The notes beneath the pieces are model-generated. The model did not search any database, had not been told where the DNA came from, and worked only from the letters and a program-made list of their open reading frames with translations. This document shows, piece after piece, positions 1 to 64,000 of a stretch of DNA of 64,000 nucleotides. This stretch comes from Nitrosopumilaceae archaeon. GTDB taxonomy: Archaea > Thermoproteota > Nitrososphaeria > Nitrososphaerales > Nitrosopumilaceae. Where the stretch lies: the NCBI GenBank assembly GCA_965203465.1, contig CBDBCR010000003.1:32001-96000 (forward strand), read 5' to 3'. Numbering within the stretch: the stretch's first letter is position 1; each line of letters starts with the position of its first letter. A program made the translations under genes and the position numbers.

Positions 1-113
1 CAGGACGGCCGTTTTTGGATCTTTCGGTGGGCCCTGCCGGCGATCGCTTTCCGGGCTCCGCCAGGGTACTTTTGGGTTAACTGCTGATCGCAGCTAGGAT
101 TAAAGCCGAGATC

Positions 114-524
114 GTGGCCGGCGCGCCGTTGTCTCAAGACGCGGTCATGGACACGGTCCGGGCGTTCTTCGAGGTGGGGCGCACAAAGGAGCTGGCAGCC
201 ATACCGCGCCTGATGCTCGACGATCCGCGCTTTTCCAGCTTTGGGGAATCGCACCCGTACGGGCTGCGCGGGGCCGCCGAGAGCGTCGCGCTCGAGGAGC
301 TGCGCTTCGTCGGCATGTCCGACTACCAGTACAGCATACGCGACCAGAAGGTGAGCGTGTTCGGGGACGTGGCCGTGGCCGCGTTCACCGTCGAGCAGCA
401 GGGCATGCTCGTGGATTCAAAGACGTTCGCCGGCGAGCACGTAAAGGCCCAGACGCGCGCCACGTTCGTCCTAGTGCAAAAGGGCGGCTGGAAGATAGCG
501 CACACGCACATGTCACGGTTTTGA
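114..524 (+). CDS. SnoaL-like / NTF2-family protein
   Basis: 136 aa; NTF2-like C-terminus 'RATFVLVQKGGWKIAHTHMS' and 'VSVFGDVAVAAF'; TTAAA about 10 nt upstream of the GTG. Confidence 0.7.
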   Translation: MAGAPLSQDAVMDTVRAFFEVGRTKELAAIPRLMLDDPRFSSFGESHPYGLRGAAESVALEELRFVGMSDYQYSIRDQKVSVFGDVAVAAFTVEQQGMLVDSKTFAGEHVKAQTRATFVLVQKGGWKIAHTHMSRF

Positions 525-1334
525 CTTTTTCTTTCCGCGCTTTTCGGGCGCCTCGGACACCGACCTCTTGTAGGATTCGTAGGCGGCGTCGGCCGAGGCG
601 TTGCGGTGGACGATGTCGTAGACCGCGCGTATCATGGCCACGGGGTGGTCGGACTGCCATATGTTGCGGCCCATGTCGACGCCGACCGCGCCCCCCTTTA
701 CGGCGTTGCGCGTGAGCACGAGCGCGTCCCTTTCTGGTATCTTTTTGCCGCCGGCCACTATGACCGGCACCGGGCACGATCCGGTCACCTGCTCGAACCC
801 CTCGCAGTAGTACGTCTTTACGACGTGCGCGCCCTGCTCGGCGGCCATCCTGCACGCGAGCGAGAGGTACTTTGCGTCGCGGGCCATGTCCTTGCCGACG
901 GCAGTCACTGCCAGCACCGGCATGCCGCAGCCCTGCGCCTCGTTGACCACGCGCCCGAGGTTGGAGACGCTCTGGTGCTCGTACTTTGATCCCACGAACA
1001 CGGACATCGCCACGGCGGCCGCGTTGAGGCGCAGCGCGTCTGCCATGTCGACGGTTATCTGCTCGCGCGAAAGGTCCTCCCCTATTATGCTCGGGCCGCC
1101 CGATATCCTCAGCACGACGGGGACCGGCGCGTTGGGATCCACGCACGTCCTCAGTATGCCGCGCGTGAGCATCAGCGAATCGCAGTGCCTCACCAGCGGC
1201 CCGACGGCGCGCCGGGGATCCTCGAGCCTCGAGGTCGGGCCCAGAAAGTACCCGTGATCGACTGCCAGCATGAGGGCCCGCTTGTCGCGCGGGTTTATCA
1301 CGCGCGCGAGCCGGTTGCGCATGCCCCAGTCCAC
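513..1334 (-). CDS. lsrF: DhnA/LsrF-type class I aldolase/thiolase
   Basis: Motifs 'LAVDHG', 'VKTYY', 'VPVIVAGG', 'GVDMGRNIWQS'; likely GTG start at 1334 (MDWGM...). Confidence 0.85.
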   Translation of the reverse strand: MDWGMRNRLARVINPRDKRALMLAVDHGYFLGPTSRLEDPRRAVGPLVRHCDSLMLTRGILRTCVDPNAPVPVVLRISGGPSIIGEDLSREQITVDMADALRLNAAAVAMSVFVGSKYEHQSVSNLGRVVNEAQGCGMPVLAVTAVGKDMARDAKYLSLACRMAAEQGAHVVKTYYCEGFEQVTGSCPVPVIVAGGKKIPERDALVLTRNAVKGGAVGVDMGRNIWQSDHPVAMIRAVYDIVHRNASADAAYESYKRSVSEAPEKRGKKKSKP

Positions 1335-1359
1335 GGGCAAAGCCGCCGGGCGGCCGGAA

Positions 1360-2379
1360 TTAAGCCTTTCCCGTGACTATTATCTTCATGGCGCCCTCGC
1401 CCGACCTCGCCAGATCGAATGCCTTTTGGGAATCCGCCACGCCGAACGAGTGCGTGATCAGGGGCCCCAGGTCCAGCGCGCCCGATATCATGCCGAGGGC
1501 CTCGCGCGTGTCCGCGTCCGAGGCCGCGTAGCTCGACACCAGGGAGACCTCGCGCGCGTACAGGTCGGAAAGGTCAAAGTCGGCCGTCGTGCCGCGCGGC
1601 GGCACGCCGAACAGCATCACCGTGCCGCCCTTGCGCACCGAGCGGATCGCTTCCAGCAGCGCCGCGGGGCTGCCCGTGGCCACCACGGCCGCGTCGGCGC
1701 CGCCGGCCCCCCGTATCCGCTCCGCGGCAGAGCCTGCCTCTAGCGGCTCGGCGCCGGCAGAGCGCGCAGCCTCCAGCCTGTACGCGTTCGTATCGGAGCA
1801 GAACACCTTCGAGGCGCGCCGCCCCCCCAGCATCGCGTGCATTATGCCGGTCGGCCCCGCCCCGAAGACCGCCAGCGAATCTCCGTCGCGGAACGGTATC
1901 TTTTTCCACGCCCGCAGGCAGCAGGCCAGCGGCTCTATCATGGCCGCCTCCTCGAAAGAGACCGAGTCGGGCAGCCTCAGCACCCCGAGCTTGGCGTTGG
2001 GCGCCGGGACGGTGTACAGCTCCGAGAGGCCGCACGGCCACAGGTTGGTGCTCGAATACGTCTCGCAGAGCGTCTCGGCGCCGTGCCCGCACAGCCTGCA
2101 GCTGCCGCACGGGACGTGGTGGTGCGTAAAGACGCGATCCCCCGGCTCGAACCCGGCGCCCCTGCCGGCCTCGACTACCGTCCCTGCCGGCTCGTGGCCC
2201 AGCCGCATCGAGGGCTTGCCGTAGCTTCCGAATACCTTCTCGACGTCCGAGCCGCATATGCCGCAGGCGGCCATCCTGACCAGCAGCTCGCCCTCGCCGG
2301 GGGGCGGCACGTCGACTCTGGACACCGAGACGGTCGAAGGCCCCGATACCGAGGCTGCCAGCGACGAGGCCACCCTCAC
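1360..2379 (-). CDS. Zinc-dependent alcohol/polyol dehydrogenase (MDR family)
   Basis: 'CGICGSD', 'GHEPAG', structural Zn 'CGSCRLC..C', Rossmann 'GAGPTG'; GTG start overlaps the upstream stop (GTGA). The longer ORF N-terminus is spurious. Confidence 0.9.
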   Translation of the reverse strand: MRVASSLAASVSGPSTVSVSRVDVPPPGEGELLVRMAACGICGSDVEKVFGSYGKPSMRLGHEPAGTVVEAGRGAGFEPGDRVFTHHHVPCGSCRLCGHGAETLCETYSSTNLWPCGLSELYTVPAPNAKLGVLRLPDSVSFEEAAMIEPLACCLRAWKKIPFRDGDSLAVFGAGPTGIMHAMLGGRRASKVFCSDTNAYRLEAARSAGAEPLEAGSAAERIRGAGGADAAVVATGSPAALLEAIRSVRKGGTVMLFGVPPRGTTADFDLSDLYAREVSLVSSYAASDADTREALGMISGALDLGPLITHSFGVADSQKAFDLARSGEGAMKIIVTGKA

Positions 2380-2669
2380 ACACCCAGTATGCTCTTTAGC
2401 ATCGCGCGGTAGTCCACGTCGGTCTTTTTTCCGCCCGCCGCCGGCAGGGCGAACACGAGGGCCTTTGTGGAGGCGCGCACGCGCGTCATCTCGTCGGATA
2501 TGGGCCCGGCCACGTCGTCGCCGACCAGCACGAGCCCCACGTCCGGATCCGAGGCCAGCTCCCTTATGCTGTCGAGGGCCTTTTCGGGGGTGGGCGAGAC
2601 GCGCCCGGGGACGCCTGCCAGCTGAAAGCTGGCCACGAAAGACTTGGTGCCCACCGTATAGACCTTCAC
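2376..2669 (-). CDS. atpF: A/V-type ATP synthase subunit F
   Basis: 97 aa from GTG: 'KVYTVG...FQLAGV', 'DVGLVLV', C-terminal 'ILGV'; TTTAAA-like TATA near 2692-2704. Confidence 0.85.
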   Translation of the reverse strand: MKVYTVGTKSFVASFQLAGVPGRVSPTPEKALDSIRELASDPDVGLVLVGDDVAGPISDEMTRVRASTKALVFALPAAGGKKTDVDYRAMLKSILGV

Positions 2670-2724
2670 GGGCGCGCGGGCGCGGCGCCTGTAATTTAAA
2701 TTTAGGAGGGCCGGGCCCCGCCGC

Positions 2725-3021
2725 ATGGAGATAGACCGATCCAAAAAGGTGTACGTCTTTACCCACGGCAGGGCGGACCTGCGCGAAAAGGCGGCCGCGG
2801 CGCTGGAGTCGGCCGGCTTCGACAGGGGCAGCCTCGTGGACGCGGCGCCCGACAGGACGGGCCTGCCGGGCGAGTACATGGCGATGCTGTGGATGCCGCC
2901 CGACCCCGACCACATAAAGATCCAAGTGATAACGGCCGTAAAGGACGCGCCCCCCGAGGGCATGATAGGCCGCTGGAAGGGCGTCGAAAAGGACGACATC
3001 GGGACCGTCCCGCTCAGCTGA
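2725..3021 (+). CDS. Hypothetical protein
   Basis: 98-aa ATG ORF after the divergent AT-rich promoter; protein-like composition. Confidence 0.7.
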   Translation: MEIDRSKKVYVFTHGRADLREKAAAALESAGFDRGSLVDAAPDRTGLPGEYMAMLWMPPDPDHIKIQVITAVKDAPPEGMIGRWKGVEKDDIGTVPLS

Positions 3022-3244
3022 AGCCTATGCCGAGGCGCGAGGCCTCCTTTCCCGGATCCGGCTCGGCCTCGCGCAGATCCAGGTATGCCAGCGCGTCCGA
3101 TACGAGCTGCTCGGCCTCGCCGGCCGGCGCGTTCAGCTCGGACTGCGCGAGGCGCACGTACCCGCCGATCGCCCCGTCGCTCCGGTCGGAGCCGCTCGCC
3201 GAAATGAGGTACGCCATCCTCTCTATGCGCTCGTTTCCGTCCAT
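3014..3244 (-). CDS. Hypothetical protein
   Basis: 76-aa ATG ORF immediately after the 3246 stop (operon spacing). Confidence 0.55.
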   Translation of the reverse strand: MDGNERIERMAYLISASGSDRSDGAIGGYVRLAQSELNAPAGEAEQLVSDALAYLDLREAEPDPGKEASRLGIGFS

Positions 3245-3245
3245 G

Positions 3246-3611
3246 TCACATGTCCGCGATTATCCGCTTTATGCGGGTTATGAGGCGCATCTTGGCCGAT
3301 ACCGGCATGTCCGGCTCGACCGTCACGAAGACGGTCCTCTTTGGGGTGTACACCACCAGCTGGCTGACGCGCTCGCGCTCGACGTGCACGTACCTGACCT
3401 TGCCTAGGGACCTGTCGAACTCGCGGCGCATGCGGCGCCTCTCGGCTATCTGCTGGCAAAAGTGCTCCTGCTCGCGCTGCGATTCCAGCGAGGTCTTGCC
3501 CTCCTTCATGATGCTCTCGACGATGTTGCCCTTTAGGTCGATTATGCCCACGAAGCGCATCTTGGGGCTCAGGCCGATCACCTTGTCGACCACCGACTTT
3601 AGATCCTTCAC
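3246..3611 (-). CDS. Roadblock/LC7-like thaumarchaeal protein (DUF6659-like)
   Basis: 'MRFVGIIDLKG', 'MRREFDRSLGKVRYVHVERE' pattern typical of this family. Confidence 0.75.
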   Translation of the reverse strand: MKDLKSVVDKVIGLSPKMRFVGIIDLKGNIVESIMKEGKTSLESQREQEHFCQQIAERRRMRREFDRSLGKVRYVHVERERVSQLVVYTPKRTVFVTVEPDMPVSAKMRLITRIKRIIADM

Positions 3612-3647
3612 GGGGTGCGCGCCCGGCGGCTCCTATTTGAACATAAC

Positions 3648-3908
3648 CTAGAGGCCCCTGGCCACGGCGCCCACGAAGCCGGGGTACTCCTCGTCGTCGA
3701 ACGAGGTCTTTTTGTAGTCGCCGCGCCGGACCGACTCTTTGAGGGAGTCGAGGTGGTAGCAGCGCCGCGGCCTGGCAAAGTAGAACCCCGGGCACGAGCA
3801 GAAGCCGGCGTCCGGATCTGCCCAGTACTCGCGCCCCGCCGAGACGGTCCATACCCGGCGGCCGCTGGGCCCGAACTCGTGCAGAAAGACGCGCACCTGC
3901 CGGGCCAC
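3648..3908 (-). CDS. SWIM zinc-finger protein
   Basis: 'FCSCPGFYF....CYHL' SWIM motif; start uncertain. Confidence 0.7.
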   Translation of the reverse strand: MARQVRVFLHEFGPSGRRVWTVSAGREYWADPDAGFCSCPGFYFARPRRCYHLDSLKESVRRGDYKKTSFDDEEYPGFVGAVARGL

Positions 3909-3969
3909 CGCCGGGCCCGGGCCGGCCCCGTATAGATAGGTTAATCACCCCGGACGGGCGCGGCGGGGC

Positions 3970-4695
3970 GTGCCGGCAAGGATGGTGCCCTCCAAGCCGG
4001 CGCTGGTCCTCGAAGAGGACGGCAGGCACCTGGTCGTCTCGGACGTGCACGTCGGCTTTGAGGCGCTCTTCGAGGGGGTGCGCGCGGGCGGCGGGGGCGC
4101 GCGAGAGGCCGCCGGCGCCATATCCGAGATACTGGAGGGCGAGGATCTGAGCTCCCTGGTGCTGCTCGGCGACACAAAGTCGGGCACCGGCGCCATAACG
4201 AGCCAGGAATGGGAGCAGGTGCCAGAATTCCTGGACATCCTAAAGTCGCGCGCCGACATCACGCTGGTCCCGGGCAACCACGACGCGGGGATCTCGCGCC
4301 TGGTCCCGTCGGGCGTGCGCATGACCGGGCCCGGCGGCCTGGTGCTCGGCGGCACGCTGCTCATGCACGGCCACGCCATGCCCCCGCGCAGCTATTCGCA
4401 CGTGAGGCGCCTCGTCGCCGGCCACGTCCACCCCGCGTACAGGGACCCCGATTCCCTGCTTGCCGGCAGCAGGGTGTGGGCGTGGCTGCGCGTGCCCAAG
4501 AGGAGCATCTTCCCGTCCGAGCGGGGGCAGCTGGACGTGGTGCTCGTCCCCGCGTTCAACGAGTACATGCTGCCGGGCCGCGCGCGCTCGCCGTCTGCCC
4601 TCTCGCGGCGCCTGCGCTCGGCCTCCGAGGCCCGCATAGTCACCCTGGACGGCTCGCTCATCGGCGGCGCAGACCGGCTGAGCCGCGTCATCTGA
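3970..4695 (+). CDS. Calcineurin-like metallophosphoesterase
   Basis: 'SDVHVG', 'LLGD', 'GNHD', 'HGH', 'GHVHP' motifs. Confidence 0.9.
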   Translation: MPARMVPSKPALVLEEDGRHLVVSDVHVGFEALFEGVRAGGGGAREAAGAISEILEGEDLSSLVLLGDTKSGTGAITSQEWEQVPEFLDILKSRADITLVPGNHDAGISRLVPSGVRMTGPGGLVLGGTLLMHGHAMPPRSYSHVRRLVAGHVHPAYRDPDSLLAGSRVWAWLRVPKRSIFPSERGQLDVVLVPAFNEYMLPGRARSPSALSRRLRSASEARIVTLDGSLIGGADRLSRVI

Positions 4696-7600
4696 GGTAC
4701 GGCTCGAGGGGGCCGCGCGTGGTCTCGTTGGACTTTAGCCACTCTAGCGTGCGCACGAACGACTCGGCAAGCTCGGTGGTCGTCAGCACCGGCACGCCCA
4801 TCTCGAGGGCCTTGCGCCGTATCTGGTACTCGTCGTCGAGCATGCCGGCGTACTTTTCCATCGTCGAGGTGCTCGGCACGTTTATGATAAAGTCTATCTT
4901 GCGGCCGTGCAGCAGGTCGGCGATGTTGGGCTCGCGGTCCGGCTCGCTTATCTTGTGGACCGTCTCGACTGGCCCCTCGAGCCTCCGGCGGAAGAACTCG
5001 GCGGTGTGCTCGGTGGCCAGCACCCGGAAGCCCAGCTTTGCGAGCAGCGCGACGGTGCCGAGCAGCTTTTCCTTTGCGCGCGCGCCGCCTGCCGTGACCA
5101 GGGCCGCGCCCTCCGAGGGCAGGCCGTAGCCGACCGACGTGAGCGCCTTTGCCAGCGCGTCGTAAAAGCTCTCCCCGAAGCAGGCGGCCTCGCCGGTCGA
5201 CTGCATCTCGACGCCCAGCACGATGTCGGCTCCGTCCAGCTGCATGAACGAAAACTGCGGGGCCTTTATGCCGTAGCCCTCGGTCTTCCAGGCGCCGTCG
5301 GGCACGTCGGGCAGCTCCATCCCCAGTATCGCCTTGGATGCCATCGATATGAGGTTGGTGCGCGACATCTTGGAGACGAACGGCATGGACCGCGAGGCTC
5401 GTATGTTGAGCTCTATGACGTAGACGGTGCCGTCGTGCACCAGGAACTGCAGGTTGAACGGCCCGCGCACGTTGAACGTCAAAGCTATCTTGCGCGTGTA
5501 CTCGGCGACCTCCTCCATTATGCGGTTGTCCAGCCTCCAGGGCGGCATGCACATCATCGCGTCGCCCGAGTGGACGCCGGCCCTGTCGATGTGCTCCACT
5601 ATGGCCCCGATGACGACGCGCCGCCCGTCGCAGACGCCGTCGACGTCCAGCTCGAGCGAGTCGAGCATGAACTTTGATATCACCACGGGGTGGTCCGGCG
5701 ATGGGCTCGGCACGCTGCGCGCGTACTCGGACAGGCCCGACGGCGACCAGACCACCCGCATGGCCGCCCCGCTGAGCACGTACGAGGGCCGCACCAGCAC
5801 CGGGTAGCCGACCTCGCGCGCGAACTCTTTCGCCTCGGGCACGCTCGAGAGCGCCTGCCACCGCGGCTGCCGTATGTGGAGCTTGTCCAGCTCGGTGCTG
5901 AACGTAGAGCGGTTCTCGGCCCTGTCCACGTCGCGCGCGGCGGTGCCCAGCAGGCGCACGCCGGCGCCGTCCAGGTCCAGCGTCAGGTTGTTGGCCGTCT
6001 GCCCCCCCACGCACGTCACCACGCCGCGCGAGCCCTCGAACTCGGCGATGTCCAGTATCCTCTCGAGGGTCAGCTCTTCGAAGTACAGGCGGCTGCATAT
6101 GTCGTAGTCCGTAGAGACTGTCTCGGGGTTGCAATTCACGACGGAGACCTCGCCGGCGCCGTTCTCCTGCAGGCCCCATACCATGTTCACCGTACCCCAG
6201 TCGAACTCCACGCTGCTGCCTATGCGGTAGGGCCCCGCGCCGAGCACCAGCACCCCGCCGCCGGGCGGGCTCACGTCGTGCGAGCTGCCCCCGTAGGTCA
6301 TGTACAGGTAGTTGGTCTTTGCGGGCCACTCCGCCGCCAGCGTGTCTATCTGCTTTACGTACGGCAGTATGCCGTTCTCCTTTCGGGCCCGGCGGACGCG
6401 GCGCTCGTCCGATCCGGCCGCGCGCGCTATCTGCCTGTCCGAAAAGCCCATGCGCTTTAGCTCCAGCAGGCGCCGCGGCTCGAGCGAGGCAGAGCCGGCG
6501 GCCTCGGCTATGCCGCGCAGCTTTTCTATGAACCACGGGTCTATCGAGGAGAGCGAGTATATGCGCGGGGTGGACACGCCGCGCCCGATGGCCTGTGCCA
6601 CCCTGTGCAGTATCTGATCGTCGGGATCTGCCAGCGCCCTTTCCAGCTCCTCGTCGGACATGTCCGGCTCGGGGAGCCTGTTGAGGGCCATGCCGTCGCG
6701 GCCCGCGTCGAGCATGCGCACCGCCTTTTGCAGGGATTCTTCGAAGGTGCGCCCCACGGCCATGACCTCGCCGACCGACTTCATGGTCGGGCCCAGCCTG
6801 CGGTTGGCCCTCTCGAACTTTGAAAAGTCCCAGCGCGGGTGCTTGCAGACGATGTAGTCGAGCGACGGCTCGAAGCAGGCCGTCGTGGACTTCGTGATGC
6901 GGTTCTCCAGCTCGGGCAGGGTGTACCCGAGGCCTATCTTGGCCGACATGTACGCCAGCGGGTACCCGGTGGCCTTGCTTGCCAGCGCCGAGGACCTGGA
7001 CAGGCGCGGGTTTATCTCGATGGCCGCGTACCTGTCCGAATCCGGATCGAGTGCGTACTGGATGTTGCACTCGCCGACTATGCCGACGTGCCCGGTGGCC
7101 CGCAGCGAGGCGGTCCGCATGGCGTGGTATTCGGAGTTGTCCAGCGTCTGCGACGGGGCCACCACGATGTTGTCGCCGGTGTGGACGCGCATCGAGAGCA
7201 CGTTCTCCATGTTGCAGACGATGACGCTGTTTGATTCGGCGTCGCGCATGACCTCGTACTCTATCTGCTTCCAGTGCCCGACGTACTCTTCGACCAGGAC
7301 CTGGCCGACCATCGAGGCGTTGATGCCGCGCCCCACTATCTCGTGCAGCTCTATCTCGTTGTGCGCCACGCCTCCGCCCTTGCCGCCCAGCGTGTACGCC
7401 ACGCGCACGATGACGGGGTAGCCCAGCATGGCCGCGGCCTCTTTTGCCCCCTCAAAGTCCGAGACGGTCCGGCTGCGCAGGACGGGCACGCCGCACTCGG
7501 ACATGGAATCCTTGAACAGCTGCCTGTCCTCGGTCCTCTTTATGCCGTCGACGGGCGTGCCCAGCACCCTGATGCCGTGCCTGGCCAGGGCGCCGGATTC

Positions 7601-7909
7601 GTCGAGTTTCACGCCGCAGTTGAGCGCCGTCTGGCCCCCGTAGGCCAGCATGACGCCGTCGGGCCGCTCCGATTCTATGAGCGATTCGACGTACTGCGGG
7701 GTGACGGGCAGCAGGTACACCCTGTCCGCGAAGCGCGTGTCGGTCTGTATCGTGGCGATGTTTGGGTTTATCAGCACGCTCCTGATGCCGTCCTCGCGCA
7801 GCGCCTTGAGGCACTGGCTGCCCGAATAGTCGAACTCGCCGGCCTCTCCTATCTTTATGGCGCCGCTGCCCAGGACCAGCACGCTGCCAAGCTGCTCGGA
7901 GCGCGGCAT
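4688..7909 (-). CDS. carB: Carbamoyl-phosphate synthase large subunit
   Basis: Starts MPRSEQ..'VLGSGAIKIGEAGEFDYSG'; two ATP-grasp repeats ('IEINPRLSRSS', 'IELNIRASRS') and an MGS domain; ATG overlaps the carA TGA. Confidence 0.97.
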   Translation of the reverse strand: MPRSEQLGSVLVLGSGAIKIGEAGEFDYSGSQCLKALREDGIRSVLINPNIATIQTDTRFADRVYLLPVTPQYVESLIESERPDGVMLAYGGQTALNCGVKLDESGALARHGIRVLGTPVDGIKRTEDRQLFKDSMSECGVPVLRSRTVSDFEGAKEAAAMLGYPVIVRVAYTLGGKGGGVAHNEIELHEIVGRGINASMVGQVLVEEYVGHWKQIEYEVMRDAESNSVIVCNMENVLSMRVHTGDNIVVAPSQTLDNSEYHAMRTASLRATGHVGIVGECNIQYALDPDSDRYAAIEINPRLSRSSALASKATGYPLAYMSAKIGLGYTLPELENRITKSTTACFEPSLDYIVCKHPRWDFSKFERANRRLGPTMKSVGEVMAVGRTFEESLQKAVRMLDAGRDGMALNRLPEPDMSDEELERALADPDDQILHRVAQAIGRGVSTPRIYSLSSIDPWFIEKLRGIAEAAGSASLEPRRLLELKRMGFSDRQIARAAGSDERRVRRARKENGILPYVKQIDTLAAEWPAKTNYLYMTYGGSSHDVSPPGGGVLVLGAGPYRIGSSVEFDWGTVNMVWGLQENGAGEVSVVNCNPETVSTDYDICSRLYFEELTLERILDIAEFEGSRGVVTCVGGQTANNLTLDLDGAGVRLLGTAARDVDRAENRSTFSTELDKLHIRQPRWQALSSVPEAKEFAREVGYPVLVRPSYVLSGAAMRVVWSPSGLSEYARSVPSPSPDHPVVISKFMLDSLELDVDGVCDGRRVVIGAIVEHIDRAGVHSGDAMMCMPPWRLDNRIMEEVAEYTRKIALTFNVRGPFNLQFLVHDGTVYVIELNIRASRSMPFVSKMSRTNLISMASKAILGMELPDVPDGAWKTEGYGIKAPQFSFMQLDGADIVLGVEMQSTGEAACFGESFYDALAKALTSVGYGLPSEGAALVTAGGARAKEKLLGTVALLAKLGFRVLATEHTAEFFRRRLEGPVETVHKISEPDREPNIADLLHGRKIDFIINVPSTSTMEKYAGMLDDEYQIRRKALEMGVPVLTTTELAESFVRTLEWLKSNETTRGPLEPYLR

Positions 7910-9003
7910 CAGCGCCCCCCCATGAGCCGCCCGAGCCGCTCGAAGACGAACCGGCAGTCGTACGGGCCCGGCGAGGCCTCCGGGTGGAACTGGACGGCGA
8001 CGGCCGGCTTTTCGCGGTGGCGTATGCCCTCGACGGTGCCGTCGTCGGAGTTTCTGAACCACAGCCCGTACTCGGAGCCGCCAAGCGAATCGGGATCGAT
8101 GCAGTACCCGTGGTTCTGGCTGGTGACGTACACCCTGCCGGTCCCCTCCTCGAGGCACGGCTTGTTCTGGCCCCGGTGGCCGTACTTTAGCTTGTACGTG
8201 CCGGCGCCGCCGGCAAGCCCCATTATCTGCGCGCCGAGGCATATGCCCAGCGTGGGCACGCCCTCCGAGACCAGCTGCCGCACGGCGGAGACCGTCCGGG
8301 CGCACATCTGCGGATCGCCGGGCCCGTTGCTGACGACCACGCCGCGCGGCGAGTGCGACATTATCTGCTCGGCGGTGCTGTCCCACGGCACCCGCACCGC
8401 GCGGTACCCCATCGATACCACGTTGCGCAGTATTGCGTTCTTTGCGCCGGCGTCTATGACCACGACCGGATCCCCCGAGCCGTACTCTTGCGCCTCCTTT
8501 ACGGAAACCGCGTCCACAAAGCTGCCCCTTTCGTACTTTTCGGCGCGCCCCAGCCGGTCCAGCACGGCCGCCGCGTCCACCGGATCCTCCGAGACGCACA
8601 GGGCGCCCATCATCACGCCGCCCGAGCGCAGCTTTTTGGCCAGCTCGCGCGTGTCGATGCCGGCGATGCCTGGCACGCCCTCCGAATGGAGCCACTCGTC
8701 GAGGGTCATCTCCAGCCTCCAGTGGCTGGCAGTCTCTGCCAAGCTGTGGACCGCCAGGCCGCGCGCCTGTATGCGGTCGGACTCGAACGCGTCCGGTATG
8801 CCGGCGCCGCCGGCCGACTTTTTGGGCACGCCGTAGTTGCCCACCAGCGGGTACGTAAGCGAGAGTATCTGGCCCCCGTAGGACGGATCGGTGAGCGTCT
8901 CGGTGTACCCGACCATGCCGGTGTTGAAGACCACCTCGCCGAAGGCGGTGGCAGAGGCCCCGAAGCCCTCGCCGGCGATCGCCGTCCCGTCGTCGAGCAC
9001 CAA
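7909..9003 (-). CDS. carA: Carbamoyl-phosphate synthase small subunit
   Basis: 'GEVVFNTGMVGY', 'LGICLG', 'SQNHGY', 'QFHPEASPGP'. Confidence 0.97.
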   Translation of the reverse strand: MVLDDGTAIAGEGFGASATAFGEVVFNTGMVGYTETLTDPSYGGQILSLTYPLVGNYGVPKKSAGGAGIPDAFESDRIQARGLAVHSLAETASHWRLEMTLDEWLHSEGVPGIAGIDTRELAKKLRSGGVMMGALCVSEDPVDAAAVLDRLGRAEKYERGSFVDAVSVKEAQEYGSGDPVVVIDAGAKNAILRNVVSMGYRAVRVPWDSTAEQIMSHSPRGVVVSNGPGDPQMCARTVSAVRQLVSEGVPTLGICLGAQIMGLAGGAGTYKLKYGHRGQNKPCLEEGTGRVYVTSQNHGYCIDPDSLGGSEYGLWFRNSDDGTVEGIRHREKPAVAVQFHPEASPGPYDCRFVFERLGRLMGGR

Positions 9004-9275
9004 GGCCGCGTGCTTTCTCCTGTGTACAGACCTCCGCGTGGCTATCTTTAACCCTCGACGGATCGCCGGCGGTTGTGATTTAAATTTTTGCGGCCGGCCG
9101 TTCGGCGCGATCGGCCCGCCGGCGCGGTTTCCTCGCGCCCGGGCGATCCACGAACTGGCCGGCGATCCGGAGTCCGGTCCCGCGCCGGGTTCTTGCAGAA
9201 GCGGGTTCCGCGCCGGCGCGCCTCGGTTCTGCCGCCCCGGATCACGGTATTAATATATGAGCAGTTTCCAACTCC

Positions 9276-9839
9276 GTGCAAAGGGCGACGCTCGTATTGG
9301 AGGGACGGGCTCAGAAAGTCGGGTTGCGCTATTTTGTGGTCGATGAGGCCGAAGAGCGCGACATCACCGGGTATGTGAAGAACTTGAAAAACGGCACGGT
9401 TGAGATTGTGTGCGAGGGGAAGATGACATTGGCGGGCTTCGTCGAGGCCATAAGGAGGTTTAGAGAACCAATCGTTGTCGAAAACGTCAGATCAGAATAC
9501 TCGGAAAGCAAGAACGAATTCGTCGACTTCCACATAGAGCGCGAAGGCCTTGACGAGGACGAGATGGACAGGTTGTCCGACTACGAAAAACTGGACAGAA
9601 AAATAGACGCGTCTATAAGCGAAATAACGCACGGGTTTAGTGCGGCTACCAGAGTTCTGAAGCGCCCAACTTCGATACAGCACAAGATGCTAGACAAGCA
9701 GGACGAGTCGCTGGCCAAGCAGGGGGAGACTCTAGCCGAGATACGCAACATGTCGTCTAACATGAACGCCATGCTCGATTCTAGATTCCAAAAGCTGGAA
9801 AGCGAGATAGCTAAAATAAAGCACAAAATGGAAATTTAG
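9276..9839 (+). CDS. Acylphosphatase domain plus C-terminal coiled-coil extension
   Basis: 'GRAQKVGLR', 'ITGYVKNLKNGTVEIVCEG'; ~90-aa helical tail; TATTAATATA promoter at 9248; visibly lower GC than neighbours. Confidence 0.8.
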   Translation: MQRATLVLEGRAQKVGLRYFVVDEAEERDITGYVKNLKNGTVEIVCEGKMTLAGFVEAIRRFREPIVVENVRSEYSESKNEFVDFHIEREGLDEDEMDRLSDYEKLDRKIDASISEITHGFSAATRVLKRPTSIQHKMLDKQDESLAKQGETLAEIRNMSSNMNAMLDSRFQKLESEIAKIKHKMEI

Positions 9840-10081
9840 CGCGATGCTACGCGTCGGTATGAAGTTCGCGTAGGCAGGCGTTTCCTAGCGGCGGATCTGC
9901 AGGTTTCGGGCGATTGTACACAACCTTCGCGAAGCACCAAGCCGGCGGTCGCTCCGTGTCGAATCCCTGCGCGGGCGCTGCAAGCGGCACTGCAGACCCG
10001 GGCCAGAAAAAAAGCCGGCCGCAAGCGGCCCCCCGGATCGCGCCGGACGCCCGACCTGGCGCGCACGAGGCAGACTAACGC

Positions 10082-11275
10082 CTAGAGTGCCTTGAACGCC
10101 TCGCTCCACTTGTGGTAGGCCTGCACCATCTCTATCGAGACGCTCGGCTTGCGGTTGGACATTATGCTCCTAAAGTCGGCCATGTTTATGGGCTCGGGCA
10201 TCTGCGGCTCCTCGCCCTCGACGGGCTCGCGGTAGTCCGGCGAGCTGAACAACTGGTGTACCGCGTGCAGCTGCGCGCTCTGGCAGACGTCCTTTATGTC
10301 GCTGGCGCTGTACCCGTCGAACAGCCTCGCGAGGTCTGCCGCGTTGACCTCCCTGGTCGTGGGCAGCTTGTGCAGGTACATCTCGAAGAGGCGCTCGCGC
10401 GCCTCCTGGGTGGGCAGGTTGACGTAGATGCGCTTCTGGAAGCGGCGCAGAAACGGGTGGTCCAGGCTCCAGGGCTTGTTGGTGGCCCCGATCACGTACA
10501 TCTTTAGGTTCTTGCCCTTGCCGTTGATCCCGTCCATCTCGGTCAGAAACTGGTTCTTGGTGCGCACCTCGCCGCCCACCTCGCTGTTGCGCGAGCCGAG
10601 CAGCGAGTCCACTTCGTCTACGAACAGTATCACCGGCTTGTCCTCCTTTTCGGTCATGGTCCGGGCCATCGAGAACACTTTCGAGACGTTCTTTTCGGCC
10701 TCGCCCAGCCACTTGCTCATCATGGACGCCGCGTCCACGTTCACAAAGTACCCGTCTATCTCGCTGGCCGTGGCGGCCGCCAGTATGGTCTTGCCGCACC
10801 CCGGCGGGCCGTACAGCAGCATGCCGCGCGGCCACCCCAGCGGGAACAGGTCGGCGCGCTTTGTCGGGTACACGATGGATTCGCGCAGGGCGTTCTTTGC
10901 GTCGTCGAGCCCGACCACCTCGTCCCAGCTGATGTCGGGCTTTTCCTTCATCACCAGGTCCTCAAAGTCGCTTGCCGCCTCCTGCATGTCTATGGAGCGC
11001 TTTTGCTCCTCGGGCGAGGCGCCCGGGTCCACGACCGGCTCGACGCCGTGGGCCCCCTGCAGGACCTTTATCCTCTTTTGGTACGAGGCGGTGCGGGCCT
11101 TGTACGTCTCGTTGAGCTTGCTTGCCGGGTACAGCCTCATCAGCTTCACGAGGGTGTCTATGGCCTTTTGGTAGTTGGCGATGGCCATGCCCCGCGCCCC
11201 CTGGGAATCGAACCGGATGGCGTCGTTGGCGTGCTTGCTGGCGCTGTTTTCCAGCTCTTGCGGGGCCATGCTCAT
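10082..11275 (-). CDS. cdvC: MIT-domain AAA+ ATPase Vps4/CdvC (ESCRT cell division)
   Basis: N-terminal MIT helices, Walker A 'GPPGCGKT', Walker B 'FVDEVD', 'SKWLGE', 'ATNKPW', 'RRFQKRIY'. Confidence 0.9.
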   Translation of the reverse strand: MSMAPQELENSASKHANDAIRFDSQGARGMAIANYQKAIDTLVKLMRLYPASKLNETYKARTASYQKRIKVLQGAHGVEPVVDPGASPEEQKRSIDMQEAASDFEDLVMKEKPDISWDEVVGLDDAKNALRESIVYPTKRADLFPLGWPRGMLLYGPPGCGKTILAAATASEIDGYFVNVDAASMMSKWLGEAEKNVSKVFSMARTMTEKEDKPVILFVDEVDSLLGSRNSEVGGEVRTKNQFLTEMDGINGKGKNLKMYVIGATNKPWSLDHPFLRRFQKRIYVNLPTQEARERLFEMYLHKLPTTREVNAADLARLFDGYSASDIKDVCQSAQLHAVHQLFSSPDYREPVEGEEPQMPEPINMADFRSIMSNRKPSVSIEMVQAYHKWSEAFKAL

Positions 11276-11331
11276 GTGGGACAATCGCCGAATACGGGGT
11301 ATATCGCGCGTGTCAAATATAATCAATCCGT

Positions 11332-11378
11332 TGGTGAAAAAAAATTCACCAGCCCCTCCGGTCTTGACAACTTGTCAA
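11332..11378. promoter_or_regulatory. Two palindromic operator-like sites in the divergent cdvC/small-ORF intergenic region
   Basis: TGGTGAA-N6-TTCACCA (11332-11351) and TTGACAA-C-TTGTCAA (11364-11378). Confidence 0.5.
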
Positions 11379-11424
11379 AGTATGTAGATACGGCGGCATA
11401 TATCCCGGTCCGGCGCCATAGAGC

Positions 11425-11598
11425 GTGAGCCAGGAGCAGAGGCGCCGCATGAGGCGCATAGACAGGAGGGTGCTCGAGGCCGGCCCCGACGAGCTGCGCA
11501 AGATCCAGGAGATGGACGTACAGACGCAGCTGGACTTGGTCTGGTTTTACGACGTGTACGCCGAGCGCATGCCGGTGCCGGGCCGGGGCAGAAAGTAG
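11425..11598 (+). CDS. Small hypothetical protein (57 aa), absent from the ORF track
   Basis: GTG..TAG reading MSQEQRRRMRRIDRRVLEAGPDELRKIQEMDVQTQLDLVWFYDVYAERMPVPGRGRK; GC3-rich codons. Confidence 0.65.
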   Translation: MSQEQRRRMRRIDRRVLEAGPDELRKIQEMDVQTQLDLVWFYDVYAERMPVPGRGRK

Positions 11599-11658
11599 GC
11601 TTTTTATAGACCACTCCGGGAGGCGCCCCGACATCGAATTCAAACCGACGGGGAACAC

Positions 11659-11686
11659 GCTGGCAGCCAAGTGCGTGGCTGCCAGC
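11659..11686. other. Perfect 11-bp stem hairpin (terminator or sRNA)
   Basis: GCTGGCAGCCA-agtgcg-TGGCTGCCAGC between convergent genes. Confidence 0.6.
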
Positions 11687-11691
11687 CCCTC

Positions 11692-13452
11692 TTAATCAAG
11701 CGCCGATACCATCTCCGAGACTTGGTTCATGCCTGCCCTCCAGAACCCGCGCGTCCCCACCGAGAACCCGTGCGCCGCCAGCAGATCCTCGGGCTTTTGC
11801 GAGCCGCCGGCGCCGAGTATCTCCATGTACGCCGGCGCAAAGTCGCGCCCCTCCTTCCTGTACCTGCCAAAGAGGGCCAGCGCCAGCAGGTTGCCGAAAG
11901 AGTACGAATAGCAGTAAAAGGGGGCGTGGTAAAAGTGCGGTATGGCCGCCCACTCGCGGGAAAACTCGCTCGGCACCCCGACGGCCCTGCCGAACTGCTC
12001 CTTTAGGGTGGCAAGGTACGCCTCGGAGGCCTCGGCGACGGTCCCGCCGCCCGACGCCAGCTTGTGCGCGGCCTCCTCGAACACCGTAAAGAACGCCTGC
12101 CGTATTATGCTCGCGTACAGGTCGTCCAGGCTGCCTGCCAGCGCCGAGCGCCTCTCCGGGTCCGGCATGCGCCCCGAGAGGGTCTCGTAGAGGAGCATCT
12201 CCGAAAAGGTCGAGGCAGTCTCTGCTAGCGGCAGCGGCGCGTCGTGCACCAGTATGGACTGTCCGCGCGCGGCCATGGCGTGGACCGCGTGGCCCATCTC
12301 GTGGGCCAGCGTGAACGCGTCGCGGTACGCGCCGGTGTAGCTGAGCATGACGTACGGCGTGGTCCCCGGCGTGACCGAGGCGCAGAACGCGCCGTCGCGC
12401 TTGCCGCGCCGCACCTCGGAATCCACGTGCCGCCGTTGGAGCACCTCGCGGACCATGCCGCCGGCGCCTATCTTGTCGAACGCCGAGAGCACCTCCCTCA
12501 CGGCCGCCGCCCACCCCATCTTTTTTCCGGCGCGCCCGACCGGCGCGTACAGGTCGGCCCTGCCCATCTTTTCCATGCCGCACAGCCGCGCCTTGCGCGC
12601 AAAGAACCTCCGGAACACGGCGGCCCCCTCCCTGCACGAGCCGAGCAGCGCGCCGACCGTGCGGTCGTCCAGGTCGTTTGCCGCGTTGCGCGCCGAGATG
12701 GGCGAGCCGTACCCGCGCATCCGGACGCACTCGTCGCCCCAGTTGCGCGCCACGTTCTGGTATATCTCGCCGAGCACCCCCATGTGCTGCCCGTACCTGT
12801 GCAGCAGCGCGCGGTACGCGGCGCGCCGCTCGGCGGCGCGGGGGCTCTTTACCAGCGTCGAGAGCTGCTCGCGGTTCATTGGCCGCCTGCCCGGCAGCCG
12901 GTACTCGAAGGCGCCTGTTATCTTGTCGTATATGCGCACCAGCGCCGAGGCGCCGGTCACCTCGAGGGTCCCCACGACGCGCTCCTCGGGCTCGGAGAGC
13001 GAGTGGCGCGCCAAGAGGCGCTTGCGCTCCAGGTACCTGCCCACGCGCCCGGCCCTGCGCCCGAGGCGGCGCGCGCTGCCCCCGTCGAGCTTTTGCCACC
13101 ACAGCCCGAAAAAGACCGATGCGTTGGAGACTTCGGCCTGCAGCGCGTCGATGCGGGCCGCAAGCGAGGTGGCGGAATCGGACTGCGTGTCCGCCGCGTG
13201 GCCGAGCGAGGCGTAGCCGGACAGGCGGGCCATGCGCTCGTGGAGCGCCTCCTTTTCCGATATCACGTTCAGGAAAGCCAGCTCGCCCATCGACGGCTTT
13301 AGGGAGCGGCGGCGCGAGCTGAACCCCGAGGCCATGCGGCGCACCGCCCTTATCTCGGCTTCCACGGATCGGGGGGCCACGTCCGCGAGGCTCCACGTGC
13401 GCTCCAACGCCGCGCGCGGCCCGGCCGGCACTAAAAAACCGTCGCTCACCAC
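11692..13452 (-). CDS. pepF: Oligoendopeptidase F (peptidase M3B)
   Basis: 'KRDGAFC', 'TLAHEMGHAVH' (HExxH), 'AETASTFSE', 'PHFYHAPFYCYSY'. Confidence 0.9.
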   Translation of the reverse strand: MVSDGFLVPAGPRAALERTWSLADVAPRSVEAEIRAVRRMASGFSSRRRSLKPSMGELAFLNVISEKEALHERMARLSGYASLGHAADTQSDSATSLAARIDALQAEVSNASVFFGLWWQKLDGGSARRLGRRAGRVGRYLERKRLLARHSLSEPEERVVGTLEVTGASALVRIYDKITGAFEYRLPGRRPMNREQLSTLVKSPRAAERRAAYRALLHRYGQHMGVLGEIYQNVARNWGDECVRMRGYGSPISARNAANDLDDRTVGALLGSCREGAAVFRRFFARKARLCGMEKMGRADLYAPVGRAGKKMGWAAAVREVLSAFDKIGAGGMVREVLQRRHVDSEVRRGKRDGAFCASVTPGTTPYVMLSYTGAYRDAFTLAHEMGHAVHAMAARGQSILVHDAPLPLAETASTFSEMLLYETLSGRMPDPERRSALAGSLDDLYASIIRQAFFTVFEEAAHKLASGGGTVAEASEAYLATLKEQFGRAVGVPSEFSREWAAIPHFYHAPFYCYSYSFGNLLALALFGRYRKEGRDFAPAYMEILGAGGSQKPEDLLAAHGFSVGTRGFWRAGMNQVSEMVSALD

Positions 13453-14078
13453 TCTGGCTCTTCTACCATGCGGAGGCCGCCGGGCGCCGGCTCGAAGCCC
13501 ATCGTTTTCAGGGCCCTTTCTGTCCCGGGCGCGCCGCGCTCCAGCAGCTTGGCCGCGAGCGCCCGCCTGTCGGCGCGGCCCATGTGCTGGCCTATCTTGT
13601 ACTTGCCGCGTATCTGGTCTGGCCTGGTGCGTATGACGGCCACGTGGTCCAGCACCCCCATGCCGGGCCGGAGCGGCTCGTACCCGCCCTCGGGCTGGTA
13701 CTTGCGCATGAGGGCGTTGAGCGCGCCGGCCTTTTCGGCCTGGTCATCGACCAGCGATGTCCTCCCCTTTATGACCACGCTGGCGTACAGGGTGTCGGCC
13801 ATCGAGGCGTCGGTGGGGCTGGAAAAGTACGACGGCAGGAAGGCCAGCTCGCGGTCCGCCTCGAACCCCGAGCGCGGATCGCGCGCCATGTTGTCCAGCT
13901 TTTCGCCCCTGACATGCGAGTGCATGTACACGGCCCCCTCCCAGAACGCAAAGTTCATCGGTATTATCTGGGGGTACCCCCGCGCGTCTATGGTGGCCAG
14001 CCTGCCCACGCGCTCCTCGGCCAGGAATCTGCGGACGCTGTCCATCGAGCGCATCTGCAGGCGCCCCGTCCAGAGCAT
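13446..14078 (-). CDS. Pyridoxamine 5'-phosphate oxidase-like flavin-binding protein
   Basis: 'VGRLATID..GYPQIIPMNF', 'YMHS...GEK', 'YASVVIKG', 'GKYKIGQ'. Confidence 0.85.
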   Translation of the reverse strand: MLWTGRLQMRSMDSVRRFLAEERVGRLATIDARGYPQIIPMNFAFWEGAVYMHSHVRGEKLDNMARDPRSGFEADRELAFLPSYFSSPTDASMADTLYASVVIKGRTSLVDDQAEKAGALNALMRKYQPEGGYEPLRPGMGVLDHVAVIRTRPDQIRGKYKIGQHMGRADRRALAAKLLERGAPGTERALKTMGFEPAPGGLRMVEEPEW

Positions 14079-14308
14079 CAGTCGCGACCGCCCTGCCTGC
14101 GCAGGAACAGCCTCTCGGCCTTGCGGAGGCGGACGCGGCGCGCCGCGTCCTCGCCCATGTCGTACAGCTCGTGGAGCCCCACGTCCACGACCAGCTCGTT
14201 CTCGCTCTCCTCGTCGAGATCCTCCTCGATGTCGGTGAGCGCCTCTATGTTCTCGTCGAGCATCTCGAGGCACTCGCGTATGTCCTCTGCCAGGTCGCTG
14301 GAAGGCAT
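14078..14308 (-). CDS. Small acidic hypothetical protein
   Basis: 76-aa ATG ORF, TGATG-coupled to the next gene, TTTAAA upstream. Confidence 0.65.
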   Translation of the reverse strand: MPSSDLAEDIRECLEMLDENIEALTDIEEDLDEESENELVVDVGLHELYDMGEDAARRVRLRKAERLFLRRQGGRD

Positions 14309-14331
14309 GCAGGCACCTCGCCGCGGGGCCT

Positions 14332-15426
14332 TTAAAGGCCCATGGCCCCGGCCTTTTTCCGGAGGGCCGGCATCACGTGCGAGGCGAACTTGTCTATGGA
14401 GCCGAAGTAGTTGCGCCCCCAGAACCGTATCACGAAGTGGTTGACGCCCGCCTCCATGAACCTCTCAAAGGTCGGTATCACGTCCTCGGGCGTGCCCACC
14501 GCCGTCGAGGAGCGCGCCACCGCGTCGGGTATCTTGGTGGCCGCCTCGCGCATCTTTACTATCCACTCCTGGTTGGACATCGAGTACTCTGTAAAGTACT
14601 TTACAAAGTCGAACCCCTCTATCTCCTTTAGCTGGTGGACGCGCAGCACCTCGGGCTTGAAGAGGCTCACCTTGACCGCCTCCTTCATGCGGGCCCACGA
14701 GGCCTCGGCGTCGTCGGAAAAGTACACGTCGATGTCCAGGGCGTACTCGAAGTCGCGGCGCACGGCCTCCGGCCTGCCGTGCTTTTCCATGGACGCGTCT
14801 ATCTGCTTTTTGTGGTCGGCGAACAGCTCCGGCGTGTACCCGATGGGCAGCCAGCCCTCGCCGAGCTTGCCGGTCAGTTCGAGTGTGCGCTTGCCGCCGG
14901 AGGCCATGTACGTGGGCGGGTGGGGCTTGCGTATGGTCGGGGCCTGCAGGCAGGCCTTTTCGAGCCTGTAGTACTTGCCCTCGTAGTCGACGGTGTTTTC
15001 CGGGTTCGACTCGTAGAGCTTTTTGATCACCTCTATCTGCTCTGCCCACCTCGAGACGGGCTTTTCGAACGGTATGCAGAACTCCTTGAGGTTCTGCGCC
15101 TCGCCCGCGCCTATCCCCAGTATGGCCCTGCCCTTCGAGACGCGGTCGAGCGTGATGGCCGCCAGGGCTATGTTGGAGGGGTGGCGCCGTATGGCGTCGG
15201 TCACGCAGGTGCCCAGCTCCACGTTGTTTGTCACCGCCGCTATGGCCGAGAGCATGACCCACGGGTCGAGCACCGTGGCGTTGCGCCACTGCGGCACGTT
15301 GGTGTGGTCCATGTAGAATATGGAGTCGTAGCCGGTCTTGTCGGCCAGCATGCACGCGGTCAGTATCTGATCCTCCGTATAGCCGGCCCGGGCCACGTTG
15401 AGCCCGTTCTGTATGCCGAACTTCAC
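14332..15426 (-). CDS. LLM-class (probably F420-dependent) oxidoreductase
   Basis: 'DPWVMLSAIAAVT..VELGTCV', 'TLDRVSKGRAILGIGAG', 'GEGWLP'. Confidence 0.9.
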   Translation of the reverse strand: MKFGIQNGLNVARAGYTEDQILTACMLADKTGYDSIFYMDHTNVPQWRNATVLDPWVMLSAIAAVTNNVELGTCVTDAIRRHPSNIALAAITLDRVSKGRAILGIGAGEAQNLKEFCIPFEKPVSRWAEQIEVIKKLYESNPENTVDYEGKYYRLEKACLQAPTIRKPHPPTYMASGGKRTLELTGKLGEGWLPIGYTPELFADHKKQIDASMEKHGRPEAVRRDFEYALDIDVYFSDDAEASWARMKEAVKVSLFKPEVLRVHQLKEIEGFDFVKYFTEYSMSNQEWIVKMREAATKIPDAVARSSTAVGTPEDVIPTFERFMEAGVNHFVIRFWGRNYFGSIDKFASHVMPALRKKAGAMGL

Positions 15427-15470
15427 GCCCCCCGGCCCGGCCGTTCATAAATAAGTCTATGGCGGAGCCG

Positions 15471-16742
15471 GGGGTTGTTGCATAATTCCCCAGAACGATG
15501 GATTCCGTCGCATCCGGGGCCTGGCGCCCGCAGGAGGGCCGCGCAGATCAGTTTTTTCCGACAAACGGTCAATTTTTCCAACCGCTACGCTTATTGATCA
15601 CGGCCAGCGCCACCCAGCCGTTGAAGCACCAACGGCGGGACGGCTACTGGCCCGGATACCACGCAGCGCGCGCCTCAGAAAACGGTTTCGTCGTAGGCTA
15701 CGTCAAGGATACGGTGAGGAAAAACCCGCCGCCCGAGCCGGTGCGCAAGAGCTCCAGAGGCCGGAAAAGAGCGTACCCCCTGGCCGAAATGGCCATCGTG
15801 TGCATCCTGCTAAACCACTTCAACCTCTCGTACCAGAAAGCCGAGAACGCGGTGGCCTCGTGGAACCTGGATCTGGGCGGGCGCGTTCCCGACCACACGA
15901 CCATTTTCAGGGCGCACGCGGCGCTCGACATGGAGTGGCTCGAAAGGGTGCTGACGGCGATCGCCAACGCGTGCCTGGAAAGGGCCGGGATCGGCGAGGC
16001 GAGCGAGGTCGACACGGCGGCGGACAGCACCGGCGCGGAGACCGACAGGTACGAAGACAGGGTAAAACTGGACAAAAAGACCGGCAAAGAGACCGTCGCG
16101 CGCGTAAAATCGCACCTGAAATTGCACGTTTTCGCGGTGTTGAAGCTGCAGATAATACTCTCGTGCAAGATGACGTCCAGCAACGTGGCCGACACCGACA
16201 TGCTGCCATTGCTTTTTGAAAAGGCCAAGAAACTGGGGCGCAGTTTCGCCGGCTGGTGGTTCCACGCCGACAGGGGATACGACTCGGACCGGAACTGCAA
16301 GGCCGCCTTCGACATGGGCATGCGCCCCAACATCGATCAGAGGAAGAGCAGGGAGAACAGCGGCAACAGGCGCAACGTCGGCAAGCGGTTCCGCCGCAGG
16401 GCCGCGGCCCTGTTCGATCTGTGGCGCTACCGGAAGCGCAGGATGGTCGAGGGACTATTCGGGGCCGAGGAGACGCGCGCCCACCGGCTGCTCTGCAGGT
16501 ACAGGAAAAAGGAGACGCAGGAGAGGTTCGGCGTGCTGCTCGCAATAACGTGGAACGTGCGCGCGCTCAACCGTATCCGGTGCGCCGCGGAAACCGCCGC
16601 CGCGCCGGCCGCGGGGTAATCTGCGAGGGCCCGTACGGGCCGGAAACGGCCCCCGGGGGAATCAGGCCGCCCGCCGCCGAGCCCCCAAAACGACGGAATC
16701 CGTCACTTTGGGCGATTCACGGGGGAATTATGCAACAACCCC
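15471..16742 (+). mobile_element. Insertion sequence, IS5 family (IS903-like ends)
   Basis: Perfect 21-bp terminal inverted repeats GGGGTTGTTGCATAATTCCCC (15471-15491 / 16722-16742), similar to the IS903 end GGCTTTGTTGAATAAATC; subterminal 11-bp IR at 15500-15510 / 16691-16701. Confidence 0.9.
15621..16619 (+). CDS. DDE transposase (IS5-type)
   Basis: 'VPDHTTIFR', 'AADSTG', 'KLH', 'ADRGYDS', 'YRKRRMVEGLFG'; TTG start at 15621 preferred, ORF open from 15498. Confidence 0.9.
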   Translation: MKHQRRDGYWPGYHAARASENGFVVGYVKDTVRKNPPPEPVRKSSRGRKRAYPLAEMAIVCILLNHFNLSYQKAENAVASWNLDLGGRVPDHTTIFRAHAALDMEWLERVLTAIANACLERAGIGEASEVDTAADSTGAETDRYEDRVKLDKKTGKETVARVKSHLKLHVFAVLKLQIILSCKMTSSNVADTDMLPLLFEKAKKLGRSFAGWWFHADRGYDSDRNCKAAFDMGMRPNIDQRKSRENSGNRRNVGKRFRRRAAALFDLWRYRKRRMVEGLFGAEETRAHRLLCRYRKKETQERFGVLLAITWNVRALNRIRCAAETAAAPAAG

Positions 16743-16920
16743 GGCCGCGATTTTCCGGCACTTGGATTCCGCCCGATTCAAAGTATCGGTTGAACGCGCG
16801 CAGTGCTGGGTAAAAAAGCGCCGCGATCTCCCGGTCCAGATATTCCGGAGGGCGACTAGAACTTTGCGTCGCCGTCCAAGGCGGGCAAGGGTCGCCGCGG
16901 AAAACGCCCTGACCCGAAAG

Positions 16921-17865
16921 CTACAGGTTGCCCGACTTTATGTCCTCGAGGCAGCGCACCACGTCGCCCTTTGCTATCGGCACCGGGTTGGGATCTAGGT
17001 GGCCCCTGTCGGTCATCACGATGTCTGCCGCCTCCGAGACGTCGGCCTTCAAGTCCAGCCTCTCGAAGCCCAGCTTTTCCATGCACTCCTTGAAGCGGCC
17101 GTAAAACTCGGACTTGTTGTGCCTGTGCGCGACGGTGGTGCACGAGGACAGCGAGTACCCGTGCGGCACGCCCTCGTTGGAAAAGACGTACGAGAGAGCG
17201 TGGCCCAGGGTAGTGGAGCAGTTGCCGAAGCCCATCCCCGAGAGCATCGAGCCGTACGGGTACTGCTCGGGTTTGCCGTTCATTATGGCGTCGTACAGTA
17301 TGTCGAATGCCTGCCTGCAGAGGGTGCGCGTCATGTCGTTGCCCAGCCTGCTGTCGTACCCCTCGGTGGCCTGCGCGCACGCGTCGCACACCGAGTTCTT
17401 GACGACCTGCTCGGGCGTGCCGTCCATAAAGTACGAATCCACCACGGCCATGTCGGCCAAAAACCTGTCCTCGCGGAGCAGTTTCTTTTTGCCGTCGAAC
17501 TTTAGCACGCAGTACGTGGTCATCTCTGCGCCCGTCCCGAACGTGGTCGGGATGAGGATCTTTTCCTTGCCCATTTCGGGGGCCGCGTACTTTACCACGT
17601 CCATCGAGCTGCCGCCGCCAAGGCCTATCAGCACGGACGGGTCGCGGTCCTTGAACCTCGATATGACCGAGTTTACGTCGTCTATGGACGGCTCGGGGGT
17701 GACCTCGTCGTAGAGCATGTAGTCCTTTATGCCCATCCTGCCGAGCCACTTGTCCGAGAGGGCCGGCGGCACCGTGGTGACGACCAGCGCGTTGGCGGGG
17801 TATTCTGTCGAGGCCAGGGCGTCCTCGCCGAAGTTTATCACCTTGGGCAGCCGTACGGTGTTCAC
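16921..17865 (-). CDS. Iron-containing alcohol dehydrogenase family protein
   Basis: 'GLGGGSSMD', 'IPTTFGTGAE', 'GHALSY', 'VPHG'; GTG start. Confidence 0.9.
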   Translation of the reverse strand: MNTVRLPKVINFGEDALASTEYPANALVVTTVPPALSDKWLGRMGIKDYMLYDEVTPEPSIDDVNSVISRFKDRDPSVLIGLGGGSSMDVVKYAAPEMGKEKILIPTTFGTGAEMTTYCVLKFDGKKKLLREDRFLADMAVVDSYFMDGTPEQVVKNSVCDACAQATEGYDSRLGNDMTRTLCRQAFDILYDAIMNGKPEQYPYGSMLSGMGFGNCSTTLGHALSYVFSNEGVPHGYSLSSCTTVAHRHNKSEFYGRFKECMEKLGFERLDLKADVSEAADIVMTDRGHLDPNPVPIAKGDVVRCLEDIKSGNL

Positions 17866-17917
17866 TGCGGCCGGCCGCCGACGATTATTATTATACCTTG
17901 CATGCGCCCCGCCCCCC

Positions 17918-19171
17918 GTGCATCCTGGCCTCGGCGGCCGCGCCGGCAGAGAGGGCGACGCGGCGTCCATACTCTCGGCAGGCCTCGAGGCCGCCGATCC
18001 GGGCCGCTTCATCGGCAGGGCCGTGAGGGGCAGGCGCCTGCTTGTCGGCAGGCGCTCCTTCCCGCTGAAGCCGGGCCGCGTGCGGCTCGTCGCGTTCGGC
18101 AAGGCCGCCGCGTCCATGGCAGACGCGTTCTGCTCGCGCGTGCGCGTGGGCGGCGGCCTCGTGGTGGTGCCGCGCGGGGCCCGGGCGCCGCGCCGCGCCC
18201 GCCTAGAGGTCGCGAGGGCCGCGCACCCGTCGCCGGACCGCGGCAGCGTGCGGGCCGCCGGGCGGGCGCGCGAATTCGCGCTCTCCTGCGGGCCCGGCGA
18301 CCTGCTCGTGTTCCTGGTCTCGGGGGGCGGCTCTTCGCTGCTGGCCATGCCCGACGGGGTCACGCTGGAAGAAAAGTCCGAGGCCGCAAGGCTGATGATG
18401 AGGGCCGGCGCCCAGATCCGGGAGATAAACTGCGTGCGCAAGCACCTCTCGGCGGTAAAGGGCGGCAGGCTGGCCGAGGGCCTCGCCTGCCCCGCGGCGG
18501 CCCTGCTCATGTCCGACGTGCGGCGCGACGACATGTCAGACATCGCCTCGGGTGCCACGTACTGCGACAGGACCACGTTCGGGCAGGCGCTCGGGGCCGT
18601 GCGCCGCCTGGGCCTCGGGGGGGACATGCCGCCCAGCGTGATGGAGCGCCTGCGGCGCGGCGCGCGCGGGCAGATACCAGAGACCCCAAAGCGCCCGGCC
18701 ATACCCAACGCGGTGATAGCCTCCAACAGGGACTGCCTGCGCGCCATGGCAGGCAGGGCGCGCGAGCTGGGCTACTCGGCCCGCACGGCGACTGCGTTCG
18801 GCCGCCTCGAGCGGCAGGCGCGCCTGCTGGCAGGCTCCGCCCCGCGCCGGCGCGGCTCGTGCCTGGTCTTCGGCGGCGAGACGACGGTGCGCGTGCGCGG
18901 GCGCGGCAGGGGCGGGCGCAACCTCGAGGCGGTCATGCGCCTCGGCATGGCCCTGCCCGGGGCGGTGGTCGGCTCCATAGGCACCGACGGCATAGACGGC
19001 TCGAGCCCGTACGCCGGCGCCCTGGTGAGCTCGTCCGAGACGGACTGGTCGGGCGCGAAGCGCTACCTGGAATCGAGCAACTCGGCGGGGTTTTTCGAGA
19101 GGCGCGGCGGGCTGGTGCGCACCGGCCCGACCGGCACCAACCTCCTAGACATCGGCGTCGTGCTGCGCTGA
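17918..19171 (+). CDS. Glycerate 2-kinase (MOFRL/TtuD family)
   Basis: 'AFGKAA', 'HPSPD', 'SGGGSSL', 'RKHLSAVKGG', 'GGETTV', 'GTDGIDG', 'TGPTGTN'. Confidence 0.92.
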   Translation: MHPGLGGRAGREGDAASILSAGLEAADPGRFIGRAVRGRRLLVGRRSFPLKPGRVRLVAFGKAAASMADAFCSRVRVGGGLVVVPRGARAPRRARLEVARAAHPSPDRGSVRAAGRAREFALSCGPGDLLVFLVSGGGSSLLAMPDGVTLEEKSEAARLMMRAGAQIREINCVRKHLSAVKGGRLAEGLACPAAALLMSDVRRDDMSDIASGATYCDRTTFGQALGAVRRLGLGGDMPPSVMERLRRGARGQIPETPKRPAIPNAVIASNRDCLRAMAGRARELGYSARTATAFGRLERQARLLAGSAPRRRGSCLVFGGETTVRVRGRGRGGRNLEAVMRLGMALPGAVVGSIGTDGIDGSSPYAGALVSSSETDWSGAKRYLESSNSAGFFERRGGLVRTGPTGTNLLDIGVVLR

Positions 19172-19474
19172 GCCCGACATCGACGACTGAGCGGCGCGCA
19201 GCCGCGCCAGGTGCGCCTCGGCTGTCGCGGCCAGGTCCTCGATCTCCGAATCCAGGCCGCGGATGGACAGCACCGACGAATCCATCACGCCGACCAGCTC
19301 GCGCAGCAGGTCGCGCAGCTGGCGCCTGTCCTGGTGCTTCTCCAGGACGTATTCGGCCAGGGCCAGCACGCGGCGCAGGTCAGAGATCTCCTCGACGGTC
19401 ATGCCCTCCAGCGGCGGGGCGCGCGCGCCGCCGAGCGCGTCTATGCGGGATGCCAGCGAGCGGACCCTCTCCAT
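19145..19474 (-). CDS. Hypothetical helical protein
   Basis: MERVRSLASRID... 109 aa; TATAAT-like box near 19518; start may lie slightly upstream. Confidence 0.65.
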   Translation of the reverse strand: MERVRSLASRIDALGGARAPPLEGMTVEEISDLRRVLALAEYVLEKHQDRRQLRDLLRELVGVMDSSVLSIRGLDSEIEDLAATAEAHLARLRAAQSSMSGSAQHDADV

Positions 19475-19568
19475 GGCGTCGGACGGTATCAACGGGCGGG
19501 CGGTCAGGGCGCCCACGATTATACCTATGGCGCAACCAAATAAAGGGGCCCCCGCCGCGCCGAACCCG

Positions 19569-20024
19569 TTGAACCCCGAAGACGCGCTCGAGGCCATGGG
19601 CATACGGCTGCCGCCGCCCCCCGCCGCCGCCGGCTCGTACCTGCCGCTCGTCTCGGCCGGCGGCCTCGCCTTCGTCTCGGGCCAGATCCCCGCGCGCGGA
19701 GGAAAGGTGGAGTTTACCGGGACCGTCTCGGATTCCAACATCGACGAGGCGCGCAAGTCCGCCCGCCTGTGCGCGCTCAACGTCCTCTCGCAGATAAAGG
19801 CCGGCGTCGGGCTGGGCCGCGTGGAGCGCGTGGTGCGCCTCTCGTGCTACGTGGCGTGCGGGCCCGGGTTCACCCGGCACGCAGAGGTGGCCAACGCGGC
19901 CTCGGACCTGCTCGCCGAGGTGTTCGGCGAGCACGGCAGGCACTCGAGGGCCGCCGTCGGCGTGGCCAGCCTTCCGCTCGGCTCCATGACGGAGCTGGAC
20001 GCGGTCGTGCAGCTCAGGCCTTGA
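19569..20024 (+). CDS. RidA/YjgF family protein
   Basis: 'AFVSGQIP', 'VANAASDLL.EVFGE.GRHSRAAVGV.SLP'. Confidence 0.9.
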   Translation: MNPEDALEAMGIRLPPPPAAAGSYLPLVSAGGLAFVSGQIPARGGKVEFTGTVSDSNIDEARKSARLCALNVLSQIKAGVGLGRVERVVRLSCYVACGPGFTRHAEVANAASDLLAEVFGEHGRHSRAAVGVASLPLGSMTELDAVVQLRP

Positions 20025-21045
20025 GCCTGGCGTTCATCTGGCGCAGAAACTTTTTCATGCCCTTTTTGGGTATCGACGCCCCGCACGCGCGGTCGTGCCC
20101 GCCCCCCGAGCCGCCGGCCGCGTCGGCCAGCTCGCCTACCAGCTTGCCCAGGTGCGTGCGGCAGGCCTTGGAGCCGCGCACAGAGACCGCGTAGGCGTCG
20201 TGGCCGGAGCGCTCCTTGTAGGCCACCCCGACGTCCCTGCCCGAGAGGCCGAGCACGAAGTTGACCGCCCCGCTGGCGCCGGAGTCGAGTATCTCCATGT
20301 GGCCGAGGTGTGACATCTTTTTCATGTTCTGCCTGACGGCGGCCAGCACGTCGGCCAGCCTGGCCACCTGCGCCTGGGCGAACTCGAACGAGCCGGGCAT
20401 CTGGTGCGGGTACTTTGAATCGGCTAGGTCGCGCACCAATCCCTGCAGAAACCGCTCGTTCTCCTCGCTGTCGCGCTGGTGGCCCACTATGTTGTAGGTG
20501 AGCACCGTGGCGCTGACCAGCGCGAACTGGCGGTCGTACATCTGCAGCAGCTTGGCCCCGGCGGGCCTGTCCTCCATGTAGTCGGTGATGGCCGCGCAGG
20601 CGGCCACGAACGAGGCGTGATCGGACAGCTTTGCGCGGAAGCTCTCGTGGACGAGGACGGCGGTGCACTCGCGCGTGTCGTGGATGAGCCGCACCTTCAA
20701 CTCCCTCAGCTTTTTGGCCGTGCGCGCGCTCATGTCGTGGTGGTCGATGTAGGTCACCTGCACGCTCCTCCCGCGCAGCCCGGCCATTATCTCGACGAAC
20801 TCGTCCTGGGTCTTGCGGTTGAGGCCCAGGTCGCACACGTACAGCGACTTTAGCGCGGGGTCGGCGGCGGCCTCCCTGATGGCGTCCATCTGCCCCGGAT
20901 AGTCGACGAGCACCGATTCGGATCCGAACGCCTGCCGGATCAGGGCCGCCGAGCTGATCCCGTCGGCGTCCTCCTTGTGGGATATGCAGACTATGCGTGT
21001 CTTTTTGGGCCGCGCGGACACGCGCCGGCGAGCCGCGGCCCTCAT
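20014..21045 (-). CDS. DHH/DHHA1 phosphoesterase
   Basis: 'HKEDADG', 'CDLG', 'IDHH', 'SVRG', 'GGGHDRACGA'. Confidence 0.9.
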   Translation of the reverse strand: MRAAARRRVSARPKKTRIVCISHKEDADGISSAALIRQAFGSESVLVDYPGQMDAIREAAADPALKSLYVCDLGLNRKTQDEFVEIMAGLRGRSVQVTYIDHHDMSARTAKKLRELKVRLIHDTRECTAVLVHESFRAKLSDHASFVAACAAITDYMEDRPAGAKLLQMYDRQFALVSATVLTYNIVGHQRDSEENERFLQGLVRDLADSKYPHQMPGSFEFAQAQVARLADVLAAVRQNMKKMSHLGHMEILDSGASGAVNFVLGLSGRDVGVAYKERSGHDAYAVSVRGSKACRTHLGKLVGELADAAGGSGGGHDRACGASIPKKGMKKFLRQMNARLKA

Positions 21046-21306
21046 TTAAACCAAGGACGGGGCGGCCGCCTTCCGGCTTCGGGCCCCGCGTTCCGGGTCG
21101 GGCCGGAAAGCGCCAGCCGGCGCCCCGTCCGATCCGCGGGCGGACGGGCCCGTCGGCGGCGGGCTCGTGGAGGTTCGGAGTGTCGGCCGAGGCTCGCGTC
21201 GGCACGTCGTGCGAGCCGCGCCCGGAGCTGGGCGATCTTGGAGAATGCCCGCCACCGGCAAGCCGCGGCGCGAACGCGCCTCGGCAAACGCCGCCGTCCG
21301 GCGCGT

Positions 21307-21807
21307 TCAGAACGCCAGCGAGATGGCGACCAATGGCGGAAACAAGATGGAGCCGGCGGAAAACAGTATGATGCTGACCGTGAGGGCGACGGCTTTGCTT
21401 CTCACGGCGCTTTCTGCATCTTTCAGGCACAGCAGGTATTCCCCGATCAGCGACGCGTAGAAATCGTTCTCTGACGCGCCCGTCCAGCTTTTCACCACGT
21501 CTTCCCTTATCTTGGAACCGGTCGTCATGTTTGCGCCCAGAAACACGGTCCGCTTAACTTCCGCGCGGTTGGACACCACGCACAGCACAGTCGCGACTCC
21601 CAGTACGGCAACGCTGATCATCGGCAAGTGGAAATATGGATCTCTTTCTTCAGTAACGCTCCACATGTGGCCGTAAAACGCCGTGATCGCCGCGATCATT
21701 ATGACGGACACGGTCATCAGATCGCGGATCTTTCTGGCCATGCTTTCAGCGACTAGATTGCGCCTATCGTATTCGATCTCCAGCTGGTGGAGGAATTCCC
21801 TCTTCAC
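21307..21807 (-). CDS. Membrane protein of unknown function (about 3 TM)
   Basis: Hydrophobic segments; TTTTATATAA promoter at 21826-21835 (minus strand); lower GC. Confidence 0.7.
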   Translation of the reverse strand: MKREFLHQLEIEYDRRNLVAESMARKIRDLMTVSVIMIAAITAFYGHMWSVTEERDPYFHLPMISVAVLGVATVLCVVSNRAEVKRTVFLGANMTTGSKIREDVVKSWTGASENDFYASLIGEYLLCLKDAESAVRSKAVALTVSIILFSAGSILFPPLVAISLAF

Positions 21808-22231
21808 GGGCAGAAAACCAAATAGTTATATAAAAGTGTACCTCCGCCAAGGCACATGGACAAAAGCACCCCCAAACCGATAAGCGTGAGCGGCGACCTT
21901 CAGAGGGCGTTGTTTCCGAAGAAACTGACCGCCTCCAAGAAAGAGAGCCGGGAGTGACCGGGCGGGTTCGGCGCGGTTTTTCGCGCCCCCCGGCCCAATT
22001 TTCCGGTACGAAACGACGCGCTGGCGGCCGGCCCCGAGGCGCACGCCCGCATAGACTAGCCCTTTCCGTAGAGACTTGATCGGTAGCATGTAATCTGCGT
22101 CTGCCAGGATCTCCTACCCGGGCCAACACGAGACGGGCCGGATCTTGTCCGGTCTCAGGCACGAGATCGTACACGGTGGGACATGAGCGGCCGCGGCAGA
22201 GCCAGCAGACGCAGATTGCGCGCTACCTCTT

Positions 22232-23056
22232 TCAGCGTCGCATCTCGGCGTTTTCGACCTGCCGGATGTGCTCCAAGAGCATCTGCTCGGCTATGTCCTC
22301 CTTGGTGGTAAAGCGGACGGCGGCGATCCTTTCGACCGTTCTCGATTTTTCTCCTGGTAGCAAGACCGTGTACGCCGTTCCCGCCTCCGATGTCTTGGCC
22401 GCTTTTCTGATCTCTTCGATGGTGTCCGTGGCCCTCGCGGACTTTATCGCAAAAGCCATGCTGCGGCGCTCTTTCTTGCTGGTGGCCGGGATCTCGGACA
22501 GCTCTAGGCAGACTTTCAGCGCCATTTCCTCGTCTTCGAACTTTGAGTATATGTCGATCGCCGCCGTGGGGGTGATCTTTCTCTTGGCTATCAGCAGCTT
22601 GATCCCGTCGGGCAGTCCGTCGTAGCCAATGTACCTTTTCACCGTCGCCGTAGTCACGCCCAGCGCGGCGGCCACCCCGTCCATGTCTTTGAAGTGCCGC
22701 AAGAGGTGCTTGGTTGCGCTCGACCTGTCCTCGTAGTCCATGGGCAACCCGTGCATGTTTTCGCTCAGCGACAGTATCATGGCCTGCGCCAGGGTTATCC
22801 TGTCGAAGACAAAGCACGGGATGATTCCGAGCCCCGCCTTGACGCACGCAAACAGCCGCCTCTGGCCGCTAAAGACGCCGTATTTGCCCCTCGCGTTTTT
22901 TCCCCTCGCCAGCAGCGGGACGCGCAGGCCGTTTCGCCTTATGTTGCGGGACAGCTCGTCTAGGTTCTGCATGGGATCGTTGTTTCGTACGTTCGCCTCT
23001 TGCTACAGTTCCAGCTCGTCTGGCTTTAGGTATTCCAAGGGCGGATCGCGCTTCAT
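22232..23056 (-). pseudogene. ParB/Srx-family protein interrupted by an in-frame TAG at codon 18
   Basis: ATG at 23056 overlaps the PIN stop (ATGA); reads MKRDPPLEYLKPDELEL*QEANVRNND.. then 'GLRVPLL', 'SGQRR', 'SLSEN' and an HTH; a downstream ATG at 22972 gives 246 aa. Confidence 0.75.
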
Positions 23057-23616
23057 CGTGCCACCTCGAAACCCATGCCCGCCAGCGCCCTTTTAGTGTT
23101 TTCGGGGTTGCAGATTTTCAGATCTTTGTCCAGATCCTGGCTCTCCAGAACGCTGTTGCCGTGTTTTTTAAAGTGATCGTCGGTGGTAAGCAGGATGTTG
23201 GATCTGCACTGCCACGCGGCGGCCAGATGAATTGCGTCCGGCGCGAATATGTTCGAGGTTGCCGCTATGCGCAACGCCAGACGCCATCCATACTCGGTAA
23301 GGGAAACCGGCCGTACGAACGGGTATTGCCTGCGCGCGGCCCTAAATCTGTCGTTCGTCTCGCGCAGCTGCTTGCGGGTCAGATCTATCTGGTTGCGTTG
23401 TCTGCAGATCGTGTTGTACTCCATGTTCTCTGCCCGTTTTTTGGCCACGAACGCGTCTTCCTGCTCGTTGTCTATCATCTCCATTAACGCAAGCACCGAC
23501 GTAAAGCACCGCCAGCCGTTATCTCTGATTTTCTCCACCCGTTCGATAGACTCTTGTCGCCTGTTTTTCGTGTTGTCTCGGATTACGTTCGTGTCCAGAT
23601 AAAAGACGGGAGTCAT
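23053..23616 (-). CDS. PIN-domain protein (VapC-like ribonuclease)
   Basis: 'YLDTNV', 'S.LA.ME', 'DAIHLAAA', 'LLTTDDHF'; ATG at 23616 coupled to the upstream stop. Confidence 0.88.
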   Translation of the reverse strand: MTPVFYLDTNVIRDNTKNRRQESIERVEKIRDNGWRCFTSVLALMEMIDNEQEDAFVAKKRAENMEYNTICRQRNQIDLTRKQLRETNDRFRAARRQYPFVRPVSLTEYGWRLALRIAATSNIFAPDAIHLAAAWQCRSNILLTTDDHFKKHGNSVLESQDLDKDLKICNPENTKRALAGMGFEVAR

Positions 23617-23753
23617 TCTTCCTCTGGCCATATGTCGACTGTGATCACTTTTCGCGGGGTGTTTTTGAACGATACGTCTTCGAGTGACTCTGTGTCGACC
23701 TCCATTATTTCCCTTTTGTGGTGCCAGAATTCCGACTCTTTTCTGCGGGCCAT
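23613..23753 (-). CDS. 46-aa ORF, candidate antitoxin
   Basis: MARRKESEFWHHKREIMEVDTESLEDVSFKNTPRKVITVDIWPEEE; TTAATTAAA box about 20 nt upstream; ATGA overlap with PIN. Confidence 0.6.
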   Translation of the reverse strand: MARRKESEFWHHKREIMEVDTESLEDVSFKNTPRKVITVDIWPEEE

Positions 23754-24277
23754 CGTTGCGCCTCCGGGCGCGCTTTAATTAACCATTTGCCGCCAACCGG
23801 TCAACCCAGAAGTCCAGCCGACGGTCGGGCGGTTTCCGATCGCAAACGCGGCCAAAACAGTCAAAACTTCGGCAGCGTCCAAAACATGCTCGTCCGGTTC
23901 CGTTCTGGGCGCGGCGAGTCGGCCGGCGCCCGGCCGCCGCCCGGAGAGCGCAAGCACGAGCCGGGGCGCGCGTCGTACCCGCCCGTCTCGGGCCGTCCCG
24001 CCAGAATGCTCGCTCGGCCGGGCGGCCCGGATCCGGACTGAAAGAGCGGCCCGTCCTTTTGCGGCGCCGCCGCGGCCCCGACTACCGGTCGAACGGCCCG
24101 ACTGCCTCCGACTCCGGCCGCGCGCAGCCGCAGCGGTCGGCCGGACGGCGCGCCGGGCCTGCGTCGCCTCCCGCCCGGGGGCCTCGCAGGCGATCGCTTT
24201 TCGGGCCCCGGCAAGGCGCTTTTGGGCCAGCCGCAGCGCACCAAAACATCTAAAACACGCCCCCTTCGAAGCACCGC

Positions 24278-25216
24278 ATGGAGGGCAGGCCATCACACAC
24301 AAAGCGCAAACGCGGGGTCTATTACACCACAAGCAATCCGTTTGCGCTTGAGCCGTTCAGGGAATGGTGCAAAGAGGCAGGGATCGCAAAGGCAAGAATC
24401 TTGGAGCCGTTTGCCGGCTCTAACAACATCATACGCATGCTCTCAGAGCTTGGCCTCTGTGCCAGATACCAGTCCTACGACATTGCGCCCAAGGCAGCCG
24501 GGATAAAAAAGCGCGACACGATCAAGAGTTTTCCGTCCGGATACAAGGTGTGCGTCACCAACCCGCCGTGGCTGACAAGCTATTCGGCAAGAAGGCGCGG
24601 AGTCGAATTTGTGGCCCCAAGGTACGACAACCTCTACAAATACTGCCTAGAACTGGCGCTTGCAAACTGCGAATACGTGGCGTTCATAATGCCCGGGACG
24701 TTCCTCAGAACCGGGCTGTTTCGGGAGCGCCTCAAATCGGTCATCTTTCTGCACGGCAAGATCTTCGCCGAAACTGACAATCCCGTGTGCATCGCCCTGT
24801 TCGGGGGGCCCCAAAAAAACACGAAAGTCTACAACGACAACAGATATCTGGGCACGCTTCAGGGCCTAGAGTCGCACATGCCGCCCGCCAGCAGCGACGG
24901 TAGCATAAGATTCAACGATCCGGCAGGGCAGATCGGCCTGTACTGCATCGACAACACGCGGGGGCCGTCGATACGGTTCTGCCGCGGCTCAGAGATCACG
25001 AGGCGGGTGAAGCACAGCGATCGCCTCATAACCCGCATAGCGGTGCCGCACAGCAACCCCGCCACGCTCGTGGGCAAGCTCAACAAAAAGCTTTACGCCA
25101 CTAGGAGAAACACGCACGACGTGTTCTTTGCCCCTTTCAAGGGCCTCCGCAAGGACGGCAAGTACCGGAGGCGCATAGACTACGAGTTTGTGAGGAATCT
25201 AATTGCCAACGCCTGA
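24278..25216 (+). CDS. DNA amino-methyltransferase (gamma-type motif order)
   Basis: Motif X 'GVYYT', motif I 'LEPFAGS', motif IV 'TNPPW'. Confidence 0.85.
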   Translation: MEGRPSHTKRKRGVYYTTSNPFALEPFREWCKEAGIAKARILEPFAGSNNIIRMLSELGLCARYQSYDIAPKAAGIKKRDTIKSFPSGYKVCVTNPPWLTSYSARRRGVEFVAPRYDNLYKYCLELALANCEYVAFIMPGTFLRTGLFRERLKSVIFLHGKIFAETDNPVCIALFGGPQKNTKVYNDNRYLGTLQGLESHMPPASSDGSIRFNDPAGQIGLYCIDNTRGPSIRFCRGSEITRRVKHSDRLITRIAVPHSNPATLVGKLNKKLYATRRNTHDVFFAPFKGLRKDGKYRRRIDYEFVRNLIANA

Positions 25217-25845
25217 GGAATACGAGGACAACAGGAAGACGCTCAAGCGCCAGTTTTGGAGATCCGGCGCCTACTCAGGAAAAAGCGCGCAGGTTTTGCG
25301 AGCAGACCGGCGAAAAACTAGATGTGGTCAGGGAAAAAATAAAGACGGATGATCTGTTCAGATGGTTCTTTCTCAAAGATCCCATCAGGCAGAACGTGCA
25401 CGAACTGTATGCGGCCGCCTTCATAGAGAGCATAAACGCCGTGACCAACTTTAAAAAACTCGGATCCGACGAAATGTTTGTCATCAGCGGCGGCGTCGTA
25501 AAAAAATCAGACTTGGGCACCATGAAGCCCAAGAGCAAAAGCATCGACTTTTACTGGGAATGCGGCAGCAAGAAATTCTACGCCTTTCACAAATACGCCA
25601 AAGACTCAGGCGGGCATCAAGACAACCAATACCGAGATCTTCAAGTTTTCATCGGAGAGGCAAACACGTCGGGGATCAAGGACTCGTATTTTCTGGCCAT
25701 TGCCGACGGGGATTACTACAGCACAAATAACGGCAGGGCCCGAACGACAAAGATCGAACGGCTGAAGCAGATCGCCAACGGCAAGAACGTGTTCGCCATG
25801 ACCAGCGACGAACTGCCCAAATTCCTAGACGGCCTGGACTGCTAG
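25203..25845 (+). pseudogene. Putative restriction endonuclease, apparent +1 frameshift at TTTT 25254-25257
   Basis: TTG at 25203 overlaps the MTase end (MPTPEEYEDNRKTLKRQF); the +1 frame continues GDPAPTQEKARRFC.. 'KSIDF', 'HKYAKDSGGHQDNQ' (PD-(D/E)xK-like); the GTG ORF 25324-25845 is intact. Confidence 0.55.
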
Positions 25846-25997
25846 CGGCCAGACGACGGCACGGCTGGACAGAGCACGGCAGCGTCCACGCGCTGGTTCA
25901 AATCTTGCAGGATGCCGGCGGATCGGATGCGGCCGGCAGAACGCGGTCCGCGCGGAGCTCGGGCCGGGCGCTGGTGCACCCGGGGCGGCCCGGACTC

Positions 25998-28900
25998 TCA
26001 CCGCCCGTCCGCGTTGAGGTACCCGAACAATACCTCGAAGAGCAGGCGGGCCCGCTCCTGCTCGGCGGCGATCGCCGCGCGCAGGCGCTCCTCTTCTGCC
26101 TGCCTGTCCGGCGAGGCCGGCGCGGGCGCGGCGGCGTCCAAGTCCGGCGCGGGCATCATCGCGTCCAGCACCCTCTGGGCCGCCTCGACCTGCGCGTACA
26201 GCCGGTCGCGGAACTCCGGATCCGAGCGGTCGTAGCCCTGCATGGGCGCGCCCTCCGCAAAGTACATCGACTCGTCGATGTCGTGGTACAGCCGCGACTG
26301 GTTGGCAAGCGGCATGTACAGGCCGTCTGGCGACAGTTTGAACAGCTGCCCAGACGGGTCTATCATGACGTCCCTGTTGGTCGAGTCGGGCGATATGGGG
26401 TACAGCACCAGATCCCCGCCGTTGACCTCGATTCCGGGCCGCCCGTCGAGCGGCTCGCCGGTTATCTTTATGCCGTGGTTGTAGTAGTTTTGCCACGAGT
26501 TGCGCTGCGTATCCCACACGTCGGTCCCCACGATGTCGAACTCGAGCGGGGCGCGGAAGGTGTGCCTTATGGTTATCCGGAGGCACTCCAGATCCGAGCC
26601 GGCTGAGCACTGCACCGTCTCGTGCTCCGCTGACAGGGTGTCCAGGTCGATGGCCCCGTCCGGATCTATCGCGGAGACGGCGCCGGTCCCGTCGTGCGAA
26701 ATGTCGTAGTTTATGACCGCCCTGCTCTCCGATATCACCTCGCCGGAGCGCAGCCCGAACGCCAAGGCCGCGTGCGAGACGTTCTGCGGGCCTTCGTTCT
26801 CGTACATTTTCAGCACCACGGTGTTCTCCTTGCCCACCTCCGACTCTATGAGCGGGTACGGGGTGAAAAAGTACTCCACGTCCGAGGACAGGCCGTTGTA
26901 CGAAAAGCCGCCCTCGACCAGCTTCGCGCCGTACTCGTCGTAGCCGAGCGTCGGCGGGGTGCAGTCGTCGCACTCCGAGCCGCCGCGCGGCGGCGGCTGC
27001 GAGACCCCGAAGAGGCTGAAGTGGCCGGTCCAGACCGAATCGGAATCCTCGTCGACGCAGGCGTCCGTATCGTAGGTGCCCGGCGGCCAGCCGTCGGGGA
27101 CCGACTGGGCCACGGGCAGCGCCGACGTGTCCCACGACGGATCGCAGGCCGGTATCGGCATGGGCACGCCCTGGAGGCCCACCGAAAAGACCAGCGCGCC
27201 GCGCAACGGAATGTCGAATTCCAGCAGGACCGGGCGGTCGAACACGATGTCGCGCCCCGGGTGGCCCACCTGCACGGCGGTGGTAAGGCCGTCGAAGAGC
27301 AGCGGGTAGGCCTCGCGCTGGTCTTCGGACAGGTGCGCCGTCGACGAGCTCGAAGCTATCGTGACGGCCTCGGCGAAGGTGGCCCCCGCCGACGTGATCG
27401 GCCCGAGGCCGCCCACCTGCGTGCCGGCCGGGAACGTGGCGTCGGGCAGCCCGAACGTGCGGGTGACTATGCGCAGCTCCGAACCGAGCACGGCCGCGCC
27501 CCCGCCGGCGGCGGACACGCGCGGGTCGGTGGCGGCCCCGGTGAGCGACGAGAGGTCGACTACGGGCTCTATGCCGGAGGGCGCCACGATCTCGCCCACC
27601 GTGCTCCCGCGGGCGAGCGGCATGGCCGGCGCCTCGAGCGTGACGGAGCTTCTCTGCGCGCCGGCCGTTACCTGCGCTGGGACGGCCGCGTTGCCCGCAG
27701 AGTCGGCCACGGCGCCGGCCGTCAGCGCGACCGCCGCGGGGACCGTGCCGGCCCCGGCCCACTCTACGAGTATCACCGTGCCCCCGGAGCCGACCACGCG
27801 CGAGGCGGGGACCGGCGCGGCCCCGTCCGCGGCTATGCCCGCATAGTGGGACGCGGACGCCGTCACCGGCTCGCCGTACATCAGGGTGACCGAATCCGAG
27901 CCGCTTATCCACGACGAGATCACGGACGGCGGCAGCGTGTCTATGATTACGTTGGGGCCGGTCAGGTGCCTTTCCGAGAATTCGGCCGGCGTGCCCGTGG
28001 CCGATATTATCTCGACGTATATGCTCAGCGGGCCCTGCGGGGCGCCGGACGGAACCGTGTAGGTCGCGTCGAAGCCGTCGGATCTGCCCTCGGCCGCCAC
28101 CGGCTGGCCGTTGACGCGCAGCACCGTAAGCCCGGGCGATATGGCGTCCTGGGTGCGCAGCGTTATCAGTATCTGTTTGCCGACGGTGGCCGGCCCGTCG
28201 TGCTGCGCGGTAAACTGCGATATCATCGCCGGCATTATGCGGTTGACGGATATCACCTGCGGGCCCGGCTCCAGCACGTTGCCGAACAGGTCCGAGACGG
28301 GCCCGGCCGTCCTCACGCCCGGCGCGTCGCGCGTCGAGAACGTGTCCGGGTTGGCCATGGTAATGGTCACGACGCCGGACATCTCCGAGACCGACGATAT
28401 GTCGTACCCAGGCACCTCAAAGTCGGACGTCTGGACCGTGCCGTCTGCCAAGTCTTCGCTGAACCGCACCACGATGGTGTCCGAGCTTGTCACCGAGGCC
28501 GATACCATCGATGGCGGCCGGCCGTCCTCTATCAGGATGTTGCCCGATATGGCCGTGACGGCGTTGCCAGACGTGTCGGTGAATTGCGGCGCCGAACCGG
28601 GCACCGTCAGCGAGAGCAGGCCTGGGGCGCCGGCGTTGGGCGCGGCCGATATGACCGCGAGCAGCGACTGGAGCACCGCAGGCTCTAGCGTCACAAAGAC
28701 GGACGCGCCCTGCGCCCTCGCCGTTCCCGCCAACGCCACGGGGTCGCCCGGCTTTGCAACCGAGACCTTGGAGAGCTCGCCCGCGAACGACGAGGCGTCC
28801 ATCGTCTCGCTAAAGCCGAATACGAATATCCCGTCGTCGGTGTTCAATACGGCGGAGTTCAGGGTTGGACGGGCGGTGTCCAGATCGATAGAGCTGAAGG

Positions 28901-31900
28901 CCGTCCCGGCAGAGGAGGCCTCGGCCCCCGAGACGTCGCGCAGGCCGCCGGACAGCAGGTCTATGTCGGACGGCGCGGCCGCTATTATCTCCTGGCGCTT
29001 TGCCTCCGATACGGTTATGGTTACCGTGGTTCCCGCGCTGTCCAAGACAGCCGAGGTTATGTCGGCCTCGGCGAATACAATGTTGGCCCCCGCCGTGCCT
29101 ATCTCGACGCGGGCCGCCTGCGCCGCGGTGGGCGCGGACATCTTTTCGTCGAACGTCAGGGATATGGTGCCGGCGCCCTCGTCCAGCGTCGCCGACTGGA
29201 GCTGCGGGGCCACGGTGTCCAGTGTTTGGCCGATCGCGTTGTCCGCCGCCGCCGCGATCGCGTTTCCGTCGGGGTCGCGCACCGCGCCGGCCGAGACGTC
29301 CAGCTGAGGCGTTTCCATCGCTATGACTGCCTGCCTGTCGGATTCGGTCAGAGTAAAGGAGACGGTGGCCGAATCTGCCGCGGTGGTGCGCGCCGAAGCC
29401 GACAGCGCCACGCCGCCCGAAGAGGCGCCTGCCTCGCGTATGGAGATGCCCGATTCGTTAATTTCAGAGGCGTCTATGGTCTCGGTGAACGTCAGCGTCA
29501 ATACGCCGGTGCCCTCGTTTAGCGCTGCCGACGAGAGGGCCGGGGCGATGCCGTCGGACACTGCCACGTGCGGCGATACGGTGGAGGCGAGCGGCTCGCC
29601 GGTCAAGTCTTCGATGTCTCCCGGACCTCTCACGTACTGGAGGCTCAGGTCGGGGTCGGTGTCGGGCAGATTACCGGACAGGCCCAGCACCACGGATGTG
29701 CCCGACGGGGCAGGATACTGCGACACGGCGACGTTTGAGTCGGTTCCGGACAGGACCCACGTGGTCGACGGGTTGGTCGAGGTTCCGCGGACAGCCTCCG
29801 TAAATGTGACCGTGATCGTGTTCAAGGAGGTGGCCTCTGCCGACGAGATAAAGGGCGCCAAGTTCTGCGTGACCGCCTCGCTGGCGCCGGCAAGCGCCAG
29901 GTCCGCGGTGTCCTTGATGTCGCCCGGAGGCTGCGCGTACGTCAGGGTCACGGCCCCTATCGGATCGGGGAACGCCGACGAGACGGTCAGCTCTACCGAG
30001 GTTCCGGAGAACGTGGCGTAGTTTGTGATCGTGCGGCCGCCCGCGCCGGCCCCCGAGAGCGTCCAGGTCGTGCCCGGCGCGGTGGCCGTGCCCGAGACGC
30101 TCTCCGAAAAGACGACCGTGATCTTGTCGGCCTCGCGCGATTCGGCCAGCTCGATGGTCGGCGCGATGCCGTCCGAGACCGGGGCGGTTCCCGACGCTTC
30201 GTTGCCGGCCGCGTCTTGCGCGTCGCCGGCGGCCGGATCGTAGCGCAGTACCACGCCGTCCGGCTTTGTATCCACCAGGTTGCCGCTCAGCGTGAGCACC
30301 AGCGAGGTGGATAGGGAAGATATGTCCGAGCTGCTGAGCACGGTGCGCGAGTTCCAGTCGCCGCCCGATATGGACCAGCCGGCGCCGGAGGTCCCGGTGG
30401 CCGTGACGCTCTCGCTGAAGGTGACGGTTATCTTGTCCAGTTCGGTGGCCCGGGCCGTAAACGTGGGCGCGATGCCGTCCGTCGCCGTGGCGGCCGCGTA
30501 GGCTGCCAAGTCGTTGCCCGACGCGTCCTCAATGTTGCCGCCCGAGTACGCCACGGTGACGGCCGGGTTGGTCTTGTCGGCGATGTCGCCGTCCAGGGTC
30601 AGGGTGGCGGTGCTGGCCGGGGAGCCGAACGCGATGGTCGAGACCGCCCTGCTTGCCGCGTCGGTGCCCGACAAGGTCCAGCCGGTCGGGGCGCCGGCCG
30701 GGTCGAGCCGGACCGGTTCGGAAAACGCCACCGCTATCGTGTTGCGCGACGTGGCCGTAACGGAGGTCACCGTAGGCGCGATGCCGTCGTCCGCCGCGGT
30801 CGCCGCGTACGCGGCAAGGTCGTTGCCCGACGCGTCCTCGATGTTGCCTCCCGAGTACGCCACGGTGATAGACGGGCTCGTGGTGCCGGCTATGTCCCTG
30901 TCCAGGTTCAGGGTGGCGCTGGTGCCGGATACGGATTCGGATATGCCCTGTATCGAAGCGACCTCGGCGCTGTTTGCGTCGGTACCCGATATGGCCCAGC
31001 CGAACGGGGCGGTGCCGGCGCCGGACAGCATCACGGCCTCCGAGAACGTAGCCACTATCGTGCGCGGGCCCGTCGCCTCGGCCGATTCGACCTCCGGGGC
31101 GATGCCGTCGCTTACCGTCACCGAGGCGTCGGCCAGGCTCCTCGACGAGGAATCCGATATCTCCACGGTCGTGCCCGGGCTAGGCGTGGCGTCGAACGCC
31201 AGCACGACGCCGTCCGGCTTCGTGTCGGGCAGGTCGCCGTCGAGCGTGACGGTCATGCTGCGCGTCTCCGATCCCAGCGGCGACAGGCCCGATACGCGCA
31301 GGCGGGCCGGGCTGTCCGCGTCGCCTCCCGACACCGACCAGGCCGAGAGCAGGTCCTGCGCCGAAGCGGAGCTGCTCACGTCCCTCGAGAACGTCACCAC
31401 GATTGTCCGTGGTCCGGTGGCCTCTGCCGACGTTACGGCGGGGCGCCGCTCGTCGGAGACCTGCGCGGCCGGTATGGCCGCCAGAACGAGCGAGGCGCCG
31501 TCCGTTATCGCGCCGCCGCCGTCGTAGGCCAGTTTCAGGTCCGTGAACGGCACGGGCAGCGCGGCGCCGCCCAGCTGTATCGTCATGGCGGAGCCGGCTA
31601 TCGCCGAGACCGACGATATCGCCCGGCCCGCCGCGTCGGTGCCCGACACCGCCCAGTTCGAGGCGGCGTTGGACGAGCTGGACACGGCCTCGCTGAACGA
31701 TACCGTGATGGTGCTGTCGTCGGTCAGCGCGAACGAGGCAGTCGGGGCGATGCCGTCAGATACCGGTATGCTCGCGCGCGCCTCGAGGGCGTTGGAGGCA
31801 AGGTCGGCAATGTCGCCCGAGCCCGAGCTCGCGTCGCTGCCCACGTTGCCCGCCGAGGTCTTGTAGAGCAGTACAGCGTTGTCCGGGTTCGTATCGCCCA

Positions 31901-34900
31901 GCGCTCCGGAGAGCGTCAAGACCGTCGAGAGGCCGCTAGAGGTGGCGGTGCTCGCCGTCACGTCAAGGCCGGCAGCGTCGGCGCCCGATACGGACCACCC
32001 TTGCGCGTTGGCCGGCACGGACACCGGCTCGCTGAAGGCGACCTCTACGGTGGTAAGCGAGGTGGCCGCGGCCGACTCTATCCGGGGCGCGATGCCGTCG
32101 TCCGCCGCGGCGGCGGCATAGGCGGCAAGGTTGTTGTCCGAGGTATCCTCGATGTTGCCGCCCGAGTACGCCACGGTGACAGACGGGCTCGTGGTGTCGG
32201 CGATGTCCCTGTCCAGTGTGAGCGTGGCGCTCGTCCCGGAGACCGACTCGGATATGTCCGATATCGAATCTACCTCGGCGCTGTTTGCGTCCGCGCCCGA
32301 TATGGCCCAGCCGAACGGCGCTGTGCCGGCGCCCGACAGCCTCACGCTCTCCGAAAATGCCACTTGTATCGTGCGGCGGTCGGCCACCGTCGCCGAGGCG
32401 ACCGAGGGGTTCTGGCCGTCCTTCAAGTCCTGCGACAGCGCGGTCGAGGTTCCGAGCGCGTTGTTCGATCCGTCCTTTACCTGCGTGGAGTCTATCTGCA
32501 CCGAGCCCTCCGCGCCGGTGCCCACCGGATTGGGGGCGGTGAACGAAACCACGTGCGTCGCGGTCGTCTGTCCGGATATCGACGATATGGTCGCCGTCTG
32601 CCCGCCCACCGAGGCGCTGCCGTAGTGGGACTGCGAGGCAGTGACGGCCTCGCTGTACGTTATCGTGAACTGGCCCGGCCCGGTGACCTTTGCGGACTCT
32701 ATTTCGGGCTTTATGCCGTCCGATACGGCCGTGCTCTGTTTGGCCTCCAGGGCGTTGGACGCGGGATCCGCTATGGCCCCCGAGCCCGAATTCGCGTCGC
32801 CGGTCACGTCGCCCGACGAGGTCTTGTACCGCAGGACCACGCCGTCCGGCTTCGTGTCCTCCATGTCCGAGCTGAGCGTGAGCACCACGGAACGGCCGTT
32901 CGAGACGGCGGTGCTCGAATCGACTGTGCGGCCGGCAGCGTCGGTCCCGGATACGGACCAGCCCTGCGCGGTCGTGTCCAATATCGAAAGGTTCTCGCTG
33001 AACGTGACCGTTATCTTGTCCAGTTCGGTCGCCTTTGCGGTGAACGTCGGCGCCTGCCCGTCCGTAAGAGTCTGCGTGACGTGGCCGGAGCCCAGGGCGT
33101 TGTTCGAGCCGTCCCTGATCGCCCCGAAATTGATTTGCACGGTTCCGGTCGCGTCGGTGCCCGTGTTGCTCCCGGCGAAGCTCAGGACGGCGGTGTCTGT
33201 GTTGGCGCCCGCAAAGCCCGACGCGAAGCGGCCCCCTCCCACGTTGATGTTGTTGTAGTGGGCCAGGTTGTGCGTCACCGTCTCGCTGTACACGATCGTT
33301 ATCTGGCGGGGTCCGGTGACCTTGGCGGACTCTATTTCGGGCTTTACGCCGTCCGAGACGTCGATGTTGGTGGCGGAGTCCAATTCGTTCGCGGTCCCCG
33401 CATCGTCCGCCACGTCGCCGGACGAGGAATCGTACGCCAGCTTTACGCCCTCCGGCTTCGTATCCGCGAGGTTGCCGTCGAGGGTCAGCACCAGCGTGTC
33501 CGAGGCGGTGGCGGATATGTCCGAGCGTCTGTCCACTACGCGCGAGTTCCAGTCGCCGCCGGATATCGACCAGCCGCCCGTCCCGGCGGTGCCGGTCGCC
33601 TTTACGTTTTCGCTGAACGTCACCGTTATCTCGTTCAGTTTGGTGGCCTTTGCCGACGTTATGGTCGGCTTTTGCCCGTCGGCCAGAGGCTGCGTCAGCG
33701 CGCCCGTCGTCCTCGTCATGGCGTTGCCCGACGCGTCGGCTATCTCTGCTTCGGCGATGTTCACCGAGCCGGTGGCCCCGGTGCCCGCCGGGTTCGTGAA
33801 CGTCAGGGTGTGCACCGCGGTACCGCTGCCCGAGACGTTCGATATCTGACGGAACTGGTTGTCCACGGTCGCCGGCGAATAGGCGGTCTGGCCGGCGGTG
33901 ACGGCCTCGCCGTACGTTATCGTTATCGTGGTCGGCCCCGTGATCTCGGCCTTTTCCACGGCCGGCGCGATGCCGTCGGCTACCGCTACGGAGGCGTCGG
34001 CCATGGCCTTGGAGTTGGCGTCGGTTATGGAAACGGCCGTTCCCGAAGCGGGGGTCGAGTCGTACGCGATGTCCAGATCCGGCCGGGTGTCCGGTAGGCG
34101 GCCGTCGAGCGTGAGCGTGAGCGTCTTTGTCGATACCGAGAGCGAGGACGCGCCCGACACGGACAGCGCGCTGCCGTTGACAGTCGCGTCGGTGCCGGAG
34201 ACCGACCAGGCCGCGGCGATCTGGGCCGGGGTGTTCGAGCTGGAAGCATCCCTGGTAAATACGACCACGATCGTCGACGGGCCCGTGGCGGCCGGGTTGA
34301 CGGCCGTCGCCGACAGTATGGACGGCCTCCTGTCGTCCGAGACGGCCGTCGCCGGCACGGCCGCCAAAGCCAGATTTGCGCCGTCCTGTATGGTACCGCC
34401 GGCCGAGTACGCAAGTTTGAGATCCGTTGACGGTGCCGGCACGTCGCCGTCCAGCGCGACGGTCATGGAGCCGGCAGCCGAGGTGAGCGACGAGACCGAC
34501 GATATCGCCAGGCCGGCCGCGTCGGCCCCGGACAGAGTCCAGTGCGACGCGTCGTTGTCCGGGCTGGACACGTCCTCGCTGAACGACACCGTGACGACTC
34601 GGTCGTCGGTCAGCGCGAACGAGGCCGTCGGGGCGATGCCGTCCGATACCGGCATGTTCTCGCGCGCCTCGAGGGCGTTGGACTCCGAGTCGGCTATGGC
34701 GCCCGAGCCCGAATCGGCGTCGCCCGGCACGTCCCCTGCGGAAGTCTTGTAGCGCAGCACCGCGTTGTCCGGGTTCGTGTCGGCCAGGCTCCCCGACAGG
34801 GTCAGCACCGTCGAGAGGCCGCTCGAGGTGGACGTGCTCGAGACGACCTGCAGGCTCGGAGCGTCGGTGCCCGATATCGACCAGCCCTGCGCGTTGGTGG

Positions 34901-37900
34901 CCGACGCGTCGACTAGCTCGCTGAATGTGACTTCTATCGTGGTAAGCGAGGTGGCTTTGGCGGATTCTATCGTAGGCCTTACCGCGTCCGAGACATCGAT
35001 GTCGGTGGCAGAAGCGAGCTCGTTCGCGGTCCCCGCCGCCTCGTCCGCCACGTCGCCTGCCGAGGAGTCGTAGGCCAGCTTTACGCCCTCCGGCTTTGTG
35101 TCCGTCAGGTTGCCGTCGAGGGTCAGCACAAGCGTGTCCGAGGCGGTCGACGAAATGCCAGCGCGCGTGTTCACGAGGCGCGAGTTGGAGTCGCCGCCCG
35201 ATATCGACCAGCCGGCGGCGCCGGACGTCCCGGTGGCCTTTACGGGCTCGCTGAACGTCACCTCTATCGTGGTAAGCGAGGTGGCCCTAGCCGATTCTAC
35301 GGTCGGCTTTACGCCGTCCGAGACGTCGATGTTCGAGGCCGATGCGAGCTCGTTTGCGGTCCCCGCCTCGTCTGCCACGTCGCCTGCCGCGGAGTCGTAG
35401 GCCAGCTTTACGCCCTCGGGCTTCGTATCCAAAAGGCCTCCGTTGAGGGTCAGCACCAGCGTGTCCGAGGCGGTGGCGGATATGTCCGAGCGTCTGTCCA
35501 CTACGCGCGAGTTCCAGTCGCCGCCGGATATCGACCAGCCGGCGGCGCCGGAGGTCCCGGTCGCCTTTACGGTCTCGCTGAACGTGACCTCTATCGTGGT
35601 AAGCGAGGTGGCCCTAGCCGATTCTACCGTCGGCCTTACCGCGTCCGAGACGTCGATGTTGGACGCGTCGTCCATCGAATTGGCCGCCGCTGCGGTGTCC
35701 TGAACGGTGCCGTCCGCCGCCACGTACGCCAGCTTTACGCCCTCCGGCTTTGTATCCGAGAGGCCGCCGTCGAGGGTCAGCACCAGCGTGTCCGATGCGG
35801 TCGACGAAATGCCAGAGCGCGTGTCCACCAGGCGCGAGTTGGAGTCGCCGCCCGATATCGACCATCCGGCGGCGCCGGCGGTCCCGGTCGCCTTTACGTC
35901 CTCGCTGAACGTGACCTCTATCGTGGTAAGCGAAGTCGCCCTAGCCGACGTTATGGTCGGCTTTTGCCCGTCCGCCAGATTCTGCGAGACGGTCGCCGAG
36001 CCCAGCGCGTTGCCCGACGCGTCGGCCACGGCAGCCGCGTCTATCGAGACGGAGCCGGTGGCGCCGGTGCCGACGGGGCTCGCCGTAGAGAACGTGACCG
36101 TGTGCCTGTCCGTCGAACCGTTGGCCAGGCCCGAGACGGTGGCGGCGGCTCCGTCCACGGTGGCCGACACGTAGTCGGCCTGCGCGGCCGTGACCGCCTC
36201 GCCGTACGCGACTTCTATCGTGGTCGGGCCGACTATGCTGGCCGACTCTATCTCGGGCGCGATGCCGTCGGCCACGTCTACAGAGGCGTCGGCCAGCACC
36301 CTAGAGTCCGTGCCCGATATCGTCACGGTCGTGCCCTGGCTCGGCGCGGCGTCGAACGAAAGCACGACGCTGTCCGGCTTTGTGTCCGGCAGGCCGGAGC
36401 TCAGATCCAGCCTGAGAGTGCTCGTCAGCGAGGACAGCGAGGACGCGCCCGATATGCTCAAAGCTGTGGGGCTGGCCGCGTCGCCTCCAGATATGGACCA
36501 GGCCGAGAGCAGATCCGACGGGGAGGCGGAGCTCGACACGCCCCTTGTGAACTCGACCACTATTGTGTCGCGGTTGACGGCGGTCGCAGACAGGATGGAC
36601 GGCCTCCTGTCGTCCTGCACGGCCGTCGCCGAAACTGCCGCCAAAGCCAGATTTGAGCCGTCCTGTATCGTGCCGGCAGCCGAGTACGCCAGTCTCAAGT
36701 CGGTGGACGGGACCGGCACGTTTCCGCTCAAAGATATAGTCATGGAGCCGGTCGACGAGGTGAGCGACGAGACCGACGATACGGCCAGGCCGGCCGCGTC
36801 GGCGCCCGAGATCGTCCAGTGCGACGCGTCGTTGTCCGAGCTGGAGACGGGCTCGCTGAACGATACGGTGATTGCGTCGTCGGCGGTCAGCCTGAACTCG
36901 GCGGTAGGGGCGATGCCGTCCGATACCGGTATGCCTTGGCGGGCGGCCAGGGCGTTGGAGTCCGGATCTTCGATGGCCCCCGAGCCCGAGCCCGGATCGC
37001 CGGCCGCGTCGGTGCCCGACGTCTCGTATCTTAGCAGCACGCCGTCCGGCTTCGTATCCGCCAAGGCTTTGTCGAGCGTCAGCACTATGGAGTCGGAACC
37101 GGACGAAGTGGTGCTCGAGACCACGACGTGCGAGCCCGCGTCGGTCCCCGATACGGACCAGCCCTGCGCGGCGGCATCCAGTATCGTGAGCGGCTCGCTG
37201 AAGGTGACCCTGATCTCGGTGAGCGAGACGGCTGCGGCCGACGATATCGTCGGCGCGACGCCGTCCGATACCGGTATGCTCTGGCGGGCCTCGAGGGCGT
37301 TGGAGGGGGGCGCGGCCGGGAACGTAAGGTACTGCGAGACGGAGCTGCGCTGGACGGTGCCGCCGGGGCCGGTAAAGGAGGTGGTCGAAGACGCCTTGTC
37401 GGCGATGTCGCCCGAGCCCGAGCCGGCATCGGCGCCCACGTCCGTACCCGATGTCTCGTAGCGCAGATGTATGTCCGGCTTGGTATCGGACAGCGGTCCC
37501 GAGAGCGTCAGCGTGACGGTGTTTCCGTCAAGAGAAGTGCTCGAATCGACGGTGCGCGAGGCCGAATCTGCCCCCGATATAGACCACCCCTTGCCGGCAA
37601 GATCCGATGTGGACACGTCCTCGTCGAACGTCACCTGTATGGTGTCGGCCGACGTGGCCTTGGCCGCCGTTATCGACGGGGCCACGCCGTCGTCTAGCGG
37701 CAGGAACTGCCTCGAGGAAGAAAGCGCGTTTCCGGCAAGATCCCGCACGCCGTTGGGGTCGTACTGCACGAAGCCGGACCACGACGGGTTCACGGTGCAG
37801 TCGCGCGACGTGAACGTGAACCTGTCGGCGGCCGTGAGAGTGGTGCCGCCGGCGCAGTTGGCCTGGCCGTTGAGTCGCGCGTCATGTATGGCGAAATTGC

Positions 37901-40900
37901 CGATGCGGACGTCCTCGCTGAACACGGAGACGGCCTTGTTGGGTGCCTCTGTCCTGGCATAGACGGTCGGCGCGATGCCGTCCGATACCGGTATGCCCGC
38001 GCGCGCCTCCATGGCGTTGGACGACGAATCCGCTACGGCGCCCGAGCCCGAGCCCGCATCGGAGCCGACATCGGCGCCCGAAGTCTCGTAGCGCAGCACC
38101 GCGTTGTCCGGGTTGGTGTCCGCGAGGTTCCCCGAGAGCGTCAACACGACCGAGTTGGAGCCGGACGCGGCGCTGCTCGCGTCCACCGTCAGGCCCGCCG
38201 CGTCGGTCCCCGATACGGACCACCCTTGCGCGCTCGTGTCCTGTACCGTGAGGCTTTCGCTGAACGTGACAGTTATGCTGTCGCGGGCCGTGGCCTTTGC
38301 CGTCACGGTGGGGGGCAGGCCGTCCGATATCGGTATGGAAGAGCGCGGCGCCAGCGCGTTGGACGCCAAGTCCGTTATGGCCCCCGAGCCCGAACCCACG
38401 TCGCTGCCCACGTCGCCGGTCGCGGTCTTGTAGCGCAGCACCGCGTTGTCCGGGTTGGTGTCCGCGAGGTTCCCCGAGAGCGTCAACACTATGGAGCTGT
38501 TGACGGACGTGGCCGTGCTGGTATCGACCGTGAGGCCGGCAGCGTCGGTGCCCGATATCGACCACCCTTGCGCGCTCGTGTCCAGTACAGTGAGGTCTTC
38601 GCTGAACGTGACCGTTATCTGGTTGGGTGCCGTGGCCTCGGCCGTCACGGTCGGGCTTATGCCGTCGCCGGCGGCCGTGGGCGGATAGTCAGCGAGCGGG
38701 CGGTTGGAATTGTCCCTGATGCCGTCGCCCGAGTACGCCACGGTGATGGCCGGTTTCGTGGTATCGGCGATGTCCCTGTCCAGGGTCAGCACGGCCGTGC
38801 TCGACCTGCTCTCGAGGCCCGCGTTGAGCATGGGGATGCCCGCGATCGACTCCACGGAGGCGCCGCCCGCGTCGGCGCCCGATATCGTCCAGCCGAACGG
38901 CGCGGCGCCGGACAGCTGCGCCGGGTCCGAGAACGTCACGGTTATCGTCCTGCGCGAGGTGACCGTCGCCGAGTCGACGGTGAGCAGGTCCGATACGGGT
39001 TTGTCGAGGGACTCGGCTATCTGGACGCCGGTCGTGTCCGAGACGGCGCCCGCGGATATGTCCAGCTCCGGGTCCGAGAGCGTCTCGAACGCGGCGCGCT
39101 GCTGGGCGACTAGCGTGAATTTCACAGAGAACCCGTCGGGCTGGCCCGCGTCCAGCCTGCTGGTCAGTTTTATGCCGCCCGACGACGAGCCGCTCTCCCG
39201 TATGTCGAATTTCGAGGCGTCGACCGACGATATCGCGACGGTCTCGCTGAACACCACGGTCAGCACCCCGTCGGAGCCGTGGTAGGAGGCCGACGCGAAG
39301 ACGGGCGCGATCGAATCCGCCGTAACGGCGACGTCGTGGCCGGCAGAGTCGGGGGCGAACGGGTTGCCGCTCGTGTCGTACACAGTGTTGGGCGCGAAGT
39401 ACAGGTTGGGATCGGACATGCCGATCACGGCCTGGCGCGAGGCCTCGTCCAGACTGAACCGCAGGGTGGACGTGTTCGACGAGACGGCCAGCATGGAATC
39501 GGTCATGGTAAGCTGGCCGGCCGCCGGCTGGCTCGTGCCGTCGCGCACGTGCACGCTCGTGGCAGAGAGCCTGCCCACGTCGATGTACTCGTTGAACGCT
39601 ACGGCCAGCCGGCCTGTCCCCGCGTCGAAGGTCACGTCGGCCGGCGCAGATATGATCGGCGCCGCGGAGTCGGCCGTGACGGCGATGTCGACGCCGGAGG
39701 CCGGCACGGAGAGGTCTCCGTCCGCGTCGCGGAACGCGCCCGCAGAGACGTACAGCCTGGGATCGGCCATGGCCAGGACGAGCTGCCTCCGGTCCTCGTC
39801 GAGCTCGAATGCCGGCGAGGCCGTGTCCGACGTCTCGGACGTGGAATCCTGATCCAGGACGAACGCGCCGGCAGACCCGGGCGTCGCCGAGGGGCCGTCG
39901 CGTACGCCTATGAGCGTCTCGTCGATGTCGCCGGGCGCCGACGCCTTGGCGGTCTTGCTGAGGGTTATCTCCAGATCGCCGAGACCCCCGTCCACCGTAG
40001 AAGACAGCACGTACAGCGTCAGGCCTACCGCGTTGTCGGCCGAGGCATCCGACGGGATGCCGGCCTTGTCCGAGACGGCTCCCGCGTCGATGTCAAGTTC
40101 CGGGACGGACAGGGCCTCAAAGTCGGCGCGCTGTTGCGCGGTAAGCGTGAACTTTACAGAGACGCCGTCGGGCTGGCCCGCGTCCAGCCTGCCGGCGAGA
40201 TTTATGCCGCCCGACGACGAGCCGCTCTCCCGTATGTCGAATTTCGAGGCGTCGACCGACGATATCGCGACTGTCTCGCTGAACACCGCGGTCAGCCTGC
40301 CGTCCGAGCCGTCGTACAGGACGGATTCGAACGCGGGCGCGATCGAATCCGCCGTCACGGCGACGTCGTGGCCGGCAGAGTCGGGGGCGAACGGGTTGCC
40401 GCTCGTGTCGTACACAGTGTTGGGCGCGAAGTACAGGTTGGGATCGGACATCCCGATCACGGCCTGGCGCGATTCCTCGTCCAGACTGAACCGCAGGGTG
40501 GACGTGTTCGACGAGACGGCCAGCATGGAATCGGTCATGGTAAGCTGGCCGGTCGCCGGCTGGCTCGTGCCGTCGCGCACGTGCACGCTCGTGGCAGAGA
40601 GCCTGCCCACGTCGATGTACTCGTTGAACGCTACGGCCAGCCGGCCTGTCCCCGCGTCGAAGGTCACGTCGGCCGGCGCAGATATGATCGGCGCCGCGGA
40701 GTCGGCCGTGACGGCGATGTCGACGCCGGAGGCCGGCACGGAGAGGTCGCCGTCCGCGTCGCGGAACGCGCCCGCAGAGACGTACAGCCTGGGATCGGCC
40801 ATGGCCAGGACGAGCTGCCTCCGGTCCTCGTCGAGCTCGAATGCCGGCGAGGCCGTGTCCGACGTCTCGGACGTGGAATCCTGATCCAGTACGAACGCGC

Positions 40901-43900
40901 CCGGCGCCGATGGCGAGGCGGACGGGCCGTCGCGTACGCCTATGAGCGTCTCGTCGATGTCGCCGGGCGCCGAGATCTTTGCCGCCCTGTTGAGGTTTAT
41001 CGTGAGGCCTCCAGACTCCCCGTCGAACGAGGCGGAGTCTACCCCGAGCAGAGCGGCGACGCGGCTGTCCTGGGAAGCCGGTATCGCGTTGGCCGGCGAG
41101 GCCGTGTCCGAGACGGCGCCCGCGTCGATGTCCAGCTCTGGCACCGACAGGGCCAGGACGGTCGCCAGCTGCTGCGCGGTAAGCGTGAACGCGACCGAAG
41201 CCCCGTCGGACTGGCCTGCGTCGAGCCGACCTGTAAGCGCGGTGCCGCCCGACGAGGAGCCGCTCTCCCGGATGTGGAACTTTGAGGCGTCCGCCGAAGA
41301 CACGTCGACGTCCTCGCTGAACTCCAGCGCAAGCTCGCCGCTGCTCTCGTTGAGCACGGCCGACAGCAGCGCGGGCGGCAGGAGGTCCGAGACGGACACG
41401 TGCGGCGAGACGGTCGATGCGAGCGGCTTGTCGGTGCCGTCCTTTATGTCGCCCGGGCTCTGCACGTACTGCAGCCGCAGCGAGGGCGAGGTGTCCGGCA
41501 GGTCGCCGGAGAGGCCCAGGCTTACCGTGTCGGTCGACGACGATATTCCGAGGTACCTGCTCACGGTTATGCCGGCAGAGTCGGCGCCGTGCAGCTTCCA
41601 CGTGCCGGCCGCGCCCGTCGCGGTGCCGGTGACGTCCTCGCTGAACTCGACCCGGATTTCGTCCGCCGAGACGGCGGCGGCCGACGATATGGCAGGCGCC
41701 AGGTTCTGCGAGACCGAAACGCTCGCGCCGGCAAGGCCGTTGTCGGACGCGTCGGCTATGTCCCCCGCCGAGCCCGAGTACGACAGGGTCACCTCGCCGA
41801 TGGGCTCCGCGAACGCCGACGAGGCGGTGATTTCTATGGAGCGCGAGTCGGAGAACGCGTCGTAGACCGTTATCGTGCGGCCGCCCGCGCCTGCCCCCGA
41901 GAGCGACCACGTGTCGTCCGGATCCGTCGCGGTGCCCGAGACTTCTTCGGAGAACTCGACGGTTATCTTGTTGGATTCGTGCGAGACCGCCGAGGCGATG
42001 GCGGGCGCTATGCCGTCCGAGACGGGGGCCGAGGCCGCCGCCATGGCGTTGGAGGACGGGTCGGATACGGCGCCCGAGCCCGAGCCCGGATCGCCGCCCT
42101 CGTCTCCCGCCGATGTCTTGTACCGGAGCGAGGCCTCGGGCCTCGTGCCCTCCAGATTCCCTGAGAGGGTCAGCACGATAGAGCCGCCGTCCGACGCGGC
42201 GGTGCTCGCGTCCACCGTGAGGCCGGCAGCGTCGGTGCCGGATATAGACCAGCCCTGCGCGCTCGTGTCCAGTATGGTGAGGTCTTCGCTGAACGTGACC
42301 GTTATCTTGTCGGGGGCCGTGGCCCTGGCCGCAAAGGTCGGGGATATGCCGTCGGACGGGGCGTCAGAGTACGCGGCAAGGGCGTTGTCGTATATGTCCT
42401 CGATGTTGCCGCCGCTGTAGGCCACCGCAATGTCGGGGGACGTGTCCGCCAAGTTGCCGCTCAGCAAAAGCCTGGCCGTAGTTCCCGACTGGGTGCTGGA
42501 AATGTCCGTTATCGAGGATACGGACACCGAGGCGGCGTCGGTTCCGGATATCGTCCAGCCTGTCGGCGCGCCCGTGTCGGACATGCGGACCGCTTCCGAA
42601 AATCCGACCGTGATCTCGTCCAGCTTTGTGGCCTCGGCGGAGACGATGCGGGGCGCGATGCCGTCCGATACGGGTATGGAAGCCCGGCTGGCCAGAGGGC
42701 TGGAGACAGCCGCGTCGGGGAACGTGAGGTACTGCGCGACGGAGCTGCGCTGCTTGGGGCGGTCCTGCGCTTCGGGGAACGCGGCTCGGGAGGAGGACTT
42801 GTCTGCAATGTCGCCCGAGCCCGAGCCCGTATCGGCGCCGATGTCGGCGCCGGACGTCTCGTAGCGCAGCTGGATGTCGGGCGTGGTGTCCGGCAGCGGG
42901 CCCGAGAGCGTCAGGGTCACGGTGCGCCCGTCCAGGGACGTGCTGGAGTCGACTGTGCGCGAGGCAGAATCGGTCCCCGATATCGACCACCCCTTGCCCG
43001 CCGTGTCCGAAGTGGACACGTCCTCGTCGAACGTTACCTGTACGGTAGTCAGGGACGTTGCCGTGACCCCCGTTATCGACGGGGCCACGCCGTCGTCGAT
43101 GGGCATGTACACCCAAGCGCCCGGCCTGTTTCCCGCAAGATCGCTGACGTTGCGCCCGTCGTACAAAAACGAGCCCGACGACGAAGAGCTTATGTTGCAT
43201 CTGGACGTGAACGTGACAGAGTTCTGGCCCGCAAGCGCGGAGGTGGAGCCGGTTGCGCAGCCGGGGCTGAGGCGGAAAGTCTGTATGGTAAAGGAGCCGC
43301 TGACGCTGACGGCTTCGCTGAACCTGTACGCGACCTTGTTGGGGAGGACCGTCGTCGCAGAGATCGTCGGCGCTATGCCGTCCGATACGGGTATGCCTGC
43401 GCGCGCCGCCATCGCGTTGGATGCCGGATCCGCTATGGCCCCCGAGCCCGAGCCCGCGTCGGTGCCGATGTCCGTACCCGAAGTCTCGTAGCGCAATACG
43501 GCGTTGTCGGGGTTGGTGTCCGCCAAGTTCCCCGAGAGCGTCAGTACTACGGAGTTGGAGCCGGACGCGGCGCTGCTCGCGTCCACCGTCAGGCCCGCCG
43601 CGTCGGTGCCCGACACGGACCAGCCCTGCGCGGTGGTGTCCTGTATCGTGAGCGGCTCGCTGAACGTGACGGCTATCCTGTTTAGGGCCGTGGCCCGCGC
43701 CGTGACGGTCGGCTTTATGCCGTCCGCGACGTCGCCCGACAGGTCTTCCAGTTCCTTGCCGCCGTCGCTGGCGATCGTCACGGCCGAGCCGTCGTACGCC
43801 AGGATCACGCCGTCGGGCTTTGTGTCCGGCAGGTCCGAGCTGAGCGTGATCGTCAGGGAACTGGTGAGCACCTGCAGCGACGTCATGCTTTGTACGCTCA

Positions 43901-46900
43901 AGCTCGCGGGGCTGGCCGCGTCGCCCCCCGAGACGCTCCAGGCGGCGAGCAGGTCGGCCGGAGAATCCGGGCTCTTTACGGGGCTCGTGAACTTTACGGC
44001 TATCTTGTCGAGCTCGGTGGCCCGTATCGAGGCGACGGCCGGGCGCCTCTCCTCCGATACGTCCGCCGACGAGGCCGGCAGGGCGTTGCCGGACGCGTCC
44101 GAGACGGCCGAGCCTGAATAGCCGACGCTCAGGCCCGATATGTCCTGGGGCATGTCGCGGTCCAGCCCTATAGCCATCGAGTCGGTCAGCGACGATAGCG
44201 ACGTGACCGACAGCGAGCGGGGTACCGAGAACGAGCCGTCGGCGTGCGAGAACGCCCAGTGCCCGGCCAGGTTGCCCGAGCCGCTCACCTGCTCGCCAAA
44301 GTCTATGATCACCGTCCGGTCTTCCGTGATCCTCGCCTCGAACGAGGGGGCCAAGCCGTCCGATATCGGTATGGAAGAGCGCGCCGCTAGGGCGTTGGAC
44401 GCCAAGTCCGCTATGGCCCCAGAGCCCGAGCCCGTGTCGCCGGGCACGTCTCCTGCGGAAGTCTTGTAGCGCAGCACCGCGTTGTCCGGGTCCGTATCCG
44501 CAAGGTTCCCCGAGAGCGTCAATACTATGGAGCTGTTTGCGGACGTGGCCGTGCTGGTATCGACCGCCAGGCCGTCGGCGTCGGTGCCCGATATAGACCA
44601 CCCTTGCGCGCTCGTGTCCTGCACCGTGAGCGGTTCGCTGAACGTCACCGTTATCCGGTTCAGTGCCGTGGCCTCGGCCGTGACGGTCGGGGCTATGCCG
44701 TCCGAGACGTCGATGTTGGTGGCAGAAGCGAGCTCGTTTGCGGTGCCCGCCTCGTCTGCCACGTCGCCTGCCGAGGAGTCGTAGGCCAGCTTTACGCCGT
44801 CCGGCTTCGTATCCAAGAGGCCGCCGTCGAGGGTCAGCACAAGCGTCGTCGAGCTGCCGGCAGAGATGTCCGAGCGCGTGTCCACCACGCGCGAATTCCA
44901 GTCGCCGCCCGATATCGACCAGCCGCCCGTCCCGGCGGTGCCGGTGGCCGTGACCGCCTCGCTGAAGGTGACGGTTATCTCGTCGAGGGCGGTGGCCCTC
45001 GCCGATTCTATCGTAGGCTTTACGCCGTCCGAGACGTCGATGTCCGTGGCCGAGGCGAGCTCGTTGGCGCTCGACGCGGTGTCTTGCACGTCGCCCGTCG
45101 AGGAATCGTACGCCAGCTTTACGCCCTCCGGCTTGGTGTCTAGCAGACCGCCGTTCAGTCTCAACACCAGCGTGTCCGAGGCGGTGGCCGATATGTCCGA
45201 GCGCGTGTCCACCACGCGCGAGTTGGAGTCGCCGCCCGATATCGACCAGCCTCCCGTCCCGGCGGTGCCGGTGGCCGTGACCGCCTCGCTGAAGGTGATG
45301 GTTATCTCGTTGAGGGCGGTGGCCACAACCGATTCTATCGTCGGCTTTACGCCGTCCGAGACGTCGATGTCCGTGGCCGAGGCGAGCTCGTTGGCGCTCG
45401 ACGCGGTGTCTTGCACGTCGCCCGTCGAGGAATCGTACGCCAGCTTTACGCCCTCCGGCTTGGTGTCTAGCAGACCGCCGTTCAGTCTCAACACCAGCGT
45501 GTCCGAGGCGGTGGCCGATATGTCCGAGCGCGTGTCCACCACGCGCGAGTTGGAGTCGCCGCCCGATATCGACCAGCCTCCCGTCCCGGCGGTGCCGGTG
45601 GCCTTTACGTCCTCACTGAACGTGACTGTTATCTCGTTGATGGCGGTGGCCTCTGCCGATATTATGGTCGGCTTTTGCCCGTCTGCCAGATTCTGCGAGA
45701 CGGTCGCCGTCCCCAGGGCGTTGCCCGACGCGTCGGTCACGGCCGCCCCGTCTATCGACATGGTGCCGGTAGCGCCGGTGCCGACAGGGCTCGCCGGCGA
45801 AAACTGGATCGTGTGCCTGTCCGTCGAACCGTTGGCCAGGCCCGAGACGGTGGCGGCGGCTCCGTCCACGGTGGCCGACAGGTAGTCGGCCTGCGCGGCC
45901 GTGACCTCCTCGCCGTACGCGACTTCTATCGTGGTCGGGCCGACTATGCGGGCCGACTCTACTTCCGGAGCTATGCCGTCCGATACGTCGACCGAGGCGT
46001 CGGCCAGCACCCGGGATTCGGCGTCCGATATGGACACGGTGGTGCCCTGGCTCGGCGTGGCGTCGAACGAAAGCACGACGCCGTCCGGCTTTGTGTCCGG
46101 CAGGCCGGAGCTGAGCGTGAACGTGAGCGTGCTGGTGCGGACGGCAAGCGACGAGACGGTTTGTACGCTCAAGCTCGCCGGGCTGGCCGCGTCGCCGCCC
46201 GATATGGACCAGGCCGAGAGGATGTCCGAGGCGCTGTCCGTGCTCGTGACGCCCCTCGTCAACTCGACAACGACGGTGTCGCGGTCGACGGCCGTGGCCG
46301 ACAGGATCGACGGCCTCCGGTCGTCCTGCACGGCCGTCGCCGGCGCGGCCGCCAGGACGAGGTTGGCGCCGTCGCTTATCGTGCCGCCGGCCGAGTACGC
46401 CAGTTTCAGATCCGTCGACGGGACGGGCACGTTTCCGTTCAGCGCGACGGTCATGGAGCCGGACGACGAGGCCAAGGACGATACGGACGATACGGCCAGG
46501 CCGGCCGCGTCGGCCCCGGACAGAGTCCAGTGCGACGCGGCGTTGTCCGGGCTGGACACGCCCTCGCTGAACGTCACCGTTATGGCGTTGTCGGCGGTCA
46601 GCCTGAACTCGGCGGTCGGCGGCAGGCCGTCGGACACCGGTATGCCCTGGCGCGCGGCAAGCGCGTTGGACGAAAGGTCGGTTATCGCGCCCGAGCCCGA
46701 ATTGGGGTCGCTCCCCACGTCGCCGCCCTCCGTCTTGTAGCGCAGCACCGCGTTGTCCGGGTCGGTGTCGGCGAGGTTGCCCGATAGCGTCAGCACTATC
46801 GAACTGTTTACGGACGTGGCCGTGCTCGCATCGACGGTGAGGCCGTCGGCGTCTGTGCCGGATATGGACCACCCCTGAGCGGTCGTGTCCGATATGGTCA

Positions 46901-49900
46901 GCGGCTCGCTGAACGTGACCGTTATCTTGTTCAGAGCCGTGGCCTCGGCGGTGACCGTCGGCGCTATGCCGTCCGATATGGGTATGTTTTGGCGCGCCTC
47001 CATCAGGTTGAGCGACGGGTCGGCTATGGAGCCCCCGCCCGAGCCCGGATCGCCGGCCAAGTCGATGCTCTCGGTCCTGTACCGGAGCACGGCGTTGTCC
47101 GGGTTGGTGTCCTCTAGGTTCCCCGAGAGGGTCAGCACGATAGAGTCCGAGTCTGCCGCCTGCGTGCTCGCATCGACGGTCAGGCCGTCCGCGTCGGTGC
47201 CCGATATAGACCAGCCCCGCGCGCTCTGATCCGTTATCGTGAGGTCTTCGCTGAACGTCACCGTTATCTGGTTGGGTGCCGTGGCCTCGGCCGTGACGGT
47301 GGGCTTTATGCCGTCGCCGGCGGCCGTCGCCGCGTACGTCGCAAGGTCGTTGCCCGACGTGTCCTCGATGTTGCCGCCCGAGTAGGCCACCGTTATGGAC
47401 GGCCGGGTGGTGTCGGCGATGTCCCCGTCCAGGTTCAGCGTGGCGCCCGTGCCGGATGCGGATTCGGTTATGCCCGATATCGAATCTACCGCAACGCCGC
47501 CCGCGTCGGTCCCCGATACGGCCCAGCCGAACGGGGCGGTGCCGGCCTCTGAGAGCCCCACCTCCTCGGAAAAGGCCACCTCGATCGTGCGGCGGTCGGT
47601 CACCTTTGTCGACTGAACCTCGGGGGCCTGCCCGTCGCCCAGAGTCCGCTGCAGCGCGCCGGCGCCCAGCGCGTTGCCGGACGCGTCGAGCACCCCCGCG
47701 GCGCCGATCGACAAAGAGCCCGTAGCGCCGGTGCCGGCCTCGTGGCCCGTGAACGAGAGCACGTGCGAGGCGCTCGTCTCGCCCGATATCGCGGACACCG
47801 CGCGCGGGGCCCCCTCCACCAGGACGGAGCCGTAGTCGGACAGCGCCGCGGTCACGGCCTCGCCGTACGAGACGGTTATCTGGTTGGGGCCGGTGACCCG
47901 CGAGGACGAGACCTGCGGCGCGAGGCCGTCCGATACCGGTATGGAAGAGCGCGCGGCAAGCGCGTTGGACGAGAGGTCGGTTATCGCGCCCGAGCCCGAA
48001 TTGGGGTCGCTGCCCACGTCGCCGCCCTCCGTCTTGTAGCGCAGCACCGCGTTGTCCGGGTCGGTGTCGGCGAGGTTGCCGGAGAGCGTCAGCACTATCG
48101 AACTGTTTACGGACGTGGCCGTGCTCGCATCGACGGTCAGGCCGTCCGCGTCGGTGCCGGATATGGACCACCCCTGAGCGGTCGTGTCCGATATGGTGAG
48201 GTCTTCGCTGAACGTGACCGTTATCTTGTTCAGAGCCGTGGCCTCGGCCGTCACGATCGGCGCGATGCCGTCGCCGGCCGCCGTGGCCGCGTAGGCCGCC
48301 AGATCGATGCCCGCCGTGTCCTCGATGTTGCCCCCAGAGTAGGCCACCGTTATGGACGGCCGGGTGGTGTCGGCGATGTCCCCGTCCAAGTTCAGCGTGG
48401 CGCCCGTGCCGGTTGCGGATTCCGTTATGTTGGATATGGAACTGACCTCGGCGCCGTCCGCGTCGGTACCCGATATCGTCCAGCCGAACGGCGCGGCGCC
48501 CGGACCCGACAGCCGGACCGGCTCGGAGAACAGCACCCAGACCGAGTTGCGCGAGGTCGCCGTGGCGGACAGCACGGCCGGGGCCGCGCCGTCCGATACG
48601 GGTATGTTTTGGCGCGCGGCCAGCGCGTTGGAGGCCGAATCGGCTATGGCCCCAGAGCCCGAGCCGGAGTCCGATCCGACGTCGGCCCCCGACGTCTCGT
48701 ACCTGAGCAGCACGCCGTCCGGCTTTGTGTCCGCCATGTTACCAGAGAGGGTCAGCACTATGGAACGGGCGCTGGCCGCGGCGGTGCTCGCGTCCACCGT
48801 CAGGCCGGAGGCGTCCGTGCCGGATACGGACCACCCTTGCGCGGTGGTGTCCGAGACGGTCAGCGGCTCGCTGAAGGTGACCCGTATCTTGTCCTGGGCC
48901 GTGGCCACGGCCGACGATATCGTCGGCGCCAGGTTCTCGGTGACGGCCACCGAAGAGCCTGCAAGGTCGATGTCGGCTGCGTCCTTTACGTCGCCCGCAG
49001 AGGCGTCGTACGACAGCGCCACCTCGCCTATCGGCACCGAAAAGGCCGGCGAGACGGTCAGCACGACCGAGCCGGAATCCGAGAGAGCCGGATAGCCCGT
49101 GATCGCGCGGCTGCCGGCGCCGGCCCCCGAGAGCGTCCAGGTGGAGCCGGGCGCCGTGGCCGTGCCAGATACGGGCTCGGAGAACGTGACTGTTATCTTG
49201 TCGGTCCCGTTGGACTCTGCGAGCAGTATAGCGGGGGCGATGCCGTCCGAGACGGAGGCGGACTGGCTCTGCATGGGGTTGTCCAGGGCGGTCGGATACG
49301 TCAGGGCCTGCGCTAGGCCGCCGCGATCGTTGTACTCGCCAAAGAATCTATCAACGTGCGTGAACAAAGACGCCCTGTCCCGGATGTCGCCGCCGCCCGA
49401 GCCGGCGTCGGCCCCCACATCGATCCCCGACGTCTCGTAGCGAATCTGCAGGCCGTCCGGCTTCGTGTCGGGCAGCGGGCCCGAGAGCCCCAGTGTGACC
49501 CGGTTTCCGTCGAGCCGCGTGCTGGAATCCACGGTGCGCGAGGCCGAATCCGTCCCGGATATCGACCACCCCTTGCCGTCAGTGTCTGAGGTGGTCACGC
49601 GCTCGTCAAAAGTCACCTGCACCGTGGTAAGGGACGTGGCCCTGACGCCGGATATCGACGGCGCTATGCCGTCGTCTATGGGCATGTTGCGTCGCGATCG
49701 TTCAGAAAACATCGTGTGTCCTGCCGGATCAGTTGCCCAATTCACGGGGACGCGGTGCGTTCCTGTCCACGAAGAGCCAAAAGAGCTGCAAGTCGATGTA
49801 ACCTCGATCGTGTCAGAGGTTTGGCCAAGGCCCGGTGTACGGCCGCTGGCTGCACCGCAACCTCCGGGAAAATCGATTATTGAATCGTGTGCAGAACGCG

Positions 49901-52900
49901 TCACAGGCTCGCTGAACTTGAACTCGATTATGTTCGGCGCTTTCGTCTTTGCTGAAAGCGTGGGCCTGATGCCGTCCTGTATTGGTATATTCTCGCGCGC
50001 GGCCAGCGCGTTGGAGTCCGAGTCCGCGATGGCGCCCGAGCCCGAGTCCGCGTCGCCGCCCACGTCCCCCGCCAAAACCTTGTAGCGCAGCACCGCGTTG
50101 TCCGGGTTGGTGTCGGCCAGGTTGCCCGAAAGCGTCAGCGTGACCCGGTTTCCGTTGAGCGCCGAGCTCCGGTCAACCGTGAGGCCGTCGGCGTCGGCGC
50201 CCGATACGGACCACCCTTGCGCGTTTGTCCCCGGCGCAGAGACGCGCTCGCTGAACGTGACCGTTATCGTGTTCAGGGAGGTGGCCCGCGCCGAAGAGAC
50301 GGTCGGCGCCAGATTCTGCGACACCGGGGCCGAGCCTGAAAGCGCCAGGCCGGCAGGATCGGCTATGTCGCCGGCAGAGTACGAGAGGGCCACCTGGCCG
50401 ATGGGCGAAGGGAACGCCGACGAGACTGTCAGGACTGTCTGGTCGGACCGCGAGGGCGCCTCGTAGGCTGTGACGGTGCGGCCGCCGGCGCCGGCCCCCG
50501 AAAGCGTCCAAGTGGAGCCGGGCGCCGTGGCGGTCCCCGAGACCGGCTCCGAAAAGGTCACGGTTATCTGGTCTGCTGCGCGCGAGACGGCCGACGATAC
50601 GGACGGCGCGATGCGGTCCGAGACGCGCGCGGACTGGTCGGCCATGGCCATGCCGTTGGCGTCGGCCAGCCTCACCGGCTGAAAGCCGGAAGGCGTGGAA
50701 TCGTAGTGAACCACGACGCCGTCCGGCGCCGTGTCCGGAAGGTCGGAGCTGAGCGTGAGGGTGAGCGTGCTGGTAAGGACCGTCAGCGACGACAGCCGGA
50801 GCACCGAATTGCCGGCCGCGTCGCCGCCCGAGACGCTCCACGCGCCGAGCAGGTCGGCCGGCGGGCTGGAGCTCTGTGCGGGCTGCGAGAGGGACACCAC
50901 GACGGTGTCCGGGGCAACGGCCGCTGCCGACGATATCTCCGGGGCCCGGTAGTCCGAGGCGGGCGCCGAGGCGGCGGCCAAGCGGTTGCCGGACGCGTCC
51001 GAGACGGTGCCGACCCCCAGATAGACTACGCTCAGGCCGGAGGCGTCCAGCGGAAGGGCCATGTTGAGATCGACGGTCATGGAGCCGGTCAGAGAGGCCA
51101 GCGACGAGGCCGACAGGGGGCCGAGCGCCTGGAACTGCCCGCCGGCGTGCGAAAACTCCCAGTGCAGGAAAGAGTTGTCCGAGCTTTGCACCGGCTCGCT
51201 GAACACGACGGTCACCTGCCTGTCTGCGGTGATCCTGGCCTCGAAGGCCGGCGCTACGCCGTCCGATACGGGTATGCTTTGGCGCGCGGCCAGCGCGTTG
51301 GACGACGAGTCCGTCACGGCCCCCGAGCCCGAGCCCGCGTCGGTACCCACGTCGGTCCCCGACGTCTCGTACCTGAGCAGCACGCCGTCGGGCCCCGTGT
51401 CCGCCAGGTCCCCCGAGAGCGTCAAGACCACCGTCGTCGAGCCCGACGAGATGTCAGAGCTGGCCGCGACGTGGCGCGAGGCCGAATCGGTCCCCGATAT
51501 GGACCATCCCAGCCCTGTTTGATCGGCAGTCTTTACGGTCTCGCTGAACGTCACCGTTATCCTGTCCAGGGCGGTGGCCTCGGCCGACAGTATCGCAGGC
51601 GCGGCCCCGTCGGTGCCGACGACCACGGCCACGCCGCCGGTCTCTGCCGCTATGGCGTTGGCGGTCGGCGATATCACGTCCGAGATGGCGCCGGCGGCCA
51701 CGTACAGGTGCGGGCCGGTCATGGCCAGAACCGCCTGGCGGTTGGCCTCTGAGAGCCGGAACTTTAGCGTCAGCCCGTCGGACTGGCCCGCCTGCACCTC
51801 GGCTGCGGACAGCGAGACCTCGCCGGCCGAGCCGTCGGCTGCCCCCGAGCCGGGCCGTATCTCGAATCCGGCGCCGTCCGCGCCGGACACGTCGACGGTC
51901 TCGTCGAACGTGACCGTGAGGACGCCGGTGCCCCCGTCCAGGGAGGCAGATTCCACCTCGGGCTTTACGGCGTCCGGCGTGTCGGCTATCTCGGTGGCCG
52001 AAGAGGCGGGGGCGTTGTTGTTCGAAGAATCCTTCGTGACGCCGGCCTCGAGGCGCACGTGCGGCTCGGCGTACCCGATGACCGACTGCCTGAGGGCCTC
52101 GGTCAGTTTTATCCTGATCTGCGCGTCGGCCAGCACGACGGCGGTGACCGCCGAGCCGCTCAGCGCGGTGCCGCCGGCGCCGTCGCCGTCGCGCACGAAG
52201 ATCTTGGCCAGATCAACGGACGCGCCGTCGCCCACGTGCTCGTCGAAGTTGAGGTTGAGCACGCCGGTCCCCTCGTCGACGGACGCCGAGACCAGTACCG
52301 GGCCCGTGGTGTCGGCCGCGGGCCTGGGCGCGGACTTGGTCACGGTCGCCAGCGCCGCGTCGGTGCCCGACGCCTTGAAGGCGTTGGCGGCTATCACCAC
52401 TTCCGAGTCGGCGGTTATATCCTTCATGGATTCCTTTTGCGCCGGGCTCAGCCCTATGTCCTTCATGGATTCCTTTTGCGCCGGGCTCAGCCCTATGGTG
52501 GCCACCGCGCCGCTGATCGAAAGCGAGGACGTCGAGTCGAGCGTCGTCCCTCCGGATTTGCCTTCCTCCCGCACGGTTATCTTCCCGAGCGCGTCGGCGC
52601 TGCTGGTGTGCGCCTCGATGTTCTGGTCGAACGTGAGGGTCAGCTTGCCCGCGTGCCGGCTGCCGCCCTGCTCGAAGTTGTTCAGGTCGATTGCAGCCGA
52701 GTCGAGCACGGGCAGCAGGACCAGCCGGGCCGAGGCGTCGGTGTTTGTGTTGAACGCGGCGTCGGCCACGGCGCCCTCTTCGAGGTGGATGTACGGGTCC
52801 GCGTAGCTGTTTACATCGTCTAGCGCGCTATTGTCGAGCACTATCGTGACGGTGCTAAGGTTGTCGGCCGAGGTGAGTTGCGAGCTGGTCAACATCGTGC

Positions 52901-53171
52901 CGCCGCCCTTGGTGGACCCGTCGGTGATCGATATCTTGTCCTGGCGCACGGGGTGGCTGATTCGTTCGCTGAACGTGATTACGAGGGTGCCCGACTCGGT
53001 GTCCAGCGTCGGCGCGACGGTGCCGTGGAGCGCCGGGGGCGTGGTGTCAGACTGCCCGGCAGCGCCTGCGGCCCACGCGGCCAGGCACAGGAAAGCGGCA
53101 ATGGCCGCGGCCCTGTAGATCACGGGGCCGGCCTCTCGGGGGCGCGTCTTGGCGGGGGCTCTTGCCCGCAT
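25998..53171 (-). CDS. Giant (~9,050 aa) secreted surface protein with dozens of ~100-120-aa Ig-like (SbsA/Big-like) repeats
   Basis: 27-kb uninterrupted ORF; signal peptide 'YRAAAIAAFLCLAAWAAGAAG'; repeat signature 'DGxAP..SA.AT....I.VTFSE'; C-terminal 'TGHFS' and 'CDDCTPPTLG' domain; start 53171 (ATG) or 53123 (GTG). Confidence 0.93.
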   Translation of the reverse strand: MRARAPAKTRPREAGPVIYRAAAIAAFLCLAAWAAGAAGQSDTTPPALHGTVAPTLDTESGTLVITFSERISHPVRQDKISITDGSTKGGGTMLTSSQLTSADNLSTVTIVLDNSALDDVNSYADPYIHLEEGAVADAAFNTNTDASARLVLLPVLDSAAIDLNNFEQGGSRHAGKLTLTFDQNIEAHTSSADALGKITVREEGKSGGTTLDSTSSLSISGAVATIGLSPAQKESMKDIGLSPAQKESMKDITADSEVVIAANAFKASGTDAALATVTKSAPRPAADTTGPVLVSASVDEGTGVLNLNFDEHVGDGASVDLAKIFVRDGDGAGGTALSGSAVTAVVLADAQIRIKLTEALRQSVIGYAEPHVRLEAGVTKDSSNNNAPASSATEIADTPDAVKPEVESASLDGGTGVLTVTFDETVDVSGADGAGFEIRPGSGAADGSAGEVSLSAAEVQAGQSDGLTLKFRLSEANRQAVLAMTGPHLYVAAGAISDVISPTANAIAAETGGVAVVVGTDGAAPAILSAEATALDRITVTFSETVKTADQTGLGWSISGTDSASRHVAASSDISSGSTTVVLTLSGDLADTGPDGVLLRYETSGTDVGTDAGSGSGAVTDSSSNALAARQSIPVSDGVAPAFEARITADRQVTVVFSEPVQSSDNSFLHWEFSHAGGQFQALGPLSASSLASLTGSMTVDLNMALPLDASGLSVVYLGVGTVSDASGNRLAAASAPASDYRAPEISSAAAVAPDTVVVSLSQPAQSSSPPADLLGAWSVSGGDAAGNSVLRLSSLTVLTSTLTLTLSSDLPDTAPDGVVVHYDSTPSGFQPVRLADANGMAMADQSARVSDRIAPSVSSAVSRAADQITVTFSEPVSGTATAPGSTWTLSGAGAGGRTVTAYEAPSRSDQTVLTVSSAFPSPIGQVALSYSAGDIADPAGLALSGSAPVSQNLAPTVSSARATSLNTITVTFSERVSAPGTNAQGWSVSGADADGLTVDRSSALNGNRVTLTLSGNLADTNPDNAVLRYKVLAGDVGGDADSGSGAIADSDSNALAARENIPIQDGIRPTLSAKTKAPNIIEFKFSEPVTRSAHDSIIDFPGGCGAASGRTPGLGQTSDTIEVTSTCSSFGSSWTGTHRVPVNWATDPAGHTMFSERSRRNMPIDDGIAPSISGVRATSLTTVQVTFDERVTTSDTDGKGWSISGTDSASRTVDSSTRLDGNRVTLGLSGPLPDTKPDGLQIRYETSGIDVGADAGSGGGDIRDRASLFTHVDRFFGEYNDRGGLAQALTYPTALDNPMQSQSASVSDGIAPAILLAESNGTDKITVTFSEPVSGTATAPGSTWTLSGAGAGSRAITGYPALSDSGSVVLTVSPAFSVPIGEVALSYDASAGDVKDAADIDLAGSSVAVTENLAPTISSAVATAQDKIRVTFSEPLTVSDTTAQGWSVSGTDASGLTVDASTAAASARSIVLTLSGNMADTKPDGVLLRYETSGADVGSDSGSGSGAIADSASNALAARQNIPVSDGAAPAVLSATATSRNSVWVLFSEPVRLSGPGAAPFGWTISGTDADGAEVSSISNITESATGTGATLNLDGDIADTTRPSITVAYSGGNIEDTAGIDLAAYAATAAGDGIAPIVTAEATALNKITVTFSEDLTISDTTAQGWSISGTDADGLTVDASTATSVNSSIVLTLSGNLADTDPDNAVLRYKTEGGDVGSDPNSGSGAITDLSSNALAARSSIPVSDGLAPQVSSSRVTGPNQITVSYGEAVTAALSDYGSVLVEGAPRAVSAISGETSASHVLSFTGHEAGTGATGSLSIGAAGVLDASGNALGAGALQRTLGDGQAPEVQSTKVTDRRTIEVAFSEEVGLSEAGTAPFGWAVSGTDAGGVAVDSISGITESASGTGATLNLDGDIADTTRPSITVAYSGGNIEDTSGNDLATYAATAAGDGIKPTVTAEATAPNQITVTFSEDLTITDQSARGWSISGTDADGLTVDASTQAADSDSIVLTLSGNLEDTNPDNAVLRYRTESIDLAGDPGSGGGSIADPSLNLMEARQNIPISDGIAPTVTAEATALNKITVTFSEPLTISDTTAQGWSISGTDADGLTVDASTATSVNSSIVLTLSGNLADTDPDNAVLRYKTEGGDVGSDPNSGSGAITDLSSNALAARQGIPVSDGLPPTAEFRLTADNAITVTFSEGVSSPDNAASHWTLSGADAAGLAVSSVSSLASSSGSMTVALNGNVPVPSTDLKLAYSAGGTISDGANLVLAAAPATAVQDDRRPSILSATAVDRDTVVVELTRGVTSTDSASDILSAWSISGGDAASPASLSVQTVSSLAVRTSTLTFTLSSGLPDTKPDGVVLSFDATPSQGTTVSISDAESRVLADASVDVSDGIAPEVESARIVGPTTIEVAYGEEVTAAQADYLSATVDGAAATVSGLANGSTDRHTIQFSPASPVGTGATGTMSIDGAAVTDASGNALGTATVSQNLADGQKPTIISAEATAINEITVTFSEDVKATGTAGTGGWSISGGDSNSRVVDTRSDISATASDTLVLRLNGGLLDTKPEGVKLAYDSSTGDVQDTASSANELASATDIDVSDGVKPTIESVVATALNEITITFSEAVTATGTAGTGGWSISGGDSNSRVVDTRSDISATASDTLVLRLNGGLLDTKPEGVKLAYDSSTGDVQDTASSANELASATDIDVSDGVKPTIESARATALDEITVTFSEAVTATGTAGTGGWSISGGDWNSRVVDTRSDISAGSSTTLVLTLDGGLLDTKPDGVKLAYDSSAGDVADEAGTANELASATNIDVSDGIAPTVTAEATALNRITVTFSEPLTVQDTSAQGWSISGTDADGLAVDTSTATSANSSIVLTLSGNLADTDPDNAVLRYKTSAGDVPGDTGSGSGAIADLASNALAARSSIPISDGLAPSFEARITEDRTVIIDFGEQVSGSGNLAGHWAFSHADGSFSVPRSLSVTSLSSLTDSMAIGLDRDMPQDISGLSVGYSGSAVSDASGNALPASSADVSEERRPAVASIRATELDKIAVKFTSPVKSPDSPADLLAAWSVSGGDAASPASLSVQSMTSLQVLTSSLTITLSSDLPDTKPDGVILAYDGSAVTIASDGGKELEDLSGDVADGIKPTVTARATALNRIAVTFSEPLTIQDTTAQGWSVSGTDAAGLTVDASSAASGSNSVVLTLSGNLADTNPDNAVLRYETSGTDIGTDAGSGSGAIADPASNAMAARAGIPVSDGIAPTISATTVLPNKVAYRFSEAVSVSGSFTIQTFRLSPGCATGSTSALAGQNSVTFTSRCNISSSSSGSFLYDGRNVSDLAGNRPGAWVYMPIDDGVAPSITGVTATSLTTVQVTFDEDVSTSDTAGKGWSISGTDSASRTVDSSTSLDGRTVTLTLSGPLPDTTPDIQLRYETSGADIGADTGSGSGDIADKSSSRAAFPEAQDRPKQRSSVAQYLTFPDAAVSSPLASRASIPVSDGIAPRIVSAEATKLDEITVGFSEAVRMSDTGAPTGWTISGTDAASVSVSSITDISSTQSGTTARLLLSGNLADTSPDIAVAYSGGNIEDIYDNALAAYSDAPSDGISPTFAARATAPDKITVTFSEDLTILDTSAQGWSISGTDAAGLTVDASTAASDGGSIVLTLSGNLEGTRPEASLRYKTSAGDEGGDPGSGSGAVSDPSSNAMAAASAPVSDGIAPAIASAVSHESNKITVEFSEEVSGTATDPDDTWSLSGAGAGGRTITVYDAFSDSRSIEITASSAFAEPIGEVTLSYSGSAGDIADASDNGLAGASVSVSQNLAPAISSAAAVSADEIRVEFSEDVTGTATGAAGTWKLHGADSAGITVSRYLGISSSTDTVSLGLSGDLPDTSPSLRLQYVQSPGDIKDGTDKPLASTVSPHVSVSDLLPPALLSAVLNESSGELALEFSEDVDVSSADASKFHIRESGSSSGGTALTGRLDAGQSDGASVAFTLTAQQLATVLALSVPELDIDAGAVSDTASPANAIPASQDSRVAALLGVDSASFDGESGGLTINLNRAAKISAPGDIDETLIGVRDGPSASPSAPGAFVLDQDSTSETSDTASPAFELDEDRRQLVLAMADPRLYVSAGAFRDADGDLSVPASGVDIAVTADSAAPIISAPADVTFDAGTGRLAVAFNEYIDVGRLSATSVHVRDGTSQPATGQLTMTDSMLAVSSNTSTLRFSLDEESRQAVIGMSDPNLYFAPNTVYDTSGNPFAPDSAGHDVAVTADSIAPAFESVLYDGSDGRLTAVFSETVAISSVDASKFDIRESGSSSGGINLAGRLDAGQPDGVSVKFTLTAQQRADFEALSVPELDIDAGAVSDKAGIPSDASADNAVGLTLYVLSSTVDGGLGDLEITLSKTAKASAPGDIDETLIGVRDGPSATPGSAGAFVLDQDSTSETSDTASPAFELDEDRRQLVLAMADPRLYVSAGAFRDADGDLSVPASGVDIAVTADSAAPIISAPADVTFDAGTGRLAVAFNEYIDVGRLSATSVHVRDGTSQPAAGQLTMTDSMLAVSSNTSTLRFSLDEASRQAVIGMSDPNLYFAPNTVYDTSGNPFAPDSAGHDVAVTADSIAPVFASASYHGSDGVLTVVFSETVAISSVDASKFDIRESGSSSGGIKLTSRLDAGQPDGFSVKFTLVAQQRAAFETLSDPELDISAGAVSDTTGVQIAESLDKPVSDLLTVDSATVTSRRTITVTFSDPAQLSGAAPFGWTISGADAGGASVESIAGIPMLNAGLESRSSTAVLTLDRDIADTTKPAITVAYSGDGIRDNSNRPLADYPPTAAGDGISPTVTAEATAPNQITVTFSEDLTVLDTSAQGWSISGTDAAGLTVDTSTATSVNSSIVLTLSGNLADTNPDNAVLRYKTATGDVGSDVGSGSGAITDLASNALAPRSSIPISDGLPPTVTAKATARDSITVTFSESLTVQDTSAQGWSVSGTDAAGLTVDASSAASGSNSVVLTLSGNLADTNPDNAVLRYETSGADVGSDAGSGSGAVADSSSNAMEARAGIPVSDGIAPTVYARTEAPNKAVSVFSEDVRIGNFAIHDARLNGQANCAGGTTLTAADRFTFTSRDCTVNPSWSGFVQYDPNGVRDLAGNALSSSRQFLPLDDGVAPSITAAKATSADTIQVTFDEDVSTSDLAGKGWSISGADSASRTVDSSTSLDGNTVTLTLSGPLSDTKPDIHLRYETSGTDVGADAGSGSGDIADKASSTTSFTGPGGTVQRSSVSQYLTFPAAPPSNALEARQSIPVSDGVAPTISSAAAVSLTEIRVTFSEPLTILDAAAQGWSVSGTDAGSHVVVSSTTSSGSDSIVLTLDKALADTKPDGVLLRYETSGTDAAGDPGSGSGAIEDPDSNALAARQGIPVSDGIAPTAEFRLTADDAITVSFSEPVSSSDNDASHWTISGADAAGLAVSSVSSLTSSTGSMTISLSGNVPVPSTDLRLAYSAAGTIQDGSNLALAAVSATAVQDDRRPSILSATAVNRDTIVVEFTRGVSSSASPSDLLSAWSISGGDAASPTALSISGASSLSSLTSTLRLDLSSGLPDTKPDSVVLSFDAAPSQGTTVTISGTDSRVLADASVDVADGIAPEIESASIVGPTTIEVAYGEAVTAAQADYVSATVDGAAATVSGLANGSTDRHTVTFSTASPVGTGATGSVSIDAAAVADASGNALGSATVSQNLADGQKPTITSARATSLTTIEVTFSEDVKATGTAGAAGWSISGGDSNSRLVDTRSGISSTASDTLVLTLDGGLSDTKPEGVKLAYVAADGTVQDTAAAANSMDDASNIDVSDAVRPTVESARATSLTTIEVTFSETVKATGTSGAAGWSISGGDWNSRVVDRRSDISATASDTLVLTLNGGLLDTKPEGVKLAYDSAAGDVADEAGTANELASASNIDVSDGVKPTVESARATSLTTIEVTFSEPVKATGTSGAAGWSISGGDSNSRLVNTRAGISSTASDTLVLTLDGNLTDTKPEGVKLAYDSSAGDVADEAAGTANELASATDIDVSDAVRPTIESAKATSLTTIEVTFSELVDASATNAQGWSISGTDAPSLQVVSSTSTSSGLSTVLTLSGSLADTNPDNAVLRYKTSAGDVPGDADSGSGAIADSESNALEARENMPVSDGIAPTASFALTDDRVVTVSFSEDVSSPDNDASHWTLSGADAAGLAISSVSSLTSAAGSMTVALDGDVPAPSTDLKLAYSAGGTIQDGANLALAAVPATAVSDDRRPSILSATAVNPAATGPSTIVVVFTRDASSSNTPAQIAAAWSVSGTDATVNGSALSVSGASSLSVSTKTLTLTLDGRLPDTRPDLDIAYDSTPASGTAVSITDANSKAMADASVAVADGIAPAVEKAEITGPTTITITYGEAVTAGQTAYSPATVDNQFRQISNVSGSGTAVHTLTFTNPAGTGATGSVNIAEAEIADASGNAMTRTTGALTQPLADGQKPTITSAKATKLNEITVTFSENVKATGTAGTGGWSISGGDWNSRVVDRRSDISATASDTLVLTLDGNLADTKPEGVKLAYDSSSGDVADDAGTANELDSATNIDVSDGVKPEIESAKVTGPRQITIVYSETVTHNLAHYNNINVGGGRFASGFAGANTDTAVLSFAGSNTGTDATGTVQINFGAIRDGSNNALGSGHVTQTLTDGQAPTFTAKATELDKITVTFSENLSILDTTAQGWSVSGTDAAGRTVDSSTAVSNGRSVVLTLSSDMEDTKPDGVVLRYKTSSGDVTGDANSGSGAIADPASNALEAKQSTAVSDGIKPEIESAKVTGPGQFTITYSEAVTASQSHYGSASVGGQTATISSISGQTTATHVVSFTAPNPVGTGAEGSVQIDSTQVKDGSNNALGTSTALSQDLKDGQNPSVASATVADRRTIQVAFSESVRLSGAGTAPFGWAISGADANSAEVDSISDISESVSGTSATLTLDRDIADTTSPSVTVAYSGGNIEDTSDNNLAAYAAAAADDGIAPRIESAAATSLTTVEVAFSEPVSVPANAQGWSVSGADAAGLDVTASTATSSGLSTVLTLSGALGDTNPDNAVLLYKTSAGNVGSDASSGSGDIADLASNALEARASIPVSDGIAPTASFALTDDSTITVSFSEAVSSSSNAASNWAVSGTDAAGRAISSVSAIAGSAMTIQLGGAALPVPFTDLKLAYDGGGAITDGASLVLAAIPAAQVSDERRPAVTSAEATGPRTIVVTFSRDVSSSASAQDLLSAWSVSGGDADSPARLRVSGLSPLGSETRSMTVTLDGDLPDTKPDGVVLAFDATPSPGTTVEISDSSSRSLADASVTVSDGIAPEVESAEATGPRTIVATFSEAVMLSGAGTAPFGWAISGTDANSAEVASIQGISESVSGTSATLNLDRDIAGTTSPSITVAYSGGNIEDASGNDLAAYAATAADDGIAPTVTSVTATSRNTIAVAFSEPVRLDPAGAPTGWTLSGTDAASRAVSTIAFGSPASTATLTLDGDIADKTNPAVTVAYSGGNIEDASGNDLAAYAAATATDGIAPTFTARATELDKITVTFSESVTATGTSGAGWSISGGDWNSRTVLSSSDISSLSTSLVLTLSGNLVDTKPDGVVLRYDPAAGDAQDAAGNEASGTAPVSDGIAPTIELAESREADKITVVFSESVSGTATAPGTTWTLSGAGAGGRTITNYATFSGTSVELTVSSAFPDPIGAVTLTYAQPPGDIKDTADLALAGASEAVTQNLAPFISSAEATSLNTITVTFTEAVRGTSTNPSTTWVLSGTDSNVAVSQYPAPSGTSVVLGLSGNLPDTDPDLSLQYVRGPGDIEDLTGEPLASTVSPHVAVSDGIAPALSSAALNEGTGVLTLTFTETIDASEINESGISIREAGASSGGVALSASARTTAADSATVSFTLTESDRQAVIAMETPQLDVSAGAVRDPDGNAIAAAADNAIGQTLDTVAPQLQSATLDEGAGTISLTFDEKMSAPTAAQAARVEIGTAGANIVFAEADITSAVLDSAGTTVTITVSEAKRQEIIAAAPSDIDLLSGGLRDVSGAEASSAGTAFSSIDLDTARPTLNSAVLNTDDGIFVFGFSETMDASSFAGELSKVSVAKPGDPVALAGTARAQGASVFVTLEPAVLQSLLAVISAAPNAGAPGLLSLTVPGSAPQFTDTSGNAVTAISGNILIEDGRPPSMVSASVTSSDTIVVRFSEDLADGTVQTSDFEVPGYDISSVSEMSGVVTITMANPDTFSTRDAPGVRTAGPVSDLFGNVLEPGPQVISVNRIMPAMISQFTAQHDGPATVGKQILITLRTQDAISPGLTVLRVNGQPVAAEGRSDGFDATYTVPSGAPQGPLSIYVEIISATGTPAEFSERHLTGPNVIIDTLPPSVISSWISGSDSVTLMYGEPVTASASHYAGIAADGAAPVPASRVVGSGGTVILVEWAGAGTVPAAVALTAGAVADSAGNAAVPAQVTAGAQRSSVTLEAPAMPLARGSTVGEIVAPSGIEPVVDLSSLTGAATDPRVSAAGGGAAVLGSELRIVTRTFGLPDATFPAGTQVGGLGPITSAGATFAEAVTIASSSSTAHLSEDQREAYPLLFDGLTTAVQVGHPGRDIVFDRPVLLEFDIPLRGALVFSVGLQGVPMPIPACDPSWDTSALPVAQSVPDGWPPGTYDTDACVDEDSDSVWTGHFSLFGVSQPPPRGGSECDDCTPPTLGYDEYGAKLVEGGFSYNGLSSDVEYFFTPYPLIESEVGKENTVVLKMYENEGPQNVSHAALAFGLRSGEVISESRAVINYDISHDGTGAVSAIDPDGAIDLDTLSAEHETVQCSAGSDLECLRITIRHTFRAPLEFDIVGTDVWDTQRNSWQNYYNHGIKITGEPLDGRPGIEVNGGDLVLYPISPDSTNRDVMIDPSGQLFKLSPDGLYMPLANQSRLYHDIDESMYFAEGAPMQGYDRSDPEFRDRLYAQVEAAQRVLDAMMPAPDLDAAAPAPASPDRQAEEERLRAAIAAEQERARLLFEVLFGYLNADGR
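39040..41100 (-). repeat. Near-identical 1032-bp (344-aa) tandem duplication inside the giant gene
   Basis: Matching words at 39139/40171 and 39309/40341 (offset 1032); boundaries approximate. Confidence 0.9.
44870..45600 (-). repeat. Near-identical 327-bp (109-aa) tandem domain repeats
   Basis: GATTCTATCGT..GGCTTTACGCCGTCCGAGACG at 45004 and 45331; related copies at about 34960-35950 and 33330-33660. Confidence 0.9.
52420..52497 (-). repeat. Perfect 39-bp tandem duplication (IGLSPAQKESMKD x2)
   Basis: TCCTTCATGGATTCCTTTTGCGCCGGGCTCAGCCCTATG at 52420-52458 and 52459-52497. Confidence 0.95.
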
Positions 53172-53208
53172 GCGTGGATCTGGCGCACGGCCGGCCGGCC
53201 GCCTTCAA

Positions 53209-53275
53209 TTATATAAACTACGAAAATTCCTACCACTGTCGATAGTCCCGAAATTCGTCCACCCCCCCCCCCCCC
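53209..53275 (-). promoter_or_regulatory. TATA box of the giant gene with an upstream G14 tract
   Basis: TTTATATAA on the minus strand (53209-53217); C14 on the plus strand at 53262-53275. Confidence 0.7.
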
Positions 53276-53411
53276 AAGAGGCCGGACGCCAGCGCGCAGG
53301 GGCGCCTGCCTGCGCGGAAGAGGGCCGCCGCTGGCACGGATCGGGCGCCACCGGATTTGCACGGGCGTTCGGCCCCGGCCCGCCCCATATAGGTTGGCCC
53401 CCCGGGATCGG

Positions 53412-53680
53412 GTAAGCGGTCAGGTCGGTGGATAGCCTAGTCGCGAAAAAGCGCCACGTGCGGATCGGGCGTGCCTGAATGCAAGCCCGACTTGGCCGAT
53501 TACAGGATCGGCAAGCGGCCAGGTGGCCGACAGGCGCCGGCAGAACTCGTAGGCGCCAAGGCCCCGCTTGCGCCGGGTCAGCGCGCAGGTCATCCTGCCG
53601 AACGCCCTCGCCCCCTCTCGCGCCGCCCGTGTTACCGAGCTCGGCCCGCACGCACGGCTACTCGATCTTGGCGGCTTGGA
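53412..53680 (-). mobile_element. IS66-family remnant (transposase C-terminus plus one end)
   Basis: GTAAGCG end motif at 53412; minus frame 'GARAFGRMTCALTRRKRGLGAYEF' resembles IS66 transposase C-termini. Confidence 0.55.
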
Positions 53681-53814
53681 CGCGCCAGCGGCCGGATCAG
53701 GCGTTCGGCGAAAGCGTTCGGGAATGAAGGCGGTCAAGAAAACCCGACGCCGGGGGAGGCGCGGGCAGGCGGCGCCGCTTTAACTCAACGGATCAGCGCC
53801 CCGGTCGAGGCGCG

Positions 53815-54123
53815 CTAACGGAGGCGTCGAGACATTTCCTGGTAGGCGTCTTTGCGGTGACGGATCGCGTGGACTAGAACGCGATCTCCTTCGACGCGGT
53901 ACACTATGCGGAAGCAGAACTCGTCTATGCGCGCGGAGCGGAATCCCCTCAAGTCTGTGATCATCTCCTTGCCGATTTCAGGATCCCTGCCAATCTCCTC
54001 TATCTGCGAATTGACGGCGGCCAGCAGGCCAGGCTGCGACCTTTTGAGTTTTTTGTAGTCTTTTTTGCATTGGTTGGTAAACTCGACTCGCTGAGCTACG
54101 CTTTTACTTTTATCTTTTCCCAC
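53815..54123 (-). CDS. RelE/ParE-family toxin
   Basis: 'VEFTNQCKKDYKKL', 'LRGFRSARI..FRIVYRV', 'IRHRKDAY'. Confidence 0.9.
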   Translation of the reverse strand: MGKDKSKSVAQRVEFTNQCKKDYKKLKRSQPGLLAAVNSQIEEIGRDPEIGKEMITDLRGFRSARIDEFCFRIVYRVEGDRVLVHAIRHRKDAYQEMSRRLR

Positions 54124-54431
54124 GGTATAGTTTCTCCCCCTTTCATGCCGGCGCGCAACTGCCTCATCAGTTCTGGATCCTGCATTATCTCGATCGTGTC
54201 CATAAGGCCGGGGGGGCGCGTAGGCCTGACGGTTCTTTGATTCTCAAAGACGTCTACAGGGACTCTTTCGATGTCTGCTACCGGGCGCGAAGAGTGCGCC
54301 GCGTCTGCAAGCATGAAGAACATCGCCGCGTCTTCACAGCCGTCCATGTTCTCCATCTTCGAACAATCCGTTGCGCGTTTGCGCCTGACCGCTTCCTGCC
54401 GAAACACAATACCGTCGGCCACCGACGTCAT
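54096..54431 (-). CDS. Putative antitoxin
   Basis: 111 aa from ATG 54431; C-terminus 'TIEIMQDPELMRQLR...IPWEKIK' typical of RelE partners; overlaps the toxin start. Confidence 0.7.
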   Translation of the reverse strand: MTSVADGIVFRQEAVRRKRATDCSKMENMDGCEDAAMFFMLADAAHSSRPVADIERVPVDVFENQRTVRPTRPPGLMDTIEIMQDPELMRQLRAGMKGGETIPWEKIKVKA

Positions 54432-54919
54432 ATCAGATCCCACTCTCGCAGCTCTGCCCAGCCCTCTTGGCATTGTTGCCCTGTAAAGTACGACTGCTTG
54501 TTTTTCACTTTTGTCAGGATTTTGGGCTTCGGCATGGCCTTGTAGACGCTCCTCAGAAAGTGGATCGACGCGAGTATCTCGAGCCTGTCCGGATCGTCCT
54601 TTTTGTCCCGCATGAAGCCCAGAAACCTCTCGAACTTGGATTGTACCCGCCCGGTGCCGAAGGCGCCGGGCGGCAGCCCACCGTATATGCCGCGCAGCGC
54701 GAATCCGTTGCTTGCCAGCCTCGTAGAATACGGACCTCTGACATACCACGAAAAGCGATATCCCATATACACGCCGAACGACTGCAACAGGTAGACTGAC
54801 TTTTGCAGGGTCAGCCTGCCCCCGAAATCCGACATGTCAAAGTTGTCCAAGTTTTTGAGCACCATGCCCAGACTGACGACATCCTCGTCTAGCCCAACGA
54901 CGTTCTGGCCCGCGCTCAA
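54428..54919 (-). CDS. Panacea/DUF4065-like (YwgA-like) winged-helix protein
   Basis: 'RLTLQKSVYLLQ', 'FSWYVRGPYS', 'LEILASIHFL'; ATGA-coupled to the antitoxin; TTG start inferred. Confidence 0.7.
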   Translation of the reverse strand: MSAGQNVVGLDEDVVSLGMVLKNLDNFDMSDFGGRLTLQKSVYLLQSFGVYMGYRFSWYVRGPYSTRLASNGFALRGIYGGLPPGAFGTGRVQSKFERFLGFMRDKKDDPDRLEILASIHFLRSVYKAMPKPKILTKVKNKQSYFTGQQCQEGWAELREWDLI

Positions 54920-55374
54920 CCGGCAATGCCTTTCCGCCACGGCTTTTAATCCTTGGCATCGCCCGGTTTTGTTCGGCAATTCCCCGATCCGCGCCTGAGC
55001 GGAGCCGTTTTTTGGCCGATCCGGCCACGGCGCAGGCACGAAAATGCGAATTGCCGAACAAAGCCCGTCGCCCTAGTTGCCCAACCCCATGTAGCGGGGG
55101 CCGCCTTGCGTCATCCGTACCTGATTCTCGGGCAGAAAGCGCGCCCCGGCGCCGGCAACGGCCCTGCATCCGGGGTTAGGCAACCAACTACATCGGCCCC
55201 CGCCGCCCGGCGGGCCGAGTGCGCCGCCGGTATGCACTCGCCCCCCCCCCCCGTCCCGTAGGCACGAAACGCCCCGGTCTGACGCACTGCGGGGGCGGGT
55301 GAACCCACGGTCGGGCGCCCGCAGCCGCGGCGCGCGCCCGTCCGGGCCGCCCCGACCGGGGCCTGTCCGCCCCC

Positions 55375-55725
55375 GTGGCGTCCGAAGCCGTGCTGCTGCG
55401 CGGGGAACTGGTCGCGGCCCACATCACGATCTTCGGCCAAGACAACCAGATCGTGGTACTGGAGGAGCAGGTGGCCTCGGAGAGGGCAGAGAAGGAAAAG
55501 TACAAGGCCGGGCTGCCGACGTTCGTCATGACGTGCGGCATGAACGATATCTTTCCGTGCAGGGCCGTAGTCGAGATGCTGCGCGACCCCGGGTGGGACA
55601 TGTTCAACCCCGGGCCGCCGGCGCCGCGCGACTGGTCGGTATTCGATTCGCCCGCCCCTTCCCTGCCGAGGCCGCCCGGGACGGAGGCGGGGCGGCGGCC
55701 GGCTCCGGCGGCGGCCGTTGCCTGA
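55375..55725 (+). pseudogene. Probable degraded transposase C-terminal fragment (IS66-like)
   Basis: 'LPTFVMTCGMNDIFPCRAVVEML' resembles IS66 C-termini; weak flanking IR CCCGTAG/CTACGGG (55255/55752). Confidence 0.35.
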
Positions 55726-55834
55726 CCGCGCCTGACGGGCCGCCGGACGCGCTACGGGCAGCGTCAGTCCGCCTCAGGCGTCGGACGGGGGGGCGAGCGC
55801 ATACGCATTTCTAGCAAGATGGAAACCGCGCCGG

Positions 55835-58450
55835 CTAGGCTCTGCGCGACAGGCGCCTGTAGGCGAATACGGCGGCGGCCGGCGAGCCCACAAGAGAGGC
55901 GTTGAACAGTATAACGAGCGAGCCGAGCAGCACAGTCTGGGCCTCCGATTCCGCCAGTTCCATTATTCCCAGAGACCAGAGCAGAGGCTGCAGGGATGCC
56001 TGGACTGCCTGCTTGAAGGCCGGGCTGGACCTTTCCAGGTCGGCGACGGCCGGCGAAAAGGCATAGTAGAACTGGTTGAAACCTGACATGAATACAGAGC
56101 CTGCGCCCGTCGAGAGGGCGCCGTCGCGGACTTCGCGCAGCCGCTGCACCTGCTCTGACATCTCGGTGCCGTACGCGGCCGTGGCTACCAGGCAGCCGCC
56201 TCCGTCGTCTGCCGGAACGGGCGTGCAGGTCCCGTCGTCGGCGAGGAACGTGCCGGGGCCGCAGACCGGATCTGCCGGCTCTGGCTCGTCGGTGATCGGC
56301 TCTTGGGTGACAGGTTCCTGCGTGATCGGAGCTGGCGGCTCGGGTGCCGGCGGCTCGGGGTCTTTGGGCGGCTCTACTACGGGCGCTGCCGGCTCTGCGG
56401 GCGGCTCGGGCTGCTCGACGGGTTCGGCGCGCTCGGCCTGCCGCTGCTCGGGCTCTACCTCGAAGGGCTGGGAAGTCGCCCTCGGCTCTGGCGTATCGAA
56501 CGTCCTGGTCCCCGTGCACGAATCGATGTTTACGGATTCGGTGTCCGACGCGATGGTGCGGTTGGAGACGAGCGTGGCCGAGATCCTGGCGAAAGATTCC
56601 GAAGATCCGAACGGAGCGGTGAATTCGGTGTACCCGTCAGAGTCGCCCGACGGCGTCATGCGGATCACGCCGGCCACGGGCATGCGGACGGTCACGTCGA
56701 GCGAGCCCGACGACGGGCCGGCCACCACGTCGATCGTGTTGGCCTCGCAGTCCCACGAGACGGATCGTATGTACACCGCGTCTGTCACGGCGCCCCCGTC
56801 CAGCGTGGTTCCCGAGACGCGGGCGCCGCCGCCCCCTCCTCCTCCGCCGCCGCCTCCGCCTCCGGCGGAAGTCCTCTGCGGCGGGGCCGTGACGTCGAGG
56901 GTGGCGCGCTCGGGCGCGGCCGGGGCAGGTGCCGGCGCGGTCTGGGTGGTGTACGAGGTCTGCCACCTGCCGTCTATGAACCTGAGCGTCTCGTAGGCCG
57001 CAGAGGCCAAGTCGCCCTTGGCGTCGAGCTGCGTGCTGCCCATCAGCCCGCGGTGCCCGAGGGCCGCGGACGGTATGGCGTTGCCCAAGCCGCCGTCGCC
57101 CGTCACCGCGGTCGAATCGGAGAGCACCAAGGCCTTGCCCAATACCTGCACGGAATCGTAGGCGGCGTACGCTCCCGAATAGACGCGCGTTTCCCGTTCG
57201 GTGATGTCGAGCCTGTCCTGTATCGCGTTGGTCACCCTCGGGAACGAGTCGTGGCTTCTGTCGGGCGCGTCGTCGATCACGGTGAATTGGTCCCTGACGA
57301 ACGACAGCACCTGGGCGGACGCGCCGTCGGTGACGGGCCAGAACTGCGCCCCGTACCAGTTCAGCGCCGCAAGCGCTGGATCCGCGGCGGCGGCCTCGAC
57401 GATGAGGGCGCCGTCGTCCCGGAACGGGGCGAGCAGCACTACGGTATTGCCCGAGACCGCGCTGGCCACGTCGGCCGTGACCGGCGTGCCGCTGCCCAGC
57501 GATATTATGGCTGCCGGATCGTATGCCACCGGCGCCACGGTTATGCCCGAGGCGCTGCGCCGCACCGACTCCAGCAGGGATGTGCCCCACGGGTCGCTGT
57601 CCCGGTGGACCACCACTACCGTCTGCACGCCCTGCCCGGCCAGCCTGTCTGTGAAGAACTTGCCCTGGTTGGCCGTGGGCGAGAGGAACCGGAATATGTT
57701 GTCTTCCAGCGCGAGGGCAGACGAGACCGAGCAGCAGCTCAAGAGCAGCATGCCGTTGTCGTCGGCGTATTGGCGCACGCTTGCAAGCTCTGTAGAGCTG
57801 ACCGGGCCGAACACGATTTTGGTGCCCAGCATGTTCATGCCCTGGAGTTCGGAAAGGGCCGTCGCCGGCAGCGACGCGGTGTCGCGCGCGTCCAGCTGGA
57901 GCCGCCATTTCGAGTCCGTGCTCACGAACCTCGCGTTCAGATCCTCCACCCCCTCGCGTAGCGCGGCCTCTGCCGGCTCCCCGTACTCTGCGAGGCCGCC
58001 GGTCCGCGCCACCAGCGCGCCGACCCGGACCGTCGTGGGATCCGCCGGCACTGCCGGGGCCCCGACCACCTGTATGCTGAACTCACGGAACACGCCGGCC
58101 TGCCCCGCCGCCGTCGGCATCGCGTACAGCATCGGGCTGTACGCAGTGCCGACTTGGGCAGTTGCCGGCACCGTCACGGTCATCTCCATGTCCAGCGTGC
58201 CGCCGGCCGGAATCTGCGCGCGCGGGGGCGACAGCTGCGTCGTCAGGCCGTCGGCGCCCCTCACCGTAAACTCCACGCCGGTCGCGGCGTCCGACGTGAG
58301 GCGCAGCACCAGTATGCGCGAATCGCCGGCCTCCATCTCGACGCCGAGGCCGGACGAATAGACCGGATCGTACGCCAGGCCGAACGCCTGCGGCGCGGCA
58401 GCCGCCGCGGCGAGCGCCAAGAGCGTCGCGGTCAGCAGCGTGCGGGACAT
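55835..58450 (-). CDS. Surface protein: Ig-like N-domain + type I periplasmic-binding (Leu/Ile/Val-like) domain + Gly/Pro linkers + CFI-box-CTERM anchor
   Basis: Signal peptide; 'VRVGALVARTG', 'GPVSS', 'YAAYDSV', 'GDLASAAY'; 'GGGCLVATAAYGTEM..QVQRLREVRD..FNQFYY.FSP', TM segment and basic tail. Confidence 0.9.
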   Translation of the reverse strand: MSRTLLTATLLALAAAAAAPQAFGLAYDPVYSSGLGVEMEAGDSRILVLRLTSDAATGVEFTVRGADGLTTQLSPPRAQIPAGGTLDMEMTVTVPATAQVGTAYSPMLYAMPTAAGQAGVFREFSIQVVGAPAVPADPTTVRVGALVARTGGLAEYGEPAEAALREGVEDLNARFVSTDSKWRLQLDARDTASLPATALSELQGMNMLGTKIVFGPVSSTELASVRQYADDNGMLLLSCCSVSSALALEDNIFRFLSPTANQGKFFTDRLAGQGVQTVVVVHRDSDPWGTSLLESVRRSASGITVAPVAYDPAAIISLGSGTPVTADVASAVSGNTVVLLAPFRDDGALIVEAAAADPALAALNWYGAQFWPVTDGASAQVLSFVRDQFTVIDDAPDRSHDSFPRVTNAIQDRLDITERETRVYSGAYAAYDSVQVLGKALVLSDSTAVTGDGGLGNAIPSAALGHRGLMGSTQLDAKGDLASAAYETLRFIDGRWQTSYTTQTAPAPAPAAPERATLDVTAPPQRTSAGGGGGGGGGGGGGARVSGTTLDGGAVTDAVYIRSVSWDCEANTIDVVAGPSSGSLDVTVRMPVAGVIRMTPSGDSDGYTEFTAPFGSSESFARISATLVSNRTIASDTESVNIDSCTGTRTFDTPEPRATSQPFEVEPEQRQAERAEPVEQPEPPAEPAAPVVEPPKDPEPPAPEPPAPITQEPVTQEPITDEPEPADPVCGPGTFLADDGTCTPVPADDGGGCLVATAAYGTEMSEQVQRLREVRDGALSTGAGSVFMSGFNQFYYAFSPAVADLERSSPAFKQAVQASLQPLLWSLGIMELAESEAQTVLLGSLVILFNASLVGSPAAAVFAYRRLSRRA

Positions 58451-58451
58451 T

Positions 58452-60656
58452 TTATCCACAGCTTGCAAAGAGCGATATTACCTGCGAGAGCGAATCGTCC
58501 CCTGTGGGCAGCACCCTGCCGGAGTGGGCCACCTTGAACTCTAGGTCGGAGGAGGTTCCCGACGCGGGCAGGAACGAGCCAAGGGAGACGAACTCGCCCG
58601 GCTCGAGCTCTACGAACGTCCCTCCCACCTTTACCGACGTGGTCAGGGTGGCGTACTCGTTGCCCGCCGAGTCGATCCACGGAGCCACCCGCAGCTGGAG
58701 CTCTTGGAGTGCCTCGTTGCCCACGTTGGTCACGGACTGGCGCACGACGGGCGACTCGCCGCCGGTCACTATGCCGAACGAGACGGCCGAGCCGGTCGCC
58801 GAGCAGGCGGACGCCACCTGGCTGCCCGACACGTCGGAGCTTATCAGCCGCAGGTTCTGAAGCTGCGGATCGGAATAGGCGGGCAGGTAGTTTATCCTGC
58901 CCTGCACGCGCTCGGCCAGCGACGTGTACGGGCCGCTGCTGTCGCCCCAGTAGTTGTAGCCGGCCACCAGTGTGGCGGGGGTCAGGTTTATCACGTCGTC
59001 GCCATCGTTCGAGACAAAACTGTTGTTGTACACGTCGATGGCGTGATCTATGTGCCGTTCGGCTATCGTGAAATCGGCAATGGCGGTGCCCAGTTGATCC
59101 TCGTGCACGCCGCAACCGCCCTGGCATATCAGCACGCCGTTGTGGCTCTCACGGATGGTATTGTCGTATATCTTGATGTGGCGGTTGTCGCCTCCCCAGA
59201 CGATGATCGCCGCCTCTACTACCCCCTCCGCGGCACCGGTGGTAAAGTCGTACCCCACGCGGCCGTTGTCGTTGAATACCTTGGGGTACCTGAACTTCAG
59301 TTCTTTGTTGATGTAGTTGTTGTTTGCGCCCTTTATCTCGTTGTCGTAAATGTAGACCGTCTCGCCCGCATAGTCCCTGGCCGGCCTGGACGCCTTTTGG
59401 ATCGCGAACGCGAGCATGTCCTCTATGGTGTTGCCGCTGATGTGCGTGTCCGTCAACATCCCGTTGCCGAGGTTTATCCCCGCGAACGACGGGTTTCTGA
59501 TGTAGTTGTCCGTTATGTCTAGGCCTTCGACGGTGGCGCCGGTGCTCGGAAGGAAGCGGATGGCGGTCATGAGAGATCCGTTCCTTGTATCGCCCGCGTT
59601 GGGCAGGGCCTCGTTCCGTCCGATGTCTATCAGGGTGTTGCTGGAGATCTTTATGTTTTTGAATTCCGAGCCTGCTGGTGTCCACAAGAGTATCCCGTGC
59701 CTGCTGGTGTTCTCGAACGTGCTGTTTTCAACGGTGATGTTTTCAAGCAGCGGAAGGTTGTAAGTGCGGTTCTCGTTTAGCAGGACGACCGCGGGCTGGC
59801 GCCAATGCGACGTAATGTCCCTGAACGTCACGCCGTCTATCTCCACGTCGTTGCTGGTCACGATGATGGCGACGTTGCCGGTTATGAGCCCGGGTCCCTT
59901 TAGCGTCATCGGCTTGTTTAGTTTAAGGAGCGTATCGCTTGTAAAAGACTTGGTCTCGCTGTTGAGGTGGAGTGTTGTTCCGTACCCAAGGCCGTCGATC
60001 AAGGCCTGGGTAAGGTTGCCGGTGCCAGGATCTAGAACCTGCATGGGGCGCAAAAAGACGCTTACGTGGTCTCTGGCGACCCTTGTTTCTTGGCTTCTCG
60101 GCGGATTTGTCTCTCCTGTACTTACGTAAGTCTGGTCGTTGGTTACGCTGTCGCATGTGATATCGTAATTTGGATGATTCGCGGTTGCGTCGCACCGGGG
60201 GTCGTAGTTTGCGTTCGGATACGTCGCCGCCAGTACAAAGACGAGCGTCTCAGTGCTCAGGTTCGTGGCAACGGGCGTAGTAAACGTCGCAATCAGATCG
60301 GTCGGGTTGTTTATGGTGACCCGAGTCAGGTTGGCGCCGGGCAACGGGGCGTCGAACTCGCCCGAATTCGCCAAGCGCTGCGACCAGTGCACGCTCATAG
60401 GCTGGGTTTGGGCAGCCGTGCCGTACGTCCACGATCCGTCCAAGGTGACCGTGTCGCCCCTGTCCGCTACCATGTCGGGCCCCGCATCCGAAGTGTAGTT
60501 TGTCGCGTACGCGGGCGTCAAGGAAGCGACCGCCAAGGCCAGAGCCGCGCAGGCGGCGATAGCCAGAATTCGGGACGGCTCCAAGGGTTTACGACGCCCC
60601 CCCAACGAACAGCCGTCCGGCTGAGCGATCTTTCGGGTTTCTGTTCGGGTGCTCAT
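58452..60656 (-). CDS. Secreted protein: PKD-like domain + parallel beta-helix + conserved C-terminal domain ending ASCG
   Basis: Signal peptide 'ILAIAACAALALAVASLTPAYA'; 'DAGPD..GDTVTLDGS'; Asn-ladder repeats 'ITVENSTF/ISSNTL/ITDNYI/ISGNTI'; 'NYWGDSSGP'. Confidence 0.85.
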   Translation of the reverse strand: MSTRTETRKIAQPDGCSLGGRRKPLEPSRILAIAACAALALAVASLTPAYATNYTSDAGPDMVADRGDTVTLDGSWTYGTAAQTQPMSVHWSQRLANSGEFDAPLPGANLTRVTINNPTDLIATFTTPVATNLSTETLVFVLAATYPNANYDPRCDATANHPNYDITCDSVTNDQTYVSTGETNPPRSQETRVARDHVSVFLRPMQVLDPGTGNLTQALIDGLGYGTTLHLNSETKSFTSDTLLKLNKPMTLKGPGLITGNVAIIVTSNDVEIDGVTFRDITSHWRQPAVVLLNENRTYNLPLLENITVENSTFENTSRHGILLWTPAGSEFKNIKISSNTLIDIGRNEALPNAGDTRNGSLMTAIRFLPSTGATVEGLDITDNYIRNPSFAGINLGNGMLTDTHISGNTIEDMLAFAIQKASRPARDYAGETVYIYDNEIKGANNNYINKELKFRYPKVFNDNGRVGYDFTTGAAEGVVEAAIIVWGGDNRHIKIYDNTIRESHNGVLICQGGCGVHEDQLGTAIADFTIAERHIDHAIDVYNNSFVSNDGDDVINLTPATLVAGYNYWGDSSGPYTSLAERVQGRINYLPAYSDPQLQNLRLISSDVSGSQVASACSATGSAVSFGIVTGGESPVVRQSVTNVGNEALQELQLRVAPWIDSAGNEYATLTTSVKVGGTFVELEPGEFVSLGSFLPASGTSSDLEFKVAHSGRVLPTGDDSLSQVISLFASCG

Positions 60657-60685
60657 GGGTTGCTTCGTCCGGGCCTCGCCAAGTG

Positions 60686-60742
60686 TGTATAAAAGGACTT
60701 CGTTTTTGGGCGGTTTTGCCAGAACCCCCCCCCCCCCCCCCC
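60686..60742 (-). promoter_or_regulatory. TATA box with an upstream G18 tract
   Basis: TTTTATACA on the minus strand (60686-60694); C18 on the plus strand at 60725-60742. Confidence 0.7.
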
Positions 60743-61232
60743 GAGGGGCCGATTTCGCGGTCCGGCGGCAAGAGCGCGGGTCTGGTACGGCCCGGATTGG
60801 CGGCGCGCCGGGCGGCGCCGGCGGGCTCGCGCGGCCGGGCGGCGCGGGCCGCCCCGTACCGGACGCGCCGGAAAGCACGTTCGAGCTCGGGTCGATGTGT
60901 TCGCGACCCGGTGGCGGCAAGGCACCTGCCGGAAACGCTCAAACGCTGGTCGATGTATTCTCCAGGACGGCCGCTCCCCCGGATCGCGCGGCCGAGCTGG
61001 CCGGGGACAGCGGTCTTGCGCGCGTTCCCGTCCCGGCAGGAAAGGCCGGACGCGGCGCCGCAAAATCCTGCCGGCATTCTTGCGCGCGACGCTGCCGCGC
61101 ACCGTCTCGGCGGGCGCCGCGCCGTGAGGCGCGCCGAGCGCGCGGCCGAACGACTGGAAGAGCCCGCGCTTTTGGCACTATGGCGCGGATCGCCTGCGGG
61201 CCGGCGCAGCCCCGCCCCGAACCGCGCCCGTG

Positions 61233-63806
61233 CTACGGCCGGCGCGACAGCCGACGGTACGCCAGAACCGCGGCGGCCGGCGAGCCCACAAGAGAGGCGT
61301 TGAACAGTATAACGAGCGAGCCGAGCAGCACAGTCTGGGCCTCCGATTCCGCCAGTTCCATTATTCCCAGAGACCAGAGCAGAGGCTGCAGGGATGCCTG
61401 GACTGCCTGCTTGAAGGCCGGGCTCGACCTTTCCAGGTCGGCGACGGCCGGCGAAAACGTATAGTAGAATTGGTTAAACCCCGACATGAACGCCGAGCCG
61501 GTACCGGTCGAGAGCGCGCCGTCGCGGACTTCGCGCAGCCGCTGCACCTGCTCGGCCATCTCGGTGCCGTACGCGGCCGTGGCTACCAGGCAGCCGCCTC
61601 CGTCGTCTGCCGGAACGGGCGTGCAGGTCCCGTCGTCGGCGAGGAACGTGCCGGGGCCGCAGACCGGATCTGCCGGCTCTGGCTCGTCGGTGATCGGCTC
61701 TTGGGTGACAGGTTCCTGCGTGATCGGAGCTGGCGGCTCGGGTGCCGGCGGCTCCGGGTCTTTGGGCGGCTCGGCGGCCGGCGGCTCTGCTGCCGGCGGC
61801 GCGGGCTGCTCGACCGGTTCTGCGCGCTCTGCCTGCTGCTGCTCGGGCTCTACCTCGAAGGGCTGGGAAGTCGCCCTCGGCTCTGGCGTATCGAACGTCC
61901 TGGTTCCCGTGCACGAATCGATGTTTACGGATTCGGTGTCCGACGCGATGGTGCGGTTGGAGACGAGCGTGGCCGAGATCCTGGCGAAAGATTCCGAAGA
62001 TCCGAACGGCGCGACAAACTCGGTGTACCCTCCGACTTCTCCTGACTGCGTCATGCGGACGACGCCGGCCACCGGCATGCGGACCGTCACGTCCAGAGAA
62101 CCGGACGACGGGCCGGCCACCACGTTGATCGTGTTGGCCTCGCAGTCCCACGAGGCAGACCGGATATAGACCGCGTCGGCGACGGCGCCCCCGTCTAGGG
62201 TCGTTCCAGAGACTCGGGCGCCGCCGCCCCCTCCGCCGCCGCCACCGCCTCCGCCTCCGCTGGATATCGTTCTCTGCGGCGGGGCCGTGACGTCTAGCGT
62301 GACGCGCTCGACGGGCGCATCGGCCGGCGCCGGCTGCGACGTGTACGAGACCGTCCAGTCGCCGTTTGCGTACCTGAGCGTCTCGTACGCGGCCGACGCC
62401 AGGTCGCCCCTCGCGTCGAGCCGCATGTCGCCCATCAGCCCGCGGTGGCCGAGGGCCGCGGCCGGTATCCCGTCGCCCAGGCCGCCCTCGCCGGTCACCG
62501 CCGCCGAGCCGGCGGCCGCGATGGCCTTGCCCAGTATCTGCACGGAATCGTAGGCGGCGTACGCCCCCGAATAGACGCGCCTTTCGTTGCCCAGTTCCGC
62601 CTGTATCGCCCTCTCCACGCCTTCGAACAGGGCGTGGCCGCGGTCCGGCGCGTCGTCTATCACCGTAAAGCGCTCCGAGACGAACTGCGAGACGGCCGGC
62701 GTCACGGTGGGCCAGAACTGCGCCCCGTACCAGTCCAGCGCCGAAAGAGCCGGGCTCGCGGCGGCGGCCGCGACTATGAGGTCGCCGTCGGCCTGGTACG
62801 AGGCGAGCAGCACCACGGTTCTGCCCGAGACCCCGGCCTCAAGGCCGGATGCCACCGACGACGCGTCCCCGATGGACGACGGATCGTAGGCTACCGGGAC
62901 CACGGCGGCCGGCGCGTTGCTCCGCACCGATTCGAGCAGGGACGTTCCCCACGGGTCGCCGGCGCGGTACGCCACTATCACGGTCTGCACGCCCTGCCCG
63001 GCGAGCCGGCCAGCGAAGAACTCGCCCTGGTTTGCCGTCGGCGAGAGGAACCTGAATACGTTGTCTTCCAGCGCCAGGGCAGACGAGACCGAGCAGCAGC
63101 TCAAGAGCATCATCCCGTTGTCGCCCGCGTACTCGCGCACGCTTGCAAGCTCTGACGAGCTGACCGGCCCCAGGACTATCTTGGTGCCGAGGGAGTTCAT
63201 TTCCTGCAGCTCCGAAAGGGCCGTCGACGGGGCGGACTGCGTGTCGCGCTTGTCCAGCTGGATTCTCCACTTTGAGTTGGTGTCGGCGAACCGCTTGTTC
63301 AGATCCTCTGCCCCCTTGTCGATCGCCGCCTCCACCGGGGCCCCGAGGCTGCCGAGCGAGCCGGTGCGCGAGATCAGCGCGCCGACCCGGACCGTCTCGG
63401 TCGCGACGGGGGCCGGCGCCGCCACGGTGACGGTAAAGTCCCGGTACAGCCCGCCCTGCCCCGCACCGGACGGGACCGCGTACAGCGCCAGGCTGTACGT
63501 GTCCCCGACATCCGCGGTAGACGGCACCGCCACGGTCAGCTCTACGTCCAGCGCGCCGCCGGCCGGAATCTGCGCGCGCTCCGGGTCGATCCGGATGCCC
63601 AGATCCTGCCTGCCCGTCACTTCGAAGGCGACGCCGGCCGCCTCGGCCGACGTGACCCTCAACAGGAGGGCGCGCTGCTCGCCGGCCGGCACCTGCACGT
63701 CCGTGCCGAACGAATAGAGCGGATCGTACCCCAGGGAGAACGCCTGCGGGACCGACGCGGAGGCTGCCGCCGCGATCAGCGCGGCGGCCAGAAGCGCGGG
63801 GGACAT
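61233..63806 (-). CDS. Paralog of 55835-58450 (Ig-like + solute-binding + CFI-box-CTERM)
   Basis: Same architecture and motifs; C-terminal third almost identical in DNA. Confidence 0.9.
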   Translation of the reverse strand: MSPALLAAALIAAAASASVPQAFSLGYDPLYSFGTDVQVPAGEQRALLLRVTSAEAAGVAFEVTGRQDLGIRIDPERAQIPAGGALDVELTVAVPSTADVGDTYSLALYAVPSGAGQGGLYRDFTVTVAAPAPVATETVRVGALISRTGSLGSLGAPVEAAIDKGAEDLNKRFADTNSKWRIQLDKRDTQSAPSTALSELQEMNSLGTKIVLGPVSSSELASVREYAGDNGMMLLSCCSVSSALALEDNVFRFLSPTANQGEFFAGRLAGQGVQTVIVAYRAGDPWGTSLLESVRSNAPAAVVPVAYDPSSIGDASSVASGLEAGVSGRTVVLLASYQADGDLIVAAAAASPALSALDWYGAQFWPTVTPAVSQFVSERFTVIDDAPDRGHALFEGVERAIQAELGNERRVYSGAYAAYDSVQILGKAIAAAGSAAVTGEGGLGDGIPAAALGHRGLMGDMRLDARGDLASAAYETLRYANGDWTVSYTSQPAPADAPVERVTLDVTAPPQRTISSGGGGGGGGGGGGGARVSGTTLDGGAVADAVYIRSASWDCEANTINVVAGPSSGSLDVTVRMPVAGVVRMTQSGEVGGYTEFVAPFGSSESFARISATLVSNRTIASDTESVNIDSCTGTRTFDTPEPRATSQPFEVEPEQQQAERAEPVEQPAPPAAEPPAAEPPKDPEPPAPEPPAPITQEPVTQEPITDEPEPADPVCGPGTFLADDGTCTPVPADDGGGCLVATAAYGTEMAEQVQRLREVRDGALSTGTGSAFMSGFNQFYYTFSPAVADLERSSPAFKQAVQASLQPLLWSLGIMELAESEAQTVLLGSLVILFNASLVGSPAAAVLAYRRLSRRP

Positions 63807-63810
63807 TTTG

Positions 63811-64000
63811 CTATCCGCAGCTGGCAAAGAACGATATCACCTGCGAGAGCGAATCGTCCCCTGTTGGCAGCAACCTGCCAGAGTGAACCACCTTGAATTC
63901 GACGCCCGAAGAGCCGCCCGGCGCCGGCAGGGCCGCGTCGAGCGTGGCAAACTGGCCCGGCGCCAAGTCCACGAACTCCCCGCCTATCTTTACCTGCGTG
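63811..64000 (-). CDS. 3' end (partial) of a paralog of 58452-60656
   Basis: Reads ..VKIGGEFVDLAPGQF..VEFKVVHSGRLLPTGDDSLSQVISFFASCG*, versus ..LEFKVAHSGRVLPTGDDSLSQVISLFASCG*. Confidence 0.85.
   Translation of the reverse strand, partial: TQVKIGGEFVDLAPGQFATLDAALPAPGGSSGVEFKVVHSGRLLPTGDDSLSQVISFFASCG

Follow-up and report, generated by a model that had tools for sequence, protein, structure and literature searches.

The stretch of DNA analysed here (the window, 64,000 nucleotides) belongs to an ammonia-oxidising, sponge-associated Nitrosopumilaceae archaeon, and the metagenome runs containing it are labelled sponge or marine. It raises the question of how three domains of one very long protein come to keep a common frame around two cysteines while their interiors diverge. 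In an earlier note on this DNA, these domains were taken for antibody-like cassettes embedded in homogenised repeats and exchanged through conserved flanks, as parts of a diversifying adhesin or antigenic-variation system.

A giant Ig-like protein with three Cys-pair units

All three Cys modules lie in a giant ORF on the minus strand (25998-53171) that encodes 9,057 aa in a single frame. It begins with a stretch resembling a signal peptide, continues through about 76 Ig-like domains, each 95-120 aa long, and closes with a C-terminal region free of repeats. An HMM built from its own repeats gave 76 domain matches, and the two halves of the ORF matched the Pfam family Big_5 (E 4e-68 and 6e-40) as well as SWM_repeat (9e-16). 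The N-terminus of the translation is hydrophobic and the product is most likely a secreted or cell-surface protein, as predicted from its sequence. With its tandem Big_5/SWM Ig-like stalk, the adhesin role proposed earlier is plausible, adhesion itself being a prediction. The C-terminal region (26001..27659, minus strand, aa 8505-9057) contains six cysteines and matches a single Pfam family, DUF6481, weakly. It is common to giant proteins of other Nitrosopumilaceae (19 related loci with 32-55% identity, almost all from Nitrosopumilaceae/Thaumarchaeota MAGs) and is possibly the part by which the protein is attached to the cell. A second giant gene of the genome codes for a 7,440-aa paralogue that bears a fourth Cys module.

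Module 1 (49674..49976, minus strand, aa 1066-1166) carries its cysteines at residues 1105 and 1128, module 2 (43095..43382, minus strand, aa 3264-3359) at 3305 and 3325, and module 3 (37692..37982, minus strand, aa 5064-5160) at 5106 and 5125; the earlier note had placed them correctly to within a few bases. It was also right that no other domain of the repeat stalk contains cysteine. The protein has 13 cysteines, i.e. one in the signal-peptide-like part, six in the three module pairs and six in the C-terminal region (residues 8676-8863). The conserved frame is real: 18 columns, including both cysteines, are invariant among the four copies (the paralogue's included) around a variable interior, and both cysteines are kept in 11/11 module sequences from six proteins.

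As described previously, a conserved domain, here called the partner, comes after each module and has an insert of about 35 aa ending in (A/Y)LT(Y/F)P. Partner domains 1, 2 and 3 are located on the minus strand at 49248..49673 (aa 1167-1308), 42666..43094 (aa 3360-3502) and 37266..37691 (aa 5161-5302), respectively. Their inserts, on the same strand, cover approximately aa 1264-1301 (window 49269-49382), aa 3456-3494 (42690-42806) and aa 5258-5291 (37299-37400), end with AQALTYP, AQYLTFP and SQYLTFP, and share a terminal invariant R-x4-Q-x-L-T-x-P motif. Units 1 and 2 have inserts that are near-identical across strains, so that the inserts are to be regarded as paralogue-specific and not as hypervariable. 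Module and partner are found together in all four cases in the genome and for all 11 modules across the six proteins.

Fold and family of the modules

In an AF2 model of unit 2, in which module 2 occupies residues 1-96, the two domains form all-beta sandwiches (pLDDT 82, pTM 0.78). The partner sandwich is modelled with pLDDT 88-96, and its insert with pLDDT below 50 and a short helix (residues 215-220); lower confidence in the unit is limited to this insert and the inter-Cys region. Foldseek searches with the model retrieved tandem Ig/FN3 structures with weak scores (best E 5e-4, TM 0.2-0.4), the Bap C region (7dm0) and the S-layer protein SbsC (2ra1) being among the better matches. One cysteine follows strand C and the other strand E; the pair encloses 18-23 residues and would most likely form a disulfide closing this loop or hairpin.

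None of the four modules matched any Pfam family at E <= 0.01, whereas the adjoining domains matched Big_5 (PF13205) at 4e-5 and 1.5e-4. The modules nevertheless score 52-58 bits against the protein's own repeat HMM and are therefore divergent relatives of Big_5 rather than curated members. The nearest ESM Atlas clusters of module 2 are likewise Big_5/SWM (score 0.95). A Cys pair at the same two fold positions occurs in 17 of 1,005 Big_5-like domains, in 6 of 143 unrelated hit proteins, among them P0041, P0059, P0117 and P0136; eight of these domains are tandem stalk domains of P0059. That ordinary Big_5 domains in the tandem arrays of unrelated proteins also have this pair weakens the antibody-like label. 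In this respect the modules resemble Big_5 and SWM_repeat (PF13753) domains, but they differ from the disulfide-bearing Big_5 variants in falling outside the Pfam cut-off. The module profile gives the unrelated Cys-pair domains no more than 15-21 bits, compared with 71-142 bits for true modules, and these domains are not accompanied by the partner domain. The best reading of the module is a lineage-restricted Ig-like domain with a Cys-framed variable loop, paired with a conserved partner, that constitutes a variant within the known Big_5/SWM-type kind.

Divergence between copies and between strains

Paralogous copies of the modules share 0.34-0.46 identity, those of the partners 0.64-0.75 and those of the domains ahead of the modules 0.66-0.85. 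As the earlier note implied, the modules are the most diverged internal domains, the only ones of 67 whose best in-protein match is below 0.5 (0.41, 0.46 and 0.46). The statement that their interiors differ completely points to a real divergence but goes too far for copies 2 and 3, whose identity is 46-47%. The description of the surrounding repeats as homogenised did not hold: the three units have flanking domains that share only 68-85% identity at the DNA level (dS 0.45-0.87) and, judged from these sequences, are kept alike by purifying selection rather than by recent conversion. Along units 2 and 3, dS is 0.45, 0.66 and 0.63 and dN is 0.09, 0.43 and 0.18. As dS is similar along the unit and dN is higher in the module, amino-acid change since their common duplication has been 2-5 times greater in the module. 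Between paralogous modules dN/dS amounts to 0.26-0.65 over the whole module and 0.5-0.9 over sub-parts and never exceeds 1. Relaxed constraint accounts for the divergence no less well than diversifying selection, its other putative cause.

The expected strain-level variability was recovered and is concentrated in the Cys-bounded loop. Compared with the allele P0002, modules 1, 2 and 3 have identities of 0.80, 0.87 and 0.93, and changes at 12/23, 7/21 and 1/18 inter-Cys positions, respectively. With modules 1-4 pooled, 25 of 82 inter-Cys positions differ between alleles against 26 of 305 outside positions (Fisher p 1.6e-6), in a test framed after the data had been seen and with two to three alleles per module. 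The loop excess is found in three of the four modules, and indels fall within the loop hotspot in two of them. The clustered changes could have a single recombination tract as their source, as far as the alleles tell. Across 49 orthologous pairs of ordinary domains, the region corresponding to the loop shows no raised variability, with changes at 10.7% of positions vs 11.7% elsewhere. Loop variability of module 1 ranks first and that of module 2 fourth among 52, and the ordinary domains at aa 637, 5520 and 3150 reach 41-48% change in the equivalent region. When whole domains are compared, the modules do not stand out in allelic identity (ranks 10, 15 and 33 from the lowest among 61 paired domains).

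Module 1 is, as noticed before, richer in AT than the rest of the stalk, with a GC3 of 0.574 against a 76-domain mean of 0.864 (sd 0.046, z = -6.3). It is co-extensive with a low-GC3 island (49692..49991, minus strand, aa 1061-1160) in which GC3 is 0.54 vs 0.866 for the ORF (log-likelihood ratio 31, binomial P 6e-13). Across the whole ORF, 30-codon windows with GC3 <0.6 occur only in this island. Its composition suggests that module 1 was imported by recombination from a lower-GC relative; a donor was searched for and not found. The earlier proposal of recombination through conserved flanks stands in part: the compositional limits coincide with the domain limits, which fits a past replacement of the whole domain, but the flanks are not homogenised. 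An abrupt GC3 change could also mark a chimeric insertion from another organism of the metagenome, and this is the sole point in favour of an assembly artefact. Such a chimera was refuted by single contigs that bridge the module and both flanks in four runs, which come from four studies (X9, 1,418 bp and no difference; X1, 551 bp; X3, 1,022 bp; X11, 438 bp). P0002, which was assembled independently, also carries this module in the same place. Although X9 may be the source sample of the assembly, an artefact is extremely improbable.

Routes to diversity and possible function

In the cassette-based antigenic variation of Neisseria pilE/pilS and Borrelia vlsE, a surface protein keeps its frame conserved while variation is localised in the interior. 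The locus, where surface location is predicted, shares this pattern with these systems and with diversity-generating retroelements (DGRs). In a programmed mechanism of the first type, silent cassettes would replace the expressed modules by gene conversion through conserved flanks. Besides the variable interior within a conserved frame, this reading could draw on the compositional island of module 1, which stops at domain borders, and on P0003, a mosaic in which one block from the window gene is joined to one from the paralogue; it suggests recombination between the giant paralogues, or could be an assembly chimera. However, a six-frame HMM scan of 27,688 ORF pieces of the 96.9%-complete genome recovered only four in-frame modules, all in the two giant genes (127-142 bits; the next best hit, at 33 bits, lacks the cysteines), and blastn with a word size of 7 found neither partial nor second DNA copies of the modules elsewhere in this genome. 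The silent donor cassettes that distinguish pilE/pilS and vlsE are thus absent from both searches. Allelic replacement was also checked on the contigs covering module 1, and the four runs from four studies show the same module between the same flanks with 0-12.8% difference; contigs hide rare variants, so that low-frequency switching is possible. The donor scan and the module 1 contigs, together with the divergence of the flanks, largely refute cassette antigenic variation for this assembly, and we consider it very unlikely. Even less credit can be given to a DGR, in which an error-prone reverse transcriptase would rewrite the loops from a template repeat. A DGR can target an Ig-like or C-type-lectin fold, in which hypervariability is then localised, as the variability is in these loops. 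The reverse transcriptase family RVT_1 (PF00078) had 0 matches in the genome at E <= 0.01, compared with matches in 3 of 14 control genomes, and no module has a template-like DNA repeat in the genome. Moreover, the loop variation includes indels, which are atypical of DGRs.

Closer parallels exist among proteins diversified by general recombination. In the Thermococcales VARTIG proteins, the variable Ig domain is C-terminal, next to a sorting signal, and matching Ig domains, encoded by small genes further downstream, serve as recombination partners, a layout like that of polymorphic toxin systems; the variability is ascribed to recombination between strains or species and not to a dedicated enzyme (Makarova et al. 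2021, PMC8416519). The likeness is one of pattern only: both are large archaeal multi-Ig proteins with a two-Cys Ig domain far more variable than the rest, and here too the variability is put down to recombination with no dedicated enzyme. In contrast, the variable domains of the window protein are internal, three per protein and each with a conserved partner. The genome contains no cassette-like module genes, and the ORFs downstream of the giant gene gave no family match (24278-25216) and a PIN domain (23053-23631), respectively. The long tandem Ig-like stalk is shared with giant adhesins and Periscope proteins of the Bap, SiiE, MpIBP and SasG/Aap class (PMC8201768, PMC9210967), in which binding is presumed in non-stalk modules and the number of stalk repeats differs between strains. 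Correspondingly, seven domains of P0001 (aa 2181-2937) have no counterpart in P0002 and the copy number of its 3929-4730 block differs from that of P0002, both in metagenome assemblies of repeats. These proteins are bacterial, usually bear their adhesive domains at the tip and often have stalk repeats near-identical in DNA, whereas the present protein is archaeal, with candidate units interspersed along the stalk and most repeats well diverged.

The reading that we favour, with moderate confidence, is that of a giant adhesin whose disulfide-framed variable-loop Ig domains and partners act as recognition units and owe their diversity to mutation and recombination of the ordinary kind. The stalk is a beads-on-a-string array of some 76 Ig-like domains of the Big_5/SWM type, and the two-domain unit occurs three times in the window protein and once in the 7,440-aa paralogue. 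The putative disulfide would keep the frame rigid and leave the enclosed loop free to change, each unit being a candidate binding site with its own specificity, displayed along the adhesin. Substitutions and small indels would build up in the loop, and homologous recombination would shift whole domains or multi-domain blocks between alleles and between giant paralogues, module 1 representing a domain brought in from a lower-GC relative. Diversification would then proceed without dedicated switching machinery. Alternatively, the modules could be ordinary stalk domains devoid of a binding role, in which the disulfide makes the fold tolerant and the enclosed loop drifts neutrally. The dN/dS below 1 in every comparison, the same-position Cys pairs of unrelated Big_5-like domains, the single loop change of module 3 between two strains and the similar local clustering of changes in some ordinary domains are all consistent with such spacers. 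Spacers account less readily for the constant pairing with the same conserved partner, for the invariant frame and cysteines next to domains of much lower dN at similar dS, for the loop hotspots with indels in two of the four modules, and for the retention of the unit in two giant paralogues. We consider relaxed spacers somewhat unlikely.

The favoured recognition units could be taken one step further, which we regard as speculative and rather improbable: the loops would be under diversifying selection in the sponge host, and archaeal lineages living side by side would exchange whole modules by recombination through conserved inter-domain linkers. Possible drivers would then include binding to matrix or cells, avoidance of recognition by the host and escape from viruses using the protein as receptor. 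Module 1 would be a caught example of inter-lineage trade within a community-level, recombination-driven variable-receptor system of Nitrosopumilaceae, VARTIG-like but repeated several times per giant adhesin. A second instance of this design would be the Cys-bounded loop located N-terminally in the paralogue family.

Anatomy and fold of the cysteine-pair modules

The entire finding is contained in a single ORF of 9,057 codons (window 25998-53171, minus strand), whose product P0001 starts with a hydrophobic, signal-peptide-like N-terminus, as seen in translation. An HMM made from the protein's own repeats delineated 76 Ig-like domains of ~95-120 residues each, after which ~550 residues form a C-terminal region without repeats. 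When the two halves of P0001 were submitted to Pfam, they matched Big_5 (E 4e-68 and 6e-40) and SWM_repeat (9e-16). Three of the Ig-like domains, all encoded on the minus strand, carry a cysteine pair: module 1 (aa 1066-1166, window 49674-49976), module 2 (aa 3264-3359, window 43095-43382) and module 3 (aa 5064-5160, window 37692-37982). These cysteines had been read in the earlier note as the only ones in the repeat stalk, and the census of P0001 agrees: among 13 cysteines, six make up the three module pairs, one lies in the N-terminal hydrophobic stretch and six in the C-terminal region. The insert-bearing domain reported after each module was likewise present in all three cases. This partner domain, of 142-143 residues, consists of an ordinary repeat of 105 residues to which an insert ending in AQALTYP, AQYLTFP or SQYLTFP is added. 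Across the four known module copies, 18 columns are invariant, both cysteines included; the partner domain has ~60 invariant core columns and its insert an invariant R-x4-Q-x-L-T-x-P motif. N-glycosylation sequons in the module loops, located by eye, are inconsistent from copy to copy. A thioester link between a module cysteine and the conserved glutamine of the insert was considered and dropped, given the Ig-like fold and the lack of thioester-domain motifs.

The AF2 model of unit 2 (module 2 and its partner domain), calculated from 56 alignment rows that were all domain pairs of the same genome, consists of two beta-sandwiches (pLDDT 82, pTM 0.78). The inter-cysteine stretch has a pLDDT of 62-69, and the insert stays below 50 except for a short helix over SVAQYL. 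Foldseek returned generic tandem Ig/FN3 structures only. None of the four modules matched a Pfam family; neighbouring domains match Big_5, and in the ESM Atlas module 2 adjoins Big_5/SWM clusters. By alignment, the two module cysteines lie after the strands that read 'GWSISG' and 'LTLSG' in the ordinary repeat. Cysteines at the same two positions were found in 17 of 1,005 Big_5-like domains, belonging to 6 of 143 unrelated proteins and including eight in tandem in one protein. The cysteine pair is therefore a recurrent variant of the fold and not an antibody-like invention, which weakens the label given to the modules in the earlier note.

Copy number, donors and divergence between copies

The modules had been proposed to be interchangeable cassettes exchanged through conserved flanks. 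A six-frame search with a module HMM (27,688 pieces of at least 40 aa) found exactly four modules in the genome (127-142 bits), three in the window gene and the fourth in a paralogue of 7,440 aa encoded on a different contig. The next-best match scored 33 bits and had no cysteine. Partial DNA copies of the modules were absent from the genome by sensitive blastn, as was a reverse transcriptase by a search that detected this enzyme in control genomes. The genome therefore has neither silent cassettes nor a DGR, and the cassette system is contradicted by the presence, in this 96.9%-complete assembly, of only four modules, all in frame. The profile of the modules, A1, matched none of 40 relatives at E <= 1e-8 and none of another 400 genomes of the family, spanning 27 genera, at E <= 1e-7 with up to 12 candidates scored in each; no donor of module 1 was found among these 40 + 400 genomes. 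In a protein word-index search with A1 (178-2000 aa), five of 7,999 scored candidates reached E <= 1e-10, with at most 83 bits, and none was a true module; the two-domain alignment, run against JGI metagenomes, gave 154 pattern matches, none of them confirmed. HMMER retrieved 157 sequences at E <= 1e-3 from 1.84 billion representative proteins, with true modules only in the species' own two clusters.

Paralogous copies of the modules share 0.34-0.46 identity; those of the partner domains share 0.64-0.75, and those of the domains preceding the modules 0.66-0.85. No internal domain other than the three modules, out of 67, has a best within-protein match below 0.5 identity. The flanking domains share 68-85% of their DNA sequence with dS of 0.45-0.87, values that refute their description as homogenised. 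Between units 2 and 3, dS is 0.45 for the preceding domain, 0.66 for the module and 0.63 for the partner. These values are similar across the three domains, so the unit was duplicated as a whole. The corresponding dN values are 0.09, 0.43 and 0.18, and omega is 0.65 in the module vs 0.21 and 0.29 in the other two domains. After duplication, the cysteine domain thus took far more replacement than the domains adjoining it. Omega in sub-parts of the module, again between paralogues, ranges from 0.5 to 0.9 and never exceeds 1. Between unit 1 and the other units, module dS is saturated (1.6-2.6).

Variation between strains and the origin of module 1

Orthologues were detected for the window gene (P0002 and P0003, collinear or mosaic) and for the paralogue (P0005 and P0007). 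P0001 and P0002 were compared domain by domain over 61 pairs with a median identity of 0.92. The modules, at 0.80, 0.87 and 0.93, rank 10th, 15th and 33rd lowest of the 61 and are no outliers as whole domains. Inside them, allelic changes affect 12/23 inter-cysteine positions vs 8/77 outside in module 1, 7/21 vs 6/75 in module 2, 1/18 vs 6/77 in module 3 and 5/20 vs 6/76 in module 4, the copy in the paralogue. Pooled, this amounts to 25/82 vs 26/305 (p = 1.6e-6, in a test devised post hoc on few alleles). The equivalent region of ordinary domains, over 49 pairs, was 10.7% changed vs 11.7% in the rest, and three ordinary domains showed clustering like that of the modules. Indels are present in modules 1 and 2. 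Sliding identity falls to 0.68-0.70 at the module 1 loop and to 0.75-0.85 over the domain preceding module 2 and the first half of module 2; there is no trough at module 3.

Copy 1 had been described as AT-richer, and its GC3 is indeed 0.574 vs 0.864 +/- 0.046 over all 76 domains (z = -6.3); the values for modules 2, 3 and 4 (0.82, 0.86 and 0.90) are in the normal range. The maximum-likelihood low-GC3 segment (aa 1061-1160, window 49692-49991; GC3 0.54, log-likelihood ratio 31) is co-extensive with the module 1 domain, and over the whole ORF 30-codon windows with GC3 <0.6 are confined to this island. On the simplest reading, a relative of lower GC content would have donated module 1 through recombination whose junctions fell in the conserved linkers. 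The 300-bp island would then be a tangible example of a giant gene taking in a single domain. Other low-GC3 islands (40-codon GC3 0.33-0.50) occur inside large ORFs of the same genome, on contig C3 at 509290-519678(-) aa 187-290, 948233-953428(-) aa 257-329 and 943198-948126(-) aa 220-422; such patches of foreign composition are therefore not peculiar to module 1.

An island of this kind could also be an assembly artefact, an explanation ruled out by P0002 and by border-crossing metagenome contigs. Contigs from four runs, each of a different study, were aligned to window 47700-53300, a region that covers module 1 only, and in all four runs a single contig spans the module and both of its borders. 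The contig of run X9 (1,418 bp), which may be the source sample, has 0 differences; those of X1 (551 bp), X3 (1,022 bp) and X11 (438 bp) have 13, 44 and 56. In X11, a 921-bp piece that adjoins this contig and lies over the partner domain differs by 9.8%, vs 0.1-3% for the run's other pieces: one strain has a divergent patch of ~1.3 kb across module 1 and its partner. The same module is therefore found at the same site wherever sampled, and the search for allelic replacement at module 1 recovered the resident module in 4/4 runs, at the level of contigs, which are blind to rare variants.

The observation made in the earlier note largely holds, and its interpretation as hypervariable modules stands in part: they are fast-diverging and probably recognition-related, and at least module 1 shows signs of recombinational replacement. 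Programmed switching, the mechanism claimed for them, does not stand: donor cassettes are absent, the flanks are not homogenised and positive selection is not proven. Among described systems the nearest is VARTIG, the variable Ig module of Thermococcales, whose pattern the modules share but whose layout they do not (PMC8416519). No description of the present modules was found in the literature searched, a scope outside which lie the supplements of the sponge-archaeon papers, where such proteins may be listed. Comparisons of sponge archaea, in the passages searched, report surface domains of Ig-like and other 'eukaryote-like' types but no candidate binding sites (PMC6790972, PMC7848895). The question touched is how sponge-associated ammonia-oxidising archaea recognise and attach to their host, for which the 240-residue two-domain units, with their predicted disulfide-framed variable loop, offer small and defined test pieces. 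If the loops are selected recognition sites, they would join VARTIG as a second archaeal case in which recombination alone diversifies a surface receptor. If they are not selected, they would still illustrate clearly how, in a repeat protein, a disulfide staple lets a single domain drift ahead of those around it.

Larger rearrangements were also observed. A seven-domain block (window 44361-46631, aa 2181-2937), a diverged duplicate of aa 5418-6176 (77-88% identical where comparable), has no counterpart in P0002, reflecting either repeat-number variation between strains or an assembly difference. The block at window ~39318-40931 (aa 4081-4618) is a recent tandem duplication: aa 4157-4274 and 4501-4618 are 98% identical, and aa 4081-4156 and the matching part of 4391-4500 are 95% identical. 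No other block is less conserved when P0001 is compared with P0002 (0.61-0.78), and P0002 has extra copies of it. In P0003, aa 1196-1980, module 2 included, belong to the window-gene lineage (88-100% to P0002), aa 3233-4206 match the paralogue on contig C1 (91-98%), and a module-3-like copy is 58% identical to module 3. This suggests larger-scale mosaicism between the giant paralogues, although the P0003 and P0002 records may be assembly chimeras. Another Cys...Cys-bounded loop follows 'LSY' at aa ~90-125 of the paralogue P0006 (C1, ORF 648397-670716 (+)), in its first, presumably distal, Ig-like domain. This loop of 8-20 aa differs in length and sequence among the close orthologues P0005, P0006 and P0007 and differs also in the more distant P0008 and P0010, with a mild GC3 dip (0.60).

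Organism and genomic neighbourhood

The genome (2.26 Mb, 4 contigs, 65% GC, 96.9% complete) contains 15 giant ORFs of at least 2,300 codons with coding-like GC3, ~180 kb together. Sponge-associated Thaumarchaeota mostly have 47-67% GC vs 32-34% in free-living ones, according to PMC7848895. The C-terminal region of P0001 has 19 relatives, nearly all in Nitrosopumilaceae or Thaumarchaeota MAGs, and the runs containing the stretch, from four studies, bear sponge or marine metagenome labels. A sponge-associated ammonia-oxidising archaeon is therefore the most likely source of the genome. MAG contigs of 5.4 kb and 2.8 kb, labelled Gammaproteobacteria and Nanoarchaeota (L021 and L024), carry the thaumarchaeal C-terminal domain as well, which most likely reflects contamination during binning and not transfer.

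Downstream of the giant gene lie ORFs with DDE transposase, ParB-N and PIN domains (window 15498-16619 (+), 22232-22972 (-) and 23053-23631 (-)). The stretch at window 23000-26000 has a GC content of 0.56-0.61, below its surroundings, and may be a mobile or island-like border. Upstream are two ~870-aa Peripla_BP_6/ANF_receptor proteins (window 55835-58468 (-) and 61233-63827 (-)) and a beta-helix protein (window 58452-60920).
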